Of a stretch of DNA of 64,000 bases, positions 1 through 64,000 are shown in pieces. Each line of letters begins with the position of its first letter. The stretch's first letter is position 1. The position numbers and the translations under genes were made by a program. Source of the DNA: a virus; the IMG/VR virus record IMGVR_UViG_3300022928_001147, positions 1 to 64,000 of that record; one strand, 5' to 3'. The notes below the pieces were generated by a model. That model did not search any database. It had not been told where the DNA came from and saw only the letters and a list, made by a program, of their open reading frames with translations.

Positions 1-197
1 GTAAATTTTGGAGACGACCGGGGCATTTCAGGTTTAGCAGTCCTAAGTCTCTTCATCGTATTGAACTTGATCCTAATATTGAGCCCTGGACTTTATTTGT
101 ACCTGGTCCTAAGTTGAGAGAGTGGGGCTTTATCAAAGATGGCAATTGGGTGCAACACGAACAGTATTTGAAAGAGAAATATGAGCTCGAAAACTAA
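1..197 (+). CDS. Partial (5'-truncated) cupin-like phage protein
   Basis: Frame 3 is open from the window edge (KFWRRPGHFRFSSPKSLHRIELDPNIEPWTLFVPGPKLREWGF...ELEN*). The HR..WTLF..GP..REWGF pattern resembles phage cupin-fold proteins. Not in the supplied ORF track. Confidence 0.6.
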   Translation, partial: KFWRRPGHFRFSSPKSLHRIELDPNIEPWTLFVPGPKLREWGFIKDGNWVQHEQYLKEKYELEN

Positions 198-528
198 TCC
201 GTACATTGGTACTATGGCAGGATTTAACGGATCCTATACTACCTATACTACCTCTAATACAAATACAGGAATAGGAGCGATTAGCTCTACAAGTATTGCA
301 GATGCTAAGATTACTATCGACGGTGGTGAGAATGGTAGTATGCGTGTCGATGTTCCGTTGCTAGTAAATGGCAGAGACGTTATGCGAGAGATTGACGAAA
401 TGCGTGATGCTATGCTATTATTAAAGCGTGACGTGGATATGGAATCTAAGTATCCTAAACTGCGAGAACTAAAAGATGCTTACGAGCGTCAGTTGGAAAA
501 ATATAAAACATTCGAGGCATTGAAATGA
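181..528 (+). CDS. Hypothetical protein
   Basis: 115-aa ORF overlapping both neighbours (ATGA overlap with next gene); C-terminal helical segment. Confidence 0.7.
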   Translation: MSSKTNPYIGTMAGFNGSYTTYTTSNTNTGIGAISSTSIADAKITIDGGENGSMRVDVPLLVNGRDVMREIDEMRDAMLLLKRDVDMESKYPKLRELKDAYERQLEKYKTFEALK

Positions 529-1082
529 TTAAGAAACATTATTACAGTTGGCAAGACGTTGAGAAGATGTGTGTAAACATTGCTCTACAGATGTATAGAG
601 ATAACTGGCGTCCTGACTACATTGTAGGTATTACTAAAGGCGGCAATGTACCTGCTACTATCCTTTGTAATATGCTAGGCGTTCGCGGCGAAGCACTAAA
701 GGTTAGTTTGCGTGACGATGATCAAGGTCCAGAAAGTAACTTGTGGATGAGCGAAGATGCGTTTGGCTATGTTCCTGCAGAAGAACAAGAACAGCTAAAG
801 TGTCGATGGGATCTACACAAGCGTAAAAACATTCTTATTGTAGATGACATCAACGATACAGGTGCTACGTTTAACTGGATTAAACAGGATTGGATGAGCA
901 GTTGTTTACCTGGTGAAGATAATGCTTGGAATAGTGTCTGGGCAAATAATGTACGCTTTGCAGTTCTAACTGAAAACTTATCTAGCACATTTGACGGTGT
1001 GCGTTACAGTGTACACGAAGTTAACAAAGCAGAAGAAGACGTTTGGCTTGTATATCCTTGGGAGAATGTCAGTGAATATTGA
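525..1082 (+). CDS. Type I phosphoribosyltransferase (Gpt/Hpt-like)
   Basis: PRPP-binding motif ILIVDDINDTGAT; N-terminal IVGITKGG; C-terminal WLVYPWE. Confidence 0.9.
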   Translation: MIKKHYYSWQDVEKMCVNIALQMYRDNWRPDYIVGITKGGNVPATILCNMLGVRGEALKVSLRDDDQGPESNLWMSEDAFGYVPAEEQEQLKCRWDLHKRKNILIVDDINDTGATFNWIKQDWMSSCLPGEDNAWNSVWANNVRFAVLTENLSSTFDGVRYSVHEVNKAEEDVWLVYPWENVSEY

Positions 1083-1452
1083 TACACTTGAACTTGCTCG
1101 AACAGAAGGACGAGCACCTTGGACTAATGTAATCTATGATACACGAGACTTTGTAGTCTTTGAAGATGCATATCCTGTTACTGAAGGTCACACATTAGTT
1201 GTTCCCAAATCTAACACACAAGAAGAACTGCTCAAATGTTTTAAGTTTGCTACAGCAATGGGAAATGAAAACGTACAAGCAGAAAATAATATTACAGGTT
1301 ATAACATTGGCCTAAATATTGGTGCAAGTGCAGGACAAACTTGCATGTATCCTCATGTTCATCTTATCTTTAGACGAGATGGTGATACAAAAGATCCAAT
1401 CGGAGGCGTTCGAAACGTTATTCCAGGAATGGGAAATTATAAAGAACAATGA
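1066..1452 (+). CDS. HIT-family nucleotide hydrolase
   Basis: DAYPVTEGHTLVVPK and NIGASAGQT..YPHVHLI; start moved to ATG 1066. Confidence 0.9.
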   Translation: MSVNIDTLELARTEGRAPWTNVIYDTRDFVVFEDAYPVTEGHTLVVPKSNTQEELLKCFKFATAMGNENVQAENNITGYNIGLNIGASAGQTCMYPHVHLIFRRDGDTKDPIGGVRNVIPGMGNYKEQ

Positions 1453-2003
1453 AAGAATTAGTTCATACTACTAAGGACGGATTAGAAATAACAGTTATTG
1501 ACGATCTGTTTGACTTTAATGTTAGAAGTATATGGATGAATGCTCTATATAATTCACATTATCATTTTAGTGTATCGTACGATAGCCAAGTCACTGATTT
1601 TAAAAGTACAAGCAATCTTGGCAGTTTATGGAATGCAAAGGATTGGGACGATTTTGGGTTAGCAAGACATCCAAATTGGAAATATGTTGAACCTTATCTC
1701 GAAAATAGAAAAATACAACGTGCATGGTTAAACTTACATACTGGTAAAGAACTTTACAGATACCATGCAGATCACAGTAATCAAACAGCAAAAAGTATTT
1801 TATTTTATCCAAATCTAAAATGGGAAAGTGAATGGGACGGTCAAACGATCTTTAAATCATTAGATTTACAAGAAGTAGAATACTGTGTCGAATATGTTCC
1901 AGGACGTATTGTGATCTTTGATAGTCGTATTCCGCACAAGGCAATACATCCTAACCACGAAGCACCAAATTTTAGAACAATAATTAATGCAGTTTTTTAT
2001 TAA
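1449..2003 (+). CDS. 2OG-Fe(II) oxygenase (prolyl-hydroxylase-like)
   Basis: HxD (YHAD), WDGQT, PGRIVIFDSRIPH distal His, terminal Arg (FRT). Confidence 0.85.
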   Translation: MKELVHTTKDGLEITVIDDLFDFNVRSIWMNALYNSHYHFSVSYDSQVTDFKSTSNLGSLWNAKDWDDFGLARHPNWKYVEPYLENRKIQRAWLNLHTGKELYRYHADHSNQTAKSILFYPNLKWESEWDGQTIFKSLDLQEVEYCVEYVPGRIVIFDSRIPHKAIHPNHEAPNFRTIINAVFY

Positions 2004-2009
2004 TTACAC

Positions 2010-2038
2010 TTGACAAAACCTAAATAATCATGTATACT
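2010..2038 (+). promoter_or_regulatory. sigma70-type promoter upstream of folE
   Basis: TTGACA-N17-TATACT in the intergenic gap. Confidence 0.8.
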
Positions 2039-2084
2039 AACAGTTAGTATATAAGACATCCACGTCATTAACTCGGAGAAATAA

Positions 2085-2771
2085 ATGAGCAAAGCAGAAC
2101 AAATTAAAGCCCGTTTGCAGGACGCAGACATTCGCTATTGGGCAGGCGACAACATCAGCGAAGTCCTACAAAAGGGCGATAAAGAAGAACTTATTGAAGG
2201 TGCAACACTTGCGTTTGAGCAAGTACTAGATGCACTAGTAATTGATCGTCACAATGATCCTAACTCGCACGGTACAGCGCGGCGTCTTGCTAAAATGTAC
2301 TTTAATGAGATTATGGCAGGACGCTATGATCCTATGCCTAGTGCAACAGCATTTCCTAATGATAGCGATGATCGTTACGATGGTATGCTTGTAGTTCGTT
2401 CAGAACTTAAAAGTATGTGTAGTCATCATCACCAGCCAGTAAGCGGTGTAGCGTACATCGGTATTATTGCAGCAGACAAACTAATCGGACTTAGCAAATA
2501 CACCCGCATTGCACAGTGGTGCGCTCGACGCGGCACACTGCAAGAAGAACTTGCAAATGATATTGCACGTGAGATTCAGAAAGCAACTGATGCAGAACAC
2601 CTAGGTGTTTATATTCAAGCAACACACGGTTGCTGTGAGAATCGTGGCATTATGGCACACAGCAGTTTGACACAAACAACTGTACTAAAAGGTGCGTTTA
2701 AAACAGATGCAGGTACTAAGAAAGAGTTCTTTGACAACATTAAACTACAGCAGGAGTTTGCACCACGATGA
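2085..2771 (+). CDS. folE: GTP cyclohydrolase I
   Basis: SMCSHHHQP, GLSKYTRI, QEEL, HGCCENRG; RBS GGAG. Confidence 0.95.
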   Translation: MSKAEQIKARLQDADIRYWAGDNISEVLQKGDKEELIEGATLAFEQVLDALVIDRHNDPNSHGTARRLAKMYFNEIMAGRYDPMPSATAFPNDSDDRYDGMLVVRSELKSMCSHHHQPVSGVAYIGIIAADKLIGLSKYTRIAQWCARRGTLQEELANDIAREIQKATDAEHLGVYIQATHGCCENRGIMAHSSLTQTTVLKGAFKTDAGTKKEFFDNIKLQQEFAPR

Positions 2772-2887
2772 ATAATTTAGGAAACTATGTTGCAATAATT
2801 ATGGCAAAGGTGTTTATACTAGCATTGTTTGCTATGGGTATGATCAGTTTAGGTATTGATCTTTATACAGGAAGGTTGCCGCTATGA
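2768..2887 (+). CDS. Small membrane peptide (39 aa)
   Basis: MNNLGNYVAIIMAKVFILALFAMGMISLGIDLYTGRLPL*; ATGA overlaps on both sides; hydrophobic helix. Confidence 0.65.
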   Translation: MNNLGNYVAIIMAKVFILALFAMGMISLGIDLYTGRLPL

Positions 2888-3054
2888 AAGCTATAATTTA
2901 TATTATTACACTTCTAGTTATTATCGCAGTAGGTGTAGGCGGCTGGTATCTAAAGCGTGAAATCAATGCTTGGTTGTTCTATGACGGTGCAACACAAGAA
3001 GTTGTTTGTGAAATGGTTAAACCCGAATATTTAAAAGAAGGGGCGTGTAAATGA
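2884..3054 (+). CDS. Small membrane protein (56 aa)
   Basis: MKAIIYIITLLVIIAVGVGGWYLKREINAW...GACK*; ATGA overlap with queE. Confidence 0.7.
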   Translation: MKAIIYIITLLVIIAVGVGGWYLKREINAWLFYDGATQEVVCEMVKPEYLKEGACK

Positions 3055-3923
3055 AACTACGCTATTCAGAAGCATTTTATAGTGTACAAGGCGAAGGTGC
3101 GTATGTAGGCGTACCTAGTGTATTTCTTCGTACATACGGTTGTAACTTCCGTTGTCAGAACTTTGGTCTGCCTCGTGGACGCGAAAAAACTAGATACAAT
3201 CCAGAAGTAGAAAAACTTATCAACGATAAAGTACACGAGACTACTAAAACATTTGAAGATTTGCCGCTGGTGTTTACCGGCTGCGATACTTACGCAAGCA
3301 TCTATCCTGAATTTAAAGATCTTGTTATGGACAAGACTATTGACGAAGTAGTAGATCATTTGCTATCACTTACTCCAGAAGGTAAGTGGACTATGGATAA
3401 TGGACAGGATGTCCATTTGATTCTCACTGGCGGAGAGCCGCTACTTGCTTGGCAGCGTTTGTATATTGAGTTGTTTGAGCATCCTAGAATGAAGGACTTA
3501 CGCAATGTTACATTTGAAACAAACACTACGCAATTCTTACACGCAGAGTTTGCAGACTATCTCAAAAATCGTGCAAGATTTAAAACAACGTTTAGCTGTT
3601 CACCCAAACTCTCCGTATCTGGAGAATCTTGGACAGACGCTATTAAGCCTGATGTTGCTGCCAATTACCGTTCTGTACTTAACGCTGATATGTACTTTAA
3701 ATTTGTTGTTGCTGACAGCATTGACGTTGAAGAAGTTGATCGCGCTGTTGAAGCATATCGGGCAAATGGTATTAACTGCCCTGTATACCTTATGCCAATG
3801 GGAGGACGTACTGAAGGTTATAACCTCACCGTACAGGAAGTTGCAAAACTTGCTATGGCCAAAGGATACAGATTCACTCCGAGACTCCACATTAGCTTAT
3901 TCGGAAATGCCTGGGGTACCTGA
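3051..3923 (+). CDS. queE: 7-carboxy-7-deazaguanine synthase (radical SAM) with an insertion in the Cys motif
   Basis: EAFYSVQGEG..G.PSVFLRTYGCNFRC...GCDT, LTGGEP, FETN, SPKL, PRLH; adjacent to folE. Confidence 0.9.
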   Translation: MKLRYSEAFYSVQGEGAYVGVPSVFLRTYGCNFRCQNFGLPRGREKTRYNPEVEKLINDKVHETTKTFEDLPLVFTGCDTYASIYPEFKDLVMDKTIDEVVDHLLSLTPEGKWTMDNGQDVHLILTGGEPLLAWQRLYIELFEHPRMKDLRNVTFETNTTQFLHAEFADYLKNRARFKTTFSCSPKLSVSGESWTDAIKPDVAANYRSVLNADMYFKFVVADSIDVEEVDRAVEAYRANGINCPVYLMPMGGRTEGYNLTVQEVAKLAMAKGYRFTPRLHISLFGNAWGT

Positions 3924-3993
3924 TGAGGATTTAAAGATTCTCCGAGGTATACACACAGAAGAACAGTTTGATAAAATAAGGAAACAGATATGA
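3907..3993 (+). CDS. Possible 28-aa microprotein
   Basis: MPGVPDEDLKILRGIHTEEQFDKIRKQI* fills the gap after queE and has an ATGA overlap with the next gene. Confidence 0.4.
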   Translation: MPGVPDEDLKILRGIHTEEQFDKIRKQI

Positions 3994-4385
3994 TGGGCTG
4001 GTGGAATAAACTAGTAAGAGACAAAAAGAAGCAAGAAGAAATACAGGCGCCTGTGGAATCTACCACTGAAGATCAGCGCAGAGCAATTCTTGCAAAAGAA
4101 AAAGAAGAAGCTACTGCGGCTGGCGAGGCTTGGGTAGCTGTACTTGATACACAAATTAATCCAGATAACATTAAGAACGGTTTCTTTGAGCTCGACTGGA
4201 ATAATCAGTTTATTGAAGAATTGCTTGATGCAGGTTACAGTGGTGAAACAAATGAAGCTATTGTAGATGCATGGTTTCGTACTATTGCTATGCAAATATT
4301 GGGTGAAGAAGGACTTGACACAGCGCGAGAAATGGGTTATATTAATGTAGTACCTATTAGTAAAGGCAAAAGCGAAGTATCATGA
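3990..4385 (+). CDS. Conserved hypothetical phage protein
   Basis: 131 aa, FFELDWN..FIE.L motif, coupled to both neighbours. Confidence 0.75.
   Translation: MMGWWNKLVRDKKKQEEIQAPVESTTEDQRRAILAKEKEEATAAGEAWVAVLDTQINPDNIKNGFFELDWNNQFIEELLDAGYSGETNEAIVDAWFRTIAMQILGEEGLDTAREMGYINVVPISKGKSEVS
4315..4343 (+). promoter_or_regulatory. Gene-internal sigma70-type promoter for the nuclease gene
   Basis: TTGACA-N17-TATATT about 40 nt upstream of ATG 4382. Confidence 0.6.
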
Positions 4386-5371
4386 GCACATATATTTTAG
4401 TAGACACAGCAAACACATTCTTTAGAGCTCGTCACGTAGTTCGTGGCGATATCGACACGAAAGTAGGCATGGCGCTACACATTACACTTAACAGTGTTAA
4501 GAAAGCATGGACTGACTTTAATGCAGATCACGTTGTATTCTGTTTAGAAGGTCGTAGCTGGCGTAAGGACTTTTACGAACCTTACAAGCGCAATCGACAA
4601 GTTGCACGTGACAAGTTGTCTCCTACAGAAGCAGAAGAAGATACAGCATTTTGGGAAATCTTTGACGAGTTTAAAAACTTTGTTACTGAGAAGACTAACT
4701 GTACTGTTATGCGTCATCCGCAACTAGAAGCAGATGATTTGATTGCAGGTTGGGTACAAATGCACCCTAATGACACTCATGTTATTATTAGTACAGATGG
4801 CGATTTTGCACAACTTATTGCACCTAACGTAAAACAGTATAACGGTGTTAGTAACACTATTATTACACACGAAGGGTACTTTGACGATAAGAAGCGTGAG
4901 CCTATTATTGATAAGAAGACTGGCGAGGCAAAGCCTGCACCTAATCCTAAATGGCAAATCTTTGAAAAGTGTATGCGTGGTGATACTAGTGATAATGTAT
5001 TTTCTGCTTATCCAGGTGTACGTGTTAAAGGTACTAAAAACAAAGTTGGTCTTACAGAAGCGTTTGAAGATAAAGAAACAAAAGGCTTTAACTGGAACAA
5101 CATGATGTTGCAGCGTTGGACTGATCATGAAGGTGTTGAACATCGTGTACTAGATGATTACAATCGTAATGTAGTGTTGTGTGATTTAACTGCACAACCT
5201 GCAGAGATTAGAGAACTAATTACTAGTACAATTAAAGAGCATGCTGTACCTAAGACAGTAGATCAAGTAGGCATGCGTCTTATGAAATTCTGCGCTAAGT
5301 GGGATATGCAACGTATTGCAGATCAAGCTACTTATTATGCAGAGCCACTAAATGCGAGGTATCCGGCATGA
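4382..5371 (+). CDS. rnh: T4-type RNase H / 5'-3' flap exonuclease
   Basis: ILVD..N, SWRKDFYEPYKRNR, EADDLIA, ISTDGDFAQL, GDTSDNV. Confidence 0.9.
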   Translation: MSTYILVDTANTFFRARHVVRGDIDTKVGMALHITLNSVKKAWTDFNADHVVFCLEGRSWRKDFYEPYKRNRQVARDKLSPTEAEEDTAFWEIFDEFKNFVTEKTNCTVMRHPQLEADDLIAGWVQMHPNDTHVIISTDGDFAQLIAPNVKQYNGVSNTIITHEGYFDDKKREPIIDKKTGEAKPAPNPKWQIFEKCMRGDTSDNVFSAYPGVRVKGTKNKVGLTEAFEDKETKGFNWNNMMLQRWTDHEGVEHRVLDDYNRNVVLCDLTAQPAEIRELITSTIKEHAVPKTVDQVGMRLMKFCAKWDMQRIADQATYYAEPLNARYPA

Positions 5372-5826
5372 ATGCAAAAGAAATTATCAAGAATAAATTT
5401 TGGATTGTAGAAGATCAAGGTGTTAAATTTGGCACTATTAGTTTGAATGAAGATCAGTACATTCTAAGTACCCCAACAGGTACTAAGTTTTATCATAGTG
5501 AAAAGCAACTTACTAAAGCACTTGATAAAAAACTTAGTTGGACTGATTTAGAAATTACAGAAACATCAGCAAAAGAAGTACATGGTTATGCAACTAATAG
5601 TGTACCGTTTAATCCGATGTTTGATGTAAAACGCAAATTGCCGTTGTTTACTAAAAGTGACAAGAGCAAGAGTCTTTATTGTGCAGGCTACTACATTATC
5701 CAATTTGAAAAAGGCTGGGTTAAGAGCTTTTGTCCTAAATTGATTACTGTAGAACGTTACACTACTAAAGGTCCTTTTAAAACTGAAATTGAAATGCGTC
5801 AGGAGTTAAGCCGTGTCAACCGTTGA
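5368..5826 (+). CDS. Conserved hypothetical phage protein
   Basis: Start re-assigned to MNAKEI (ATGA overlap with rnh). Confidence 0.75.
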   Translation: MNAKEIIKNKFWIVEDQGVKFGTISLNEDQYILSTPTGTKFYHSEKQLTKALDKKLSWTDLEITETSAKEVHGYATNSVPFNPMFDVKRKLPLFTKSDKSKSLYCAGYYIIQFEKGWVKSFCPKLITVERYTTKGPFKTEIEMRQELSRVNR

Positions 5827-6055
5827 ACCAATTAACACTAATCCTATTCAGCAGTTTATTAGTCAGGTCAAAAGTGCAGATGCAAGTAACCAGCGAGAAG
5901 TTAAATTAAATATTGAGCAAGCTCGTCGACTAGCATTTACACTTGGAGAAGTAATGACACGCTTAAACGGCGATTTAGAAGCCCTGCTAGTGAAGAAAAC
6001 TAGTGGTGCTGATGAAGTTATTTCTATTACAATGGACGGCGGAAACAAGTGGTAA
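5813..6055 (+). CDS. Hypothetical protein
   Basis: 80 aa; RBS AGGAG; GTG start. Confidence 0.7.
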   Translation: MSTVEPINTNPIQQFISQVKSADASNQREVKLNIEQARRLAFTLGEVMTRLNGDLEALLVKKTSGADEVISITMDGGNKW

Positions 6056-6072
6056 TTTTGCTCTAAAAAGAG

Positions 6073-6110
6073 ATAAATATATGCGTAGTTAATTAAAGGA
6101 CAACGCATAT
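6073..6110 (+). promoter_or_regulatory. Late-type promoter (ATAAATA) plus RBS-occluding hairpin
   Basis: ATAAATA at 6073-6079; inverted repeat ATATGCGT(A)GTT / GAC(A)ACGCATAT at 6079-6110 encloses AAGGA. Confidence 0.65.
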
Positions 6111-6111
6111 T

Positions 6112-6399
6112 ATGAGCAGACCAAAGCCGACTATTTTAAAAGAGCATGTGGACAAGAAGACTTATAAGACCGAACAGGTGTTACAGTCTGATGCCATTTG
6201 GGCTGTGTTTTTTCAAAATCAGCCCTTTAATCTTAAAAGTGCAAATATGCTTACGAGCTATCCGGGCCCTAAGTATAAAAAGACCAGCTTTTCGAATCCT
6301 GGTCACGCATTCAATCTAGCTAAAAAGCTAAACAACTTATTCGATAGTGATGAATTTACTGTAGTTAAACTTACCGCAGGTGAAACGATTTTCGAATGA
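6112..6399 (+). CDS. Conserved hypothetical phage protein
   Basis: 95 aa, MSRPKP...GPKYKKTSFSNPGHA. Confidence 0.8.
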   Translation: MSRPKPTILKEHVDKKTYKTEQVLQSDAIWAVFFQNQPFNLKSANMLTSYPGPKYKKTSFSNPGHAFNLAKKLNNLFDSDEFTVVKLTAGETIFE

Positions 6400-6803
6400 A
6401 CTGGAAAGAAACATACACTAAGGTATTCCTTAAGGCTGCTGATAAAAGCATTAGCGAATTGGCCATTAAGGAATACCTTCCTGTTTGGTGGAAGAACACA
6501 AGAGCAAAAGACACTGGCGGTCTTAGATTAACAGACGAAGGATTTCGTTTTATTACAGAAGACATAGAATTAACTACTTATGAAGTTCCGTTTCCAGCTG
6601 ATTTTGAACTTACTACTAACGTAGTAATTTGGATGGATAACTTTATCGATTGTCCGTACTACTTAGGCAAGCATGGCATTATAGTAACAAACGAGAAAAA
6701 GGCCATGGAATTACACCTGTTCAGCGGCGACATACGCAAGTATGGACTAACAAAAGCACTAGGCAGGCATAAAAAAGATGATTTAGACACCAAAAGTGGT
6801 TGA
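6396..6803 (+). CDS. Hypothetical protein
   Basis: 135 aa; ATGA overlap; GGLRLTDEG motif. Confidence 0.75.
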   Translation: MNWKETYTKVFLKAADKSISELAIKEYLPVWWKNTRAKDTGGLRLTDEGFRFITEDIELTTYEVPFPADFELTTNVVIWMDNFIDCPYYLGKHGIIVTNEKKAMELHLFSGDIRKYGLTKALGRHKKDDLDTKSG

Positions 6804-6827
6804 CCTTTACTGCTACGATGCTATACT
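6800..6827 (+). promoter_or_regulatory. sigma70-type promoter (extended -10)
   Basis: TTGACC-N16-TATACT with TGn upstream of the -10. Confidence 0.65.
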
Positions 6828-6874
6828 ATATACATAGTTAGAAACAAGCACTGATAACTTTAAAGGAACACAAA

Positions 6875-7960
6875 ATGGAAAACTCCGCACTTCGTACCGT
6901 TACTCCTAACAGCGCAAAGAAAAGCATTGTACGTGCTTTTAAGAAAAAGCGTCCGCTGTTTATTTGGGGTCCTCCGGGCATTGGTAAATCAGACATCGTT
7001 CACCAGATTGGTGAGCAGATGGAAGCTAAGGTTATTGACATTCGTCTAAGCCTTTGGGAACCTACAGACATTAAAGGTATCCCTTACTTTGATCCAAATC
7101 AGAACAAAATGGTTTGGGGCGCTCCAAGCGAACTGCCTGATGCTGAAATGGCATCACAGCACAAATACATCATTCTTTTCCTAGACGAAATGAACTCGGC
7201 AGCGCCAGCAGTACAAGCGGCAGCATACCAGCTCATTCTTAACCGCAAGGTTGGACAATACACATTGCCCGACAACGTGTTGATTGTTGCCGCTGGTAAC
7301 CGCGAAGCAGATAAAGGTGTTACTTATCGTATGCCTGCTCCGTTGGCTAACCGTTTCGTTCACTTGGAATTAGCTGTTAACTTTGATGACTGGTTCCAAT
7401 GGGCAGTTGACAACAAAGTACACCGCGATGTTGTAGGTTACTTGACCTTCAGCAAGAAAGACTTGTATGACTTTGATCCTAAGTCACCAAGCCGTTCGTT
7501 CGCAACACCCCGTTCGTGGTCGTTTGTTTCAGAACTACTGGAAGATGACGATGATGACAACACTACTACCGATTTGGTTAGTGGCGCAGTAGGCGAAGGT
7601 CTTGCTGTGAAATTTATGGCGCACCGCAAAGTGTCGGCAACTATGCCTAATCCGACTGATATTTTGGACGGCAAAGTTAAAGAGATGAAGACAAAAGAGA
7701 TCAGTGCAATGTATTCCTTGACTGTCTCGCTCTGTTACGAACTGAAAGAAGCATGTGATAAAAATGACAAGAAGTTCGATGACAAAGTAAACAACTTCCT
7801 ACGCTTTGCAATGGATAACTTTGAAACTGAGTTGGTTGTTATGGGCATTAAACTTGCTCTTACACAATACTCACTACCGATTGACCCAGATGAAGTAGAA
7901 TGTTTTGATGAGTTTCACGAGCGTTTTGGTAAGTATATTACTGCCGCACAACGAGGCTAA
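6875..7960 (+). CDS. MoxR-like AAA+ ATPase
   Basis: Walker A GPPGIGKS, Walker B LFLDE, AAGN sensor, LANRF Arg finger, TPRSW; next to a vWA gene. Confidence 0.9.
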   Translation: MENSALRTVTPNSAKKSIVRAFKKKRPLFIWGPPGIGKSDIVHQIGEQMEAKVIDIRLSLWEPTDIKGIPYFDPNQNKMVWGAPSELPDAEMASQHKYIILFLDEMNSAAPAVQAAAYQLILNRKVGQYTLPDNVLIVAAGNREADKGVTYRMPAPLANRFVHLELAVNFDDWFQWAVDNKVHRDVVGYLTFSKKDLYDFDPKSPSRSFATPRSWSFVSELLEDDDDDNTTTDLVSGAVGEGLAVKFMAHRKVSATMPNPTDILDGKVKEMKTKEISAMYSLTVSLCYELKEACDKNDKKFDDKVNNFLRFAMDNFETELVVMGIKLALTQYSLPIDPDEVECFDEFHERFGKYITAAQRG

Positions 7961-8003
7961 CCATAAAAGAGCTGGGCAATCTCTTAAAAATGCCCATTTT
8001 TAC

Positions 8004-8032
8004 TTGACTTATGACCCTATCTAGTATATAAT
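8004..8032 (+). promoter_or_regulatory. sigma70-type promoter
   Basis: TTGACT-N17-TATAAT. Confidence 0.8.
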
Positions 8033-8063
8033 ATATACATACAAAGAAACAGGAGATAGTACT

Positions 8064-9347
8064 ATGAGCGTAGAAGGCAAAAAACATTGGACACCCGATC
8101 CAGATATTACCCCTGAACAACTCAAAGCTATGCGAGTAGATGTACTCGATCGCATCATTGTAGCTCGTGTAGGCTTGCTGTTGCGTCATCCGTTCTTTGG
8201 CAATATGGCTACTCGTTTGCAAATTAAAAGTGCAGATGATTGGTTGCCCACTGCCGCTGTAGACGGACGTAATCTTTATTTTAACACTCAATTCTTTAAC
8301 GCAATGAGCAATAAAGAAATTGAGTTTGTTATTGCTCACGAAATTCTACACTGTGTATTTGATCACTTAGGACGTAGAGATGACCGTAATCCACAAATTT
8401 ATAACATTGCCGCTGACTACATTGTAAACAACTTGCTTGTTCGTGATCGTATTGGCGATAAGCCTAAGCTCGTAGATTGTTTCCAAGACTTTAAATATGA
8501 TGGTTGGACTTCTGAAGAAGTATACGATGACTTGTTTGAAGAAGCTAAAAAGAACGGCGAAGAATATTTGAAGCAACTTGGCGAACTGCTCGACGAGCAT
8601 ATCGACTGGGAAGGTGAAGGCGAAAGCGAAGGTAGTGGAGATAAAGACGGCAAAGAAAGCAAGAGTCGTCCTACTTACACTAAAGAAGAACTAAAGAAGA
8701 TCAAAGACGAGATCAAAGAAAATATGATTTCGGCAGCGCAAACATCAGGTGCAGGCAACACACCTGGCGAGATTCAGCGTATGATCAAAGAGCTTACTGA
8801 GCCTAAGATGAACTGGCGCGAACTATTGCGTCAGCAAATCCAAAGCACTGTCCGCAATGATTACACATTTAGTCGCCCTAGCCGTAAAGGTCAAATGACT
8901 GGTGCTATTTTGCCGGGCATGAACTTTGACGAAACTATTGACATTTGTATTGCATTAGATATGAGCGGGTCAATTGGTGATAGTCAGGCTCAAGACTTCC
9001 TAAGCGAAATCAAAGGTATTATGGACGAGTACAAAGATTATCAGATTAAATTGTGGTGCTTTGATACTAAAGTGTATAATGAGCAGGACTTTAGTGCAGA
9101 TGGCGGCGACAGCTTACTGGACTATGAGATCATGGGCGGTGGCGGCACTGACTTTGATGCTAACTGGGATTACATGAAGTATAATGATATTCAACCTAAG
9201 AAGTTTATCATGTTTACAGATGGGTATCCTTGGAATAGCTGGGGTGATGAAAACTACTGTGATACAATCTTTATCATTCACAGTCACCGTGACAAGAACT
9301 TGCAAGCACCTTTTGGTCTTACAGCACATTACGAGGACGTGGCTTGA
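8064..9347 (+). CDS. Metallopeptidase-like (HExxH) plus vWA domain protein (DUF2201-like)
   Basis: AHEILH, acidic/Gly linker, MIDAS DMSGS, GGGGTDF, FTDG. Confidence 0.9.
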   Translation: MSVEGKKHWTPDPDITPEQLKAMRVDVLDRIIVARVGLLLRHPFFGNMATRLQIKSADDWLPTAAVDGRNLYFNTQFFNAMSNKEIEFVIAHEILHCVFDHLGRRDDRNPQIYNIAADYIVNNLLVRDRIGDKPKLVDCFQDFKYDGWTSEEVYDDLFEEAKKNGEEYLKQLGELLDEHIDWEGEGESEGSGDKDGKESKSRPTYTKEELKKIKDEIKENMISAAQTSGAGNTPGEIQRMIKELTEPKMNWRELLRQQIQSTVRNDYTFSRPSRKGQMTGAILPGMNFDETIDICIALDMSGSIGDSQAQDFLSEIKGIMDEYKDYQIKLWCFDTKVYNEQDFSADGGDSLLDYEIMGGGGTDFDANWDYMKYNDIQPKKFIMFTDGYPWNSWGDENYCDTIFIIHSHRDKNLQAPFGLTAHYEDVA

Positions 9348-9622
9348 AACTAAAAGAGCCCAATGCATTAAACTTTTTCGAGATGCGGAGAGTAAAGTTA
9401 CCTGCTCCGCATTTCGAATACATCCTTTTGCCTACTAGATATAATTTAGATCAAAGTCTAGTTAAATGGATAGAACAGAATCTCAGAGGTAGATTCTACG
9501 TAGGCAAGACTATTGCAATATCTAACAGCAATAGCATTGAGAACATGACCAAGGTCGGATTTGAGGAAGCTAAAGAGCTTTCTTATTTCACTTTGGCGTG
9601 TCCGTATTTAAAATATAATTAA
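9344..9622 (+). CDS. Hypothetical protein
   Basis: 92 aa, TTG start overlapping the previous stop. Confidence 0.65.
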   Translation: MKLKEPNALNFFEMRRVKLPAPHFEYILLPTRYNLDQSLVKWIEQNLRGRFYVGKTIAISNSNSIENMTKVGFEEAKELSYFTLACPYLKYN

Positions 9623-9654
9623 ATATAAAGACAACAAACATATAGGAGATATTT

Positions 9655-9876
9655 ATGTCTGAAGAAGTTAAAGAAGAAGCGGCAAAAGTACCCGAAGCAG
9701 CTAGTCCAGAATTAACAGTTAATGATCTAGCATCAATCAAACAAGTTATTGATGTAGCAAGTCAGCGTGGTGCATTTAAGCCAAACGAAATGGTAGCAGT
9801 TGGTACCATCTACAGCAAGCTGGAAACATTCCTAGCAGCAGTAGCAGCGCAACAAGAACCTTCTAAAGGAGAATAA
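9655..9876 (+). CDS. Conserved small phage protein
   Basis: LTVNDL...IDVASQRGAFKPNE; strong RBS AGGAG. Confidence 0.8.
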   Translation: MSEEVKEEAAKVPEAASPELTVNDLASIKQVIDVASQRGAFKPNEMVAVGTIYSKLETFLAAVAAQQEPSKGE

Positions 9877-9878
9877 GA

Positions 9879-10514
9879 ATGGCAGATACTAAACATGTAG
9901 GTCGCATTGCTAAAACTAAGAAAAAATGTGGCGTAGTATATCGCGTAGTACCAGGCGAGCCCGAAAGTTGTGTTGTTGTAATGACCGAAAGTTTAGATGC
10001 AGCCGATCACGATTCGTTCATTAATTTAATCAACTCAGCTACTGCTCAAGATGCGTACGAGCTCGGCGAAGCGATGGCAAGAGCACAATTATCCGATGGC
10101 CGCAATATGCTTGCTGGATTCCATACTACGGGACGCATGCAGAAAGTTGCTACTAATCTAGTAGAAATGACGCCAAATAATAATGCATCCATTAATTTAG
10201 CAGAGCTTAACACTATTATTGCACAGCAAAGAGGCGTTACTGTAGCAGATCTTGCATTAGGTGGTGCAAAACCAGCAGTACAAGATACAGGCGTAGCTAA
10301 CGCAGCAGATGCTTATACTAACAATACATCATCTATGTCAGCGATGGACGAAGTAGTTACAACAGACGAAGGTATTATTACTGACGAGATGCTTGCAGCA
10401 AAATATCGTAGCGATGCAGATAGATTGAGCAAAGAAGCGGCAGCATTGCGTAGACAGGCAGAGGAATTGGTTCCTACTAAAAAAGCATCTAAGAAAACTG
10501 CCGAGAGTGCCTAA
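9879..10514 (+). CDS. Hypothetical protein
   Basis: 211 aa, RBS AAGGAG, C-terminal coiled coil. Confidence 0.8.
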   Translation: MADTKHVGRIAKTKKKCGVVYRVVPGEPESCVVVMTESLDAADHDSFINLINSATAQDAYELGEAMARAQLSDGRNMLAGFHTTGRMQKVATNLVEMTPNNNASINLAELNTIIAQQRGVTVADLALGGAKPAVQDTGVANAADAYTNNTSSMSAMDEVVTTDEGIITDEMLAAKYRSDADRLSKEAAALRRQAEELVPTKKASKKTAESA

Positions 10515-10818
10515 GAGTAAGAAACTTCCGCCGGCTGTTATCGATACTTGGCCCGAAATCTTTAATGAGATAGATGTTGATGTTGTGCCTATTGAATACT
10601 TGCACAGCATCAACGTTCGTTTTAAAGATGGAAAGACTTGGGAAATTGACATTAAAAAGACCCGAGAAAAACCAAATGTTGATGTAGAATCGGCATTAGA
10701 AGAACTGTTCGAACATTACGAAGACTCAATTGACAGTATCGACTTTAGATTAGATACTGAAAAAGTTAAGTTTGATATTAAAAAACGAACACATCAGTTC
10801 ATGAAGAAAAGGAAGTAA
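10507..10818 (+). CDS. Hypothetical protein
   Basis: 103 aa, overlapping GTG start. Confidence 0.7.
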   Translation: MPKSKKLPPAVIDTWPEIFNEIDVDVVPIEYLHSINVRFKDGKTWEIDIKKTREKPNVDVESALEELFEHYEDSIDSIDFRLDTEKVKFDIKKRTHQFMKKRK

Positions 10819-10835
10819 TCTTTCTTGTCAAAGGC

Positions 10836-10842
10836 ATAAATA
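10836..10842 (+). promoter_or_regulatory. Late-type promoter ATAAATA
   Basis: T4-like late -10 element in the intergenic gap before a virion gene. Confidence 0.6.
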
Positions 10843-10873
10843 CATATGAACAATACTATCCAGGAGTTTATAC

Positions 10874-12154
10874 ATGGCTTTACAAGTTAGACGCGGCACT
10901 AATGCAGAACGATTAGCAATTACACCATTAGCGGGCGAATTAATATTTACAACAGACACCAAACAGTTATACGTTGGTGACGGAACTACCACTGGCGGTA
11001 TTACTAGTATTGCAAACACAATTGATTCTGTACTAGCTGACACTAGTCCACAGTTAGGTGGTAATTTAGACTTAAACAGTTTTAATATTACTGGTACAGG
11101 TAATATAGATATTACTGGCACAATTACTGCAAGTGGCAATATTATTGCTAACGGTAACATTACACTAGGCAACGGAATTGGCGGAGATGTAATTACAATT
11201 GGAGGTACTGTTGCAGGTAACTTAATACCTAATGCTAATAATTCGTCGCTGTTAGGCGCTCCGGATGCATACTGGAGAGAAGCATGGATTGATCAACTCA
11301 ATATTGGAAATCAAATAACTGCTGACCGCATCAACGCTTCAATAATTGCAGATGATAGTACTGTAATGGTTGATGCAATAACAGGATCACTTACTGGTAG
11401 ATTAGTTGGCGATGTAGTGGGTAGTGTGTTTGCAGATGATAGTACTATAATTGTAGATGCAGTTAATGGTATCATATCTCCTGCTGCTATTGTTGGAGAT
11501 ATTGCAGTTGCATCTCTTACAACTGATTTGATGAAAATATCTTCACCTACATTAGTACTTGGTCCAAGCGATATTGCTGAAACTGTAACCTTTGAAATGC
11601 AAGGATTTAACCAAGGACCTACTGGGTTTGTAAGTAATTATCCGCAGATGCATTACGTTAACGAATCAAGTTATGGACTTTTTAGAGAAAATCCAAATTG
11701 GCTACACGGTGCTATCAAATTCGGTAAAGTCGATGCAGAAAATCCAATAAAATCGATTGCTGCAACAATCAGTAGTCGTGAAAGTCATTTAGAAATCAAA
11801 GTCGATCTTCCAGATGATCTAGATACTTACCCAATAACACATCAATTAAGATTGATGCGTGATACAGGTTATTTTGGTGTTGGTGTAGCTACTCCGTTAG
11901 CATCAATACATACACCAAAAGATGCATTGATTGGTAATGTTTTAATTGATGACAATTATATTACTAGTACTACATCAAACAGCAACTTAGAATTACGTGC
12001 AAACGGAACTGGTACTGTTCAATTAGTTGTTCCTACACAATCTACTGTAGGAGTTGCAGGTGCAGCAAGTGCATTGCCTGCAAGCCCAGACATTTATTTT
12101 AAAATAAACGTTAACGGCACTGATTATGTTGTTCCAGGATTTGCAGTAAGCTAA
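10874..12154 (+). CDS. Virion fibre-like protein (Mtd_N/hyaluronidase-type N-terminus)
   Basis: MALQVRRGT..ER....LAGELIFTTDTKQLYVGDG; DTSPQLGGNLDLN; G/T/N-rich beta repeats. Confidence 0.75.
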   Translation: MALQVRRGTNAERLAITPLAGELIFTTDTKQLYVGDGTTTGGITSIANTIDSVLADTSPQLGGNLDLNSFNITGTGNIDITGTITASGNIIANGNITLGNGIGGDVITIGGTVAGNLIPNANNSSLLGAPDAYWREAWIDQLNIGNQITADRINASIIADDSTVMVDAITGSLTGRLVGDVVGSVFADDSTIIVDAVNGIISPAAIVGDIAVASLTTDLMKISSPTLVLGPSDIAETVTFEMQGFNQGPTGFVSNYPQMHYVNESSYGLFRENPNWLHGAIKFGKVDAENPIKSIAATISSRESHLEIKVDLPDDLDTYPITHQLRLMRDTGYFGVGVATPLASIHTPKDALIGNVLIDDNYITSTTSNSNLELRANGTGTVQLVVPTQSTVGVAGAASALPASPDIYFKINVNGTDYVVPGFAVS

Positions 12155-12167
12155 AATTGAGGCATAG

Positions 12168-12842
12168 ATGACAGCCGAATGGCAAATACATAAACCAGTT
12201 ATTGAACAATGGCCGGCTCGAAATGAACTTTATAATAGGTTATTTACTTTAGGTGATATAGTACCATTAAAGTTCATTTTAAATGCTGGCGAAATTCTTC
12301 ATCAATTAGAAGCATGGGAAACATCCTGGCAAAAGTATAATCCAAGAGATGGCGGTATTCCTAGATTTGGATTACCGTATACAAGTATAGACGGTAACGT
12401 TATTGATCCAATTAGTTTAGATAGCATACGTCAATATAACAAATTACATCAAACGCGATATGTAGAAGAAGACTTCTGTCATTTAACTGAAGTTGGAAAA
12501 GGCATACCGACTCTTCAACCTATTAATGAATTATTAGGTGACAGCATGTATCGTAGTCACTTTTTAAGATTAGGAAAAGGAGGATTTTTTCCTCCACATC
12601 GAGACGCTATATACAATACATCATTTAGACTTATTATGCCGTTAAACTTTTGTACAGGTACTACATTTTTTATGTACGAAGATAAACCTGTACATTTAGA
12701 AAATGGAAGATTATACTTAATGAATACTGTTAAAGTGCATAGTTTGTTTAGCATGACAAATTATATGACAATGCTAGTATTTAATGTAGGGTTGAACGAA
12801 AAAATTGTAAAAGATATGTACTTTAATTTAAACGGAATGTAA
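12168..12842 (+). CDS. AspH-like 2OG-Fe(II) hydroxylase
   Basis: GGFFPPHRD, G..YLMNT.K.H. Confidence 0.75.
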   Translation: MTAEWQIHKPVIEQWPARNELYNRLFTLGDIVPLKFILNAGEILHQLEAWETSWQKYNPRDGGIPRFGLPYTSIDGNVIDPISLDSIRQYNKLHQTRYVEEDFCHLTEVGKGIPTLQPINELLGDSMYRSHFLRLGKGGFFPPHRDAIYNTSFRLIMPLNFCTGTTFFMYEDKPVHLENGRLYLMNTVKVHSLFSMTNYMTMLVFNVGLNEKIVKDMYFNLNGM

Positions 12843-12843
12843 A

Positions 12844-13323
12844 ATGCAAATAAAAGAAATATCGTTTAATGATATTTTACCTGTGTGGCAAAATCATTTA
12901 TGGCTAGACAGGACTAGCGAAATAAAAAGCATGAGTAGTATGACTTTATCAAGAACATACAACATGTCAATATATGAAATCTACAAACCTTACTTTTGTG
13001 CAATATATGACGACGATTCGATCGTAGGAGTTAATAGCTGTCATCAAACTGATATAGACGAATTTAGAAGTAGAGGAATATATATTTTCTCTCAATACAG
13101 ATCTAAAAATTATTCTTCTTTATTATTTGACTTTGTTAAAGAAAAAGCTATAGAGAATAATTGTACTACAATTTGGAGTTTACCAAGACTTAGTGCATTA
13201 AAAAGTTATACCAATTATGGGTTTAAAGAATGCAGCGAAGTAATAAATACTAATGTAGAGTTTGGCCCTAACGTATACGTTAAAATGATATTAGAAAAAG
13301 GACACGAAAATGTTAACATCTAA
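12844..13323 (+). CDS. GNAT-family acetyltransferase
   Basis: FRSRGIYIFSQYRSKNYS (motif A), WSLPR..AL..Y...GF. Confidence 0.8.
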   Translation: MQIKEISFNDILPVWQNHLWLDRTSEIKSMSSMTLSRTYNMSIYEIYKPYFCAIYDDDSIVGVNSCHQTDIDEFRSRGIYIFSQYRSKNYSSLLFDFVKEKAIENNCTTIWSLPRLSALKSYTNYGFKECSEVINTNVEFGPNVYVKMILEKGHENVNI

Positions 13324-14041
13324 AGAGTATGTAAAAAAATTAAAAAAAGAATGTGAGCCACTATTTCAGTTTGCTGAAAACGGTGTCCGAAAGTTTTTCG
13401 AAAAAGACCCAAGTAAAGAAGAATTAATTAATTACTTTGTTCCACGTGTAGTTAACGAACGCGGCAACTGTACAGGTATTGCCGCTCGTGTTGCAAACTT
13501 ACCAAACGATGCAACTCCTGAAGAGTTTTGGATGTTATCTAAGCAAGTATATGACGAAGCAAAACACTTCCGTATTGGTATGGATATTTTAACACATATC
13601 AATGGCGAACCAGTAGACGTTGGCGAAATTGTTACACGTATGAAAAATCGTACAAAAGAAAACGGTACAATGGGTCCTGCGCAATTAATGGAAAAATACG
13701 AATCTTCTACTGATCCTTTAGCACAAGCATTATACAGCTACATCGGAGAAGGCCGTGCTGCACGTAATTGGAGTATGATTGCTAAGACTGCCACTGATCC
13801 ATTACTTGCTAAAAAATACGACGAAATTGCAAAAGACGAACGATTCCATGCAAACATTGGACGCAAGAAGCTCGAAGAAATTTGTACTACTCAAGAAATG
13901 CAAGACAAGGCAGATGAATTAGCAAGAGAATTTATGGACGACCTTTACACTATTGGTCTTGCAAAGCGTCTTAAAAATAAACCAGAACTAGCTGATGCAG
14001 ACGGCTGTGTTAAAAGTCATTATCCGTTAGGAGCAAACTAA
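13310..14041 (+). CDS. Ferritin-like diiron protein
   Basis: Two E...ExxH halves: VNE...DEAKH and GE...DERFH. Confidence 0.8.
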   Translation: MLTSKEYVKKLKKECEPLFQFAENGVRKFFEKDPSKEELINYFVPRVVNERGNCTGIAARVANLPNDATPEEFWMLSKQVYDEAKHFRIGMDILTHINGEPVDVGEIVTRMKNRTKENGTMGPAQLMEKYESSTDPLAQALYSYIGEGRAARNWSMIAKTATDPLLAKKYDEIAKDERFHANIGRKKLEEICTTQEMQDKADELAREFMDDLYTIGLAKRLKNKPELADADGCVKSHYPLGAN

Positions 14042-14058
14042 ACTAGAATAAGTACTTG

Positions 14059-15357
14059 ATGCAGGTACTAAATAAAGAAAAGTTTACTCATTATAAAACA
14101 GACTTCGGCGATCTCTATATAGCAGGACATATGTCCCTAGAGGTATCCGAAGTTTCGTCGTCTTTAGATGCAGGAAATTTTCCAGAACATCTTAGAGGTA
14201 ATTTTGCATTAATATATTCATCACCTACTGTAAATTGTTATGCTGTAGATCATTTCAGTACAATCCCTTTATTTTATACAGACGATAATGTAGTAGGAAC
14301 ATACTACATAGATGTTCGAAATGCTATCGATGATTTAAAAATTAATGATGACGAACAAGAAATGATTGACTTACATGGCGGATATAATTTTGGAAAATTT
14401 ACCAATATTCAAGGATTATTTAGAGTAGAGCCATGTACGTATGTATGGAATGGGGTCGTTAAACGCTTTATAACGCTCTTACAGCGCGAACTAACTGAGT
14501 TCAGTGCTACACACTGCCAGAAGCTGTTTAAAGCTGCTATAGACCGTTGTACAGGTGAAAGCAACACGCTATTCTTAAGTGGCGGCAAAGACTCTAGCAC
14601 TCTTGCAGGTTGCATGAAGCACTGGAATTATAACTTTAATACTATTTCATTACACAGCCCAAATCAGCAATATTCCGAAAAAAAAATAGTAGAACGTCTT
14701 GATGAATTTTATAGTATCGATACTCAATATGTAGAAGTTGAATATTCTGGAAAAATACTCGGACAACTGAACGAACGATTTTTTAACTTTTGGATAGAAA
14801 ATCCGTTTGGTGCAAAACGTAGTGCAGTTAAACGAGTTGGGCTAGAAAATAATGTACAGATAACAGGCGAAGGCGGGCCGCTTGTATTTCAGCACAATAT
14901 GCCGTTAGCATATGCTATACAATCTCCGTCATCAACTATTAAAGATTACTGCAAAATATTAGCAATAGACACTATTACTAATCACAAAATAGCAAGCCCA
15001 AACGACAGTTATATATGGAATGATAAAGTACATTTAGTTGAAAAAATTGCAAATTTTTATTTAGATGAATACAACTCGTTTGGTGACGCAGATTACACAA
15101 ATAAACTGTTACATTTACAAACTGTTAGCACATGTGCATACAGAAACTTTGCATATAGCCAAGATGCTGAAATTACATGGACACATCCGTATTTTGATTG
15201 GGACTTTGTGTACTATGTATGTAATTTGCCACCTAAATATAAAATTGCTAAATCTTTATTTAAAGAAGCATTTGGAGATTTTATATCCACAATACCATGG
15301 GAGTATCCGAAGAATGGACTATCTATACCCTCAAAAAATAAGTATAGAAACAATTAA
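14059..15357 (+). CDS. Asparagine-synthetase-like ATP pyrophosphatase (no catalytic Cys1)
   Basis: GNFAL..VDHF..IPLFY (degenerate GATase half); PP-loop LSGGKDSS; ITGEGG; HPYFD. Confidence 0.75.
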   Translation: MQVLNKEKFTHYKTDFGDLYIAGHMSLEVSEVSSSLDAGNFPEHLRGNFALIYSSPTVNCYAVDHFSTIPLFYTDDNVVGTYYIDVRNAIDDLKINDDEQEMIDLHGGYNFGKFTNIQGLFRVEPCTYVWNGVVKRFITLLQRELTEFSATHCQKLFKAAIDRCTGESNTLFLSGGKDSSTLAGCMKHWNYNFNTISLHSPNQQYSEKKIVERLDEFYSIDTQYVEVEYSGKILGQLNERFFNFWIENPFGAKRSAVKRVGLENNVQITGEGGPLVFQHNMPLAYAIQSPSSTIKDYCKILAIDTITNHKIASPNDSYIWNDKVHLVEKIANFYLDEYNSFGDADYTNKLLHLQTVSTCAYRNFAYSQDAEITWTHPYFDWDFVYYVCNLPPKYKIAKSLFKEAFGDFISTIPWEYPKNGLSIPSKNKYRNN

Positions 15358-15817
15358 TATTTCGAATGTAATCTTATTACCAAATAAACTCGCAGGCGAT
15401 TTGTATATGAAAGAATTCTACGATAAGTATGTAGATGTTATCGTATGTACAGCCGATGGCGAATATCCAATTGACTCTCGATTAAAAGAAAAAACGTTAA
15501 CAGCATTAGAAAACGATGTTAAGATTAATCTAATTGTTATCGGTGACCAAAGTCTTGTTGACAGAAAAATTGCTACAAAAAAATTGTTAATATTAGACGA
15601 TTTAATTATGATGGATTTTAGTACAAGTAGATTAGATATCATGAGTGCATTAGAATTAGATTCATATAAAATAACTAGCATAATTAAGAACTTTTGCACA
15701 CAAGGTAAGAAATTAAAAATAGGATACAATTTGAGCAATGTTATTAATTATAAAAAATACGACCCTTCTAAATTTAACAGTCTATATACATTAATGAGCG
15801 GAAAAGATGTTAATTAA
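15314..15817 (+). CDS. Hypothetical protein (start 15314 or 15407)
   Basis: Open frame filling the gap before tctB; start uncertain. Confidence 0.6.
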   Translation: MDYLYPQKISIETINISNVILLPNKLAGDLYMKEFYDKYVDVIVCTADGEYPIDSRLKEKTLTALENDVKINLIVIGDQSLVDRKIATKKLLILDDLIMMDFSTSRLDIMSALELDSYKITSIIKNFCTQGKKLKIGYNLSNVINYKKYDPSKFNSLYTLMSGKDVN

Positions 15818-16229
15818 TCGAGAACTTGCTGTACTAATTTTATATAGCGTAATAGGTATTACATTTGGCATTGGAAGTTTACAATACGACATTGGTACAT
15901 TAGATAATATGCAAACAGGTTATTTTCCTGCGTTAATTAGCGGCATCTTAATTTTAATCGGTATACTTAATTATATTAAGAATTTTAAACGAAAAGATAA
16001 AGTCGTTATTCATATTAACATTCCAATACTGCTAATTGCAATTATTGTATTAACATTTGTTATTGCAAAATTGAGCGGATTACTATTAGCTAGCATATTT
16101 TTAGTATGGAGCAGTTCATATTTACATCCAGAATTTAATTTAAAGCACACATCTATAATAACAGCAGTAAGCATATTATTGTTATTAATTTTAAAATTTA
16201 CAGTATTAAGGGCATTGCCATTATGGTAG
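15807..16229 (+). CDS. tctB: Tripartite tricarboxylate transporter small membrane subunit
   Basis: About 4 TM helices, Y.IG....M..GYFP motif, directly upstream of tctA. Confidence 0.8.
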   Translation: MLINRELAVLILYSVIGITFGIGSLQYDIGTLDNMQTGYFPALISGILILIGILNYIKNFKRKDKVVIHINIPILLIAIIVLTFVIAKLSGLLLASIFLVWSSSYLHPEFNLKHTSIITAVSILLLLILKFTVLRALPLW

Positions 16230-17698
16230 AACAAATCTTAATAGGTGCAGATGTTGTTTTTACATTTGAAAGTCTTGGATACATTCTATTAGGGTGTCTA
16301 ATAGGCACGATAGTAGGCGTGCTGCCAGGCTTAGGTCCAGCAGCAGCTATTAGTATTGCTCTTCCGGCTACATTTTATATTAGTCCCATTTATGGATTAA
16401 TGATGTTAAGCGGTATTTATTATGGTACACAATATGGCGGTAGCATAACTAGTATCCTTTTAAAAATACCCGGTGAAACTTCTAGTGTAATGACTATTAT
16501 AGACGGGCATGCCATGACTATGCAGGGAAGAGCAGGAGTAGCAATCTTTGCTGCTGGCATGAGTAGTTTTACTGCTGGAATATTTACTACTTTCTTAATT
16601 GCATTTTTAAGCCCTGTGTTAGCTGATTTTGCATTTAGTTTCGGTCCGGCGGAATACACTATGTTAATGTTGTTAGGATTTATTAGTATAAGTGTTATTA
16701 CGACCGACGACATGCTTAAGAGCTTTGGAGTAGTATGCATAGGCATATTAGTAGGATGCATAGGAACTGATACTATCACAGGTTTTGAACGATTTAGTTT
16801 TAACAGTGCATATCTAATTGATGGTGTAGGATTTGCAAGTGTTGCTATTGGTCTGTTTGCTATTAGTGAAATATTTAAAAATATTATAGAGAAAATTAGT
16901 ATAAAGCCTTACACTGGCAAACTTAAACTGTTTCCATCTAAAGAAGATTTGAAAAGAATGATACCTCCTACTATTCGAGGTACATTATTAGGAAGCATAT
17001 TAGGGTTGTTGCCAGGTGGCGGAATAACAATAAGCGCATACGCCGGATATAGCTTAGAGAAAAAGGTTAGTAAAAATAAAGACGAAATGGGCAAAGGAGC
17101 CATTGAAGGAGTTTGCGCACCAGAAGCTGCAAATAATGCAAGCGCACAAGCAGGCTTTATTCCTTTATTAGCATTAGGACTTCCAGAAAACGCAGTCATG
17201 GCAATCATGCTAGGCGCATTTATGTTATACGGAATTGTGCCAGGCCCTATTATGATGTCTAATCAACCTGATATCTTTTGGGGACTAGTTATAAGTATGC
17301 TAGTAGGAAACTTCTTCCTAGTAATTTTAAACATTCCGTTAATCAGAGTATGGACTAATATTCTTAAAGTTCCGTACAATATGCTTTATCCAATTATTCT
17401 AGTAATATGTATACTAGGTGTATACACTATGAGAACAACCCTAGAAGATATATTATTACTAGCAGTATTTGGAATGTTAGGGTATGTATTAATGGCTTTA
17501 AAAATAAACTTTGTGCCATTTATGATAGGGTTTGTTCTTGGACCAAAGTTTGAAATTGTATTTCGTAGATCACTAGTACTAAATGATGGAAATTTTAGCA
17601 TTTTCGTTGATCGTCCAATATCATTAGCACTATTATGCATTTGTGTAATACTGGTGTTAATTGGCATAAATAAGTATATAAGAAACTTCAGGAGTTAA
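16223..17698 (+). CDS. tctA: Tripartite tricarboxylate transporter large permease
   Basis: VGVLPGLGP and LGLLPGGG repeats, YGGSI.SIL..IPG, APEAANNA. Confidence 0.95.
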   Translation: MVEQILIGADVVFTFESLGYILLGCLIGTIVGVLPGLGPAAAISIALPATFYISPIYGLMMLSGIYYGTQYGGSITSILLKIPGETSSVMTIIDGHAMTMQGRAGVAIFAAGMSSFTAGIFTTFLIAFLSPVLADFAFSFGPAEYTMLMLLGFISISVITTDDMLKSFGVVCIGILVGCIGTDTITGFERFSFNSAYLIDGVGFASVAIGLFAISEIFKNIIEKISIKPYTGKLKLFPSKEDLKRMIPPTIRGTLLGSILGLLPGGGITISAYAGYSLEKKVSKNKDEMGKGAIEGVCAPEAANNASAQAGFIPLLALGLPENAVMAIMLGAFMLYGIVPGPIMMSNQPDIFWGLVISMLVGNFFLVILNIPLIRVWTNILKVPYNMLYPIILVICILGVYTMRTTLEDILLLAVFGMLGYVLMALKINFVPFMIGFVLGPKFEIVFRRSLVLNDGNFSIFVDRPISLALLCICVILVLIGINKYIRNFRS

Positions 17699-17700
17699 CA

Positions 17701-18651
17701 ATGAGTAAGAAACTTACATGGGTTATAGCACATGAACCATATCACCTTTTTATTAATGCAGCACAGCAATTTTCAGAAGAAATTTTTACTGAAACTAACG
17801 GAGAATACGAAATTGAAGTATTAGGGTTATCAGATTGGGCTGAACGTCGTGGTATAGATATCAGTGTACATTTTAAAGATCGCGAACGAGTTGTGCAACT
17901 TGTAAACGATGGTACAATTGACATTGCTACAACTTATATCGAAACTCTAGGTAAGATTGAAAAAGATTTATATGTACTTGGCATGCCATTCTTGTTTAAT
18001 GACGACGATCATGCTACTGATGTTTTAGATGGTGTAATTGGTGAATCGTTATTATCAAAGTTAAGTGCTAAAAGTAATATTCAAGGTCTTGCGTTTACAT
18101 ACTCAGGTGGTTTTAGAATTATGCCAGGTAGCCAAGCACTTGAAACTTTTGAAGATTTCTACAATTTGCCTGTAGCATGTAGTCACAGTCCGGTGAGCTT
18201 TGATACATTTAAAGCAACAGGTGCTGATCCTAGGCCAATGGCTATTGATGCAGTTAAATCTGCTATTACTAACGGTGATGTGAAGGCAGGTTCTACTACA
18301 TATGCTCGTTTCTTTGCAAGTGGTTACAACGATGTTGCTGAAGTAATTAACGATACACAACATAGTTTATTTTTAACTTCAATGATCACTAACTCAAAAC
18401 TATGGAACGAGATGAGTTCAAAGACTAGAGCAATTTTTAAACAGGCTGCACTAAGTGCTGCTAAGTTAGAACGTGAAGAAAGTGTACGTGACAATACACG
18501 AGTTCAAGCAGAAGCTGCTAAGTCTGGAATTCCAACAATTATTATGCCAAGCAAGGAAAAGATTAAACTTGTTAATGCTACTAAATCAATTTATGACAAG
18601 TATTATACTTACTTTAGTAGCGGCCTTTTATCAAGTATTGAACGACATTGA
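17701..18651 (+). CDS. dctP: TRAP-type (DctP-family) substrate-binding protein without signal peptide
   Basis: F..E....T.G...IEV, MPFLF.D..HA...LDG..GE.LL, YSGGFR; preceded by ATAAATA (17666-17672) and AGGAG. Confidence 0.85.
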   Translation: MSKKLTWVIAHEPYHLFINAAQQFSEEIFTETNGEYEIEVLGLSDWAERRGIDISVHFKDRERVVQLVNDGTIDIATTYIETLGKIEKDLYVLGMPFLFNDDDHATDVLDGVIGESLLSKLSAKSNIQGLAFTYSGGFRIMPGSQALETFEDFYNLPVACSHSPVSFDTFKATGADPRPMAIDAVKSAITNGDVKAGSTTYARFFASGYNDVAEVINDTQHSLFLTSMITNSKLWNEMSSKTRAIFKQAALSAAKLEREESVRDNTRVQAEAAKSGIPTIIMPSKEKIKLVNATKSIYDKYYTYFSSGLLSSIERH

Positions 18652-18664
18652 AAATTTAGACATT

Positions 18665-18692
18665 AAAAAAAGGCGCATTATGCGCCTTTTTT
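18665..18692. terminator. Bidirectional intrinsic terminator
   Basis: A7-GGCGCA-TTA-TGCGCC-T6 between convergent dctP and tctC. Confidence 0.9.
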
Positions 18693-18712
18693 ATTGAAGT
18701 TGATATAACTTC

Positions 18713-19684
18713 TTATTTTTTAGATCCGTACATTTCCATGTATGTCTTTTCCCAAGTTTTTCTATTAGCAATGTAATAAGTTCTCTGACCTTCTGGTCCG
18801 ATAAATGCATTATCTAAATTCAAGAACACTTTATCTCTTGCTTGCTTGGCAGCTTCTGTTTTTACAGCTTTAGTTATGGCAGCAACATACCAATCAACTG
18901 CTTCTTGCGGAGTACCTGCTTTTACGCTAATACCCATATCTACTGTCATAACAAAGTTTGGTATAACGCTAGACAATGTAGGAACATCTGGTAAGAATTC
19001 TAAACGTTCTGTTCCTGTAGTAGCTAAAAAGCGAACTTTTCCTGCCTGTTGTAAAGGAATAGCTGGACTTAGTCCACTAACAAATACGTCAGCCGAACCA
19101 CCAACTACGTCAGTAAGTGCTGCGGCTGGGTTTTTGTATTTTACAAATTTAATGTTTGATCCATCTGAGCCTACGCTTTGTGCAAGCAAACGTACAATTG
19201 CTTCTGAGTTAGGATACGTAGTAGCAATAACTACCTTTTCACCTGTTGCAATTGCATTTGCAAGATCATTAATTGTTTTAAATCGGCCAGCTTCAGAAAC
19301 AGTTACAGCAGTAGTGCTGTGCGCAATGCCTGAAATGTATACAAAGTCTTTGTCCCAATCCCATTTTGCAATCTCTGGAGATGAAATATCTGACAATACA
19401 AGACTTAAACTAGCAGTCAATGTAATGTTTTGTCCATCTGCTGGTAACGACAAGAAATGATTAGTTCCTTTAACACTAGCTGCGCCTGGTTTGTAATCAA
19501 TAATAAAATCTACACCAGTTTGTTCTTCTAATGTTGGAAGAATTGTTTTGAAAGTAGTATCATGTAGGCTTCCAGCAGGTGCAGTAATAGTAACTGTTAC
19601 TGGTCCATTAGGTTCCCATGCATGTGCAGATGATGCAAATGCAGCAATTGCAAAGGATGCAATCAATCCGTATAGTTTACTCAT
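18713..19684 (-). CDS. tctC: Tripartite tricarboxylate transporter substrate-binding protein (Bug/TctC)
   Basis: Signal peptide (..SAHA|WEP), P.GPV.V...APAGS..D, KPGAA..G, PADG, PDVPT, GTP. Confidence 0.9.
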   Translation of the reverse strand: MSKLYGLIASFAIAAFASSAHAWEPNGPVTVTITAPAGSLHDTTFKTILPTLEEQTGVDFIIDYKPGAASVKGTNHFLSLPADGQNITLTASLSLVLSDISSPEIAKWDWDKDFVYISGIAHSTTAVTVSEAGRFKTINDLANAIATGEKVVIATTYPNSEAIVRLLAQSVGSDGSNIKFVKYKNPAAALTDVVGGSADVFVSGLSPAIPLQQAGKVRFLATTGTERLEFLPDVPTLSSVIPNFVMTVDMGISVKAGTPQEAVDWYVAAITKAVKTEAAKQARDKVFLNLDNAFIGPEGQRTYYIANRKTWEKTYMEMYGSKK

Positions 19685-19715
19685 TTATTTCTCCTATAGT
19701 TGTGTGAGTATGTAT

Positions 19716-19744
19716 ATATTAACACAGTTAACAATATTTGTCAA
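19716..19744 (-). promoter_or_regulatory. sigma70-type promoter for tctC
   Basis: TTGACA-N17-TAATAT with TGn extension on the minus strand. Confidence 0.7.
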
Positions 19745-20448
19745 CCATGTTCGTCATCGTCTAGTACCCAATTGTGACCGTCTTGTGGATTTCCTTTAAT
19801 AACAGGATAATTGTCCTTTGCTAACGGAACTTCAAACGGGGCAATTCGATCAAACACTTCTTGATCTGTTAAGTACGATGTCATGCAGATATGATATCGA
19901 TCATATCCGCTGCCGTTAATAGCAGTATGTGCAATACGAGTATCAATAAAATAGTTGTCACCTGTTAACGGTGTATGCAAACTGTGATTTACATTATGTG
20001 CAGGAAACACCCACATATTCATTGTATTTGTAATAATAGGAAGATGGAACTTATAGTCAATGTCTCGATGTATTCGAAAACAATGTTTAGGTTTAAGTTT
20101 AAATATCCTTGTACGAATATACGGCACTGGAGATTCTTCTAACAGCTCTTCAAAGATTGTATTTTGAAACATGGGAGTTGTTTTTATAAAATCTGCTTCA
20201 ATGCGAGGATTGTCAGTGCGATCTTTGTGTAAGCTCGGCGTTGGGCCGCACCCGCTGTGATATACATTCACATCTGGTTTATCAAAATCATCAGGATGCG
20301 CTTGTATAGCAAACTGATCTTGAAAGCCGATAGTAAACCATCCCGCTTCTTCAATTTGCGGAATCATAGCATCCATTGCTTCCTTTAAATGTTTAGGATT
20401 TTTTCCTGTACTAAATCGCTTTACATATTTTGTTATAGGTTCTTGCAT
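19741..20448 (-). CDS. AspH-like 2OG-Fe(II) hydroxylase
   Basis: RTRIFKLKP...IHRD...FHLPI.TN; DT...HTAING....RYH. Confidence 0.8.
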   Translation of the reverse strand: MQEPITKYVKRFSTGKNPKHLKEAMDAMIPQIEEAGWFTIGFQDQFAIQAHPDDFDKPDVNVYHSGCGPTPSLHKDRTDNPRIEADFIKTTPMFQNTIFEELLEESPVPYIRTRIFKLKPKHCFRIHRDIDYKFHLPIITNTMNMWVFPAHNVNHSLHTPLTGDNYFIDTRIAHTAINGSGYDRYHICMTSYLTDQEVFDRIAPFEVPLAKDNYPVIKGNPQDGHNWVLDDDEHG

Positions 20449-21011
20449 TACCATATATCCTTATTTGCACTTAGTTGAAATGCTGTTCTAACTCCTGTAA
20501 CATTTTCAACGCCGTGTAGTATAAGTGTATTTAATGCTACCCACGTATTAGTAGGAAACTTTATGGTTTCAACTACGTCTAGATTACTAAAATCGTTTGC
20601 ATGAACTTGACGACCTCTTACTAAATCTTTTCCATGTTCTTGGTACCATACTGTTTTAGCATCTTCGCCGCCTGGATCTAACAAGTACATTATAGCAATA
20701 TCTCGTTTAATATCAGTGTGAGGTGCTAGGTACGGTCCACGGTCTCCGTCACAAAATCGAATACCACAATCAAATGCTTCAGGATGAATATTTTCATGGC
20801 ACCAATTTGTAAAATCTTCATTAAGTGCTTGATAGTAATGAAACGTAAATCCTACTTGTTTTCCATCTTTAAGTACAACACGATCTTCGTATTTTTTGTG
20901 CAATCCGTGTAAGTCTACACCCCAAGATTTTTCTTGTATATGTTTGTTTGCTAGATCAAAAAATCTATCTGGTGGTGTTGGTAGGTCTTCTAAAATTTTA
21001 TAAATCCACAT
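20448..21011 (-). CDS. 2OG-Fe(II) oxygenase-like protein
   Basis: PHTD..R, YLLDPGG, W..LN....HGVEN....R. Confidence 0.7.
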   Translation of the reverse strand: MWIYKILEDLPTPPDRFFDLANKHIQEKSWGVDLHGLHKKYEDRVVLKDGKQVGFTFHYYQALNEDFTNWCHENIHPEAFDCGIRFCDGDRGPYLAPHTDIKRDIAIMYLLDPGGEDAKTVWYQEHGKDLVRGRQVHANDFSNLDVVETIKFPTNTWVALNTLILHGVENVTGVRTAFQLSANKDIW

Positions 21012-22122
21012 TAATTTTCCTCTTGGGTATTTTGCTGTCTGCACTGCTTACACAACTATTTGTTATACAAGGCATTGGAGAATCAAATAGTTTAAACCCT
21101 GTTTCGATATTGCCAAGAGGAACATCATGACATGAATATGATCGCTTAACGCTGCCGTCCGGCTCTCGTATTATAATACCACTGTATCCAGCATTACAAC
21201 TCCAACCTTTAAAATTGTTAAAGTTGAACGCATTAAATCGTTCCGCTTGATCCATGTACCATTTTTCGCCTTTTGAGTCTTTTAACTCAACTTGCATATG
21301 CCACGGTACGCTAGCATCATTTTTTCCCATAATATCTTTAGGTACTTGAAATGTTGGCTTAGGCCTATCTGCCCACTTACGCTTACTTTCTGTGTACGCA
21401 CGTTGTGGCATACCGTTATGCAAACGTTTTAAATTTTCTTCCGTGTAACCATCAACCACGCGGCTCGCAGTAGGATCTGATTGCGGCTTAAGAGTAACAT
21501 TGATTCCTTGTTCGTGAAAGAACAATGCGTTTTCCCAGTCTCTTTCAAACCAGTCCGGAACCATAACCATATTAATCGTAACTTGTACATCGTGCTCCTG
21601 ACAGAAGATTAACTTGTCTGCAAAGTCTTGCATCTTCTCACGTGTATTTAAATGTTCTGTATGTAGACTTGCTGTAATGCTTGCACGATGGAATGGTTTA
21701 ACTGCTTCTACGTATTCTTCAAACCAACTCATTGATCGACTACAGTTTGATGTCATATGAACACTTGTATAGTTAGTATTGTCAACATCATCAGCAAGAT
21801 GTTTTAGTATGTCCAAGTATCCAGGATGGAAAGTAGGCTCTCCTCCCGACAAGGAGAAGTGGAAAGAGTTGAAGCCGTTGTCTCTGGCTTGACGTTTGAT
21901 TTCATCCACTGTACGCAAGCAGAGCTCGGTAGGACGGTGGTCTTTACGATCGCTTCTCGCATATGGCCAACAGTAGGAGCAACGGTAGTTGCAGAATCTT
22001 CCAAGTAACCACGATACAGTAAAAAGATCGCGATAAAGCAGAGTACGTTGACCCACACTGACAATGTCATCAAAGGGAATCTTAGTAAAATCGTAGTTGC
22101 TCCATTTTAAATCTTCATTCAT
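20998..22122 (-). CDS. Radical SAM enzyme, C-terminal twitch-like domain (subfamily B)
   Basis: CNYRCSYC, SGGEPT, C-terminal C..G...C...C....C. Confidence 0.9.
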   Translation of the reverse strand: MNEDLKWSNYDFTKIPFDDIVSVGQRTLLYRDLFTVSWLLGRFCNYRCSYCWPYARSDRKDHRPTELCLRTVDEIKRQARDNGFNSFHFSLSGGEPTFHPGYLDILKHLADDVDNTNYTSVHMTSNCSRSMSWFEEYVEAVKPFHRASITASLHTEHLNTREKMQDFADKLIFCQEHDVQVTINMVMVPDWFERDWENALFFHEQGINVTLKPQSDPTASRVVDGYTEENLKRLHNGMPQRAYTESKRKWADRPKPTFQVPKDIMGKNDASVPWHMQVELKDSKGEKWYMDQAERFNAFNFNNFKGWSCNAGYSGIIIREPDGSVKRSYSCHDVPLGNIETGFKLFDSPMPCITNSCVSSADSKIPKRKINVDL

Positions 22123-22127
22123 AACTT

Positions 22128-22156
22128 ATAATAACATCATTATTATTAATTGTCAA
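22128..22156 (-). promoter_or_regulatory. sigma70-type promoter, probably giving a leaderless mRNA
   Basis: TTGACA-N17-TATTAT with TGn; ATG begins 5 nt after the -10. Confidence 0.7.
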
Positions 22157-22818
22157 ATAATAATTCTTCGTTGTCCTATTTTGTCATAAGTGTTGCTAGT
22201 GTTAATTCCATCAGTGTGTAATGTGTGTGTGTCGTACAAGGGATATCCTATTCCTAACATTAACAGCAAATTGTATCTATTTAATTTATGTGCCTTAAGT
22301 ACCTTTTTAGGAAATGCGTCTTCCCAAAAACACTTACAAAAACCAGACTTTAATCCTAAACTATTTGCAGCTATTGCTATTGCCCCTGCAGATAATCCAA
22401 CTTCTAAGGATGTTAGCACTCTATACGAACCTTTAGATAATGCGTTTCCATGATCTCTATAAAATTTAGTACTACTATCTCTATCTTCTTCTCTCATAAA
22501 AAATAAAAATAGTATATTAGAGTTAGTTTGAGGATTTTGCATTCTTCCTTGTTTTATAGCACTGCTGAGACTCTTAGATATTTGAGAAAGTTCATCGTCA
22601 CTATTCCGTGCTGCGTTAGCAAATTGTTGTATAACATCTCTATCTTTAATACATACAATATCAAAACTATTCAAGTTTTGTTTGGTAGGTGTATTATAAC
22701 CAACATCTATGAGCCAATTAATAGTTTCAAGATCTATTTCTTTAGAGAGGTCCCAATTGCGTTGACAACGCTGACTACTATTTACAGCAGATAAAAACTC
22801 ATCCTGATCTAAACTCAT
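22153..22818 (-). CDS. Nitroreductase-family flavoprotein
   Basis: R.QRNWD...I, PTKQN, G.....IAIAANSLGL.SGFC, LGIGY. Confidence 0.8.
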   Translation of the reverse strand: MSLDQDEFLSAVNSSQRCQRNWDLSKEIDLETINWLIDVGYNTPTKQNLNSFDIVCIKDRDVIQQFANAARNSDDELSQISKSLSSAIKQGRMQNPQTNSNILFLFFMREEDRDSSTKFYRDHGNALSKGSYRVLTSLEVGLSAGAIAIAANSLGLKSGFCKCFWEDAFPKKVLKAHKLNRYNLLLMLGIGYPLYDTHTLHTDGINTSNTYDKIGQRRIII

Positions 22819-22828
22819 ATACTATCTC

Positions 22829-23593
22829 CTATTGTGTTTTACAATTAACCATTTTTAAATATATTTCCGCAAATGTAGCATGTGCAGATTTTCCGGGATG
22901 TAATAAGTCCCTTGCAGTTGCGTCGTTTACTACTGTTTTTTCTGTCTCTGTATCATTAAGATCTAGAACATACAATGGAATATTATTACTCTGACATAAA
23001 AATTTAATAGCATCTAAATTTCTAAGTTTATTTATATATGCTTCTTCTCTAGTAAAGAATCCAGATATAATATCTCTATGAGAAAAAACGCTGCTATTAG
23101 CTTTAACTTGAGACCATTGTTTACAGTAATAAAGTTCTCGCCTATCACTAAGGGGAAGCAAAAGGAACACTCTTTTTATATTTGCAAAGTTAATAAATCC
23201 TTTTAATACTCTATAACAAGTTTCGGGGCCGGCGCCTGGCACACCTAAGTTATAAAGTTTATAATCATTTAATTTTTTATTAACCAATGTCGGCCATATA
23301 TCTTTATAATTAACTTCTTCGCCTAATGTATAACTACAGCCTATGTATGCATTACATTCATCACCTTTAACAAAATCTTTATTTGATCTATATCCAAAGT
23401 TATTAAGTTTGTATGTTATACTATCTTCTTGCCAGTCTTTCATCTCGTTAGGTCTAGAAAGTTTGTTTTCATTAAACAGCTCGCGCTGATTTTTAAATAA
23501 AAAGTTAACTTCTTTTTTATAAAATACAGAAGAAACTATTGTATTTTGTCTTAATAAATCGTAGTCAAATGTATGTTCGTTAGGTAATATCAT
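22829..23593 (-). CDS. SGNH/GDSL-hydrolase-like protein
   Basis: NNFGYRS, GCSYT.G, NLGVPGAG, D..HPG. Confidence 0.7.
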   Translation of the reverse strand: MILPNEHTFDYDLLRQNTIVSSVFYKKEVNFLFKNQRELFNENKLSRPNEMKDWQEDSITYKLNNFGYRSNKDFVKGDECNAYIGCSYTLGEEVNYKDIWPTLVNKKLNDYKLYNLGVPGAGPETCYRVLKGFINFANIKRVFLLLPLSDRRELYYCKQWSQVKANSSVFSHRDIISGFFTREEAYINKLRNLDAIKFLCQSNNIPLYVLDLNDTETEKTVVNDATARDLLHPGKSAHATFAEIYLKMVNCKTQ

Positions 23594-24654
23594 TTTATTT
23601 CCTGCAAATGCGGTATTAGTTCTTTTAATTGTTGATTTCGCATATTATCTAATTCATAAGTGTATTTGTAGAATTTATCTAATAGCAAAGGATCAAATTT
23701 AGTTTGTATTATCTTTGACAATCTACTATTTTTCATAATTTCTAGTACATAGTCTTTGGCAGATTCTGATAATATATTTATTGCTAGAAAACTAGGTCGG
23801 ACAACTAAATTTGTACTCCAGGTGCAGTTGTGTTCATTAGCAAACTCTGTTAATTTATAATACTGGTGTATGTTATAATTTTGCAAAGTAGTGTGTAATA
23901 CAATTTTATTACTAATATGTTTTTTAAAAATGTTTAAATTTTCTACAAAGGTTTCCCAACTAGAGTTTCTTATGTAAGTGTATACTTCTTCAATTCCGTC
24001 AAAACTTAGCACAAGATTAAATTCTTTAAATTTACTAACTTTATTGATCCAACGGGGTATGCGAGTGCCGTTACTTACTACTTCTATTGAAATTTTATTA
24101 GCGTTGGGTAATTCAAGTAATTGCTCTATAAAATATTCTGTGCGAGGCATTATAAAAGGCTCGCCTCCTTTTAATTCTATAAAAAATTCTTTATTGCTAG
24201 CACGAATAAAAGATAATATTTTTTCTATATCTTCTTTTGATAATTCATGCACTGCGGTTCTTGCTGTTTGAAAATGTATACCTTTAGCTGCTAGTATCTT
24301 TGCTTCAGGTATCCAGCTGGTACTGTTTCCAGGTGTACACATTCTACAATTTAGATTGCAGTGATTACCGCAGTTAATATCTAACCTAAATTGATTAGAA
24401 GTTATCCATTCGTCATAACTGTCTCGGCGACTAGTACCGTTAGTTTCTTCGTGTGTTTTGCATAAAGAACAATTAGAATGCCACTGTGTTTGCATAGTAG
24501 TTATAATATCTTTATGTTGTGCTAACTCAAACACATCTTCTAGTCTTTCTAGCTCGCTCACATGAATTAGTTTGTCTGCACTTTGACAACAGATACGAAC
24601 AAACCCTTGCGGGTCTATTTGTATATTTTGTGTAAGTGCTTTACATGATATCAT
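23590..24654 (-). CDS. Radical SAM enzyme, N-terminal twitch domain (subfamily A)
   Basis: N-terminal C...CC...CxxC; CNLNCRMC; KGGEP. Confidence 0.9.
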   Translation of the reverse strand: MISCKALTQNIQIDPQGFVRICCQSADKLIHVSELERLEDVFELAQHKDIITTMQTQWHSNCSLCKTHEETNGTSRRDSYDEWITSNQFRLDINCGNHCNLNCRMCTPGNSTSWIPEAKILAAKGIHFQTARTAVHELSKEDIEKILSFIRASNKEFFIELKGGEPFIMPRTEYFIEQLLELPNANKISIEVVSNGTRIPRWINKVSKFKEFNLVLSFDGIEEVYTYIRNSSWETFVENLNIFKKHISNKIVLHTTLQNYNIHQYYKLTEFANEHNCTWSTNLVVRPSFLAINILSESAKDYVLEIMKNSRLSKIIQTKFDPLLLDKFYKYTYELDNMRNQQLKELIPHLQEIK

Positions 24655-25817
24655 TGTTTAAATATAGGAAATGTTGCAATTAAATTTTCATTGCGTGATT
24701 TGTCTAATGCAGTGTGATGCTGCCAAAACTTATCCCATAACTCCTTAGTGTATTCATCTTGTTTTACAAATGCTAGTATACTACTGATGCAACTGTAGTC
24801 ATACTTATCTAACTTATTAACAACTTTATTTTTTAAATCTGTTGGAAGTACACTTGCACTTAGATGTTCTGGATAGCGAACAAATGTAATTTCAGTTTCA
24901 ATGCCCATACTATCAAACCATTCTAATGCTTCAGGTATGTAATATACATTAGTGTTTTGTACTGTAATTTTAGCAACAATACGAATGTTAGGATATTTTT
25001 TAAGTTGTAATATATTGTCTTGTATTTGCTGCCATTTACTACCGCAGCGAATATAATCGTTTTGTTCCTTGTTCCCGTCAAGACTTACTGCAAGTTTTAC
25101 TGCTTTAAATTTACTCCAGTAATCTAATACGTTATATTTTTTAAATTTTAACATGCTTAAATTAGTAGCATAACTTAAAAATATTTCGTCTGCTCTGTCA
25201 ATTACTTTATCTAGAACCATATAATGTTTTTCGTCAAATAACGGCTCGCCACCTGCGAAATTTAATTCTAACACTTCAGTTAGATCAAGCCCTTCTATAA
25301 ATGCATCTTCATAGCCTAAATAAGGTTTTTTAGTAAGACCGAGATTGACTATATGTTCTTGCCAGTCTATAGGTTGCAAGTCACTAATCTTGTCCCATTC
25401 TTTAAACCAACTGGTACTATCATGAACGCTGCACATACGGCAAGCAAAGTTGCACAAGTTGCTTAGTTTAAGTTCAAGCCATTTTACTCCTGTTGACAAA
25501 CTGCCGTCTGGCGACATTATAGAAACTGCATGCTCATATTCGTCGAGCATTTTCTTACTTCGTTTGTTAAGATATTTTTGTCTTAAACTATCTACCCCTG
25601 CATCTTCGTCTTTATAACATACTTCACAATGCTTATTTCTGATGCCGTTAACCATATCGAGCCGTACTTGTTTTATAGTATCACAATTCCAAGCCTCTGT
25701 TAATGACATAGAGTTAGTATTTCCGATTCTAGGAAGACTACGACAACACAGTTTTATACTGCCGTCAGTCTTAGTACTTTGATGTACAAACGGTGCAGGA
25801 CAGATAGTTTTACTCAT
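24651..25817 (-). CDS. Radical SAM enzyme, N-terminal twitch domain (subfamily A)
   Basis: CPAPF..LCC..CEVC; CNFACRMC; AGGEP. Confidence 0.9.
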   Translation of the reverse strand: MSKTICPAPFVHQSTKTDGSIKLCCRSLPRIGNTNSMSLTEAWNCDTIKQVRLDMVNGIRNKHCEVCYKDEDAGVDSLRQKYLNKRSKKMLDEYEHAVSIMSPDGSLSTGVKWLELKLSNLCNFACRMCSVHDSTSWFKEWDKISDLQPIDWQEHIVNLGLTKKPYLGYEDAFIEGLDLTEVLELNFAGGEPLFDEKHYMVLDKVIDRADEIFLSYATNLSMLKFKKYNVLDYWSKFKAVKLAVSLDGNKEQNDYIRCGSKWQQIQDNILQLKKYPNIRIVAKITVQNTNVYYIPEALEWFDSMGIETEITFVRYPEHLSASVLPTDLKNKVVNKLDKYDYSCISSILAFVKQDEYTKELWDKFWQHHTALDKSRNENLIATFPIFKQ

Positions 25818-26410
25818 GTGTTCTCCATATACAATTGCTTGTTTTTAGGACGCAAAGGATCATTCTCGTTCCATCTATCACTTACTCGTAATTTAAATGT
25901 TATTCCATAAGTTTTAGCTAATGCTTGTGCTGCTTCTATTTGATGTTCATTAAAACTAAAAGGTATAAATTGCCAAACAATATCTTTGCCTAATATTGCA
26001 CCTAATTTCATTGCTGCCATACTGCTATCAAAGTCTATATTTTTTCTATACATATGTGCAGTATTTTTCAGGCCATCTACGCCAAATACAACTTTACCAT
26101 GTGTATAACTATTATAAAATTCTTTCCACCAGTCTAATTTTTTACCACTTCCATTAGTTGCCATAATAAAAAATACATTTTGTGTGTCAAAGAATTTTAT
26201 TATATCAATCAACTTTGGATGATATATCGGATCTCCTAGATTGCCGCTTAACAATACTTTTTTATAATTACCAGACTGAATAACTGTTTTGATAACATCA
26301 ACAGGTAAATCAGTTATTTGTATATTGCCTTTAAGATCTGTGCGCGGACACTTAGGACATTCTAACAAACATCTACGTGTTAATTCAAAATGCACTTTTT
26401 CACTATACAT
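25814..26410 (-). CDS. Radical SAM core lacking its C-terminal SPASM domain (subfamily C)
   Basis: HFELTRRCLLECPKC, GNLGDP, TNGS, F.VDGL..T..YR, WQFI.F..NEHQI. Confidence 0.85.
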   Translation of the reverse strand: MYSEKVHFELTRRCLLECPKCPRTDLKGNIQITDLPVDVIKTVIQSGNYKKVLLSGNLGDPIYHPKLIDIIKFFDTQNVFFIMATNGSGKKLDWWKEFYNSYTHGKVVFGVDGLKNTAHMYRKNIDFDSSMAAMKLGAILGKDIVWQFIPFSFNEHQIEAAQALAKTYGITFKLRVSDRWNENDPLRPKNKQLYMENT

Positions 26411-26699
26411 CTTCGACAACCTTTGTTAACGGATTCTTTAAATTATCTGCAATTGCTCCGCAATGTGTTTTACAAGTAGGTCCAGCAGATTCAGGATTAG
26501 CTATTAAATTGTCTATCCAGTTTTTTAAATGTACATTAACAATTTCATCATAGGGCGTTTTTGTTATATCAAATTTATCACATTCAAACTGTTGATATTC
26601 GTTACGCTCAGGCCTATCACTGAGAAAACAACAAGGACGCACATGCCCTGTTGCAGTAATAAACTGATCTTTCCCTCTTGCACATTTAGGATAAATCAT
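26403..26699 (-). CDS. Stand-alone SPASM/twitch Fe-S domain protein
   Basis: PKC....FITA.G.V.PCCF...C...CG matches the C-terminal domain of 40113..41177. Confidence 0.8.
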   Translation of the reverse strand: MIYPKCARGKDQFITATGHVRPCCFLSDRPERNEYQQFECDKFDITKTPYDEIVNVHLKNWIDNLIANPESAGPTCKTHCGAIADNLKNPLTKVVEDV

Positions 26700-27322
26700 T
26701 GTTTCTCCAATATAAAAAACAAATTTTCAGGATATTCAGTAAGTTTGAAATTATAATTTTTAGCAAATTCTTTCACAGCAATTTCAAGTTCGGGCCAATC
26801 CTTGTTTTTATAGTCGTCGCCACATATAACTTTCGTATCTTTAAAATATTCTAAAACTTTTTTTGTGTGTTCGTAGGTGTGTTCCGAATCGAGATATATA
26901 GCATCATATGTCGAACAATACTTTTTATAAATGTACTGGTGTGTAGACATCGACGTAACATTAGATAACAATTTATATTTAGGATGATGCTCCATTACAA
27001 AATTCCAGACTTCTTTATGAGACATATTTTTTAACATATTAACTATGTTCGACCAGATATCCAAATTTTTGCCAAATTTGGGCATTCTATCAGAACGAAC
27101 AAAATCAGGAATTTCTGATGCATCAACATTAAAGGAATCTAACACGTCGTATGTGGTATCGTCAGGCAAAACGTCTAACCACGCCCAAGTACTCCTTCCA
27201 AAAAGCACACCAATTTCTAAAAACTTTGCATTTTTAGGTAGTAGTTTTGCAACTTCTGCGTATCGCTGATGCTGATATATACTTGTAAATCCAGGGACTT
27301 GTCTTGCTTGAATTATTTCCAT
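26696..27322 (-). CDS. Class I SAM-dependent methyltransferase (Methyltransf_24-like), copy 2
   Basis: FLEIGV..GRS, D.IYLD..HTYE, ICGDDY. Confidence 0.85.
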   Translation of the reverse strand: MEIIQARQVPGFTSIYQHQRYAEVAKLLPKNAKFLEIGVLFGRSTWAWLDVLPDDTTYDVLDSFNVDASEIPDFVRSDRMPKFGKNLDIWSNIVNMLKNMSHKEVWNFVMEHHPKYKLLSNVTSMSTHQYIYKKYCSTYDAIYLDSEHTYEHTKKVLEYFKDTKVICGDDYKNKDWPELEIAVKEFAKNYNFKLTEYPENLFFILEKQ

Positions 27323-27438
27323 TTAGTAGTCCTCACGTCACTATCAGCTCCGCCGCTTAAACGAATTCCTATTCCTTTATGCTGTGCAGCATCTAAAGGA
27401 ATATTAATAGTAGAATTATTATAACGATACACAGTCAT
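27313..27438 (-). pseudogene. Chimeric minigene: PP-loop ATPase N-terminus fused to a radical-SAM C-terminal tail
   Basis: MTVYRYNNSTINIPLDAAQHKGIGIRLSGGADS|DVRTTKWK*; compare IIVRLSGGFDS (31285 gene) and DVRATKWR* (28058 gene). Confidence 0.8.
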
Positions 27439-28067
27439 TGATTTTCCAATATAAAAAATAAATTTTTACGATGTTCAGTAAGTTTAAAATTATATTTTTT
27501 AGCAAATTCTTTTACAGCTTTTTCTACGCCTGGCCAATCTGGATTACCATAATCGTCCCCACATATAACTTTAGTATTTTTAAAGTGCTCTAGAGTTTGC
27601 ATTACACCGTCATAAGATTGATTAGCATCTATAAATATAGCATCGTAATTAACTCCGTATTCGTCTTGAATATACTGCTGAAGACGCATTGTCAATACAA
27701 ATTTAACTATATGAAACTTAGGATGATGTTGTAATACAAAATTCCAAACTTCTCTATGAGACATCGTTTTTAATAAATTAGCTATACCTTCCCAGCAATC
27801 TAAATGATTTCCAGGAGTTGACGGTTTTCTACCAGCATTTTTATTAAATTCTGGTATATCTTCTGGTCCAATATCAAATTTGTCCAATGCATCATAGTGT
27901 GCATCTCCAGGCAATGCATCTAACCACGCCCAAGAGCTCCTACCAAGGGAAACTCCTATTTCTAAAAATCTAGGTTTCTCAGGTAATAAGTCAACTACAT
28001 CTTTATATAATTTGTGTTGATACATGCTAGTAAACCCAGGCACATATCGTGCTAAAGTTATCTCCAT
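27435..28067 (-). CDS. Class I SAM-dependent methyltransferase, copy 1
   Basis: Clear paralog of 26696..27322 (VPGFTS.YQH, GRS.WAWLD.LP, TKVICGDDY, NLFFILE.Q). Confidence 0.85.
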   Translation of the reverse strand: MEITLARYVPGFTSMYQHKLYKDVVDLLPEKPRFLEIGVSLGRSSWAWLDALPGDAHYDALDKFDIGPEDIPEFNKNAGRKPSTPGNHLDCWEGIANLLKTMSHREVWNFVLQHHPKFHIVKFVLTMRLQQYIQDEYGVNYDAIFIDANQSYDGVMQTLEHFKNTKVICGDDYGNPDWPGVEKAVKEFAKKYNFKLTEHRKNLFFILENQ

Positions 28068-29101
28068 TTTGTTGCCCTTACATCATGGCTACAGAAACAA
28101 TGCTTGACTTTGCACACTGTGGGTTCTACAGTCCAATCAAAAGTTGTACAATTATCAGTTAAATAATTGCCAAACACTTTTCCCTGTCTACAACTAGCAT
28201 CGGCACTAACCATTCCATTAGAACCTATATAGAGAACATCTATACCTACATTACACTTCCAGCCAGTCCAAGAATTTTCACCCGATGCGGCCATTGCTTC
28301 AGGTATAGATTTAATATAATCTGTTTCATTATATCGAAATGTAATACCACTGCCCATACTTGTAGACTGTTTGCGTATAATAGTGTTGTCTTGGCGCAAC
28401 CATTCTAACTGTTCTTGAGTATAAGTCACCATCCTTAAATGACTTCCTATATCGTCACTTTTATAATTTTCTCTAATTGGTTTTTTAGCAAGTACAGCAA
28501 ACGTACCTTTTTCTTTTAGCAATTCGTATGTTTCAACAACATACTCCCATTTACTAGCAAGTGCAAGAACAAGAGCTCCTGTTTTAACACCTTTCGAATC
28601 TAATAGATTACACACTTCTAAACAATGATCTTTGTCTGCAAATTCAGGATGAAAGCTATATACGATATCAGAAAACATTCCGCCATACTGGTCCCACCAA
28701 CGCACTGACCTTGCTCCGTTGGTAACTAGTCTTACATAATTGTTATCGTACTTTTTAAGTTCTGTAACAAATTTCTCAATGTCTTTCCATACTGTAACTT
28801 CACCGCCTATAAGTTCCCATACTATAGAAGTCTTGTGTTCTTTGTATACTCGATTAATTTCAGCAACAATTTCTAGTGCCTTTTCTACAGGGGGCCAAGG
28901 ATTAGTAGCACCGTAGTGCTCAGGTGTACAATAGCTACATTTATAAGTGCAAGTATTTCCTAGCGCCCAATTAATACTAAGTGTATTTGACTTTCTGTTA
29001 TAACTTTTAATTACATCAACAGGAAGCTCGCCAGCAGCAACTCTTGTTCTAAAATCGTCACGCTGATCTCCCCACAATGTTATTAAGTTGTTATATTCCA
29101 T
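28058..29101 (-). CDS. Radical SAM enzyme, C-terminal twitch-like domain (subfamily B)
   Basis: WALGNTCTYKCSYC, GGE.T, SFHPE, W.GWKC..G...C...C....C.C. Confidence 0.9.
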   Translation of the reverse strand: MEYNNLITLWGDQRDDFRTRVAAGELPVDVIKSYNRKSNTLSINWALGNTCTYKCSYCTPEHYGATNPWPPVEKALEIVAEINRVYKEHKTSIVWELIGGEVTVWKDIEKFVTELKKYDNNYVRLVTNGARSVRWWDQYGGMFSDIVYSFHPEFADKDHCLEVCNLLDSKGVKTGALVLALASKWEYVVETYELLKEKGTFAVLAKKPIRENYKSDDIGSHLRMVTYTQEQLEWLRQDNTIIRKQSTSMGSGITFRYNETDYIKSIPEAMAASGENSWTGWKCNVGIDVLYIGSNGMVSADASCRQGKVFGNYLTDNCTTFDWTVEPTVCKVKHCFCSHDVRATKWR

Positions 29102-30500
29102 CAAAAATACCCTTCATTTCTGGAAAAGTTTCATAAAAACTATTTCCTCTATGTGCATCGTTGAGTTCTAAGAATTCTTTCATTTCAGGTAGTCGAACAC
29201 TCCAGTCCTCGCTTTCCATAAATTTTAACATGCCTTCTAAACGACTGATGCCATAACTTGCTGCGAGCCAATCGTCTTTAGTAACTTTGCCTTTATGCCA
29301 TTCAGGAATACCTTTTTCCCAGTTAGCTTCCCACCATGGATAAAATTCTTCATACTTTTTGCGACATGCTGCTTTAAATTCTTTAGGCAAGACTTTAACA
29401 TTAAGATGAGGTGGATGATAAACAAAGTGATAATTTACCGCACCTGCACCAAACGGCCACATGTTGATTTTCTTGAATCCTTCTTCTAACTTCCAACGAA
29501 TAAAATCAGGAATGTAATAGATGTTTAATGCTTGTACTGCACATGCAATTGTAATTTCAGTGTTTGACGGCGTTTGTGTGTCTAAAATGTGAAACACTTC
29601 TTTAGTTCGTTCCCATTTACTAGGATAGCGTATATAGTCATTCATTTCGTGTATACTGTCTACACTATAATGGAACCGCACAAGTTTAAACTCTTTCCAG
29701 AGATCAAACAAATCTTCACGCCATTCTACACCATTTGAGTTGTAGCGTAATTCAAGGTTTTTAGCATAGCCCATTTTAATAGCATGTTCAAGAATCTCAT
29801 AGTGTTCTTCAATAATAAGACTTTCGCCGCCAGCAAAATAAATTTGTTGCATGCTTGGCATCTGTTCATAGAACTGTTTCCAAAATGTAGGATTTTGTTT
29901 ATGCCAATTGTAACTACTACCATTGTAGCTGCCTTTGTCCTGCCATTGCATTGTTTCTTTTAGACTTGCATTTTCTACAGCAGGAAAGATTGCTTTATAA
30001 TCTTTGATCCATCCCGAGCTGTCGTGCGGGCTACACATAATACATGCTAATTGGCACTTAGTTCCGAATCGCAAATCAATATATGCAAGCTGGGGAGGAA
30101 CACTTCCGTCTTCTTTAGTATCAGCAATTAATTTATCAACATCAACACGCTGACTCCAATACTTAGTTTCCCACATACGCTTTGAATTATGTCCAGCAGC
30201 TTCTTCTTTGTAGCATTTTAAACAACTAGGCGGTTTTTCTCCTGCAAGCATTTGCTTACGCACGTTTTTCATATATGTGCTGTTCCAAGCAGTTTCAAAA
30301 TCGCTTACGTTTAAGTTGTTAGGTTTGCCGTCTTCTGTTTTAAGAATACCAACTTGGCCGCCGTGTTCTTTGTCATTAGTTGCACCTACACTGCTTGCAT
30401 TTGCAGTACAGCATACTCGCATACTACCATCTGGTCGAGTACTAAGATGCACCCACGGCAATAAACAAAATGTGTTAGAGGGTAATTTGTGATCAGACAT
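29091..30500 (-). CDS. Radical SAM enzyme, N-terminal twitch domain (subfamily A)
   Basis: FCLLPW..RVCC..CLKC; CQLACIMC; AGGE. Confidence 0.9.
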   Translation of the reverse strand: MSDHKLPSNTFCLLPWVHLSTRPDGSMRVCCTANASSVGATNDKEHGGQVGILKTEDGKPNNLNVSDFETAWNSTYMKNVRKQMLAGEKPPSCLKCYKEEAAGHNSKRMWETKYWSQRVDVDKLIADTKEDGSVPPQLAYIDLRFGTKCQLACIMCSPHDSSGWIKDYKAIFPAVENASLKETMQWQDKGSYNGSSYNWHKQNPTFWKQFYEQMPSMQQIYFAGGESLIIEEHYEILEHAIKMGYAKNLELRYNSNGVEWREDLFDLWKEFKLVRFHYSVDSIHEMNDYIRYPSKWERTKEVFHILDTQTPSNTEITIACAVQALNIYYIPDFIRWKLEEGFKKINMWPFGAGAVNYHFVYHPPHLNVKVLPKEFKAACRKKYEEFYPWWEANWEKGIPEWHKGKVTKDDWLAASYGISRLEGMLKFMESEDWSVRLPEMKEFLELNDAHRGNSFYETFPEMKGIFDGI

Positions 30501-30585
30501 ATTTTTTAAACCTTTTATTTAAATTTAGTAAGTTGGTTTTTCTAATGTTATCTACTGTATTGTAACATAATGGCGGTTTATTCAT
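30493..30585 (-). pseudogene. Collapsed radical-SAM minigene (30 aa)
   Basis: MNKPPLCY|NTVDNIRKTNLLNLNKRFKKYV* matches the first and last residues of 35871..37013 (MIQDKPLCY...NSLDAVRQTNLVDIDERFKDYV*). Confidence 0.8.
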
Positions 30586-31186
30586 TAATTCTCTCTTTGA
30601 TTTCTTGATAAAGGAGTCGCCCAAACTCTTTATGACCAGCTGGTCCTGGGTGGCTATTATCCAATGCTTTCGGATGCTCTCGACGTATTTTATTAATACT
30701 TGTTCTACACAATTGAACATCATTCCAATTAAAATCGTGTTTATACATCCCAGATCCAAAAGCATGAAAATTTAATATGTTTCGTTTAGTTAAAAAATAA
30801 TGAGCATAATTAAGTCTAGTGTACATGTCTACCTTCATATCATAAAAATCATGGACATTGCGGTAAAAAAATCTAGATGTTTTGTCGGTTTGCCAAGCAT
30901 TAATATGTTTTATACCATCTTCAGTTATAATACAATACCTGTCAAAATGAGACCATAATACAACTACCATGTCTTCATCTTGATAATTAAAATTTTGTAG
31001 GTTGTATAAAATTTCTTTATTACTTGATCCAGATACTGCACAATTAACAAGTTCTCTGTTAAGACGATTTGCAACTTCATTCGGCCATGCAAACTTGCTT
31101 GGCAGACTTCCATTATGGCCATTTTCCCAACAATCTTCTAAACCAGTGCCGTATGTTAAACTGCATCCAAATGTAATTAACCTCAT
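30578..31186 (-). CDS. SGNH/GDSL-hydrolase-like protein
   Basis: LITFGCSLT.G, N.AVSGSSN, D.SHPG..GH. Confidence 0.75.
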   Translation of the reverse strand: MRLITFGCSLTYGTGLEDCWENGHNGSLPSKFAWPNEVANRLNRELVNCAVSGSSNKEILYNLQNFNYQDEDMVVVLWSHFDRYCIITEDGIKHINAWQTDKTSRFFYRNVHDFYDMKVDMYTRLNYAHYFLTKRNILNFHAFGSGMYKHDFNWNDVQLCRTSINKIRREHPKALDNSHPGPAGHKEFGRLLYQEIKERINE

Positions 31187-31190
31187 AAAT

Positions 31191-31295
31191 TTACTCTTCA
31201 AATAATTCTTTATATTCGGACACTATGTCAAGTATAGTTTGATTTCTATTTTTGTCTTTCGATGGTAATTTTCTATCAGCTATATTATTTTTCAT
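31191..31295 (-). pseudogene. Collapsed radical-SAM minigene (34 aa)
   Basis: MKNNIADRKLPSK|DKNRNQTILDIVSEYKELFEE*; head resembles MSDHKLPSN (29091 gene), tail resembles DNLRNQNILDIVPEYKGLFNE (32027 gene). Confidence 0.75.
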
Positions 31296-32040
31296 AGTTT
31301 TTATTTGCCCATTCTCTTTCGTAACACCACCAACATATAGGAGATGTCTTACAAGTTGTTGTAAAATTATCTGTTGCTTCTCTAAGTCCTTCGCAGCTTC
31401 TTGTAATAGATAACATATCTTGCAAAATGCCAAATCGATCTGCTAAGGAAAATACTATTCTTTTATCAAAATTTCTAAAAGGTTCTATTTCATGACCAAA
31501 CTGTTTAGTGTTATGATACACTGACCTTGAATTAGCTATTGCTCCAATTATTAGAGGTACTTGTCTATTTTTTTCAGGATTATGTTTTTCTTCGCCTATA
31601 TGTACATCTGGATTTTTTGTTACTCCGTTATACGAAACAACATCAGTGTCTAAATTATAATCTTTAATAATTTTTAATAATAACTCATCCTGTGCGTTAC
31701 TATAAATTTTTCCAGTATCGTTATCTAACCACCAATTGTCAACGTCGAGTCGTTGTGTAGGTTTTACATCTAAATTAGGAAATTTGTCTTTGACATAATC
31801 TAATATAGTGTCAACTACAGGATACGGATTTGCTTTATCCATAGCTGGATCATTATTAGGATTGTTTATCTTTCTCACAGTTAAAGGATAAATCGACGGT
31901 GATAAGTTATTTTCGTTCAACAGAAATGCAATAGTGTATAACATTACTGCACTATCAAATCCGCCACTTAGCCGTACGATTATATTAGAACAATCAAGTT
32001 TAAAGGCCACCTTTCCATAAGCAGTTTTATAAAAATTCAT
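31285..32040 (-). CDS. QueC-like PP-loop ATPase
   Basis: IIVRLSGGFDSA PP-loop; PF...DK; TRSC...C....CWWC.ER putative Zn site. Confidence 0.75.
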   Translation of the reverse strand: MNFYKTAYGKVAFKLDCSNIIVRLSGGFDSAVMLYTIAFLLNENNLSPSIYPLTVRKINNPNNDPAMDKANPYPVVDTILDYVKDKFPNLDVKPTQRLDVDNWWLDNDTGKIYSNAQDELLLKIIKDYNLDTDVVSYNGVTKNPDVHIGEEKHNPEKNRQVPLIIGAIANSRSVYHNTKQFGHEIEPFRNFDKRIVFSLADRFGILQDMLSITRSCEGLREATDNFTTTCKTSPICWWCYEREWANKNYEK

Positions 32041-33334
32041 TAAATAATCCTTTATATTCTGGAACAATATCCAAAATATTTTGGTTTCTTAAATTGTCTA
32101 ATTTAACTGTGTAATCAATAAAGTTTGACAATTTGTCGCTTTCGTCTTTCCCTTGCATGTAGTTACTTATACTATCAAGTATCTTGCAAGCACGTTTATT
32201 GGTAGCATCGTCAAAATTATCAAATGTTGTCTTACATTTTTCATAATGTGCAACTATGTCATCTTTAATATCCTGAGGCAATACTCTTACACTGCTGTAC
32301 CAAGGCTTGTGACACATATGATGTGACATAATTTTAATATTCTTTCCTGCTCCTATGCGTTTGAATTCTTGTTTGACTATCCAGTTAATAAATTCTGGAA
32401 TGTGATATACGTTTAAGTTTGTAACAGTACACGCTATCCAAGCATCTACATTAGGAAGAGTATCAACTATTTTTAAATTCTTTTCTATTGCACTCCATTT
32501 AGCAGGGTAACGTTGGTATTCTAATACTTTCCCCATACCGTCGATGCTTGCACCAATTTTTATTCTTTTAAACTTTTCCCATAACACTAATACCTTAGTA
32601 GGAATGTTAGTTAAATTAGTATTGTATTCTATAGTTATGCGATGAGCATTATTACTATCAATACACTTTTGTAAAAACTCATAATGGCGTTCTATCATTA
32701 GAGGTTCGCCACCTGCCATGTAAACATGTTCAATGTTTTTTATGTTCGATTCAATATGTTCCCAGAAAGTTGTACTATAGTGCCAATCATACGCATCTGT
32801 AACCCATCTGCCATTCTCATTTTTCTCAAGTGTAACCTTGCCATGTGTGTCATCCCATTTATTACCGTACATGTTAACCCAGTCTTTATACCAAGTATGG
32901 CTATCTTCAGGGCCGCACATTCGACAAGCTAAATTACATAAATTTCCAAAGCGTAAATCGTAATACACTAACGGATTTTTATCAATATTAATTTCTCCGT
33001 CTACTGTTGTCGAATCAATAATTGAATCAATTGATGTATTCCATATATCATTTTCGTACATCCGTCTACTTCTTAGTCCGCTCTCTTCTTCTTGTTGACA
33101 GCGTGTACAATCGGGGTGCCATTTGCCTTCAAGCATTGTCTTGCGAACGTCTTTAATCAATGCTGCATTGCGGGCTTCGTCTAAAGAATCTGAACCTGCG
33201 TTATAAGGAACGCCATTGTCTTTCTTTAATGTACCACGGCCGGGTGTAGAGTTCATTTGACAGCAGACTCTTACTGTTCCGTTATTTTGTACTGCTTGAA
33301 AGTTCCAAGGAATAGGACAAAATGTTTTAGGCAT
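32027..33334 (-). CDS. Radical SAM enzyme, N-terminal twitch domain (subfamily A)
   Basis: FCPIPW..RVCC..CTRC; CNLACRMC; AGGEP. Confidence 0.9.
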   Translation of the reverse strand: MPKTFCPIPWNFQAVQNNGTVRVCCQMNSTPGRGTLKKDNGVPYNAGSDSLDEARNAALIKDVRKTMLEGKWHPDCTRCQQEEESGLRSRRMYENDIWNTSIDSIIDSTTVDGEINIDKNPLVYYDLRFGNLCNLACRMCGPEDSHTWYKDWVNMYGNKWDDTHGKVTLEKNENGRWVTDAYDWHYSTTFWEHIESNIKNIEHVYMAGGEPLMIERHYEFLQKCIDSNNAHRITIEYNTNLTNIPTKVLVLWEKFKRIKIGASIDGMGKVLEYQRYPAKWSAIEKNLKIVDTLPNVDAWIACTVTNLNVYHIPEFINWIVKQEFKRIGAGKNIKIMSHHMCHKPWYSSVRVLPQDIKDDIVAHYEKCKTTFDNFDDATNKRACKILDSISNYMQGKDESDKLSNFIDYTVKLDNLRNQNILDIVPEYKGLFNEFL

Positions 33335-34607
33335 TCCAATATTCCTTAAATTCAGGATAGTAATCTAATACATTTGTATTGTTATACGCATCTTGAACTT
33401 GCATATTGCGAATAAAAGAGTCCCAATCTTTATCATATAGGTCTTCTGCATTCATATAATTAATTAATTTTTTTCCTATCACAGGAATTCTACGCTGATA
33501 GTAGTCTATTAAAGAATGCTTTTGCGTATATTGCAGTGCAATTGTTTCTAAATTTTCAATAAACTCATTGTACTCTTGAGTAATTTGTTCTTTAAGTGCT
33601 TTAGGCAATATTCTCGGATTTAATGATGACGGATATTGCACTAAACTTGCATGTACTCTAACATTAAGTTGCATAAAGTATTTAAATACGTCAACAATTC
33701 TCGTCATATTTAATACACTGGTAGTACATGTTGCTTGCAAGAATACATTATCAAGTGTTTTGTTTATTTGTTTAATGTTTTCTTCAACTTTATCAATGTT
33801 TCCGTTAACTCGAATATACGGATATATGTCAGGTGTAGCATCAATACTAACTAACACTCCTACATTTTTAAATTTTTTCCATAACGGCAATACGTTATTA
33901 CCTTTATGTTCTAATGTCGATAAGTTGCTGTTGTAGTTTAATACAATATTTTCTGCATAGTCTTCTAAACCTTCTAAAAATTTATAATGTTTTTCATGAT
34001 ATAAAGGTTCGCCGCCTGTGATTAGAATTTCTTGTAAGTGAGGTGCTAATATTTCTATTTCATCAATAATGTCAGTATTCAATTTTACAGAAGGTTTATT
34101 AGAATCCTTAACTAATTCGGCCATTTCAGGAGACCTTGCTGCTGCTTTACTCCATAATGAACTGTATACTGGGCTGCAATGCCTACACATTAGATTGCAA
34201 GTATTATCAAACCGTATTTCAACACTTTTTAGTTGTTCAATTGAGTACGAAAAATCATCATTAATAGTACTTCTAACATAAGTTTCTAATTGCTTAGGCA
34301 CTACATCATTTTTTGATTCGTTAAATACAATTTGATCATTTTCAATTTTCCAAGATTGTAGGGTTTCCTGTCTTGTACTCATTACTCCGCTCGATTCTAA
34401 GTCCCAACAGCTTCTGCATCCTTCTGATTTAATACCCGAAAGTAATTCTTGTCTTAACTTTTTTGTTTCATCGTTATTGAAAATTTCAGTTAATGAAGAT
34501 GTTGTGCTGTTTCCAAGTGTAGTCTGGCCGCGCCAACATGCACACACTCTTCCTTCGTGTTTTAAATTTTGATGTACAAACGGCATTATACAAAACGTAT
34601 CACTCAT
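33327..34607 (-). CDS. Radical SAM enzyme, N-terminal twitch domain (subfamily A)
   Basis: FCIMPF..CAC..CRSC; CNLMCRHC; TGGEP. Confidence 0.9.
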   Translation of the reverse strand: MSDTFCIMPFVHQNLKHEGRVCACWRGQTTLGNSTTSSLTEIFNNDETKKLRQELLSGIKSEGCRSCWDLESSGVMSTRQETLQSWKIENDQIVFNESKNDVVPKQLETYVRSTINDDFSYSIEQLKSVEIRFDNTCNLMCRHCSPVYSSLWSKAAARSPEMAELVKDSNKPSVKLNTDIIDEIEILAPHLQEILITGGEPLYHEKHYKFLEGLEDYAENIVLNYNSNLSTLEHKGNNVLPLWKKFKNVGVLVSIDATPDIYPYIRVNGNIDKVEENIKQINKTLDNVFLQATCTTSVLNMTRIVDVFKYFMQLNVRVHASLVQYPSSLNPRILPKALKEQITQEYNEFIENLETIALQYTQKHSLIDYYQRRIPVIGKKLINYMNAEDLYDKDWDSFIRNMQVQDAYNNTNVLDYYPEFKEYWNA

Positions 34608-35878
34608 TTAATATTTCCTTTAATTTCATTGTACTTATATCCTAAATTTTTCTCTAAGTATTGATATAACTCAGGAATTTGTTTTTCTAAACTTTGAGAT
34701 CTTAATAAATCTACATCTTTGGTATATTTTATAAACACATCTGTTTCTTTATTTGAAGTACTACCATTTAAATATTGTATAATCTTGTTGTGATGTCTCC
34801 TAATAATCTTTTGTTCGTTGATAGGTCTATTGATACTATCTATATACGATTTAAACTTTTCAACTATTAAATGTTTAGCAGGTAATATATCTATCGCAAT
34901 GTAACTTGGTGAATATACCGTGTTCATAACAACTTTTCCCGGACCATCATTAATTGTAATTAATCCTTTATTTGAACGTTGATCTATCCAATATTCTAAT
35001 AACGTGGACATATTAAAAATATTATATGCGCAAAGTGTAGGTGTTAATATAACTGCAACATTATCATGATTACATTCAAAATCTAACCAACTATCAATGC
35101 TCGATTGTACATCTAGCCAATTTGAATTTTGTCTTACATAATCATTAACTTCACCAGTGCCGTCGATTGACATCCATATTTCTGCTTTTTTAAATTTAGC
35201 TAATGTAGACATTAATTTTTCTTTCGGAGACCAACTTGAGTTTGTAAAGATTTCAAGAGTAATTTGTTTATGGTGCCCGCCTTCTATTATAACATCTAAG
35301 AATTTTACAAAATCAGGGTGTAGCATAGGTTCGCCACCTGTAAATTTTATATGCACTGTGTTTTTAAAATCTTCAGGCTTCCAATTAAATCCTATATTAA
35401 ATCGTTGAGAATACAATTCTCTATCGGGATAGTGTTTTACTAATTCCTTATCATCTTCAAACCAAGATGTTGATAGTTGAGAATTGCAAGTACGGCATGC
35501 TAAATTACAATAATTACCAAATGTAACTTCAAGAAATTTTAATGAAATAGTGTCTTCGTTTACAGTAGAATCAACATTGTAATCATCATTATATCCTGTT
35601 CGCATACTTTGATTTGTAATTAAATCTTCTTTGTAGCATTTTGCACACCCTGACAATTTTTCTCCATTTAGCATAGCCTGTCGTAATTGTTCGAACGGCT
35701 GTGATGCTAAAATGTCGTCAACATTTTTAAAATCACTTAATTTTTTATTAGAAAAATCAATAAATTTATCTTCGCCTGTATCATGCATGAGAAATCGGCA
35801 ACACGGTTTAACTAATCCGTTTGGTTTTACTGAAAAATGCATCCACGGAAGTACACACAATGTATCCTTTTTAGACAT
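34604..35878 (-). CDS. Radical SAM enzyme, N-terminal twitch domain (subfamily A)
   Basis: LCVLPW..KPCC..CAKC; CNLACRTC; TGGEP. Confidence 0.9.
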   Translation of the reverse strand: MSKKDTLCVLPWMHFSVKPNGLVKPCCRFLMHDTGEDKFIDFSNKKLSDFKNVDDILASQPFEQLRQAMLNGEKLSGCAKCYKEDLITNQSMRTGYNDDYNVDSTVNEDTISLKFLEVTFGNYCNLACRTCNSQLSTSWFEDDKELVKHYPDRELYSQRFNIGFNWKPEDFKNTVHIKFTGGEPMLHPDFVKFLDVIIEGGHHKQITLEIFTNSSWSPKEKLMSTLAKFKKAEIWMSIDGTGEVNDYVRQNSNWLDVQSSIDSWLDFECNHDNVAVILTPTLCAYNIFNMSTLLEYWIDQRSNKGLITINDGPGKVVMNTVYSPSYIAIDILPAKHLIVEKFKSYIDSINRPINEQKIIRRHHNKIIQYLNGSTSNKETDVFIKYTKDVDLLRSQSLEKQIPELYQYLEKNLGYKYNEIKGNIK

Positions 35879-37013
35879 AATCTTTAAACCTCTCGTCGAT
35901 ATCTACTAAGTTAGTTTGGCGGACAGCATCTAAACTGTTATTAAATTCTTTAAATGCATTATACGCTTCCTCACTGTAGCTAACAGAATTAAGAAGCGAC
36001 ATAATATCATTTACATCATAATTATTATTATTTCCCCAAGCAGTTATATCAGCTTTTGCTTGCTCAAGATGTGCAGGAAGTACTGCACTTACTTCTGAAG
36101 TATAAGATTCACTTAGATCAAACATGGTACCAAAACTGTATCCGTTATCTTGTAATTCTTTAAACCAAGCCAACAAGTCAGTTATATGAAATATATTATA
36201 TGGCATTAATACAATGTTAAAACCGTAATGTTTTGCCATGTCCTTTTTAAATATTTCTTCAATAGTTTTCTTTGTTTTGCTCCAATTTGCATTTGTTCTA
36301 ACATATTCATAAGCTGCGCCAACAGCATCAATACTAAAGACTACATGGATGTCATCAAATTGTTCCATTATCTTTCTAAATTTAGAATTAAGATTTGTAC
36401 CATTAGTAGTAAAGCGCAATGATGGCAATTCAGTATAATTTTCTAAAATTGCCTCAAGAAATTCTACAACTAACGGATCAATAGTAGGTTCTCCACCTAA
36501 TATTTTAATCTGTTTTAATTGTATAGAACTTGTAAAATTTTTAAACTCGTCAAAGTTTTTTACAATTTTCTCCGGAGCAGTAAACCATTTTTGTAAATGA
36601 GCGTGTTGTTGAAATTCAGTAGTTATTTGACTACTTGCATTAGGCACACACATTCTGCATTTTAAGTTACAATGATTGCTGGGACGGTAGTCTAAAAACA
36701 TTGGGCCCTTTGTTGTATTACCAAATTCAATATCAAGCTCTACATCAACTTTGCTGAAATGTTTATCCCATATCCATGTTTCGTCTTTAAGATTTTTTTC
36801 TACCTTATTTTTACAAAACTTACACTTATCAGGCCACTGCTGTGCAAGAAGTTGTTTGCGCATATCTTGCATCTCGTCACTTACCCAGTACTCATCAGGA
36901 GTAAGTGTTTTATACTTTTCTTTTTTAGCTACACAACAGGGTGCATACTCATTATAGCCTGTCGAATACATTCCAATAAACGGAGCGTAGCATAGTGGCT
37001 TATCTTGGATCAT
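35871..37013 (-). CDS. Radical SAM enzyme, N-terminal twitch domain (subfamily A)
   Basis: LCYAPF..APCC..CKFC; CNLKCRMC; LGGEP. Confidence 0.9.
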   Translation of the reverse strand: MIQDKPLCYAPFIGMYSTGYNEYAPCCVAKKEKYKTLTPDEYWVSDEMQDMRKQLLAQQWPDKCKFCKNKVEKNLKDETWIWDKHFSKVDVELDIEFGNTTKGPMFLDYRPSNHCNLKCRMCVPNASSQITTEFQQHAHLQKWFTAPEKIVKNFDEFKNFTSSIQLKQIKILGGEPTIDPLVVEFLEAILENYTELPSLRFTTNGTNLNSKFRKIMEQFDDIHVVFSIDAVGAAYEYVRTNANWSKTKKTIEEIFKKDMAKHYGFNIVLMPYNIFHITDLLAWFKELQDNGYSFGTMFDLSESYTSEVSAVLPAHLEQAKADITAWGNNNNYDVNDIMSLLNSVSYSEEAYNAFKEFNNSLDAVRQTNLVDIDERFKDYV

Positions 37014-38187
37014 ACTTGTCGAGTCCCATTTCTTGGAAACTATACTTCCAGTCTATTTTTCTTACAGCATCTAAGTCATCTAAATATTGCATTAATGTTG
37101 TACCGTGCTCTTCCCACAAATCTTTTTCCATCATATGATTAATATAAAAAGGAAAATCTTCGCGGTCTCGCTCTTTAAAGTCATAATTATTAATCTTGTT
37201 TAGTATAACATCTTTTATGTCTTTGGGCAAGTTCTGTGCGCTCATATGTATAGGCCATTCTACATGATTACAGAATAAAAACTTGATATTTGGAAATTCT
37301 TTTCGAATTATGTCATAAGTTTCTACAAGATAGAACATACTTACATTAGAACAAGTCCATTGTACACCTACATCGAAGTTAGGTTTTCCTTTAATAAACT
37401 TATCTATTAATCGTAGCTGTTCAACATACACATCCCACTTAATTGGAAATCTAAAATATTCGCCTGCTCGCTCTAGTGCATCAACGCTTAAACGTAATAC
37501 TACTGATTTAAACTTGCTCAACTGTTCCAATCTGTCTTCTGTAATTAATGTACCATTACTAACATATGCTAAATTTACATCTTTAGCATATTCTGTTTCA
37601 GATAAATCTTTTAAAAATTCATTATGTCGTTTATTAGCAAAACTTTCGCCGCCAAGAAAATTATAGCGTTTTGTTTGATGCCATGTATTCCGTAAATGGT
37701 TCCAAAAGCCGTGTTCTTGTTCGATCCATTTATTGTTAATTTGATAATTTTCAGTGTTAGGATACTTGTCTAATAGCGCCTTGTCTTCTTGCCACTTGCT
37801 GCTTGCTCCTGTGCCACAGTGGATACATTTTAGATTACAAATCATACCAGTACGAACATCGATGTGAGGTGGCTCATATGGCACGCTTCCGTCATCTGCT
37901 GTTTGATCTATAAGATGCTTATATTGATCATACCAAAATCCGTTTTCATCCATACGTTTACTAATGCCATCAAGACTTTCTACGTACTTACATCGCTTAC
38001 AATTTTCAGGCCATTCGCCGTTTAAGAAATCTTTTCTAATTTCTTTAAAATATTCGCTGTTCCATTCAGTTGATATGTCACTGTCTTTAAGTTTTGTTGG
38101 AGTTTTTACGCCGCTGTAACCACATACTCGAGGTCGACCAAACGTATTAGTACTAAAATTTATCCAGGGAAGTATGCATGGTTTCAT
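37000..38187 (-). CDS. Radical SAM enzyme, N-terminal twitch domain (subfamily A)
   Basis: PCILPW..RVC..CKRC; CNLKCIHC; LGGE. Confidence 0.9.
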   Translation of the reverse strand: MKPCILPWINFSTNTFGRPRVCGYSGVKTPTKLKDSDISTEWNSEYFKEIRKDFLNGEWPENCKRCKYVESLDGISKRMDENGFWYDQYKHLIDQTADDGSVPYEPPHIDVRTGMICNLKCIHCGTGASSKWQEDKALLDKYPNTENYQINNKWIEQEHGFWNHLRNTWHQTKRYNFLGGESFANKRHNEFLKDLSETEYAKDVNLAYVSNGTLITEDRLEQLSKFKSVVLRLSVDALERAGEYFRFPIKWDVYVEQLRLIDKFIKGKPNFDVGVQWTCSNVSMFYLVETYDIIRKEFPNIKFLFCNHVEWPIHMSAQNLPKDIKDVILNKINNYDFKERDREDFPFYINHMMEKDLWEEHGTTLMQYLDDLDAVRKIDWKYSFQEMGLDKYDPR

Positions 38188-38192
38188 AATGA

Positions 38193-38221
38193 TATTTATA
38201 TGCGTAGTTTATATATAAGTA
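38193..38221. promoter_or_regulatory. Divergent late-type promoters, both probably leaderless
   Basis: Minus strand (T)ATAAATA 38199-38193, then 5 nt, then ATG 38187; plus strand ATAAGTA 38215-38221, then 5 nt, then ATG 38227. Confidence 0.65.
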
Positions 38222-38226
38222 GTATT

Positions 38227-39081
38227 ATGAGAGACAGTGTAAACAGAGAATATACCGCAGAATGGTTGCAACATGAGCGACCGCAACCAATGTATGATAG
38301 TGATATCAATAAATTTTATGATAATTTTTATCAAAATAATCCAGTACACACTCAAGACTTAGACAATATTTTTAAGTCTAAATTTACGCAATGGATTAGT
38401 GATCACAAATTTAGTAAATTTGAAGGTCTAGATGCGTTTCCTAGACTAGATATTATAAATGGCTGTACACAATTCATTGACGATCTATATCAGCGATGCG
38501 GAACATTACAAATATTCGAAAACGATTACAAATATCACTGGCGATTAAATCCTAATATAGTATATACTACTATTGAGACATTAGATCCGTCTAAAGAATT
38601 GCTTATTTCAATGCCGTTTCCGTATTACGGAGACGAACACCCTGACATGCAAGCAATATTAAATGAATGCCAGCGACTGCATATTCCTGTACACATCGAC
38701 GGTGCATGGATAAGTTGTATCCGCGACATTCATTTTAATTTTGATCATCCGGCTATTAAAACTGTAGGTATTAGTTTGAGTAAAGGTGGCATGGGCGGCA
38801 ATCGTATAGGTGTAAGATATGCTAGAAACACGCCCGAAGGTGCTGTAACTATCATGAATGACTTTAATATGAACAGTCAGGCACTTGTTAGCATGGGAAT
38901 TAAGTTTATCGACGAGATAGGTCCTGAATACTTCTGGAGAAAGTATGAATTAGAGTATAAACAAATATTAGTTGACTTCAATCTAGAAGGTACAAAAGCA
39001 ATACACTTAGCTAAATCTAAAGACGGAAAGCCAATTGGTGTTAGACCGTTGTTACGAGCATTAAAAACTAAAAAATTATAG
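38227..39081 (+). CDS. PLP-dependent fold-type I enzyme (aminotransferase/aldolase-like)
   Basis: PVHIDGAW (PLP Asp), SLSKG (Schiff-base Lys), NRIG. Confidence 0.7.
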   Translation: MRDSVNREYTAEWLQHERPQPMYDSDINKFYDNFYQNNPVHTQDLDNIFKSKFTQWISDHKFSKFEGLDAFPRLDIINGCTQFIDDLYQRCGTLQIFENDYKYHWRLNPNIVYTTIETLDPSKELLISMPFPYYGDEHPDMQAILNECQRLHIPVHIDGAWISCIRDIHFNFDHPAIKTVGISLSKGGMGGNRIGVRYARNTPEGAVTIMNDFNMNSQALVSMGIKFIDEIGPEYFWRKYELEYKQILVDFNLEGTKAIHLAKSKDGKPIGVRPLLRALKTKKL

Positions 39082-40113
39082 TTTCTCTACGGTGTGGTTT
39101 CCTATCGAAATACTATTTTTTGTGCAAGTCTGTGAACAACGTAGTAATCTATCTTTGCATCCCGTACCGTGTATTTCTGTTTGCCAGCTATCATACAAAT
39201 CTTCAGTATAAAATTTAGAATTTAAAATATCGCTAAATGTATAATAGTGTACATTATTCCAATTCTTACCGTAGTTACCTTCAAACCGTTGCTTAGTTTC
39301 ATCTAATGTTCCTAAATGTATCCAACTCGAATTATGTAAAAAACAGCACGGCCAGACGTTGCCGTTAAATCCAATAAAGTACATTGCAGATTCTCGAGAA
39401 AAACATTCTATCTTATTACCTGCACTTTTTTGTTCGGCTTTCACTATTAGTCGTTGCCAAGTTGGTTTCCATTCTGGACGTACAAAACCGTTATCAATTT
39501 CTATTGCACTTACTGACTGTGCCCTATCATGTCTATATTTAAATGACCTAAAATTCATTTCTGCTGCTAATTCTTTTGCTTCTTCGATTTGATGTGCATT
39601 CCAATCGAATACAATATATTGCCACGCTGCATTGCCTCCTGCTGCTATAAAAGCAGCAGCATTTTCCATAATTTTGTTCCAGTTAGATCCCCGACGGTAT
39701 AAATGGTTAGTGTCAGACAATCCGTCTATATTAAATTTTACTTTAGAATGTGGTATATCTTTAGTTAGTTTTGCAACTTCTTTCCAAAATTCAGGAGTAC
39801 GCAAACTTCCATTAGTATGTACATCTGCAGGTATTTCTTTTTTTCGTAAAAATTTTAACATATCTAAGAACTGAGGATGCATAGCAGGATCATCTATTGT
39901 TCCACAAAATTCTATTATTTCTAATTCATTACATACAGGGTCTTCAATTATGTCTTTAAACTTTTCTAAAGTCAAGAATTCGTTTTTAGGAATAAGAGGA
40001 TTACCTTTCATGCTGTACGTTTGTTCGTCAGTTCTTGAACAGCCTGTACAGTTTAAATTACAGTTAGAACTAATTTCAAACTGCAATACTTTTGGTTTTC
40101 TTACATAATGCAT
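39076..40113 (-). CDS. Radical SAM enzyme, C-terminal SPASM/twitch (subfamily C)
   Basis: FEISSNCNLNCTGC, CG..DDP, TNGS, IDGL.DTNH.YR, WPCC...C...C. Confidence 0.9.
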   Translation of the reverse strand: MHYVRKPKVLQFEISSNCNLNCTGCSRTDEQTYSMKGNPLIPKNEFLTLEKFKDIIEDPVCNELEIIEFCGTIDDPAMHPQFLDMLKFLRKKEIPADVHTNGSLRTPEFWKEVAKLTKDIPHSKVKFNIDGLSDTNHLYRRGSNWNKIMENAAAFIAAGGNAAWQYIVFDWNAHQIEEAKELAAEMNFRSFKYRHDRAQSVSAIEIDNGFVRPEWKPTWQRLIVKAEQKSAGNKIECFSRESAMYFIGFNGNVWPCCFLHNSSWIHLGTLDETKQRFEGNYGKNWNNVHYYTFSDILNSKFYTEDLYDSWQTEIHGTGCKDRLLRCSQTCTKNSISIGNHTVEKL

Positions 40114-41177
40114 TATTTAAATTGCTCCGCAAACGGATCAAACTCAGCGCCGCATTTCATAGCACAGACTTTTAGTTTGCCATCACTGCAACTTGGTTTA
40201 TTCCAACTGTCTTGTATCCTATCAAACACACCTGTAGCAAATACTTGTTCAAGACCGTTACGTGCATCGAGTGCTTCTTTGTCAATAAAGTTCCAAATCT
40301 GTTCTACTTTAGGATCCTTATGCCACCATTTGTACATGCGGCCAGCAGTCCAACAACATGGCATTGCAAGTCCTTCTGCTGTGATAAACAAACTGTTGTC
40401 TTTTTTAACTTTACAAATGACAGGAGCAGCATCATAATATGCATCCATGCTGCCGTATTTGTTAATAATTACGTCTTGTTTTTTTAATGCAGCATTTTGA
40501 TATTTTTCATCAGGTTTTTTAAGTTCAGCTGTATCATTACCTTTACGATCTTTAGCTTGATGATTATCTTTAGGATCAACTTTAGATGTTACAAAGCGAC
40601 CTGTTTTCTTTTTTATAAACTTTTCGCAGCCCCATTCAGTAGCAAGGGCTTCTGCTTCTTCTACTTGATGCTGATTGTGTTCAAATATTAAAAAGTCCCA
40701 ACGTGCTCTACCGCCAGCATCGATAAACGCTCGCATATTGCGTTCTACGTTGTCCCAATTAACACCTTGGCGATAGATGTGATTAGTATCCCTGAGGCCG
40801 TCAACGCTGAAAATAACAGCACCCATTCTACCAAAAGTAGCAGCCAATTCTCTCCACCATGTTTCATTTTTTGCTCCTGCATTTGTATTCATCGAGAGCC
40901 ACATGTTAGGATTGTGTTCTCTAAAATATTTGAATATTTCAAGCGTATCACGAGCAACAATAGGATCACCTAAGTTACCGCACATATACATAGTATTAAG
41001 TTGTTGTATAAACTCAGGAAGAAATATCTTTTTACAATCTTCTAGTGTAAGTTCATCTAAATTAATATGTGGATTTAATCCTTCTCCGTTCATATTACGA
41101 TCGCACATAGGACAACTAGCCTGACAATTTTGTGTAACTTCTAAGTGAATTGATCTTATGTCTTCGTAGTTATACAT
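40113..41177 (-). CDS. Radical SAM enzyme, C-terminal SPASM/twitch (subfamily C)
   Basis: HLEVTQNCQASCPMC, CGNLGDP, MPCCW, CAMKCG. Confidence 0.9.
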   Translation of the reverse strand: MYNYEDIRSIHLEVTQNCQASCPMCDRNMNGEGLNPHINLDELTLEDCKKIFLPEFIQQLNTMYMCGNLGDPIVARDTLEIFKYFREHNPNMWLSMNTNAGAKNETWWRELAATFGRMGAVIFSVDGLRDTNHIYRQGVNWDNVERNMRAFIDAGGRARWDFLIFEHNQHQVEEAEALATEWGCEKFIKKKTGRFVTSKVDPKDNHQAKDRKGNDTAELKKPDEKYQNAALKKQDVIINKYGSMDAYYDAAPVICKVKKDNSLFITAEGLAMPCCWTAGRMYKWWHKDPKVEQIWNFIDKEALDARNGLEQVFATGVFDRIQDSWNKPSCSDGKLKVCAMKCGAEFDPFAEQFK

Positions 41178-41208
41178 TCAGAACCTTCGTATTAAATAAT
41201 ATGCGCAC

Positions 41209-41220
41209 ATAAATATTTAT
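41209..41220. promoter_or_regulatory. Palindromic bidirectional late-type promoter
   Basis: ATAAATATTTAT reads ATAAATA on both strands, between divergent genes. Confidence 0.65.
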
Positions 41221-41247
41221 AGAAAACAAGTAGGATTTCAATTCATT

Positions 41248-41568
41248 ATGAATATATACACAATTTATGCTGACATAGTCGAAGGTAGTGATCCGAAGAC
41301 TTTTGTGTTGAACATGAAAACGTTTTTAGATGCATTGCCTACTCTACAAGCATACAGAATTACTAGAATGAAACTAGGGTTCCGTAGTATGGACTTACCT
41401 GAATTTAGAATTGATATGGAATTTTTAAATATGCAGGATCTAGACGATGCAATGACACATGTAATACGCAACGACAATGACATAGAAACCCATCATGTAG
41501 CATTTAACAGTATGGTAGATATGGAAACTATTCAACATTTTTTATATAGGGATTATCCAGATGAGTAA
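41248..41568 (+). CDS. Small alpha/beta protein (DUF6614-like)
   Basis: YRITRMKLGFRS.DLPEF.I.MEF...LD.A...H...LYRDYPD. Confidence 0.6.
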   Translation: MNIYTIYADIVEGSDPKTFVLNMKTFLDALPTLQAYRITRMKLGFRSMDLPEFRIDMEFLNMQDLDDAMTHVIRNDNDIETHHVAFNSMVDMETIQHFLYRDYPDE

Positions 41569-42769
41569 AGTTAACAGTTGGGACGAGTTTCAACCTTTAC
41601 AAGAATTATTAGTAGGTAGCGTATACGACAGTTCATTCTTTGACGAGGTTAAAAATGTTAGAGCACGAGATGCTCTTAAAAAAATTATCGACGACACGCA
41701 AGAAGATATTGATAACTTTATCGAAACTATGCACAGTCATAACATAAAAACTTATCAAGCAAGTCCTAAAGAATTGGGATATAAAGATAGTATTATGGAC
41801 TATGTTAACGAAGATGGAGAATTAGGGTACAAAAGAAACGTCGGTGATAGCAGTGAAGAAAAAGATGGATTTTGGAAAACTGGTGTGACACCTAGTTTAA
41901 TTCCAAATCCTCCATTGCAGCCACGCGATGATGCAATCGTAATGGGCAATAAGTTAGTAGTAACAGATCCGTATACCTTTGCTACTAAAAAACTTATACC
42001 TAAATATATTGAGTGGTTTGGTGAAGAAAGTTTAGACTTGTCAATTGCAAATCAACAATATTCGTTTAAGCGCAGTGATAAAAATATGCGCAATCTATTG
42101 TTAAGAAATAATATAGAGCCTACAGCAGAAAATATTTTAAAATACCAAAGCGAGCAAGACTGCCAATTAGGGTCCTTTTGCAGTCCAAACTTAACAAGAA
42201 TAGGCAAAACTTGTTTAGTTGATACTTGGCAGGTACCAGGAGTCATTGACGAATTTTTATCAATCGAACATCCAGAATTTAATTATAAACCTATTTCAAT
42301 TGGTGGCCATAATGATGCAGTGTTCAGTGTTATTAAACCTGGATTAGTTGTAGCAACACAGTATCTCGAACCGTACAAAGACATTTTTAAAGGCTGGGAT
42401 ATTATTTGGTTTGACGATCCGAGATGGGACCATGTTAAAAATTGGCTAAGACTTAAACACAAGAATCAAGGAAAATGGTGGGTGCCAGGAGAGGAAAGCA
42501 ACGACGAGTTTACGCACTTCGTCGAAAGTTTCTTGCCTAATTGGACAGGCATGGTCGAAGAAACAATTTTCGATGTTAACTGTCTTGTAGTAGACGATAA
42601 GCATGTTGTAGTAAACAGCGACAACCCTTACTTGTTAGAAAATTTACGCAAGCACAATATGGAACCTATTGTTTGTCCATTACGTCATAGATTTTTCTGG
42701 GACGGTGGATGGCACTGCTTAACCCTTGACATTAAACGTAAAGGTGGGCAAACTGACTATGGAGTCTGA
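41561..42769 (+). CDS. Amidinotransferase (glycine/inosamine amidinotransferase family)
   Basis: VNSWDEFQPL.E..VG, PRD, GH.D, FDVN, GGWHC.T.D catalytic Cys motif. Confidence 0.85.
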   Translation: MSKVNSWDEFQPLQELLVGSVYDSSFFDEVKNVRARDALKKIIDDTQEDIDNFIETMHSHNIKTYQASPKELGYKDSIMDYVNEDGELGYKRNVGDSSEEKDGFWKTGVTPSLIPNPPLQPRDDAIVMGNKLVVTDPYTFATKKLIPKYIEWFGEESLDLSIANQQYSFKRSDKNMRNLLLRNNIEPTAENILKYQSEQDCQLGSFCSPNLTRIGKTCLVDTWQVPGVIDEFLSIEHPEFNYKPISIGGHNDAVFSVIKPGLVVATQYLEPYKDIFKGWDIIWFDDPRWDHVKNWLRLKHKNQGKWWVPGEESNDEFTHFVESFLPNWTGMVEETIFDVNCLVVDDKHVVVNSDNPYLLENLRKHNMEPIVCPLRHRFFWDGGWHCLTLDIKRKGGQTDYGV

Positions 42770-43244
42770 TATTTCATCATGGATTATAGATCGACTGTCT
42801 GTTTCTCTTCCTACTTTTAATAACATGCCTGCTTGCCCATTTGCAAAGCAGGCATTATTAAGAAATCGAGTTAAAATTATTCAGCTTGATAATAAACATG
42901 ATTTTGAAGCGCAGTTAGATAAATTAACAACTATGTGGCCTGAAGATATCGAAGTAGTAGTATTAGGCACGGCTCCAAATAACATTTCTTCAGAAGAATT
43001 AACAGAACTCACTGAAACAGCAAATTCTACATTTCTTAAACAAAGAGGGTATCTTGCATTAGAAGATCATCCTCAAGAATTAGAATATGTTGAAGACTTT
43101 TGTGTAAATGAAGGAAACTGGGCTCTTATATTATTGCAAGCAAGCTCTAAGATAACCGAAGCTCGAGAAGTGTTATCGAGTCGCGGATATTACAAGAATT
43201 GGGACGACGACTATTACAAGCAAGTTGTTTTAGAGAGGGCCTAA
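42759..43244 (+). CDS. Hypothetical protein (CPFA..EDHP, DUF1415-like)
   Basis: W......CPFAK, LEDHP, LLQ....L..A...L...GYY..W. Confidence 0.6.
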   Translation: MESDISSWIIDRLSVSLPTFNNMPACPFAKQALLRNRVKIIQLDNKHDFEAQLDKLTTMWPEDIEVVVLGTAPNNISSEELTELTETANSTFLKQRGYLALEDHPQELEYVEDFCVNEGNWALILLQASSKITEAREVLSSRGYYKNWDDDYYKQVVLERA

Positions 43245-43655
43245 TTCTTCATACCCTTGTATCATTGTCTTATAGTGTGCAACCTCTCCTAAGTACAAGT
43301 ATTCAACTCCCTTACTCTTGTAATATGCACATTCATGTTCTATACTTTTAATACCTAAATATAAATTCGGATTATGATAGGTCCAAGCAAATTGATAGTC
43401 TTCTACATGTTTATCATTGTATATTCCAATCATGTTAAATGCTACTAATTCATTATTATCGTAATAGGCAATAATATCATTATTAAAATATTCTTTGTCG
43501 AAAATAGGCATAACACTCTCAAAGTTTTTATATTGACAGTATTTTTTATAGATGTTATTAAGCTGAACAACATCAATTTCATCTTTGCTTAAAAGTTTTG
43601 CGTTAGGCAAAAGGCTATAAGATGTTTCTTTTAAATTTATTCTACAGTATTTCAT
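43230..43655 (-). CDS. Arg/Leu-tRNA-protein transferase C-terminal (ATE_C/GNAT-fold)-like protein
   Basis: YY....LVAF, F.W.Y..P...LG..S..HE...K..G..YLYLG...YK. Confidence 0.65.
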   Translation of the reverse strand: MKYCRINLKETSYSLLPNAKLLSKDEIDVVQLNNIYKKYCQYKNFESVMPIFDKEYFNNDIIAYYDNNELVAFNMIGIYNDKHVEDYQFAWTYHNPNLYLGIKSIEHECAYYKSKGVEYLYLGEVAHYKTMIQGYEELGPL

Positions 43656-44551
43656 TTATTTGTTTTGTAAATTTGAACATCTGTTCCACAAACACAAGAT
43701 GTTTTAGTGCAAATTTCAGGCGCAGTAGGTAATTTATAAGTCGAGTATATATTTCCATATGGTTTTACAATTTTACAAGTTGCTCCGTAAATGTTTCCAT
43801 TTGGTTCAATATTTAAATTGTCTAATCCCATATTACATTTCCATCCAAAATAATTATTTGAACTGTTTATTAAATGTTCGCTTGTTGTTGTTTTTTCTCC
43901 ATCGACAAGGAAATCGTATCTAATAATAGATCTAATTTTAGATCGCGAAAACTTGATTTTAGCAAACTCTAACATTTCCGTAGTATAAGTAGGCAATATG
44001 CCAGTTCCATTGTGCCAGTCAGCTATCAGTTTTATTCTAACATTTATAAGCAATTTAGATTCTAATAATCTATTATAAAACTTTTTAATTTTTTCAAATT
44101 GACTCGGTGGCATCATTAGTACACATGAAATTCTGTACCGTGTATGGAGTTCTTCAAATACTTCTATAAAATGATCTTCGCTTGCAGTTTCTGTATGAAA
44201 ACTAAATCCTAATTCGTCAATAGGAGCATTAAATTTTTTCCAATAGTTTAAAGTACGACTACCGTTAGTAGTAAAAATAATTGCAGTAGGTTGCTTACTT
44301 GAGTTTACAAGATCATCACAAAACTCATGCAGTTTAGGCCATAGTGTAGGTTCGCCGCCCATAATATCAAATATTAACGGACGATATTTTCTAAATTCAT
44401 TAGACAAGTTTAAAAGAGAAGTATAATCTTCTGTCCATCTATACTTTCCGTTGTAATGGTACTCTGTGCAATAACTACAAGAATAATTACAAACTGTAGT
44501 GCAAGTGTAAGTAATACGCTTCCATTGAGGAATTATCTTAAGTTCATTCAT
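43652..44551 (-). CDS. Radical SAM enzyme, C-terminal twitch-like domain (subfamily B)
   Basis: CNYSCSYC, GGEPT, SFH.E, GWKC..G...C...C....C.C. Confidence 0.9.
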   Translation of the reverse strand: MNELKIIPQWKRITYTCTTVCNYSCSYCTEYHYNGKYRWTEDYTSLLNLSNEFRKYRPLIFDIMGGEPTLWPKLHEFCDDLVNSSKQPTAIIFTTNGSRTLNYWKKFNAPIDELGFSFHTETASEDHFIEVFEELHTRYRISCVLMMPPSQFEKIKKFYNRLLESKLLINVRIKLIADWHNGTGILPTYTTEMLEFAKIKFSRSKIRSIIRYDFLVDGEKTTTSEHLINSSNNYFGWKCNMGLDNLNIEPNGNIYGATCKIVKPYGNIYSTYKLPTAPEICTKTSCVCGTDVQIYKTNK

Positions 44552-44768
44552 CGAGTATTAACTTTATGTCTTTTCCTGGTCCAGTTTTGCTAGGCAAGTC
44601 ACCGTATTGATCTACATACCAGCTAATAACAGCTTTGTACCAGTTTTGACTATTATGGTGTGCTTGTTTATTAAACTGCCAAATATTATTGTTTGTAGCT
44701 TGCATTGTACTTAGCGCTCTTGCACTTTCCTTTTGCAATTCTCGAAGTGTTAAATTACTTGTATCCAA
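44544..44768 (-). CDS. Small hypothetical protein (74 aa)
   Basis: Coupled to both neighbours; rich in Trp, Asn and Gln. Confidence 0.75.
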   Translation of the reverse strand: MDTSNLTLRELQKESARALSTMQATNNNIWQFNKQAHHNSQNWYKAVISWYVDQYGDLPSKTGPGKDIKLILDE

Positions 44769-47364
44769 TTAACATAAACCTCTTATATTTTTCAAGTTGT
44801 AATTCTCCAGAATATAACAAGTTAGTCATAGGTGCTATACTGTTAAATTCTTCAATGTCTTTAACACAGTTTACGTGTTCTTCTATTTCATAATAATTAT
44901 TACTTTGTAGTATAACTAGCTTACCAGACGGTATCATATTATACCATTCTACAAATTTTTCAATATGTTCGCAGCTTGTGTTGATAATAGTATCTGGGCT
45001 ATCTTTTAATTCTTCAATACTACCATTACTTTTAACTGTATTATAGATATGTCTGCTGTAATCGATATCCATAATATCTTTAGTCTGTGCTTTAAATTTC
45101 CAGTTATCTAATACTAGCAGTTTATTAAATGTTTCTGCAATAGTCCAGACAGTAGGATCAATGTCAAAACTGCGAACAGAGTTGAATTTAATATTGTTTT
45201 CTACAAACATTGGGATAATTGTTGCATACCAACCGGCGCAAAGATATATAAGACCTAAGTCTAAATCTAAGTCATTTAATGTATCAGTTAACCATTTTTT
45301 ACTTAACAGTTGACCTCTACTTAAACAGTCTTTATCAAAGTTAGGAACTGTTTCGTACAACGTTTTTAATGGTTTTACAAATAAACTGTTAGTATGGTTA
45401 TCTAAAACTTTCCACAATGAATTTATATCATTGTTAAGAAGTTTAAACTCAGACGACACTTCCGGTAATAATCTTGCAAGACTATATAAATTTTTCTCAA
45501 GTACTGCTTTACGTAAGTCGTCATCTGCATTTACTAATCTAAAAATGCTATGTAAATTTTCCTCAAGTACTGCTTTTCTAAGTTCTTCATTATTTGCTAA
45601 TTTAAAAATACTAGACAAATCTTTATCATTATACATACGGCGTACATTTGAAATGTCACCTTCGTATAATAATTCAAATCTATCTAATAAGTCTATTATG
45701 TCGTTGTTAGCAGTAGTTGATTCTATGGGAGTTATGTTAGTTTCGTTATCAAGTAGCTGCGATGATTGTTTAAATTGCTCTTCTAGCCATTCAAAGTCAT
45801 TTATTTTTTTAAGAGCTTCAATGTCACCTTGACTTTCTCTTCCGTAAGCAGTTCCTGCTGTTGCTCCCTTAATAGCCCATTCTCCGTAAGGACGCTCTTT
45901 TCCAACTGTTTGCCACACATGTAATCTTTTTTCTGTTTCTTCATTCTTTTGTCTGTCAATTACTTTACTGCTTAATTTAGCACATTCTCTAAATGCACTA
46001 CGCCAAGTACTAAACTCGTCTGTATTAAATGCTGTGATGTTGCTTACAACTTTAATAGGTTTAAAATGACGACTAATACTTGTAGTCATATCAGGCTTAC
46101 TTATATCCATGTTAATAGTTAGTGTCCTTGGAAGAAGTTTAATTCCGCCGTAGCCGTATTCTAAATCATTAATCGGATTTTTACTACGCCAAACTTTCAC
46201 ATATTCTTTTTCATCTACAGGACTTACGTAATCAAAATTAAAGTCGTCTGTTATTTGTGCATCACCGTCTACAATCCAGATCATTTCTGTAGTACATATC
46301 TTTGCAGCTTCAATATGTGCCTGATGAATTCCCTTTACTCCGTCGACACGTTTTGCTCGAGGAAATTTTTCTTTTAAGGCATTATAATTTTCCTCTGCGT
46401 TGGACTCGTTATATGTTATCATTACAATATCATATTCTTTTGTAGCTTCAATTTCGGACTTTAAAAAGTCTTGAACGACCCTGACTGGAGGAATATACAT
46501 ACTCTTAAAGAATTTACTATGACTAGGAAGATACGGATCAATTGGAATATCTATACCTAATTCGTTATTAAGCAATGTGCCTAAACGAGAAATTTCTTGC
46601 GGAAGCATTTCTTCAGTAATTTTAGAATACTTATCTTCCCACATCTTATTAAGATATTCAAAGTCACGTACATTGACAAAGTCCCAATCAGTACAGTTAG
46701 TTAAATAACAACCTTCACGAGCACCATAAATTGCCCATAGACCGTTCTCAACATCTGTTCCAATTGTTTGCCAAATTTTAAGTCGTTCAAAATTTTTCTT
46801 ATGCACACGTTTCGTAAATTCTTGTCCTGAAAGTTTTTCGCCCTCGTAAAGACTCATCTTTACACCTTCGCGAAATCCTGCTCTCCAAGCCTGCCACGGT
46901 GTTGCATTATTATACACAGAACTATATGTTTTGTTAACTTGTAAATATTGTAAATCCCAACAAAAGTCAACTTGTGATTGAGGGTTTGATGATTCTGCAT
47001 TTTCATGTGTTTTCATGTTTAAAACAATGTGCTTCGGCCAACATTTAATTCCGCCGTTGCCGTATGTTAATCCATTTACAACATTATATCCGCTCCAGCT
47101 AATTACACAATTTTCTACATCAACATCGTCTCTAAAATGCAACTCTTCATTAATAAAGTTTTGGTGTACAATATTGTCACCGTCTATAGTAATAAATCGA
47201 TCAGTTTCACTTAGATTTGCACAAGCCTTATGTGCAGCGTCACTACCTTCTACACCATGTACACGTTTTGCCCAGGGCACTTTAGTAAGCAAGTCAGCAT
47301 AATTTTTTTCAGCGTTTGGTTCATCGTAACTCAAATATATAATATCGTAATCAATAATTTTCAT
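44755..47364 (-). CDS. Tandem glycosyltransferase-like (GT-A x2) plus methyltransferase-like fusion
   Basis: Duplicated YDI..I.Y.E.NAE.NY..L....P.AKRV.GV.G...AH..A..DGD...WR..FRE..K domain; C-terminal L.AGWY..SFDIDP..INTSCEH. Confidence 0.75.
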   Translation of the reverse strand: MKIIDYDIIYLSYDEPNAEKNYADLLTKVPWAKRVHGVEGSDAAHKACANLSETDRFITIDGDNIVHQNFINEELHFRDDVDVENCVISWSGYNVVNGLTYGNGGIKCWPKHIVLNMKTHENAESSNPQSQVDFCWDLQYLQVNKTYSSVYNNATPWQAWRAGFREGVKMSLYEGEKLSGQEFTKRVHKKNFERLKIWQTIGTDVENGLWAIYGAREGCYLTNCTDWDFVNVRDFEYLNKMWEDKYSKITEEMLPQEISRLGTLLNNELGIDIPIDPYLPSHSKFFKSMYIPPVRVVQDFLKSEIEATKEYDIVMITYNESNAEENYNALKEKFPRAKRVDGVKGIHQAHIEAAKICTTEMIWIVDGDAQITDDFNFDYVSPVDEKEYVKVWRSKNPINDLEYGYGGIKLLPRTLTINMDISKPDMTTSISRHFKPIKVVSNITAFNTDEFSTWRSAFRECAKLSSKVIDRQKNEETEKRLHVWQTVGKERPYGEWAIKGATAGTAYGRESQGDIEALKKINDFEWLEEQFKQSSQLLDNETNITPIESTTANNDIIDLLDRFELLYEGDISNVRRMYNDKDLSSIFKLANNEELRKAVLEENLHSIFRLVNADDDLRKAVLEKNLYSLARLLPEVSSEFKLLNNDINSLWKVLDNHTNSLFVKPLKTLYETVPNFDKDCLSRGQLLSKKWLTDTLNDLDLDLGLIYLCAGWYATIIPMFVENNIKFNSVRSFDIDPTVWTIAETFNKLLVLDNWKFKAQTKDIMDIDYSRHIYNTVKSNGSIEELKDSPDTIINTSCEHIEKFVEWYNMIPSGKLVILQSNNYYEIEEHVNCVKDIEEFNSIAPMTNLLYSGELQLEKYKRFMLIGYK

Positions 47365-47367
47365 GCA

Positions 47368-47922
47368 TTACTCCTGTACATTATGTATGTGTTTAACATG
47401 ATGAGAGTTACATAAAAGGCTTACAGACATTTTACTGACTTCTTTATTATAACTTTTTAATTTAAGTTCGTTGTGTAATACAACTAATTTTAAATCAACA
47501 CTTAACGTATCTAGCAATATAAATCTATTAGTAGGATCAACTACGTAATAAGTTTTTATAGTGTTATTGCTTTGTGCAAATAAAGAACACAACTCAGAGT
47601 CCATAGTATTAGTAATTGTCCAGCTACCATTAGATAAATCTTGATTTATAATTATTGCGTTTTCAGCAGTAGATTGTTTAGCAATAATTCCTTTAGGTTG
47701 AGTTATGTCTAAAGATAAATCTAAATCTCTTGGAACAATTTGTTTTTTACCTTTTATTTTTATATTATCAATTACAATGTAATCAAAAAATTGTTTTGTT
47801 AAGTTAGAAAATTCTTCATAAGTTTTTAAATCAACTTCAAAATAATTGGGGCCGAACGAATTATCAATTATATTAGTAACCGAAAGGACGCTTCCACTAT
47901 CATCGTAATACATGTAAAACAT
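47368..47922 (-). CDS. Hypothetical protein
   Basis: TAATG coupling to the upstream gene. Confidence 0.7.
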   Translation of the reverse strand: MFYMYYDDSGSVLSVTNIIDNSFGPNYFEVDLKTYEEFSNLTKQFFDYIVIDNIKIKGKKQIVPRDLDLSLDITQPKGIIAKQSTAENAIIINQDLSNGSWTITNTMDSELCSLFAQSNNTIKTYYVVDPTNRFILLDTLSVDLKLVVLHNELKLKSYNKEVSKMSVSLLCNSHHVKHIHNVQE

Positions 47923-48716
47923 TAAACACGCTCCTCTAACCATTTTAACATTTCTAAAGTTAAAAACTCATCTTCTACATAATGTAATACACCTGATTGT
48001 TTAAAACCGTTAATGTAAATATTATCTCCAAAATCAACTGATAGATCATTAGTCCATTTCGAAGGCACTGGTTCTATATTTTGTACATGCGGCTTCATGT
48101 GTGTAAATATTAAATTACTAGTATAATCAATATCTAAAATCTTTAATGCAATAGCTGCACTAACATCAACACTATTCCACGCTTGCATGCTTAAAGGAGT
48201 ATACGTTTTATAAAATACTTCCCAATTATTCATTATTACTTCTAGTAAATTAAAAAATGCTGTTGTATTGCTAGACTTTTTAAATTGATACATGCCAGTA
48301 TATATGTTTGGTAAATTATTATCGTCAAAAGTCTTTCGATAGTATCTACTTGTTACTGTAGTATTTCGGTATGTATTAACTGTTGTTGTAAATGCAAGTT
48401 CATTTGTAGAAAAATTAATAGGATCTAATACTAACATATCTGCATCAAATACTGTAGTATTACTATACGGAGTTAATTGAGATAACTTCCACCTGTTATC
48501 AATTTTCCAATTTTTATTTTCCGCTAAATCAACACCAGGTATAGATATAACTTGATCAAACACATTTTTATATTTTGACGATATTTTATCGTTGGTTATA
48601 ATACTAATGTTTGTGTTAGGAGAATGTGAAAGAACACTAAGTGCTAATGCATACGCCTGTTCTACATAATTTGTAGTATCATTGTTTTGTGCAAGTACGC
48701 ATATTCCATTACTCAT
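47922..48716 (-). CDS. GT-A (GT8-like) glycosyltransferase
   Basis: Y...AYALALS, FDQVI, LTPY..T..FDADML (DxD), HMK. Confidence 0.75.
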   Translation of the reverse strand: MSNGICVLAQNNDTTNYVEQAYALALSVLSHSPNTNISIITNDKISSKYKNVFDQVISIPGVDLAENKNWKIDNRWKLSQLTPYSNTTVFDADMLVLDPINFSTNELAFTTTVNTYRNTTVTSRYYRKTFDDNNLPNIYTGMYQFKKSSNTTAFFNLLEVIMNNWEVFYKTYTPLSMQAWNSVDVSAAIALKILDIDYTSNLIFTHMKPHVQNIEPVPSKWTNDLSVDFGDNIYINGFKQSGVLHYVEDEFLTLEMLKWLEERV

Positions 48717-49557
48717 GTGTAAACTCCTTATCAATAAAAGAGTTTAAACTAAATTTATTCATTACATGCACTGTTGCATCAGTAAGTTTTACTGGAATGT
48801 AATCATACGACTTATGTGCTAAGAGTTTAATAACATTATTATCGACGTTTACTAATACATCTTGATCAGTTGAAACCCACATATCACTAGGTAATTGTTT
48901 AGGCCACTCAGTGCTATTTTCAAATCCTCGCATCATATGTACTGCAATACTAAATGCAAAATCATTTCTAAATTTAGTCTCAGTTATATCATACACTGTT
49001 CTATAATAATTATAGTTATCTTTAATATGACTCACTAAATCAAATACTGTTTTTGCTGCGTTACTTTTTGTAAAATATAATATAGTAGCCCAGTACATAG
49101 AAATAGATCTATTACTCACTCTATCAAAACTAGGTTCAACTCCTTGATTAATTAGATTATAATGATTAGCAATCATAAAATCTTCAGCAGTATCAAAGCA
49201 TGATAATAGTTTGTTATTTGAGATTAATAAATCCGTGTCGATTACAATTGTTTTATCAAAAGCACTTAACGCATATGCACTATTGCGCGAAGAATTTTTC
49301 CATTCTAACCGTTTACTAGAATATAGTCCATCGTTAAATGTTTTGGTTGCATTATTAGAAGGAGCAGGAACATACGTTACAATATCAATATAATTTTTAT
49401 AAAAAGGATATGCAGATTCAATGTAATCAACTGCATCTGTAATTAATTGTACTGGAAGGTTTAAATATTGTTTTACACGCTTTGCACAATATATTGCTTG
49501 TTTTACATAATCAATATTTTTATTATTAAACGCAAAGAGTACTACGCCGTTGGTCAT
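48709..49557 (-). CDS. GT-A (GT8-like) glycosyltransferase
   Basis: GVVLFAFN...DY..A, S.FDKT..IDTDL (DxD), RNDFAFS.A.H, HVMNK. Confidence 0.7.
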   Translation of the reverse strand: MTNGVVLFAFNNKNIDYVKQAIYCAKRVKQYLNLPVQLITDAVDYIESAYPFYKNYIDIVTYVPAPSNNATKTFNDGLYSSKRLEWKNSSRNSAYALSAFDKTIVIDTDLLISNNKLLSCFDTAEDFMIANHYNLINQGVEPSFDRVSNRSISMYWATILYFTKSNAAKTVFDLVSHIKDNYNYYRTVYDITETKFRNDFAFSIAVHMMRGFENSTEWPKQLPSDMWVSTDQDVLVNVDNNVIKLLAHKSYDYIPVKLTDATVHVMNKFSLNSFIDKEFTHE

Positions 49558-49901
49558 AAGTCAACTAATCCTTGAACAGACTTATTCTTTCTAATTGTTT
49601 CATAATCAGTGGCGTACTTGTGCGATGCAGATGTGTATACACTTAGTAATTCTTTTACAAATTCATCAATGTTGCTTATAACAAAAGGAATGTCATTATC
49701 GTCTAATACTACTAGACCTTCATCTTGTATCTCTGATAACAAATGACAAAAGTTAATTAATTCTCGAGTTACTGTAAACTTATGTCCATGAGTATAATGT
49801 ACAAGATTCTCCTTATACTGTGCAAGAAAAATACGTTTTTGATTGTTTTGTGTTTCTAAAAAGTTAGAAAACTCTAATGCTTTAGCTAATCGTTGGTCCA
49901 T
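49554..49901 (-). CDS. Hypothetical protein
   Basis: 115 aa; RBS GAGGAG. Confidence 0.8.
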   Translation of the reverse strand: MDQRLAKALEFSNFLETQNNQKRIFLAQYKENLVHYTHGHKFTVTRELINFCHLLSEIQDEGLVVLDDNDIPFVISNIDEFVKELLSVYTSASHKYATDYETIRKNKSVQGLVDL

Positions 49902-49922
49902 GGAGACTCCTCATATAGTAGT

Positions 49923-49951
49923 ATTATATACTATATTTTAGAGTCTGTCAA
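49923..49951 (-). promoter_or_regulatory. Consensus sigma70 promoter at the head of the glycosyltransferase operon
   Basis: TTGACA-N17-TATAAT. Confidence 0.85.
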
Positions 49952-49957
49952 GTAAAA

Positions 49958-50890
49958 TTAGAAAGTGTTAGAAGCAGTATTAATAGCAACAGTAGGTGCT
50001 GCTACTTGGACGTTTGTACCAGTTGGACGAATATAGCTCATTGAACTTGTTAGTGTACCTTTGACAGTTTCGTCAACTGCTGCCCCAGCTGGACCAGCAC
50101 CGACTACAGGTTTTACATCGCCGGCATCGTCGTCTCTGTATATCATACGAATACGAACACCATTGGTAATAGATCGAGCTTCAATTTGATAGTCGTTTTC
50201 TGCGTATGGTGTAGTACCTGTTCGGGCTAAAATATATCTTGCAGTTGTATCAAGATCATAATATCCATCACTTGTGATTGTTCCGTTAGCTCCTGTTTTA
50301 GTAACGTTTACATAATCCATTGTAACAGTACCTACTGTAGACACCATTGTTTGCCAGTCTAGAGTTTTTGCTTCAGTTCCAGTGTATGCTAAACTACTTA
50401 CAAATACAAGTTTGCCGCCCGCATTAAAAAATGCCTTTACATCATTTGCAGATGCCCAAGTAAAGTTTACATCATGTATCTGAGTACCTTGCCATCCAGA
50501 TGCTTTAGTTTTACTACTTCCACTAACAGTTGTAAATTGTCCTGTTCCTAAAGTAAATCTATTGCCTGCATCTTTTATAAAATTAACTACTGTTTCAAGC
50601 GCATCATGAACACTCTTAGTTATGTTTTCGCCTACACTAACTGTAACAAGTGCGGGATCCGGAGCACTACCGACTTGGTGAGTGTATGCTTTAGTAGCAT
50701 CAGTTTTAAGTGCATTCCAGGCAGTCGCAGTAATTTTATCACCTGGACTTATTGCAGGTGCAGTAATTGCCTGATTGTATCCTGCTGCGGTGGTGCCGGT
50801 TCCTGTAGGGGTTCCCATAACAAGGTTAATACCTGATCTTAACGTTGTATATTCTGCTTCAGTAATTAACTGGCCTACATTTACTGTCAT
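49958..50890 (-). CDS. Virion structural protein (fibre/baseplate-associated)
   Basis: G..IT...Y..L....V.G, F.W.S......FFNAGG; late promoter at 50913-50919. Confidence 0.7.
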   Translation of the reverse strand: MTVNVGQLITEAEYTTLRSGINLVMGTPTGTGTTAAGYNQAITAPAISPGDKITATAWNALKTDATKAYTHQVGSAPDPALVTVSVGENITKSVHDALETVVNFIKDAGNRFTLGTGQFTTVSGSSKTKASGWQGTQIHDVNFTWASANDVKAFFNAGGKLVFVSSLAYTGTEAKTLDWQTMVSTVGTVTMDYVNVTKTGANGTITSDGYYDLDTTARYILARTGTTPYAENDYQIEARSITNGVRIRMIYRDDDAGDVKPVVGAGPAGAAVDETVKGTLTSSMSYIRPTGTNVQVAAPTVAINTASNTF

Positions 50891-50915
50891 GGATATTCCT
50901 CTTTATTGTACTTAT

Positions 50916-52427
50916 TTATACTTTTAAAACACACTCAACTAACTTTTCAGATTCTTCTAAGTTAGATTCTAGAGCAACACCTACTAATGATCCTCCGTTA
51001 ATTGCTGTACTTGCACAACCGTTATTGTCAACATATACTGCCTGACCTTTTTTAACAGCGCCAATAACACGAACAGGTAAACGTCCTTTAAGACCGATAT
51101 ACTGGCCTTCTGCGTCACTGTTCATCATAACAGCAGGATCTGTAGAAACTACACCGATAGCAATATCGCCTACGTTTGCTGCTTCAACATCATGGTCATC
51201 ATGAGAGCATACTGTAACTACAGTACCGGGTACTAATTCTTCAGCAGTTGAATATTTTTCTGCTAAGTCAGCATATCGAGCACTTGTTGCTGTACCTTGG
51301 AAAAGTACCGCATTTAAGTTTCCGCTTGCATCACGCACAGCAACGCTATTAGCTGTTCCTGTACCGATTGTGTCAACTGCTCCAACTCGTACATTGCCGC
51401 CGACGATAAGTGCAGAAGCCTTTTCAGAAGTTCCGTATATATTAGTTGCATACACTGCACTAAATTTTTCAGTAGCACTACCTATTGCAACATTTTCTAC
51501 TGTAGTTCCTGTTAATATTCCTGGCTTAACTAAACCAGGTTCTAAAGTAATAATATTTTTGTTAGTGCCGCCAGTTTGTTTTGTTCTAAAACGAATTTCA
51601 TCGCCCTGTGCATTTTGGATAACTGCTTGGTTATCGTTTTCTACATATAGTTTAAGATCTAAACCTGCGCCAATTGCAATACCTGCATCAGTTTGAAAGT
51701 TAGTAATTTCTGTAAATACGCTAGGCTGTCCTGGAGTTGCAGTAACGTATTCACTTGCAGATTTTCCGTTTAATTTGTCAGCGTTAGACGCAGTACCATA
51801 AAAACGTGTCGAATCACTAGTAATTCCGCCCGTTGCGCTAAGAGTATTTTTAAGAGTTACACCTGATCGTATTACATCAAACCCTGATATAGCATTTTCA
51901 GCATCATTACTGTCAATTGTAAATTCACTTGGACTAATAACAAATATTACTTCATCATTAACTGTAGCAGCAATTATGCTTCTACTAACTGCAAGAGTGT
52001 CGCGAACTGTTCTACTTTGCATTTGTGTAATGCCAGAACCTGCGTCTTGTGGACCAATTAGTACAAAATCAGATCCGTTATATGAATATAACTGTTCATT
52101 AATTGTATCCCACCAAAAGTCGCCAGTAGCAAGACCTGCCGGAGCAGTAGCACTAATTTCTGCGCCACCAGTTGTGCGCCACTTTGTACCGTCATTAAAT
52201 TTTAATTTGCTGTTTGCACTATCAAACCAAATTTGACCTGTAATTGCCCTCGGAGGCTGATTAGCTCCTGCAAAGTTTTCAAGCAAGAATACAAAATTTT
52301 CGTTTTGTATCTCACCGTAGCCTGCATAATTTTTACCAACTAGTTTAAGATCAGTTGTTTGATCTAATGTACCATCTTGTACAATTGTTAACTGGTTAGT
52401 GTTGTATTTGTTAATTGTATACGCCAT
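50916..52427 (-). CDS. Tail-fibre-like protein with C-terminal intramolecular-chaperone-like domain
   Basis: Shared N-terminal module; C-terminal A.YADLAE.Y...GTVV...GVVS..P..MN...L.GR.PV.V.G.V.KG. Confidence 0.75.
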   Translation of the reverse strand: MAYTINKYNTNQLTIVQDGTLDQTTDLKLVGKNYAGYGEIQNENFVFLLENFAGANQPPRAITGQIWFDSANSKLKFNDGTKWRTTGGAEISATAPAGLATGDFWWDTINEQLYSYNGSDFVLIGPQDAGSGITQMQSRTVRDTLAVSRSIIAATVNDEVIFVISPSEFTIDSNDAENAISGFDVIRSGVTLKNTLSATGGITSDSTRFYGTASNADKLNGKSASEYVTATPGQPSVFTEITNFQTDAGIAIGAGLDLKLYVENDNQAVIQNAQGDEIRFRTKQTGGTNKNIITLEPGLVKPGILTGTTVENVAIGSATEKFSAVYATNIYGTSEKASALIVGGNVRVGAVDTIGTGTANSVAVRDASGNLNAVLFQGTATSARYADLAEKYSTAEELVPGTVVTVCSHDDHDVEAANVGDIAIGVVSTDPAVMMNSDAEGQYIGLKGRLPVRVIGAVKKGQAVYVDNNGCASTAINGGSLVGVALESNLEESEKLVECVLKV

Positions 52428-52452
52428 AATTTAAATAACCCCTTGCTATTAG

Positions 52453-52459
52453 TATTTAT
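52453..52459 (-). promoter_or_regulatory. Late-type promoter ATAAATA
   Basis: Intergenic GATAAATA upstream of a structural gene; same element at 50913-50919 and 57099-57105. Confidence 0.65.
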
Positions 52460-52465
52460 CGCAAG

Positions 52466-54358
52466 TTACGGATAACTGTTCGTACTGACAAATGTCCACA
52501 CCGAACCTGTAACTGTAAACTCCATTGTGTATCTTGCTGGTGTTAACACCACTGACCCTGTTGCTGGATTTGCAGCAACAATATCCTGTATAACTGATTC
52601 ATTTTGTGTGCCTGCACTATCAACTGCTATATTAGACTTTTGTAATACTCCAGTTCCATTTGTAGTTACAGTTACATTAATACCTGTAACTGTTGCGCCT
52701 GCATAACTAGTACAATGAATTTTAGCAACTGTTCCTTCTCTTGCACTGCTTGCAGGACTAATGCTTTCTAATATGTTTCGCACGTCTGCAATAGGACCAT
52801 TTCCAAATCCTGCTGGATTTGGGCTAGTTAATCCTGTAATATCTAAAGTAAGCGCCACAGGTGCTGTTAATATCTCAGTATCAACATATTCTTTATTTGT
52901 AACATCAGTAGCATCAGTCGGAGTTGCTACTCCAGCAATTTTTTGATTGTTGATTGTAATAGTGCCTGTAGAATTAATATCTAACGGCACTGTTGAAGAA
53001 ATACTACCTAAACTTGCATCTCCAGAAACCGTTAACGCACCTAATGTACCAATTGAAGTCAGACCAGCGGCTGTTGCAACTGTATCACCTAGTCGTGTTT
53101 TAGAAAGTACTTGTGTATTTTCGATTCTGTATTCTTTACCAGTAGTTAAATCAACATCTTGATTAAATGTCCAATTTCCTGTTGATTGTAACCAAGATAA
53201 CGTTTTATCAGTTGCACCTTTTAATGTAATGCCGCCGCCGTTTGCAGTAGTATCTGTTGGCGTATCCGTTGTTCCTAATTCTATGTTAGGATCTTCTACT
53301 GTCATTGTTGCTGTATTAACAGTAGTAGTAGTTCCTTCAATAACTAAATTGCCTTCTACTGTAAGATCACCAGTAAATTTTCCTGACCCTGTAACATCAA
53401 GTTCAACAGTAGGAGTATCTTGATATAAACCAAATCTACGTGTGCTAGTGTCTAATGTAAATGCATCAATAAAATCACTTCCTTGAGGGACTCTAATTGA
53501 AAAATCGTAATTTAATTGTTTAAGTTCTATAGCTGTAGTAGTGCCGCTATTTACTGTTCTAAAAGCAGCATATTGCGAATCTCCGTATCCTACTATAACA
53601 CCTTCATCACCTTTAACAAATAAACCGCCTTCCATTTGCTGATCAACTGCATTATTGTCTACATCACGTTCGTTAGTTGCAACAAATGCCGAAGGCAAAT
53701 ACGAGTTTCCTTGACTGTCAATTAAGTTTTCTGCGTTTAATGCAGTACCTTGATACTTAAAATCAGCAATTTCAGTTGGATTAAAACCAACATTAATTTT
53801 TCTACCATACGCATATGGTAAAATAACTGATGCTGTATTAGGAGTAAATTCAAATCGACTATATATTCCTGCAAGTATTCCGCCTATATACAATGTCAAA
53901 ACAGTTCTAATTTGGTTACTAGTATCTACCATTGTAACTGCTTCTACACCGGTTTTTCCTTGTGTTGAGTTATACTGCGGACCAACTAATACTAAGTCCG
54001 AACCGTCCCAAAAGTACAATTTATTTTCAGCATTGTCAATCCATAGATCACCTGATACTAAGTTTGTAGGTTGATTACTACTTACTGTAGGAGACCCTGC
54101 TGTTCTAAAACTCGAACCGTCATATATTTTTAATCTATTTTCGCCAGTATCGTACCATAGTTGTCCCTTTAAAGGATTACTAGGAGCACTAGTTGCTGCA
54201 AAATTTTCAATTATTTTAACAAAATTTTCGTTAAATGCTTCGCCAAACCCTTTATAATTTCGACCTACTAATGTAATATCTGTAGATACTGTATCAATTA
54301 CACCGTCTGTAAGTTCTACTAGCAACTCGCCGTTTGTTTTGTTTATTTTATAGCTCAT
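52466..54358 (-). CDS. Tail-fibre/baseplate structural protein
   Basis: Shared N-terminal module (LVGRNY.G.GE..NENF...ENFA...P...GQLW.D); GTTTTVNT, ANGGGITLKGATDKT. Confidence 0.75.
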   Translation of the reverse strand: MSYKINKTNGELLVELTDGVIDTVSTDITLVGRNYKGFGEAFNENFVKIIENFAATSAPSNPLKGQLWYDTGENRLKIYDGSSFRTAGSPTVSSNQPTNLVSGDLWIDNAENKLYFWDGSDLVLVGPQYNSTQGKTGVEAVTMVDTSNQIRTVLTLYIGGILAGIYSRFEFTPNTASVILPYAYGRKINVGFNPTEIADFKYQGTALNAENLIDSQGNSYLPSAFVATNERDVDNNAVDQQMEGGLFVKGDEGVIVGYGDSQYAAFRTVNSGTTTAIELKQLNYDFSIRVPQGSDFIDAFTLDTSTRRFGLYQDTPTVELDVTGSGKFTGDLTVEGNLVIEGTTTTVNTATMTVEDPNIELGTTDTPTDTTANGGGITLKGATDKTLSWLQSTGNWTFNQDVDLTTGKEYRIENTQVLSKTRLGDTVATAAGLTSIGTLGALTVSGDASLGSISSTVPLDINSTGTITINNQKIAGVATPTDATDVTNKEYVDTEILTAPVALTLDITGLTSPNPAGFGNGPIADVRNILESISPASSAREGTVAKIHCTSYAGATVTGINVTVTTNGTGVLQKSNIAVDSAGTQNESVIQDIVAANPATGSVVLTPARYTMEFTVTGSVWTFVSTNSYP

Positions 54359-56460
54359 GCTACGACTCCTGTGTAGATAATATAATTAATAGTTTGGAAT
54401 GGGTTCATAATGTCAATAGGTGCACCAACTTCACTAAAATCACTACCTGCAGGAACAAGCACATCGCCACTGTTAGGCAATCTCTGTGATAAGTCTTCTG
54501 GACCAGTCTGTAAAGTTGATCCTTGAACCCCTGTCGGTAACTCGTCTCGACCGTCTACTTCTCTGTGTGCATAGAATTGCTGACCAGTAGCCGACTTCAT
54601 ATCGTGTTGGTGTTCTGGTAAGTTTTCTAAATCTATTGTAGTTGTATCAGTGCCATCAACAGCGCCTAGTACGCTTGCATTTGATCCTCTATTTCTAGTA
54701 TCCGGATCATCAACCGGCGGAGTAAGGCCGCCCATTAACAAGTTACCTAGTGGGAATCTGCCTCTTAGATCAGGAAGATTAAAGTATCCAGCGCTTGGAG
54801 TAGGACCGTAATTTAAATCAATTAATACAAATAAATCGTTATATGTGCCTTGAGAAAGTTCTTGCCCGTTACAGAATTTCCATCCTGGAGGTTCTGAAAG
54901 ACCAGCGTAAGGCATAATGCTGCCTATAGGTGTTAATCCTACAATGCTATTAAACAATGTTGATCTTGATATACGTTTTAAACCTTTATCTGACCCAGTT
55001 GTTCTGTCAATTAAAAATTCATCGCTAGACAAACTATTAGGTTCAGATGTTTTTTCACTAATAACTGTATTTTTTAATCTTAAAGTAAACTCTTTTACGC
55101 CGCCGCCTGTTTGTCCGTCAAATGCTTTTTCAACAGTTTCAACATCACCTTGCATTCTAAATGTAGTTGAACTTGTTAATTTGTCAGCGCTTCCAGCTTT
55201 GCCGCTAACGTTACCACTAACTTGGCCTTCTAAGTTTCCTAAGAAAGTAGTTGCATAAATTTTACGCCATCTTAAATCACTTCTACCAATGTTTCTAGTG
55301 TTGTTAAGATCAGGTAATATCAAATCACTAGCAGTAGTATCAACAACTAAATCATTATTACCTAATGTAATACTTTTTTGTACTCTAATCGAATCTCCGA
55401 CATTAATTGACTTAGCAATGCCTGCACCACCTTTGACAACTAATGCACCATTGCTAATTGTAGTACTCTGTGTAACGTCATTTGTTGTAACAATTCCGCT
55501 AATTTTAACATTACCTGTAACATCTAGTGCTTCATCAGGAGCTTCGTTATTAATACCAACTCTTAAACTTGAATCCACTCGCAGTACAGTATTACTATTT
55601 CCTGCGTTTCTAACTCTAAAGTCAATATTTGAGCCTTCGATGTTATGCTGTATAACGCCTGCGCTACCTTCAACTCCGATATTAAGTTCTGCATTAATAC
55701 CATATGCAATACCGCTGTTATTTTGTACATTTAATGGAAATACAGTAGTCGATTCTACGTCACTTCTTAAGAAATTAGCGGCCGGTATTGGTAAATTACT
55801 AACAATTAAACTTTCTGCCTTCTCAGCAGTACCATAGAATTTAACATTGTTAACGCCGTCGGCGTCAGTATCTCTATTTGCTAAGTTAATTCCAGGACGA
55901 ATTTGCACGCCTGCAAATCCATTAATTGTTGCTTTAGGTGTAAATGTATCAAATGCAATAATAGCAACAATGTTAGCATTAACTTGAATTTCAATGATTG
56001 TATATTCTGCATTATCTTGGCCAACAACAGTATTAGGTTGTGCACCAGTTGTTAATCCTTGACTAAAACTTGGACCAACAAGTATCCAGTTAGAACCAGT
56101 AAACAAGTACAATTGCTGATTGTCGGTGTCTGCCCATAGATCACCTGCTAATGCTTGGGTAGTATCAGGCTCTGTAGTGCTCTTTTTAAGTCCGCTTGCT
56201 GATATCCAGATTGTTCCATCGTATATTAGCAATTGTTCTGTACTATTATTGTACCATAATTGACCTTCGATCGCATTTGACGGTTCTGTAGGACTTGCGA
56301 AGTTTTCTAATAAATGTAGTAAATCTTCGGCAATTGCAGCACCGTAACCTGTACTGTTTCTGCCAGGTAATTTAATACTAGTGTCAGTGTTAATTGTCTG
56401 ATCTTCGACTACAATAGGGTCTTTTTCAGCACTATCAGTAAATTGTATTGTATATGCCAT
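54355..56460 (-). CDS. Tail-fibre protein with tail-collar domain
   Basis: PIGSIMPYAG...P.GW.FCNGQ.......LF..I...YG....FNLPDLRGRFPLG; NPF..INYII. Confidence 0.85.
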   Translation of the reverse strand: MAYTIQFTDSAEKDPIVVEDQTINTDTSIKLPGRNSTGYGAAIAEDLLHLLENFASPTEPSNAIEGQLWYNNSTEQLLIYDGTIWISASGLKKSTTEPDTTQALAGDLWADTDNQQLYLFTGSNWILVGPSFSQGLTTGAQPNTVVGQDNAEYTIIEIQVNANIVAIIAFDTFTPKATINGFAGVQIRPGINLANRDTDADGVNNVKFYGTAEKAESLIVSNLPIPAANFLRSDVESTTVFPLNVQNNSGIAYGINAELNIGVEGSAGVIQHNIEGSNIDFRVRNAGNSNTVLRVDSSLRVGINNEAPDEALDVTGNVKISGIVTTNDVTQSTTISNGALVVKGGAGIAKSINVGDSIRVQKSITLGNNDLVVDTTASDLILPDLNNTRNIGRSDLRWRKIYATTFLGNLEGQVSGNVSGKAGSADKLTSSTTFRMQGDVETVEKAFDGQTGGGVKEFTLRLKNTVISEKTSEPNSLSSDEFLIDRTTGSDKGLKRISRSTLFNSIVGLTPIGSIMPYAGLSEPPGWKFCNGQELSQGTYNDLFVLIDLNYGPTPSAGYFNLPDLRGRFPLGNLLMGGLTPPVDDPDTRNRGSNASVLGAVDGTDTTTIDLENLPEHQHDMKSATGQQFYAHREVDGRDELPTGVQGSTLQTGPEDLSQRLPNSGDVLVPAGSDFSEVGAPIDIMNPFQTINYIIYTGVVA

Positions 56461-56464
56461 CTAA

Positions 56465-57079
56465 TTATGCCCCATTAAAACCAGTTAAACTCTGTACCCT
56501 AACTGTATAATCAATTTGAATCAATCTATTGAGTGACTTTTGTACAGGATGGAATACAACGTGTGTTAGTAACCTGCCGTTGCCGTCAGCACTATATGCT
56601 TTTAACCCTAATTCGTCAAATACATAAAGGCTATCAGCATTAGTAGCAGTATCAAACGCATCTTGTCCATTAGGTTCACCGTAATCTAGCAAGCAAGTTA
56701 CTAAAATATCAGTATAATTTGTGCCGCTAACGTGGCGAGTTTCAATTTTATTACGTGCAGGATCAAGATTATTTACACTTCGATCATCTACTACTTTAGT
56801 AAATGTTTCGTTGTACAAACTAGCATTTGTACCAGTACTATTAGGTGTCAAATATGTAATAATACCAGTAGGGTCAACACTAGTGCCGCCGTTTCCAAAG
56901 CCCATTTGATAAATCCATCCTGTACCAGCATTGCCTAAACTTTCTGCAAGGCTAATACTCATATTTTCATAATGAATAGCATTGCGTTTGTCTACAATTA
57001 CTTCACCAGTTTCTGGATTGTGTATTTTAATGTGTCCTTGTAGCAGCACACCGCTTTGTTCGTTTAATTTATCTGTCAT
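56465..57079 (-). CDS. Baseplate-associated structural protein
   Basis: GHIKI....GE....NAIH..N, M.FGNGG, FDELGL, LLTHV.F.PVQKS.NR; true start MTDKLN after ATAAATA and RBS. Confidence 0.75.
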   Translation of the reverse strand: MTDKLNEQSGVLLQGHIKIHNPETGEVIVDKRNAIHYENMSISLAESLGNAGTGWIYQMGFGNGGTSVDPTGIITYLTPNSTGTNASLYNETFTKVVDDRSVNNLDPARNKIETRHVSGTNYTDILVTCLLDYGEPNGQDAFDTATNADSLYVFDELGLKAYSADGNGRLLTHVVFHPVQKSLNRLIQIDYTVRVQSLTGFNGA

Positions 57080-57101
57080 AGTTCCTATCCTGCTGTTGTA
57101 T

Positions 57102-60100
57102 TTATCGCGGCAGGTCAACTGTTGCTGCACGTAAGAATCTACTGATGTCAGAATCTGATTCACCTAATGGTGTTCCAGGTACATTCCATAGTATTCCTTG
57201 ACGTCTAACAACAATAACCTTAACGTTTTCGGTCGGTGTTTCTGTTAATGTTAATGTAGTACCGTCTACACTAAATTCCGCTGGCAATGTAACATCGCCT
57301 TCTGGGCTATCTTGCGCAGTAAGAGTAGTAAAATTGTAGCTACTAATTGCGTTTTTACGCAAACGTCTGCCACCTACAAATACTTCAAACTCGTTTATAC
57401 TACTTGGCTCAAAGTCTAGTGTGTAGTCTGCCGTTGTACCATTTGCTAAGAATTGTGTAGTTAATGTTTCGTCTTTGTATGGCATAGTTGCTGTAGGACC
57501 TTGGTTGTAAACATTTTCACCTGCTAAGTAAATTGCTTTAACACCAGTACCTAACGTACCTCTGCGTAATTGACTCAATACATTTCCATTTCTTACAAAA
57601 TATTCGATACGCTCGCCTGCAATAAACAATATTCCAGGAACACTACTTGTTGGACTTGGTTCAGGAAGATTAGATCCATCTGTTACTGTAATACTTTGAT
57701 CGTACCAGTTTAGATCAGCAGCAAGCATAACACCATTTCTATCGTCAAGACGCTTGTAATGTGTTCTATTAAGCATATCTTTAAACTGACTCCATCCATA
57801 CTTGTCAACTAATATAGGATCTGCAAAATGTAGCAATTCAATTACATCATTTTCTTCAATGCCTATATCAATTTTAACATAACGTTTGTTATCAGTTACA
57901 TAATAATGTACACTTGGTATTAGTAATTCGCCGTTTAGTGTAACCCATACATATTGTGCATCAAGTGCAGGCTTTGATAATTCAATTAGTCCAGCAGTTA
58001 AATGATTATATCTATACCAGTCGTCTGTCCCAACTGTTAGAGATACTCTGTCTACAACATCATACTGCTGTCTATCAAAGCCTTGCGAGTCATGGTTGCT
58101 AAACTGATACACTGTTATGATATCGCCTTCGTTGTATGCGCTATCAAGATGTAATATGCCAGGTGTTGATACAAACTCGTTATTTGTATCAAAATATCCA
58201 TAACGGTATTCGCCATCATTAGTAACATACACATTTAATATGTCACCGTCTTGTTGATTAACTCTAGCCTTTAGTCTAATAGTACTACCTGTGCTGTTTG
58301 ATTTTGATCCGGTAAACGTCCATTCAGTATTATAAGTTAATTCTACGTTATTTAAAAATACTTTTATTTGCCTGTTATCGATCGTTCCTGCTGGAATTTG
58401 GAATTCTTCTAACTGATATTCACGCTTAGATGCCGTTGTTACAAATCGGCGTGTATACCCTGCATTAAGGATTTTGTTGTTAACTTTCACAACACTAAAC
58501 CAAGCACTTGGTTCATTATTAAATGGTGTTTGGTTTAGTGCAAATTCTACAGTGCTGCCATCAGCAGTAAATGTATCAATTGACACTTCACTAAAGTTTT
58601 GTGTTTCGCCTTTAAAGAATGCATAACTTATTACACTACCTGCTTCTGGCGGTGTAGCTAATGATATTACAGCATTATTAGGATAATCATAAGTATCATC
58701 ACTTTGTTCAACTACATTATTTAATGCTTCACCATTTACAGTAATAAAGTACTGTAGCTCAGTATCAAATCTTACATTAGTTAAGAATTTATTAGTTGTA
58801 CCGTCAGCAATAATATTATCAATATCAAGGATGTCAGTACCGCTTACTCCTAGTACTGCTAGATGTACTTTTGCGTTTAATGCAGGTGCAGTATTGAATG
58901 TAATAGTCTTAGCAGCATAATCTACAGTATATGCATCAGCTGATATAATATTAAATCCTACTTTTACAAACAAACTATTTGCTTGCAGTGGCGTAGTGTC
59001 TAAACTAAACGTTGTAGTTACACCATCACCTGTATAATTTCTTGACGTAATCTGACTGCTACCAGCTTGCGGTCTTTCATAAACTTTAATATCAACTGTG
59101 TCGAGCAGTTGTCCTGGTACTAATTCTTCCGGGCCTGCACTTGTAGTTTGTGTTACAAATCCGTCACCGTCGATAGTAATGTCTTCAGCTCTTAGACCAG
59201 TTGCAGTTGAATAATTTAATGCTCCGCCTGTCAATATAGTATCGTAGCTGTTAGGATCAGGCAAATATGTACCATCACTAGTTGTCTTTCTAATGATGAT
59301 AATATCACCTGCTTGGTTAGCAAGATCAAGGCCATCATTATCAAGGAACACTACTTGTGTTACACCATCGCCTGTAATACTCTGACATATTGCGTTCGGA
59401 TTTGTTACAGGGTTAACTGTACCGTAGTTAATATCATCTACTCTTACACCATTTTTATAAACGTTATAAACAACTCCACTTGCTAATGGCGCTGCAAGAT
59501 CAAGACTTATAGTCGAACCGTCAAGTTCGAATATTTCATCTTCAAACGATGTGTCATAGCTATCCCAAGTTTCTTCATACCATCCTTCAGAATCCCATCC
59601 TCGGCCGCCGCTAAAGTCAAAGCTCTTAACTTCTACTCCGCCATAATCAAGACCAGTCATAAGTTGATTTAAATCGTTACCAGGCATTCCTGTAGTAGGT
59701 GTATAATAATTATTAATTCTGTCTTGAGCTTGCATTAAGTTGATAGATTTTTTATATTCAACTCTTATTAGTTTATTAGCTTCTGGAGCATTAGTAAATT
59801 CAATTTGCCCGTAATAACGATCATACCCTTTGGTAGTATCAAGTACATTAGTATAAGTGTACTCGCTATTTAATGCCTCTTGATTGCTAACAAATACCTT
59901 TACATTTGATTTTAATAAATCCATTGGCCAAACTAAATCAAACTCAAATTTATTGCCACTTGCTGTAAATGTCTCAGTATGATTCAATACTGTATAAACA
60001 TATGTTCCTGTAGTCCTGTCAAACTTAACAATAGTGTGCATTCCTCTAACAGGACTTTCGCCTATTTGAACACTGTAAGTAGCAGCTTCGCCATCATCTT

Positions 60101-63100
60101 CAATATTGTTTAATTCTGATATCGTAGGAGCAGTGTAATAACCATTACCTGAACTTATTACATCAACTTTAGTTACTGTGCCGTTAGTTCCAATATGTGC
60201 TTTTAATATTGCGCCCGAGCCGCTATCACTTGACAACAACAGCACAGGAGCACTCCTATATCCGCTACCAGGATTAACTACTTCAACTTTTACAACTTTG
60301 TATCCATTATTGTCTAACCAATTTTTATTTGGATATGTTTCAATATTAGCATTTACTCCAACTAAAACACCGTCTTGCACTTTTACAGATTGTGGAAGAA
60401 TTTTTCCTTCAACTGTATCGTATGCCGGAGGTAAGTCAAAATCAGTAACTACAGTACTTGTGTTGTCAAGTCCTTGATATGCGCTTAGGTACTCTCTAAT
60501 TTTAGTGCCAAACGGTTTAACTTCTTTAATGTATGATTCGTAGCTTGGAAGATTATCGTTGTTAAACGTGATATCTTCTCGTAGCATTCCAACATTATGT
60601 TTAGCTTTAATAAAACTAGTTTTAAACGCCCAGTCAATATAAGTCTGTTCGCTAAATGCATAGCGCAGGCTTGCAAAGAATAATGCATTAAAGTCAACTA
60701 ATAAATCATCAATGAACAAATCATTTTTAATAGATTCTAAAATAGTTCTAAGTTCAATAACTGGCTCACTATCGTAAATTTTTGTATCAAAACTTATAGT
60801 ATCAAACCCTGTAGACGATTCAGCTGAATCATACAATGTAGATTTAAATTGAATTGTTCCGTCTTGTCTGCCTACTGTTTTATAATTTATAGTATAATCT
60901 TCAGTATCTTGACTATCTATTTTCTCCAACAATAGCCATCCGCCTGAACCTATTGTAGATATTTTAATAACATCACCAATAGCGTCATTTAATGCAGTAA
61001 GCTCATAGCTATTATCAATTAGATAATCAATTTCAGTTAACTCGCTATATCCAGTAGCATACCAGTCTGCATAATCCCAATACAATCTTACATTATAGCT
61101 TTGACTTTTTATTCTGTTCCATGATCTTGATTCACTAATTCTTTCGTAAATTGCCCATTTACCTTGAATCGTAGTATCACTGTTAACTAATACAGTAAAT
61201 CTTCTTACAGTTAACGTAGGAGTATCATTATAATTTTCTCCAGATTGAATAACATTAACTCCATTTACTCGACCTAAATTATCAATAGTCGTTTGTAGTT
61301 CTGCTCCCGAACCCTCGCCAGTAATAGTTACAGTAGGTGGAACTCTATAACCTCTACCTGGGTCTACAATATTAACTGTTATAATTTTACCATTAACTAC
61401 TACAGGCGTTAACACAGCTTGTGTTGCCTTTGCAACACCAACAAATGCTAAATCATCTATTGTATCAACTTCTGCATCCCATTGCGCAGAAACTGCTGTT
61501 GGAGCAGGGTCGGCATTAAACAATGTGGTAAAGATCTTGTCATCTACAATTAAGTTTTCCTTAAGAATAAGATTAGTTCTTTCAACAAACTGTTTTAATG
61601 CTTCGGCTCTATTAATAAACCAACTCTGTCTCGGTTTGTTAAGTGAACCGTACTTTTGCTTAGTGCTTAAACTTGGATCAGGAACAACACGATATTGTTC
61701 GTCATATCCAATTAAACTATCGTACCATTTTCTAATAATATCTCTGTTAGGCTGACTTGTTTCTAGTCCTTCTGATATAATCTGATATTGATTATGAACG
61801 TTTTGATTTTGATTATCAATAGTCCAGAATTGTGTACTTAACGCAACGTCAGTTCCCTTGATAAATCTTTCAACATTATACATTACAAAGCTGCTCGGAC
61901 TAATTAAGCCAACAAATGTATATCCTTTAGCAACTGGATCAGCAATATAATCAGCAACATCACTGATATTAATATTTCTAAATTCTACATCTGGAATAGT
62001 TTTCTTGTTAGCGACCCAGAAATAATAAGTTGTCTTAAATGTACCTGCTATACTGTCGTACTTGCGCTTAGTACTGTAAGTACTATCTCCATATAAACTT
62101 GTTCCGCTATAACCTTTTGCGAATCCATTTTCAGTATCAGCTTGAGCATCCCATACGCTAGGTAACACGGTTGATTCTACCCACTCGAAGACATCGATAC
62201 TATTACCTTGGAATAATTTACTCCAGTTTTGTGTGCTATAAATTACATCTCCTTGATACGGGTTGTAGAATTTAGCGTTAGTTAGATTCCACCATACTTC
62301 GCCTACGTGTTCACTGCCCCAACTATTAGTTACATCAATAGTAGTACCAGAAACAGTAGAAGTGTCATATAATGCAGGATCGTAATATGTTTTAAATGTT
62401 AATTCTTGTTCAGCAACCCCTGCAACTTTTCCTTGAATTGGATCAATATAATCTAAGTAAGTTAATAACTGATTGTCCTTTGTATCGTATAGGAACATCT
62501 TTTTAATTTTATCAATATCAACTGTTGGTTTAGCAACTCTATGCGTAGTCCACATTGTACTAAATTTGTTGTTAGAAAAATCTAATACTTGTCCAATTCT
62601 AGATCCATCAATTTTATTAGGTAATCCAACATATAAGTGATTATTTTTAGCAAGTATATTTCTGCCAAAGTAATTTACGTCAGCATCTGCTATTTGTACT
62701 GTTTGTGCAAGTATCATCGCTGACGATACTTTTTCGTAAACATATACAACTCCTACGTCAGCAATTATATTTTTAAAACTTGTAAAATTGCCGTCAAACA
62801 CAGTTTGGTAATTGTCAAAATATGTCTTAGCATCTGAATCTGCATTTCTAGCAGAGATATGTAGTTTCTCACCGTCAAACTGTAATTTCCAGCCAAACAT
62901 CTCTGCACGCTCATTTTTAGGACTATTTAATATTTGTGATAATTCAAATACTCCATTAACTTGCTTGTATATATAAACTACACCTTGATCAGCAAGGAGG
63001 TCATCATTTAACGGAGCACTAATTGCAATCACAGTTCCGTCGTCTGATATTGCTATTGCTTGACCAAATGCCGATGTTTTATCAGGTGCTTCTAACTCTT

Positions 63101-64000
63101 GTGACTTTTCAAACTGCCCATTGTTTGATCTGTAAACTACAACTTGATTAGGTTTAGTAACATCATATAATGCATTTACAATTAATACTTCTCCAGATGT
63201 TGCAACATCAAATTGCGATGCAATTTCTTCTAAACCTGTTTGATCTAATACTACATTGCTATTTGATCCTACACGCAAACCTGTAGAATTTGGAATGTAT
63301 CCAACGTAATCAACTAAGTCTGGCGTTAATATCCAATCGTTAGAATTAAATGCTCCCGCAGCAAGATTAGTTTTTGCAATATATAAATTATTATTTAGAT
63401 ATACTATATCATTTGTAAAGTAGTTAGCTCCTGTACTAAATGTACCTTTAAAAGTTTTATTCTTTGCATAATCCCAGTTGTATGTTAATCCGTTTTCTTC
63501 ACCTTTCTTAATGAAGTACAATCTGCCCGGTAAGCTGGTGCTTTTAGTACCTTCGGCATGAACAAATCCTCTATACAAATCGTTGTATTTGGTAATCTTT
63601 ACACTACTACCAAGTTTAAGGTTAGATTGCTTTTCAGGAACTGTATAGCTTGCTACAGGATTGTATCTACCAGGAGCAGCTCTTGAATAAAGTGTATATA
63701 ATCCTTCATTAGTAAGACTACTAGGAGTCCCAGTTGCTTCGGCAGTGATTTGGTATACTTGAGTCCATTCATTATTAGATGCACTTGGAGTATTAGCTAG
63801 TCTAGGAATACCTAATACTGTTCCAGAAGTATAGAACCAATATTCTATATCTAATAATCTTGAAGTTAAAGTTATTGCTATATCTGCGCCGGCATCAAAT
63901 ACTAACAGTTTACCTATGCCTTCGCTCGGTAATCCTAAACTTACATATTGTACTTGGCCTATTGTTCTGTCGGCTTGATATGTAGGGCTAGGATCTCCTG
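57102..64000 (-). CDS. Very large virion structural protein (baseplate-wedge-like), 5'-truncated by the window edge
   Basis: Frame stays open from 63578 to the window end (at least about 2300 aa); FG-GAP-like repeats (FGQAIAIS.DG), V..V.V...GSGY..AP modules, repeated F.ADG.T..F beta modules. Confidence 0.8.
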   Translation of the reverse strand, partial: GDPSPTYQADRTIGQVQYVSLGLPSEGIGKLLVFDAGADIAITLTSRLLDIEYWFYTSGTVLGIPRLANTPSASNNEWTQVYQITAEATGTPSSLTNEGLYTLYSRAAPGRYNPVASYTVPEKQSNLKLGSSVKITKYNDLYRGFVHAEGTKSTSLPGRLYFIKKGEENGLTYNWDYAKNKTFKGTFSTGANYFTNDIVYLNNNLYIAKTNLAAGAFNSNDWILTPDLVDYVGYIPNSTGLRVGSNSNVVLDQTGLEEIASQFDVATSGEVLIVNALYDVTKPNQVVVYRSNNGQFEKSQELEAPDKTSAFGQAIAISDDGTVIAISAPLNDDLLADQGVVYIYKQVNGVFELSQILNSPKNERAEMFGWKLQFDGEKLHISARNADSDAKTYFDNYQTVFDGNFTSFKNIIADVGVVYVYEKVSSAMILAQTVQIADADVNYFGRNILAKNNHLYVGLPNKIDGSRIGQVLDFSNNKFSTMWTTHRVAKPTVDIDKIKKMFLYDTKDNQLLTYLDYIDPIQGKVAGVAEQELTFKTYYDPALYDTSTVSGTTIDVTNSWGSEHVGEVWWNLTNAKFYNPYQGDVIYSTQNWSKLFQGNSIDVFEWVESTVLPSVWDAQADTENGFAKGYSGTSLYGDSTYSTKRKYDSIAGTFKTTYYFWVANKKTIPDVEFRNINISDVADYIADPVAKGYTFVGLISPSSFVMYNVERFIKGTDVALSTQFWTIDNQNQNVHNQYQIISEGLETSQPNRDIIRKWYDSLIGYDEQYRVVPDPSLSTKQKYGSLNKPRQSWFINRAEALKQFVERTNLILKENLIVDDKIFTTLFNADPAPTAVSAQWDAEVDTIDDLAFVGVAKATQAVLTPVVVNGKIITVNIVDPGRGYRVPPTVTITGEGSGAELQTTIDNLGRVNGVNVIQSGENYNDTPTLTVRRFTVLVNSDTTIQGKWAIYERISESRSWNRIKSQSYNVRLYWDYADWYATGYSELTEIDYLIDNSYELTALNDAIGDVIKISTIGSGGWLLLEKIDSQDTEDYTINYKTVGRQDGTIQFKSTLYDSAESSTGFDTISFDTKIYDSEPVIELRTILESIKNDLFIDDLLVDFNALFFASLRYAFSEQTYIDWAFKTSFIKAKHNVGMLREDITFNNDNLPSYESYIKEVKPFGTKIREYLSAYQGLDNTSTVVTDFDLPPAYDTVEGKILPQSVKVQDGVLVGVNANIETYPNKNWLDNNGYKVVKVEVVNPGSGYRSAPVLLLSSDSGSGAILKAHIGTNGTVTKVDVISSGNGYYTAPTISELNNIEDDGEAATYSVQIGESPVRGMHTIVKFDRTTGTYVYTVLNHTETFTASGNKFEFDLVWPMDLLKSNVKVFVSNQEALNSEYTYTNVLDTTKGYDRYYGQIEFTNAPEANKLIRVEYKKSINLMQAQDRINNYYTPTTGMPGNDLNQLMTGLDYGGVEVKSFDFSGGRGWDSEGWYEETWDSYDTSFEDEIFELDGSTISLDLAAPLASGVVYNVYKNGVRVDDINYGTVNPVTNPNAICQSITGDGVTQVVFLDNDGLDLANQAGDIIIIRKTTSDGTYLPDPNSYDTILTGGALNYSTATGLRAEDITIDGDGFVTQTTSAGPEELVPGQLLDTVDIKVYERPQAGSSQITSRNYTGDGVTTTFSLDTTPLQANSLFVKVGFNIISADAYTVDYAAKTITFNTAPALNAKVHLAVLGVSGTDILDIDNIIADGTTNKFLTNVRFDTELQYFITVNGEALNNVVEQSDDTYDYPNNAVISLATPPEAGSVISYAFFKGETQNFSEVSIDTFTADGSTVEFALNQTPFNNEPSAWFSVVKVNNKILNAGYTRRFVTTASKREYQLEEFQIPAGTIDNRQIKVFLNNVELTYNTEWTFTGSKSNSTGSTIRLKARVNQQDGDILNVYVTNDGEYRYGYFDTNNEFVSTPGILHLDSAYNEGDIITVYQFSNHDSQGFDRQQYDVVDRVSLTVGTDDWYRYNHLTAGLIELSKPALDAQYVWVTLNGELLIPSVHYYVTDNKRYVKIDIGIEENDVIELLHFADPILVDKYGWSQFKDMLNRTHYKRLDDRNGVMLAADLNWYDQSITVTDGSNLPEPSPTSSVPGILFIAGERIEYFVRNGNVLSQLRRGTLGTGVKAIYLAGENVYNQGPTATMPYKDETLTTQFLANGTTADYTLDFEPSSINEFEVFVGGRRLRKNAISSYNFTTLTAQDSPEGDVTLPAEFSVDGTTLTLTETPTENVKVIVVRRQGILWNVPGTPLGESDSDISRFLRAATVDLPR

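What the first reader, a model, noticed from the sequence alone, without database searches (positions are those of the whole stretch)
27313..31295. Accordion array: enzymes deleted as in-frame head-to-tail coupler minigenes
Seen: three separate remnants in 4 kb are all in frame, stop-free, 30-41 aa long, and keep start/stop coupling with their neighbours. Random deletions would be in frame only about one time in three each. Inference: selection (or a mechanism) removes individual tailoring enzymes while preserving operon translation, giving heritable switching of the modification pattern. Alternatively, the retained C-terminal helices could act as dominant-negative or assembly peptides, or as substrates.
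Basis: inference. Interest (0 to 1): 0.82.

Follow-up and report, generated by a model that had tools for sequence, protein, structure and literature searches.

The report
In-frame recombination scars in phage operon
Three tiny genes in a marine phage's cluster of sugar-tailoring-type enzymes are leftover junctions from gene-cassette swapping between related phages. All three stay in frame and keep the gene chain unbroken, but this looks like ordinary phage mosaicism caught in the act, not a dedicated switching mechanism.

Summary
Three minus-strand mini-ORFs exist: A (27313-27438, 41 aa), B (30493-30585, 30 aa) and C (31191-31295, 34 aa). Each is stop-free and joins the start of one enzyme gene to the end of another. 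They fill the only three non-coding-sized gaps in a chain of 18 ORFs with tightly packed stops and starts.

The reading "single enzymes deleted" holds at most for B.
- A joins the first 33 codons of a PP-loop gene to the last 8 codons of a class-B radical-SAM gene. Intact 231-aa versions of that PP-loop gene, some with an identical head, lie on 26 public contigs. The scar is followed by a second methyltransferase only 57% identical to the first.
- C joins a rSAM-469-type head to a rSAM-435-type tail.
- Relatives in four other studies lack the whole 807-bp block (C tail, SGNH gene, B, new 469 head).

These are scars of non-homologous joins between diverged phage arrays in a hypervariable island beside the baseplate and fibre genes.

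Selection for an unbroken ribosome relay is plausible but unproven. In 240 related loci I found only one more head-tail collapse, also in frame, one coupled tail duplicate and three non-bridging remnants. A would stay coupled in any frame.

No dedicated mechanism and no conserved peptide family was found. This scan's other notes on this same genome already described these scars; nothing similar was noted on other DNA.

The parts
27313..27438 (-). Minigene A (41 aa): the first 33 codons of a PP-loop (QueC-like) gene fused in frame to the last 8 codons of a class-B radical-SAM gene
   Evidence: The head is 33/33 identical to the intact 231-aa proteins P0043, P0045 and P0046. A relative's contig stops matching exactly at 27339|27338.
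26701..27338 (-). Segment that replaces 595 nt of the PP-loop gene body found in relatives: the rSAM-348-type tail (27 nt) plus methyltransferase MT-208
   Evidence: X15 record 7 and X14 record 1 carry 595/695 other letters here; homology to the rSAM-348-tail/MT-210-start junction begins at DVR.
26696..27322 (-). MT-208, the second Methyltransf_24 gene, 57% identical to MT-210
27435..28067 (-). MT-210 methyltransferase; its stop overlaps A's ATG
28058..29104 (-). rSAM-348 (class-B radical SAM); its last 8-9 codons are the paralogue of A's tail
29091..30500 (-). rSAM-469, a conserved anchor gene (83-90% aa identity in the 80 best of 246 matching IMG/VR stretches). In relatives its start codon sits where C's start codon is
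30493..30585 (-). Minigene B (30 aa): 8 head codons plus 22 tail codons. Both ends best match the rSAM-380 paralogue
   Evidence: No full-length parent was found.
30578..31186 (-). SGNH/GDSL hydrolase-like gene carried between C and B
   Evidence: In locus L161 a 38%-identical gene directly follows a 435-type radical SAM.
31191..31295 (-). Minigene C (34 aa): a rSAM-469-type head (14 codons) fused to a rSAM-435-type tail (20 codons)
   Evidence: The tail DNA is 73% identical to the rSAM-435 tail (repeat D3). MKNNI is the start of rSAM-469 in relatives.
30474..31280 (-). 807-bp block absent from relatives: C codons 6-34, the SGNH gene, B, and the first 9 codons of rSAM-469. Relatives have 21 (or 17) other letters in its place
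   Evidence: the joint 30473->31281 is seen in runs X14, X15, X19 and X21, which come from four studies.
31285..32040 (-). PP-loop-251 gene (SGGFDS motif); its stop overlaps C's ATG
32027..33334 (-). rSAM-435, the paralogue whose tail resembles C's tail
35871..37013 (-). rSAM-380, the paralogue whose two ends resemble B. Its junction with the next gene (YV*/MS) matches the B/rSAM-469 junction
22829..38187 (-). Chain of 18 ORFs. Sixteen of its 17 junctions overlap by 4-17 nt and one has a 4-nt spacer. The three minigenes close its only gaps

Best explanation
The three mini-ORFs are scars of non-homologous (or microhomology) recombination between diverged, probably co-infecting, relatives of this T4-like marine myovirus. 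These relatives carry different orders of enzyme cassettes in a hypervariable island next to the baseplate and fibre genes.

Each join fused the first 8-33 codons of one gene to the last 8-22 codons of another. The upstream gene's stop and the downstream gene's initiation region were left untouched.

- Scar A is recent. An array of type MT-210 / PP-loop-231 / SPASM-98 was joined, after the SGGADS motif of the PP-loop gene, to an array of type class-B rSAM / MT-208 / SPASM-98.
- Scar C joined the head of the resident rSAM-469 to the tail of a 435-type rSAM that preceded an SGNH gene.
- Scar B is the collapse of a 380-type rSAM.
- The block holding C's tail, the SGNH gene and B now moves in and out of the population as one unit.

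Inferred, not shown: the scars persist as open, coupled mini-ORFs because ribosomes that start at the retained ATG end at the retained stop on top of the next start. The relay through the overlapping genes is then not interrupted. The peptides themselves are by-products.
For: - Head and tail homologies to paralogues.
- A's head is 33/33 identical to intact 231-aa PP-loop proteins (P0043, P0045, P0046); the five near-identical variants of this protein lie on 26 contigs, and A itself is on 23 contigs.
- A relative's contig matches from 29652 to 27339, the exact head/tail junction. It then carries 595 other letters and rejoins at 26700. Its identity is 97.5% to the left of the junction and 91.8% to the right.
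- MT-208 and MT-210 are only 57% identical, so MT-208 is not a fresh duplicate.
- The joint 30473->31281 replaces 807 nt by 21 letters in four studies. In those relatives rSAM-469 reads MKNNIIKEAPSETFC from C's own ATG.
- C's head type and tail type never occur in one protein among 203 family-A sequences.
- A 435-type rSAM directly followed by an SGNH-like gene exists in L161.
- In the chain of 18 ORFs, all junctions overlap by 4-17 nt except one with a 4-nt spacer, and SD-like motifs are weak. Just downstream of the chain, g221 and g323 have spacers and AGGAG, and g374 has a 30-nt spacer and its own sigma70-like promoter but no SD-like motif.
- An independent in-frame, doubly coupled collapse of a PP-loop gene occurs in L115. 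The intact gene is syntenic in L088 and about a dozen other loci.
- A coupled tail-duplicate minigene occurs in L087.
- Two non-bridging tail remnants (L144, L173) lie just before a gene with its own TTGACA-17-TATAAT promoter.
- Cassette-level variation of radical-SAM genes in this kind of island is already described (PMC7029224).
Against: - The donor arrays were not recovered, so the direction of events (gain by unequal crossover or loss by deletion) is inferred for B and C.
- The frame argument rests on four junctions. It also carries ascertainment bias, because this window was picked for the pattern.
- A would terminate within 10 nt of the next ATG in all three frames, so frame is not needed there.
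- One non-bridging head remnant lies inside an operon-like context (L024/L030).
- MT-208 has a fair SD (GAGGA) and could initiate on its own.
- Nothing explains why the remnants are so short, unless breakpoints cluster near gene ends or the scars were trimmed later.
Confidence: 0.6

Rival explanations
1. The scars are neutral and in frame by chance. They are the same recombination scars, but the frame and the coupling have no selective meaning. They are simply too young to have decayed.
For: - Only 3-4 events are known, giving p about 0.04-0.01 before any correction for how the window was chosen.
- A's head is 100% identical to intact alleles, so that scar is very recent.
- A stays coupled in any frame.
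- Such scars are rare in 240 related loci.
- AT-rich sequence gives bridging ORFs in 10-15% of shuffles.
Against: - All three scars here, plus L115 and L087, are bridged.
- Out-of-frame versions of B and C would stop 36-59 nt before the next start.
- Two of the three non-bridging remnants found sit where a promoter makes coupling irrelevant.
Confidence: 0.25
2. One reading: selection or a dedicated mechanism removes single tailoring enzymes as in-frame head-to-tail minigenes. The collapsed and full forms switch the modification pattern heritably.
For: - B's two ends both match one paralogue.
- L115 is a clean single-gene in-frame collapse.
- Full and scarred alleles of the A locus coexist in public data.
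Against: - A and C are chimeras of two different genes.
- The alternative alleles are a replacement and a whole-block absence, not full versions of the collapsed genes.
- No recombinase, repeats or motif were found at the junctions.
- A deletion cannot revert, so this is not a switch.
- Only one further case was found in 3.7 Mb.
Confidence: 0.1
3. The mini-ORFs are functional small proteins: dominant-negative or docking peptides made of the conserved C-terminal helix, or substrate peptides for the radical-SAM/SPASM enzymes.
For: - The family-A tail motif (LD..R.QNILDIVP.YK.LF) is strongly conserved.
- SPASM-type enzymes often act on peptides (general knowledge).
Against: - No homologous small ORF exists in 240 related loci or in two protein libraries of 1.8 and 5.8 billion sequences.
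- Four other populations lack B and C.
- A is a truncated enzyme head plus 8 residues.
- The sequences derive from enzyme termini, not from a peptide family.
Confidence: 0.04
4. The junctions are metagenome assembly chimeras between co-occurring strains.
For: The sample holds several strain variants of this array.
Against: - Exact A and C peptides occur on 23 contigs each, from JGI for both and also from Logan and ENA assemblies for A, the longest 104.6 kb.
- 13 runs hold 97-99% of the words of the stretch.
- The junctions share no long repeat that could mislead an assembler.
Confidence: 0.01

Closest known systems
Host recognition cluster (hypervariable island) of pelagimyophages and cyanomyophages (Zaragoza-Solas et al. 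2020, PMC7029224)
   Same: It is a large non-syntenic island within the structural region of T4-like marine myoviruses, with fibre genes and LPS-type enzymes. Close genomes there differ by added radical-SAM gene cassettes, read as gradual divergence. Here the array sits downstream of baseplate-wedge and hub genes, a 4949-aa ORF and fibre-like genes.
   Different: That paper does not describe junction scars or their reading frames. Membership of this phage in the pelagimyophages was not shown: cultured phages gave no close match.
PeSL-mediated modular shuffling in T4-type phages (Arbiol et al. 2010, PMC2839356; Comeau et al. 2014, PMC4122927)
   Same: Insertions, deletions and replacements of single-gene cassettes between very close T4-type phages, concentrated in hyperplastic regions.
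   Different: PeSL shuffling uses homologous recombination at intergenic promoter/stem-loop motifs and leaves no gene fragments. Here the joints lie inside coding ends of a promoter-free, overlapping-gene chain. No promoter/stem-loop motif is present at the joints.
Phage mosaicism by illegitimate recombination filtered by selection (the Hendrix/Hatfull model; from my own knowledge, cited in PMC2839356 and PMC3029335)
   Same: Random non-homologous joins occur, and the survivors are those that do not damage function. Joints therefore cluster at gene boundaries.
   Different: Here the joints lie a few codons inside the sacrificed genes, and the leftover is an open, start/stop-coupled mini-ORF. 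That adds a possible translational constraint to the filter.
Engineered non-polar in-frame deletions (standard bacterial genetics; from my own knowledge)
   Same: A few head and tail codons are kept in frame, so that downstream genes of an operon are still expressed.
   Different: These are natural events, not designed. Two of the three fuse different genes.
Poxvirus 'gene accordions' (tandem amplification and contraction of one gene; from my own knowledge)
   Different: There are no tandem identical copies here. The two methyltransferases are 57% identical, and the changes are cassette replacements.

Membership tests
In-frame head-to-tail collapse of a single gene | Head and tail derive from the same gene | tested here: not met
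   A has a PP-loop head and a class-B rSAM tail. C has a 469-type head and a 435-type tail, and none of 203 family-A proteins has both. B is compatible with a single gene, since both ends best match rSAM-380, but no parent was found. L115 meets the feature.
In-frame head-to-tail collapse of a single gene | A full-length allele occupies the same position in close relatives | tested here: inconclusive
   At A, an intact 231-aa gene starts at A's ATG in relatives, but what replaced its body is a foreign tail plus MT-208. At B and C, relatives lack the whole block and no full alleles were seen.
Translationally coupled operon | Consecutive co-oriented genes with overlapping or abutting stop and start codons | tested here: met
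   The chain has 18 ORFs from 38187 to 22829. Its junctions overlap by 4-17 nt, except one with a 4-nt spacer.
Translationally coupled operon | Downstream translation depends on upstream translation | not testable with these tools
   Only indirect evidence is available. SD-like motifs are weak at the overlapped starts. Of the three spaced starts just downstream of the chain, two (g221, g323) have AGGAG and one (g374) has none.
PeSL cassette shuffling (T4-type) | A promoter plus stem-loop motif at the indel boundaries | tested here: not met
   No terminator-like hairpin lies at any scar. The only promoter-like hit in a scar is a 10/12 match inside C's tail, and promoter-like hits in the region (111) exceed the shuffled mean (82.7, sd 8.4) by about 3 sd in this AT-rich DNA.
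Host recognition cluster of T4-like marine myophages | A hypervariable island in the structural region, after the baseplate genes and a giant VrlC-like gene, with fibre genes | tested here: inconclusive
   Baseplate wedge and hub genes, a 4949-aa ORF and fibre-like genes lie upstream. Anchors are conserved while cassettes are shuffled in the 80 related loci examined (of 246 matching stretches). The gp14 neck gene and VrlC identity were not tested.
RiPP precursor peptide next to a radical-SAM/SPASM maturase | A conserved small-peptide family co-occurring with the enzyme | tested here: not met
   Nothing beyond self-hits was found for the minigenes tested (B, C; A matched only the intact 231-aa gene), and none of the three occurs in the 240 related loci. 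The sequences are enzyme termini.
Gene accordion (tandem amplification) | Near-identical tandem copies made by homologous unequal crossover | tested here: not met
   MT-208 and MT-210 are 57% identical in protein and 76-81% identical in the best DNA stretches.

The most novel reading that the evidence does not exclude
In long phage operons that rely on stop/start overlap, recombination joints that fall inside genes may survive preferentially as in-frame head-tail mini-ORFs. These would act as passive 'translational bridges' that keep the ribosome relay unbroken. This would be a general rule governing how hypervariable enzyme arrays gain and lose cassettes. It would also leave a readable signature for dating cassette turnover.
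Probability: 0.25. Interest if true: 0.55.

Novelty: new variant of a known kind. Interest (0 to 1): 0.4.

Why it matters
The locus is an unusually clear snapshot of how a phage hypervariable island is rebuilt. Three joints lie within 4 kb, and both parental states of one joint are still present in public metagenomes at 100% identity. It shows that cassette turnover in these radical-SAM arrays proceeds by non-homologous joins between diverged arrays, not only by exchange at intergenic motifs.

If the frame bias proves general, it would add translation continuity to the known filters on phage mosaicism. It would also explain part of the many tiny ORFs in phage genomes. As it stands, it is a well-documented example of a known process, not a new mechanism.

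Tried and rejected
**Searches for close relatives**
The 22-47 kb Logan/ENA contigs that carry the closest relatives (P0002-P0004, P0043) could therefore not be fetched.
- DNA search of cultured phages found nothing. The best protein hits of rSAM-469 in cultured phages are about 21% identical.
- IMG/VR scans with the SGNH gene and with MT-210 found no relatives.
- Exact DNA patterns for the 21-letter joint and for A's PP-loop motif found nothing in IMG/VR.
- The metagenome scan with the PP-loop alignment gave relatives no closer than 45%.
- The genome search cannot draw relatives for a virus record.

**Searches for parents of B and C**
- No parent of C was found among 1.84 billion representatives; only self-hits came back.

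**Remnant surveys**
- A tail HMM found few orphan tails.
- Several apparent remnants in relatives turned out to be frameshifts or split genes, not deletion scars (L133, L168, L182, L115:1987-2104, and the 85-103-aa SPASM ORFs).
- Antisense hits of the form LNCSAKGSNS were artefacts.

**Other checks**
- Microhomology at the junctions could not be judged, because the donors are unknown.
- The apparent clustering of breakpoints at the TFC head motif and at the start of the tail motif may only reflect where homology can be recognised.
- Depth gaps in the laid contigs were not used as evidence.
- Earlier scan notes found by words concerned unrelated prophage decay.
Full report
**What is there**

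The window is the first 64 kb of an 81.5-kb IMG/VR virus record. Nearly identical copies occur in 13 salt-marsh runs.

On the minus strand, T4-like baseplate wedge and hub genes lie upstream. A 4949-aa ORF and fibre-like genes follow them. Further downstream comes a long array of radical-SAM enzymes. These have an N-terminal SPASM-like Cys domain ("family A"), a C-terminal one, or none. Interspersed with them are a PP-loop (QueC-like) gene, an SGNH/GDSL gene, two Methyltransf_24 genes and a nitroreductase.

From 38187 to 22829 there are 18 ORFs. Sixteen of their 17 junctions overlap by 4-17 nt, and one has a 4-nt spacer. The three mini-ORFs of the finding are part of this chain. Together with a 98-aa SPASM ORF, they fill its only gaps of 40 nt or more between large ORFs.

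**Check of the observation**

| Minigene | Coordinates (minus strand) | Length | Upstream junction | Downstream junction |
|---|---|---|---|---|
| A | 27438->27313 | 41 aa | ATGA overlap with MT-210 stop | 10-nt overlap with MT-208 start |
| B | 30585->30493 | 30 aa | 8-nt overlap with SGNH/GDSL gene | 8-nt overlap with rSAM-469 |
| C | 31295->31191 | 34 aa | 11-nt overlap with PP-loop stop | 4-nt spacer before SGNH/GDSL ATG |

Their ends match enzyme termini:
- B's last 22 residues match the C-terminus of rSAM-380 (E 7e-6), and its PLCY matches residues 6-9 of the same protein.
- C's last 20 residues match the C-terminus of rSAM-435 (E 5e-10). The DNA is 73% identical over 63 nt.
- A reads ...IRLSGGADS|DVRTTKWK. 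This is a PP-loop head followed by the end of rSAM-348.

Shuffled gaps give a bridging ORF in 10-15% of trials each. The A and C peptides were called on 23 contigs each from different assemblies, so they are not assembly chimeras.

**What the alleles in other samples show**

*Scar A.* Laying Logan contigs of four runs from four other studies on 25000-34000 gave two structural differences. In the first, an X15 contig 97.5% identical to the window matches from 29652 down to 27339. That position is exactly the head/tail junction of A. The contig then has 595 other letters and rejoins at 26700, at 91.8% identity. X14 shows the same 695-letter interval.

A word-based search with A returned a 231-aa protein. 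Some variants of this protein have the first 33 residues identical to A. The protein continues SGGADS-AILLAML... and is a PP-loop paralogue of the 251-aa gene. Its five near-identical variants lie on 26 contigs.

In this phage the body of that gene is replaced by 27 nt of a rSAM-348-type tail plus MT-208. MT-208 is only 57% identical to MT-210. It is therefore not a fresh tandem duplicate, although the truncation itself is very recent.

The simplest reading is a non-homologous join between two diverged array types. One has MT-210 / PP-loop-231 / SPASM-98. The other has class-B rSAM / MT-208 / SPASM-98. The drop in identity to the right of the joint fits this, but it is an inference.

*Scars B and C.* In the second difference, all four runs hold contigs in which 30473 is joined to 31281 with 21 other letters. 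An abundant, more distant relative joins 30483 to 31287 with 17 letters. One of these contigs is 99% identical on the PP-loop side.

Read on the minus strand, these relatives have the PP-loop gene directly coupled to rSAM-469. Its start is C's own ATG (MKNNIIKEAPSETFC...). The 807-bp block holding C's codons 6-34, the SGNH gene, B and the present first nine codons of rSAM-469 is absent. No full-length alleles of "collapsed" genes were seen at these sites.

**Are they single collapsed genes?**

- For C, no. Its head is of the rSAM-469-orthologue type (for example MTDRKLPSETFC). Its tail is of the rSAM-435 type (LDKIRNQNILDIVPQYKDLF). Among 203 distinct family-A proteins from related loci, none combines the two.
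- A 435-type gene directly followed by an SGNH-like gene exists in L161. This suggests that C's tail and the SGNH gene are an old neighbour pair.
- For A, no, as shown above.
- For B, possibly. Both ends best match rSAM-380. The B/rSAM-469 junction repeats the rSAM-380/rSAM-424 junction (YV*/MS). No parent was found in 5.8 billion proteins.

**How general is it?**

rSAM-469 has orthologues of 83-90% identity in the 80 best of 246 matching IMG/VR stretches. So do two other anchors (g354, g374), while almost everything between them differs. This matches the radical-SAM cassette variation reported for the host recognition cluster of pelagimyophages (PMC7029224).

I surveyed 240 related loci (3.7 Mb). 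The methods were a tail HMM, three-frame gap peptides against all large proteins, and tblastn of all heads and tails. The survey found:
- **L115:11379-11651.** One further head-plus-tail collapse. A PP-loop gene directly after rSAM-469 has lost residues 52-241. It is in frame, with its ATG overlapping the upstream end and an ATGA overlap downstream. The intact gene is syntenic in L088 and about a dozen other loci.
- **L087:4649-4754.** One coupled 35-aa duplicate of a gene tail.
- **L144 and L173.** Two non-bridging tail remnants, both just before a gene with its own TTGACA-17-TATAAT promoter.
- **L024/L030.** One head-only remnant.

Other candidates were frameshifts or split genes. No out-of-frame head-plus-tail pair was detected. 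Short heads would escape detection in any frame, however. None of A, B or C occurs in any other locus, and none has small-protein homologues.

**Mechanism**

*Shown:*
- The scars are junctions between termini of different genes.
- They coincide with cassette-level polymorphisms among close relatives.
- They carry no repeats, terminators or promoter/stem-loop motifs.

*Inferred:*
- The scars arise by illegitimate recombination between diverged genomes.
- Survivors must spare the upstream stop and the downstream initiation region, which lies inside the retained tail. For example, GAGGA lies 9 nt before the MT-208 ATG.
- An open frame from the retained ATG to the retained stop keeps termination on top of the next start.

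The chain's overlapped starts have weak or no SD-like motifs. Just downstream of the chain, the spaced genes g221 and g323 have AGGAG. The third spaced gene, g374, has a 30-nt spacer and its own sigma70-like promoter but no SD-like motif. This fits reliance on coupling.

The frame test is weak, however. Out-of-frame versions of B and C would stop 36-59 nt early, but A would stop within 10 nt of the next ATG in every frame. Four of four in-frame fusions gives p of about 0.01 before allowing for how the window was selected.

**Comparison and verdict**

This is phage mosaicism of the classical kind: random joins filtered by function. It occurs in a known type of hypervariable island. It differs from PeSL-mediated shuffling (PMC2839356, PMC4122927), because the joints lie inside coding ends of a promoter-free overlapping chain. 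The natural "non-polar in-frame scar" is a neat variant and may reflect a translational constraint.

It is not an accordion of single-enzyme deletions, not a switch, and not a peptide family. Interest is moderate.

Noticed in passing
window 26403-26699 and 25814-26419 (minus strand): A 98-aa SPASM-like ORF comes before a 201-aa radical-SAM core ORF, with a 17-nt overlap and a TTG start. In relatives an 85-103-aa SPASM ORF comes after a core ORF (L156, L165, L174, L181, L183, L185, L211). In L197 the two are one 361-aa protein. This is a recurrent split, here with permuted gene order. It may be a two-subunit enzyme or another scar.
   Followed up: partly
L115:11379-11651, compared with L088:11388-12233: An independent in-frame collapse of a PP-loop gene (residues 52-241 lost, including the SGGADS motif) lies directly after the rSAM-469 orthologue. 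It is coupled on both sides. Flanking genes are 86-88% identical between the two loci; the remnant is 59-74% identical.
   Followed up: yes
L087:4649-4754: A 35-aa minigene is a duplicate (85% identity) of the last 34 codons of a 281-aa gene two genes upstream. Its ATG overlaps the stop of an inserted 232-aa gene. Its stop overlaps the TTG start of a conserved small gene.
   Followed up: partly
window about 44552-44755 (minus strand), and nearly all related loci: A conserved gene of about 74 aa (LD.N.L.LR.LQ.ESARALS...GPGKD.KL) with a TTG start lies upstream of the g354 radical-SAM anchor. The preceding gene always ends with the same ...LELEKY.RF tail. In L067 the small gene is read as part of the next gene.
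   Followed up: no
window 22128-22156 (minus strand); L144 and L173 upstream of the g374 orthologue: A conserved sigma70-like promoter (TTGACA-17-TAT(A/T)AT) lies directly before the g374 radical-SAM anchor. It marks the end of the overlapped chain.
   Followed up: partly
window 57102-64000, continuing to 71951 of the record: A single 4949-aa ORF lies between the baseplate genes and the fibre-like genes. CheckV rates the 81.5-kb record as only 3% complete.
   Followed up: no
window 20998-22122, 29091-30500 and 40113-41177, compared with loci L083-L162: Three radical-SAM genes (g374, rSAM-469, g354) are conserved at 66-93% aa identity across the 80 best related IMG/VR loci (246 stretches matched rSAM-469), while the genes between them are almost completely different. 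The N-terminal 5-12 residues of rSAM-469 are hypervariable even between near-identical strains.
   Followed up: partly
window 31202-31231 (minus strand): The ILDIV codons of C's tail spell TTGACA, followed 18 nt later by AATTAT. This is a promoter-like match just before the SGNH gene and is probably chance.
   Followed up: no

Follow-up and report, generated by a model that had tools for sequence, protein, structure and literature searches.

Gene remnants left by internal deletions, a product of the deletional decay of redundant genes, are known in bacteria and phages. For marine T4-like myophages, the excerpted text of Zaragoza-Solas et al. (2020, PMC7029224) describes a variable host-recognition island with radical SAM (rSAM) cassettes, and that of Nishimura et al. 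(2017, PMC5332604) a T4-like genome carrying 12 rSAM genes. In B. subtilis, according to the excerpt considered here (bioRxiv 10.1101/2020.12.30.424838), ComEB is a dispensable ORF whose translation is required for ComEC synthesis. The twitch domain-containing rSAM proteins (N_Twi_rSAM) are represented in NCBIfam by the model NF033640, which has a cut-off of 170 bits. Nothing on point emerged from our search of the literature for in-frame relics kept in nature for the sake of coupling, or for NF033640.

Organization of stub I and the surrounding rSAM array

The window, that is, the whole stretch of DNA analysed, comprises the first 64 kb of the 81.5-kb genome of an uncultured marine phage. In the window, T4-like baseplate wedge and hub genes and tail-fibre genes adjoin a minus-strand rSAM array, whose paralogs are designated here by their lengths. 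The 469-, 395- and 380-aa paralogs are full-length members of NF033640 (419.5, 297.5 and 232.1 bits, respectively). Among the 6 N-terminal-twitch paralogs scanned, those of 469, 435, 426 and 424 aa have an N-terminal SPASM-like Pfam domain, which is absent from the 380- and 395-aa paralogs. Between the 469-aa gene and an SGNH/GDSL-like gene lies a short ORF, which we designate stub I. The features of the locus are as follows:

30493 to 30585, minus strand: stub I, a 30-codon ORF plus stop, apparently a 380-type N-terminal-twitch rSAM gene reduced to its head and tail
30562 to 30585, minus strand: stub I head, 8 codons (MNKPPLCY), in which Tyr follows the first Cys of the twitch domain
30496 to 30561, minus strand: stub I tail, 22 codons (NTVDNIRKTNLLNLNKRFKKYV), with the 380-type C-terminal signature
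30578 to 30585, minus strand: junction of the GDSL gene and stub I, ATGAATAA, where the TAA that ends the GDSL gene overlaps the stub ATG
30493 to 30500, minus strand: junction of stub I and the 469-aa rSAM gene, ATGTCTGA, in which the stub TGA overlaps the ATG of the 469-aa gene
30501 to 30520, minus strand: last tail codons, which include the A-rich leader of the 469-aa gene with its weak SD-like AAAAGG
30578 to 31201, minus strand: upstream neighbour, SGNH/GDSL-like, 207 aa from TTG or 202 aa from the ATG at 31186
29091 to 30500, minus strand: downstream neighbour, the 469-aa N_Twi_rSAM gene (NF033640, 419.5 bits)
35871 to 37013, minus strand: resident intact 380-type paralog (NF033640), in the canonical 395-380-424 position
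30474 to 32051, minus strand: module of PP-loop gene (260), stub II, GDSL gene and stub I, missing in four syntenic relatives
31191 to 31295, minus strand: stub II, 34 codons, 469-type head (..DRKLPS) and 435-type tail (RNQTILDIVSEYKELF)
27313 to 27438, minus strand: stub III, 41 codons, PP-loop head (SGGxDS) and DVRTTKWK, a 348-aa rSAM-type tail

The GDSL-like protein scores 23.4 bits against Pfam PF00657, slightly below the cut-off. Stub I, read on the minus strand from 30585 to 30493, translates as MNKPPLCYNTVDNIRKTNLLNLNKRFKKYV followed by the stop. Both the overlap of its start with the upstream stop and that of its stop with the downstream start are present, each of 8 nt, joined by one frame. 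Relative to a 380-type gene, approximately 350 codons (approximately 1.05 kb) are missing. The CxxxCxxC core and all but one of the N-terminal twitch cysteines are gone (the single Cys is C7), and stub I therefore could not be an enzyme. In a search of NCBIfam the 30-aa ORF matched 0 families and stayed below the at least 170 bits of NF033640; positions 380–410 of the 411-position NF033640 HMM align to the end of stub I, with an E-value (4.4) that is non-significant alone. What stub I does have is homology to the family head and to the family tail, in order, in one frame and reaching the end of the family. Judged by these residues, it is a relic of NF033640 and not a member protein.

Resemblance of stub I to the termini of the 380-aa paralog

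The first-pass annotation had read stub I as a mirror of both termini of the 380-aa paralog, and our comparisons bear this reading out, more weakly for the head than for the tail. The 380-aa protein begins MIQDKPLCY and ends NSLDAVRQTNLVDIDERFKDYV followed by the stop, and TATGTCTAA overlaps the ATG of the following gene. An ungapped, end-anchored alignment of the stub tail with its last 22 residues gives 11/22 identities and a BLOSUM62 score of 68. The similarity passed the shuffle test, with 0 of 5000 residue shuffles of the stub tail scoring at least 68 (highest 59), and the best non-self anchored score among 983 stop-preceded 30-mers from the six frames of the 81.5-kb genome was 15. Frame-agnostic blastx of the 77-nt gap against 32 island proteins matched residues 359–380 of the 380-aa protein (E 7.8e-6). 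The C-terminal signature of the family, D-x2-R...F-K-x-Y, is homologous to the stub I tail.

At the protein level the head gives a weak match (E 3.1), being too short for significance alone. Its DNA, ATAAACC(GCC)ATTATGTTAC, differs from the 380-type head of L162, a syntenic relative (ATAAACC-ATTATGTTAY), by a 3-nt insertion and is otherwise equal to it. The window contains one copy of this pattern and the 100 shuffles none, which shows uniqueness only, since the pattern was derived from both sequences. Of 143 distinct family members, 6 have Tyr after the first conserved Cys; the resident 380-aa gene and its ortholog in the relative L081 are among the 6.

The shared YV-stop/MS overlap with the next gene, which had been part of the earlier reading, holds as an overlap in both genes; the YV-stop ending is not independent evidence, because the V and the stop are largely dictated by the downstream ATGTCTRA (ATGTCTGA). 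In locus L056, an unrelated PP-loop gene likewise ends in RYV and a stop on ATGTCTGA.

The shuffles and the genomic controls rule out a chance ORF. An assembly artefact is conceivable for a metagenome-derived viral contig such as the window, but the flanking proteins recur identically: 23 contigs encode stub II, stub III and the 380-aa protein, and 16 encode the 469-aa protein (JGI, ENA, Logan). Moreover, the head and tail are not collapsible repeats. We consider an origin of stub I as artefact or chance ORF to be hardly credible.

Equally disfavoured, and very improbable in our estimation, is a functional micro-peptide, such as a precursor peptide for the adjoining rSAM enzymes. This reading would fit a short ORF beside rSAM genes, and the paralogs weakly match RiPP maturase models, all far under the cut-off. 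Against it, the sequence is already explained as the head and tail of an enzyme and lacks a family match in NCBIfam; the 173 fetched loci contain no homologous small ORF apart from the phage's own stubs and one candidate; and stub I is absent, as a called gene or an exact entry, from a collection of 15 billion proteins.

The parent gene of stub I

To place the parent, the family set of 215 full-length ORFs from 161 loci and the genome was used, and its 145 distinct tails were ranked against the stub tail. With the ends anchored, the resident 380-aa gene ranks first (68); when the last 40 residues are compared locally, the L081 ortholog tops the 145 tails (72 vs 68). Identity to the stub tail is 14/22 in L081, 14/22 end-anchored in L162 (14/21 in the local alignment), 13/22 in L163, 12/22 in L164 and 11/22 in the resident gene; in a second 380-type group (L165–L171 and L173) it is 8–10 of 20–21. 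The head and tail of stub I both point to this 380-type subfamily.

At the nucleotide level, the stub tail shares 48–50 of 66 positions with L081, L162 and L163 and 43 of 66 with the resident gene. The three relatives share 50–51 of 66 among themselves, the same level as the stub. Counted by codon position, the tail identities are 11/20/12 and 15/18/15 of 22, and intact orthologs mutually give 14/18/11; the second positions are the most conserved in the stub tail (18–20 of 22), as they are among intact orthologs. This ortholog-like pattern of nucleotides and codon positions indicates that the tail diverged while the parent was still coding. By its tail, the parent was thus a genuine 380-type gene that had not recently been duplicated from the resident copy. 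No extra decay is visible in the tail, nor any trace of long residence as a stub.

The gap has a GC content of 23.4% (vs 34% in the island genes), and D/E residues of the paralog read N/K in the stub. AT-drift of the stub was considered and rejected: the tail is a normal L162-like one, and the 435 and 424 tails are equally AT-rich. Also rejected was the acquisition of the 469 head (MSDHKLPS), together with the stub, from a 424-type head, as many 469-type heads contain D[KR]KLPS. At the presumed junction, the orthologs, used in place of the true parent, read C-Y|A-P-F and K-E-Y-N|N-x-L-D; measured against them, a Tyr-Tyr (TAY) microhomology would require an additional 1-codon difference.

Gene arrangement in relatives

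The 469-type gene has 246 relatives in IMG/VR, and the best 80 of the 246 are at 83–90% identity. These 80 loci carry very different genes upstream of the 469-type gene, so the island is mosaic. In 4/4 syntenic relatives (L081, L162, L163 and L172), the 435-homolog is joined straight to the 469-homolog. In L081, a JGI contig with approximately 70–77% nucleotide identity, the two overlap directly, and blastn found no counterpart of positions 32051–30474 of the window. The GDSL protein has no relative above 45% identity except the identical protein, found on 22 contigs, and exact-word scans of IMG/VR and the JGI metagenomes found no relative of it. In cultured phages, megablast with positions 28000–33400 of the window gave no match, and tblastn with the 469-aa protein gave only approximately 21% identity in 3 records and no close 469-type gene.

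A search of related phages for a full-length allele had been proposed earlier, and such a gene is present as far as one side of the stub is concerned. In 8 of the 13 loci bearing a 380-type gene (L165–L171 and L173), an intact 380-type gene of 372–375 aa overlaps the start of the 469-type gene by 20–29 nt; therefore, a full gene exists at the position of the stub relative to the 469-type gene. These 8 loci show the arrangement and not the ancestor, because their tails are more distant and end 5 codons longer. On the GDSL side, the only counterpart is the distant L154, in which a PP-loop gene, a GDSL gene (35% identical) and a full-length N_Twi_rSAM gene (420 aa, not 380-type) follow one another. 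The order GDSL, full 380-type, 469 was found in no close relative in the IMG/VR and JGI metagenome scans.

Stub I and its 380-aa paralog were searched for in several ways: (i) a degenerate back-translation of the stub I junction had 0 matches in IMG/VR; (ii) exact words of the 380-aa protein were absent from IMG/VR, in which an alignment-based query did retrieve 380-type genes; (iii) a word search for longer proteins sharing stub words gave 1 candidate and none that scored, which is weak evidence; and (iv) no carrier of stub I was found in the 173 fetched loci.

These arrangements bear on the possibility that the head and tail were never one gene at this site. The join could have been made as the PP-loop/GDSL module was spliced before the 469 gene by illegitimate recombination between the 380-type genes of two co-infecting phages, which we regard as unlikely. 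Such an event would suit the absence of the whole module from the four syntenic relatives, the mosaic islands with their changing neighbour upstream of the 469-type gene, and a stub tail that resembles the resident 380-type gene less than it does foreign orthologs; published pelagimyophage islands, in the excerpt of PMC7029224, likewise differ by added rSAM cassettes. However, the head and tail both fit an L162-like subclade, so that one parent gene is enough, and no donor arrangement was found in the fetched loci. In the present data, the outcome of such recombination is the same as that of a deletion.

Initiation region of the 469-aa gene

The AAAAGG before the 469 start forms a duplex of -3.4 kcal/mol (average at random positions, -1.9). 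The conserved tail codons of the family embed an SD-like AAGGA/GAGG of the following gene. Around the 469 start the RNA is unstructured (MFE -8.7 kcal/mol, z +0.9). In 49 of the 80 relatives, TAAGTA, often as TATAAGTA, lies 10–14 nt upstream of the 469-type gene; this element upstream of the 469 gene is absent in the window. The motif TATAAATA, which we take to be the T4 late promoter consensus, is depleted in the window (5 vs 12.75 expected), and one copy lies 5 nt before the first gene of the array. Because TAAGTA is missing here and TATAAATA is depleted, with one copy before the array, a dependence of the 469 gene on upstream transcription and translation is plausible.

Three other candidates for a role of the gap were rejected: a T4 late promoter within stub I, where TATAAATA is absent; a promoter or terminator in the gap, which has no terminator and no strong promoter; and a structured RNA or known RNA family, given the fold z of +0.9 and 0 Rfam matches.

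In-frame retention of stubs in the array

A frame-agnostic scan revealed that 4/4 gaps of at least 77 nt in the co-directional array resemble neighbouring enzyme families. In each of the 4 gaps, an ORF bridges the distance between the upstream stop and the next start, reaching the latter or coming within 4 nt of it; three of these ORFs are head-plus-tail relics, and the fourth is a 98-codon twitch-like ORF. Stub III has the weaker similarity (blastx against the island proteins, E 0.07 and 0.19). Stub II lies directly after the PP-loop gene, and the gene order of L164 (380-type, PP-loop, 469-type, 435-type) fits its origin as a deletion spanning two genes. The family HMM was also run as an orphan-tail scan over 40,995 short ORFs of the 161 loci and the genome and 3,964 of 12 further loci. 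Apart from one candidate in L062, it recovered only stubs I and II of this genome as orphan family tails; by E-value alone none of them reaches significance, and the argument for them is their position at the end of the model.

If a join falls in frame by chance with a probability of 1/3, the retention of frame has p of approximately 0.04 for the three relics and 0.012 for all four, which is suggestive, not compelling, as a sign of selection for coupling. The corresponding reading is that stub I was kept in frame so that ribosomes leaving the GDSL stop reach the 469 start by termination-reinitiation along an unbroken chain of ORFs; we hold this to be possible but doubtful. Both 8-nt overlaps are intact; an out-of-frame join would stop translation after 2–3 codons, approximately 55–60 nt short of the 469 ATG; and the 469 gene has only the weak SD-like motif and no TAAGTA. 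Yet the unstructured start makes coupling unnecessary for opening, the gap holds no terminator, the stub occurs in none of the 173 fetched loci, the sample of relics is small, and, with no sign of long residence, a recent neutral deletion accounts for the same data. That selection kept the frame of the stub for translational coupling may be called plausible but weakly supported. The broader proposal, in which the stubs are selected bridge ORFs and islands shed redundant cassettes only via in-frame collapses that spare downstream expression, seems to us rather improbable. If it were true, a late operon of approximately 18 kb with more than 16 chained ORFs would escape polar loss of downstream expression, and a head-plus-tail stub could also act as an empty slot for recombining a new cassette. 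Selection for frame would then amount to a simple rule governing the tolerance of long, translationally chained operons to the loss of genes.

A model for the origin of stub I

The reading of stub I as a head-plus-tail relic is well supported by the comparisons of residues and codons. In our view, stub I is likely to be what remains of a redundant second copy of a 380-type gene, now dead, which once lay directly upstream of the 469-type rSAM gene and overlapped it. A module with PP-loop and GDSL genes and extra 469-, 435- and 380-type copies would have arrived between the 435 and 469 genes, after which the redundant rSAM copies would have been deleted and the unique PP-loop and GDSL genes retained. 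The intact 380-type paralog elsewhere in the island would have rendered the second copy dispensable; redundancy would then be the reason for the loss, and the resident paralog is presumably equivalent in function to the lost copy.

The earlier proposal of an in-frame deletion of about 1 kb holds for its outcome, the loss of approximately 350 codons with the frame and both overlaps kept; the event itself may have taken place in situ between the GDSL and 469 genes. That a deletion, as opposed to another kind of join, made stub I is our inference. Such a deletion would have been bounded on one side by the GDSL stop codon and on the other by the 469 start and its purine-rich, A-rich initiation region (the last approximately 20 nt), with codon 8 joined to codon -22 and the frame kept. 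The remaining 93 nt would be approximately what the deletion could not take without harm. Ribosomes may still read stub I and hand over to the 469 gene.

On this model of deletion, stub I would be a dated and legible scar of cassette loss, left in the rSAM-rich host-recognition island of a marine myovirus that is abundant and uncultured. Stubs I–III together would show the contraction of the island, in which redundant paralogs go out and unique genes (PP-loop and GDSL) stay, with breakpoints confined within the limits imposed by overlapping neighbours.

Comparison with known systems

Like the pelagimyophage island of the excerpted accounts, this locus is an rSAM-rich variable region beside tail-fibre and baseplate genes, and its relatives gain and lose cassettes. 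This likeness is one of gene content, and no cultured phage is close to the window. Unlike the excerpts of PMC7029224 and PMC5332604, in which stubs marking lost cassettes are not described, such stubs are present here.

As with ComEB in the excerpted preprint, the product of stub I may be irrelevant, and the next gene could benefit from translation of the stub and from the weak RBS within it. In contrast to ComEB, which is a full gene, stub I is a 30-codon fossil with a putative role in coupling.

The ends of stub I are homologous to the first residues of NF033640 and to its C-terminal D-x2-R...F-K-x-Y. Unlike members of the family, stub I has no match to the model, no CxxxCxxC and 1 twitch Cys.

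The closest counterparts are the remnants of internal deletions. Like them, stub I keeps the two ends of a recognisable family and has lost what lay between; an intact paralog is encoded elsewhere, and relatives carry counterparts at full length. Unlike typical remnants of this kind, it is exactly in frame with both 8-nt neighbour overlaps intact, and three or four such stubs occur in this single phage operon. Stub I is an ordinary, well-documented kind of gene decay that is unusually legible.

Additional short ORFs of the radical SAM array

The minus-strand array of radical SAM (rSAM) genes, among them members of the N_Twi_rSAM family, with genes named here by protein length, includes two short head-and-tail ORFs (stubs II and III) besides stub I, the relic of a 380-type gene, and a further short ORF; a comparable candidate occurs at another locus:

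31191–31295 (-), stub II, chimeric, with a head of the 469 type (DRKLPS) and a tail of the 435 type
27313–27438 (-), stub III, between twin methyltransferase genes
26403–26699 (-), a 98-codon ORF consisting solely of a twitch/SPASM-like cysteine domain
L062 10638–10725 (+), an orphan N_Twi_rSAM tail of 29 codons (model positions 385–410 of 411, E 2.6)

The tail of stub II is 71% identical to the 435-aa gene over 21 aa. The gene order of locus L164, PP-loop, 469-type, 435-type, suggests that two genes were lost at stub II in one deletion. The evidence for stub III is weaker than that for stubs I and II. Its head is PP-loop-like (SGGADS; 37% over 35 aa, E 0.07); its DVRTTKWK is similar to the end of the 348-aa rSAM (6/8, E 0.19). 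The 98-codon ORF overlaps the methyltransferase stop through ATGA and, through ATGTATAG, the gene that follows it, which encodes a 201-aa rSAM core; it could represent a class-C rSAM that was split or truncated, or else a fourth relic. The L062 tail, which directly follows a full-length rSAM, was the only stub-like candidate outside the window's genome among the 173 loci.

Comparison with the syntenic contig L081 revealed about 7 kb of additional genes at window positions 22157–29104, including the 348-aa rSAM, the twin methyltransferases, and more rSAMs, whereas the matching L081 region (16421–17670) carries two unrelated genes instead. On sequence comparison, the two islands differ by multi-gene blocks.

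Sequence elements at gene ends and starts

The conserved rSAM tail (E/Q)(Y/F)K(E/G) is encoded by TTYAARGRN (window 32027–34607 and other rSAM gene ends), and the same nucleotides supply the gene that follows with its Shine-Dalgarno-like AAGGA; therefore, the protein tail and the downstream initiation signal share one sequence.

At 49 of the 80 loci with the best-matching 469-type relatives (L001–L080), TAAGTA lies 10–14 nt 5' of the 469-type ATG (32 of 53 distinct upstream sequences; background approximately 0.012 per 20 nt), independent of which gene sits upstream. No TAAGTA was found before the window's own 469-type gene (30501–30525). The element could act as a promoter or initiation signal carried with the cassette. 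It frequently lies within TATAAGTA, which differs by a single mismatch from the T4 late promoter sequence TATAAATA. The window contains 5 copies of TATAAATA (12.75 expected), 3 of which lie shortly 5' of the first gene in a co-directional block:

38193–38200 (-), TATAAATA
41214–41221 (-), TATAAATA
50913–50920 (-), TATAAATA

One of these three is located 5 nt 5' of the 395-aa rSAM, the first gene of the array.
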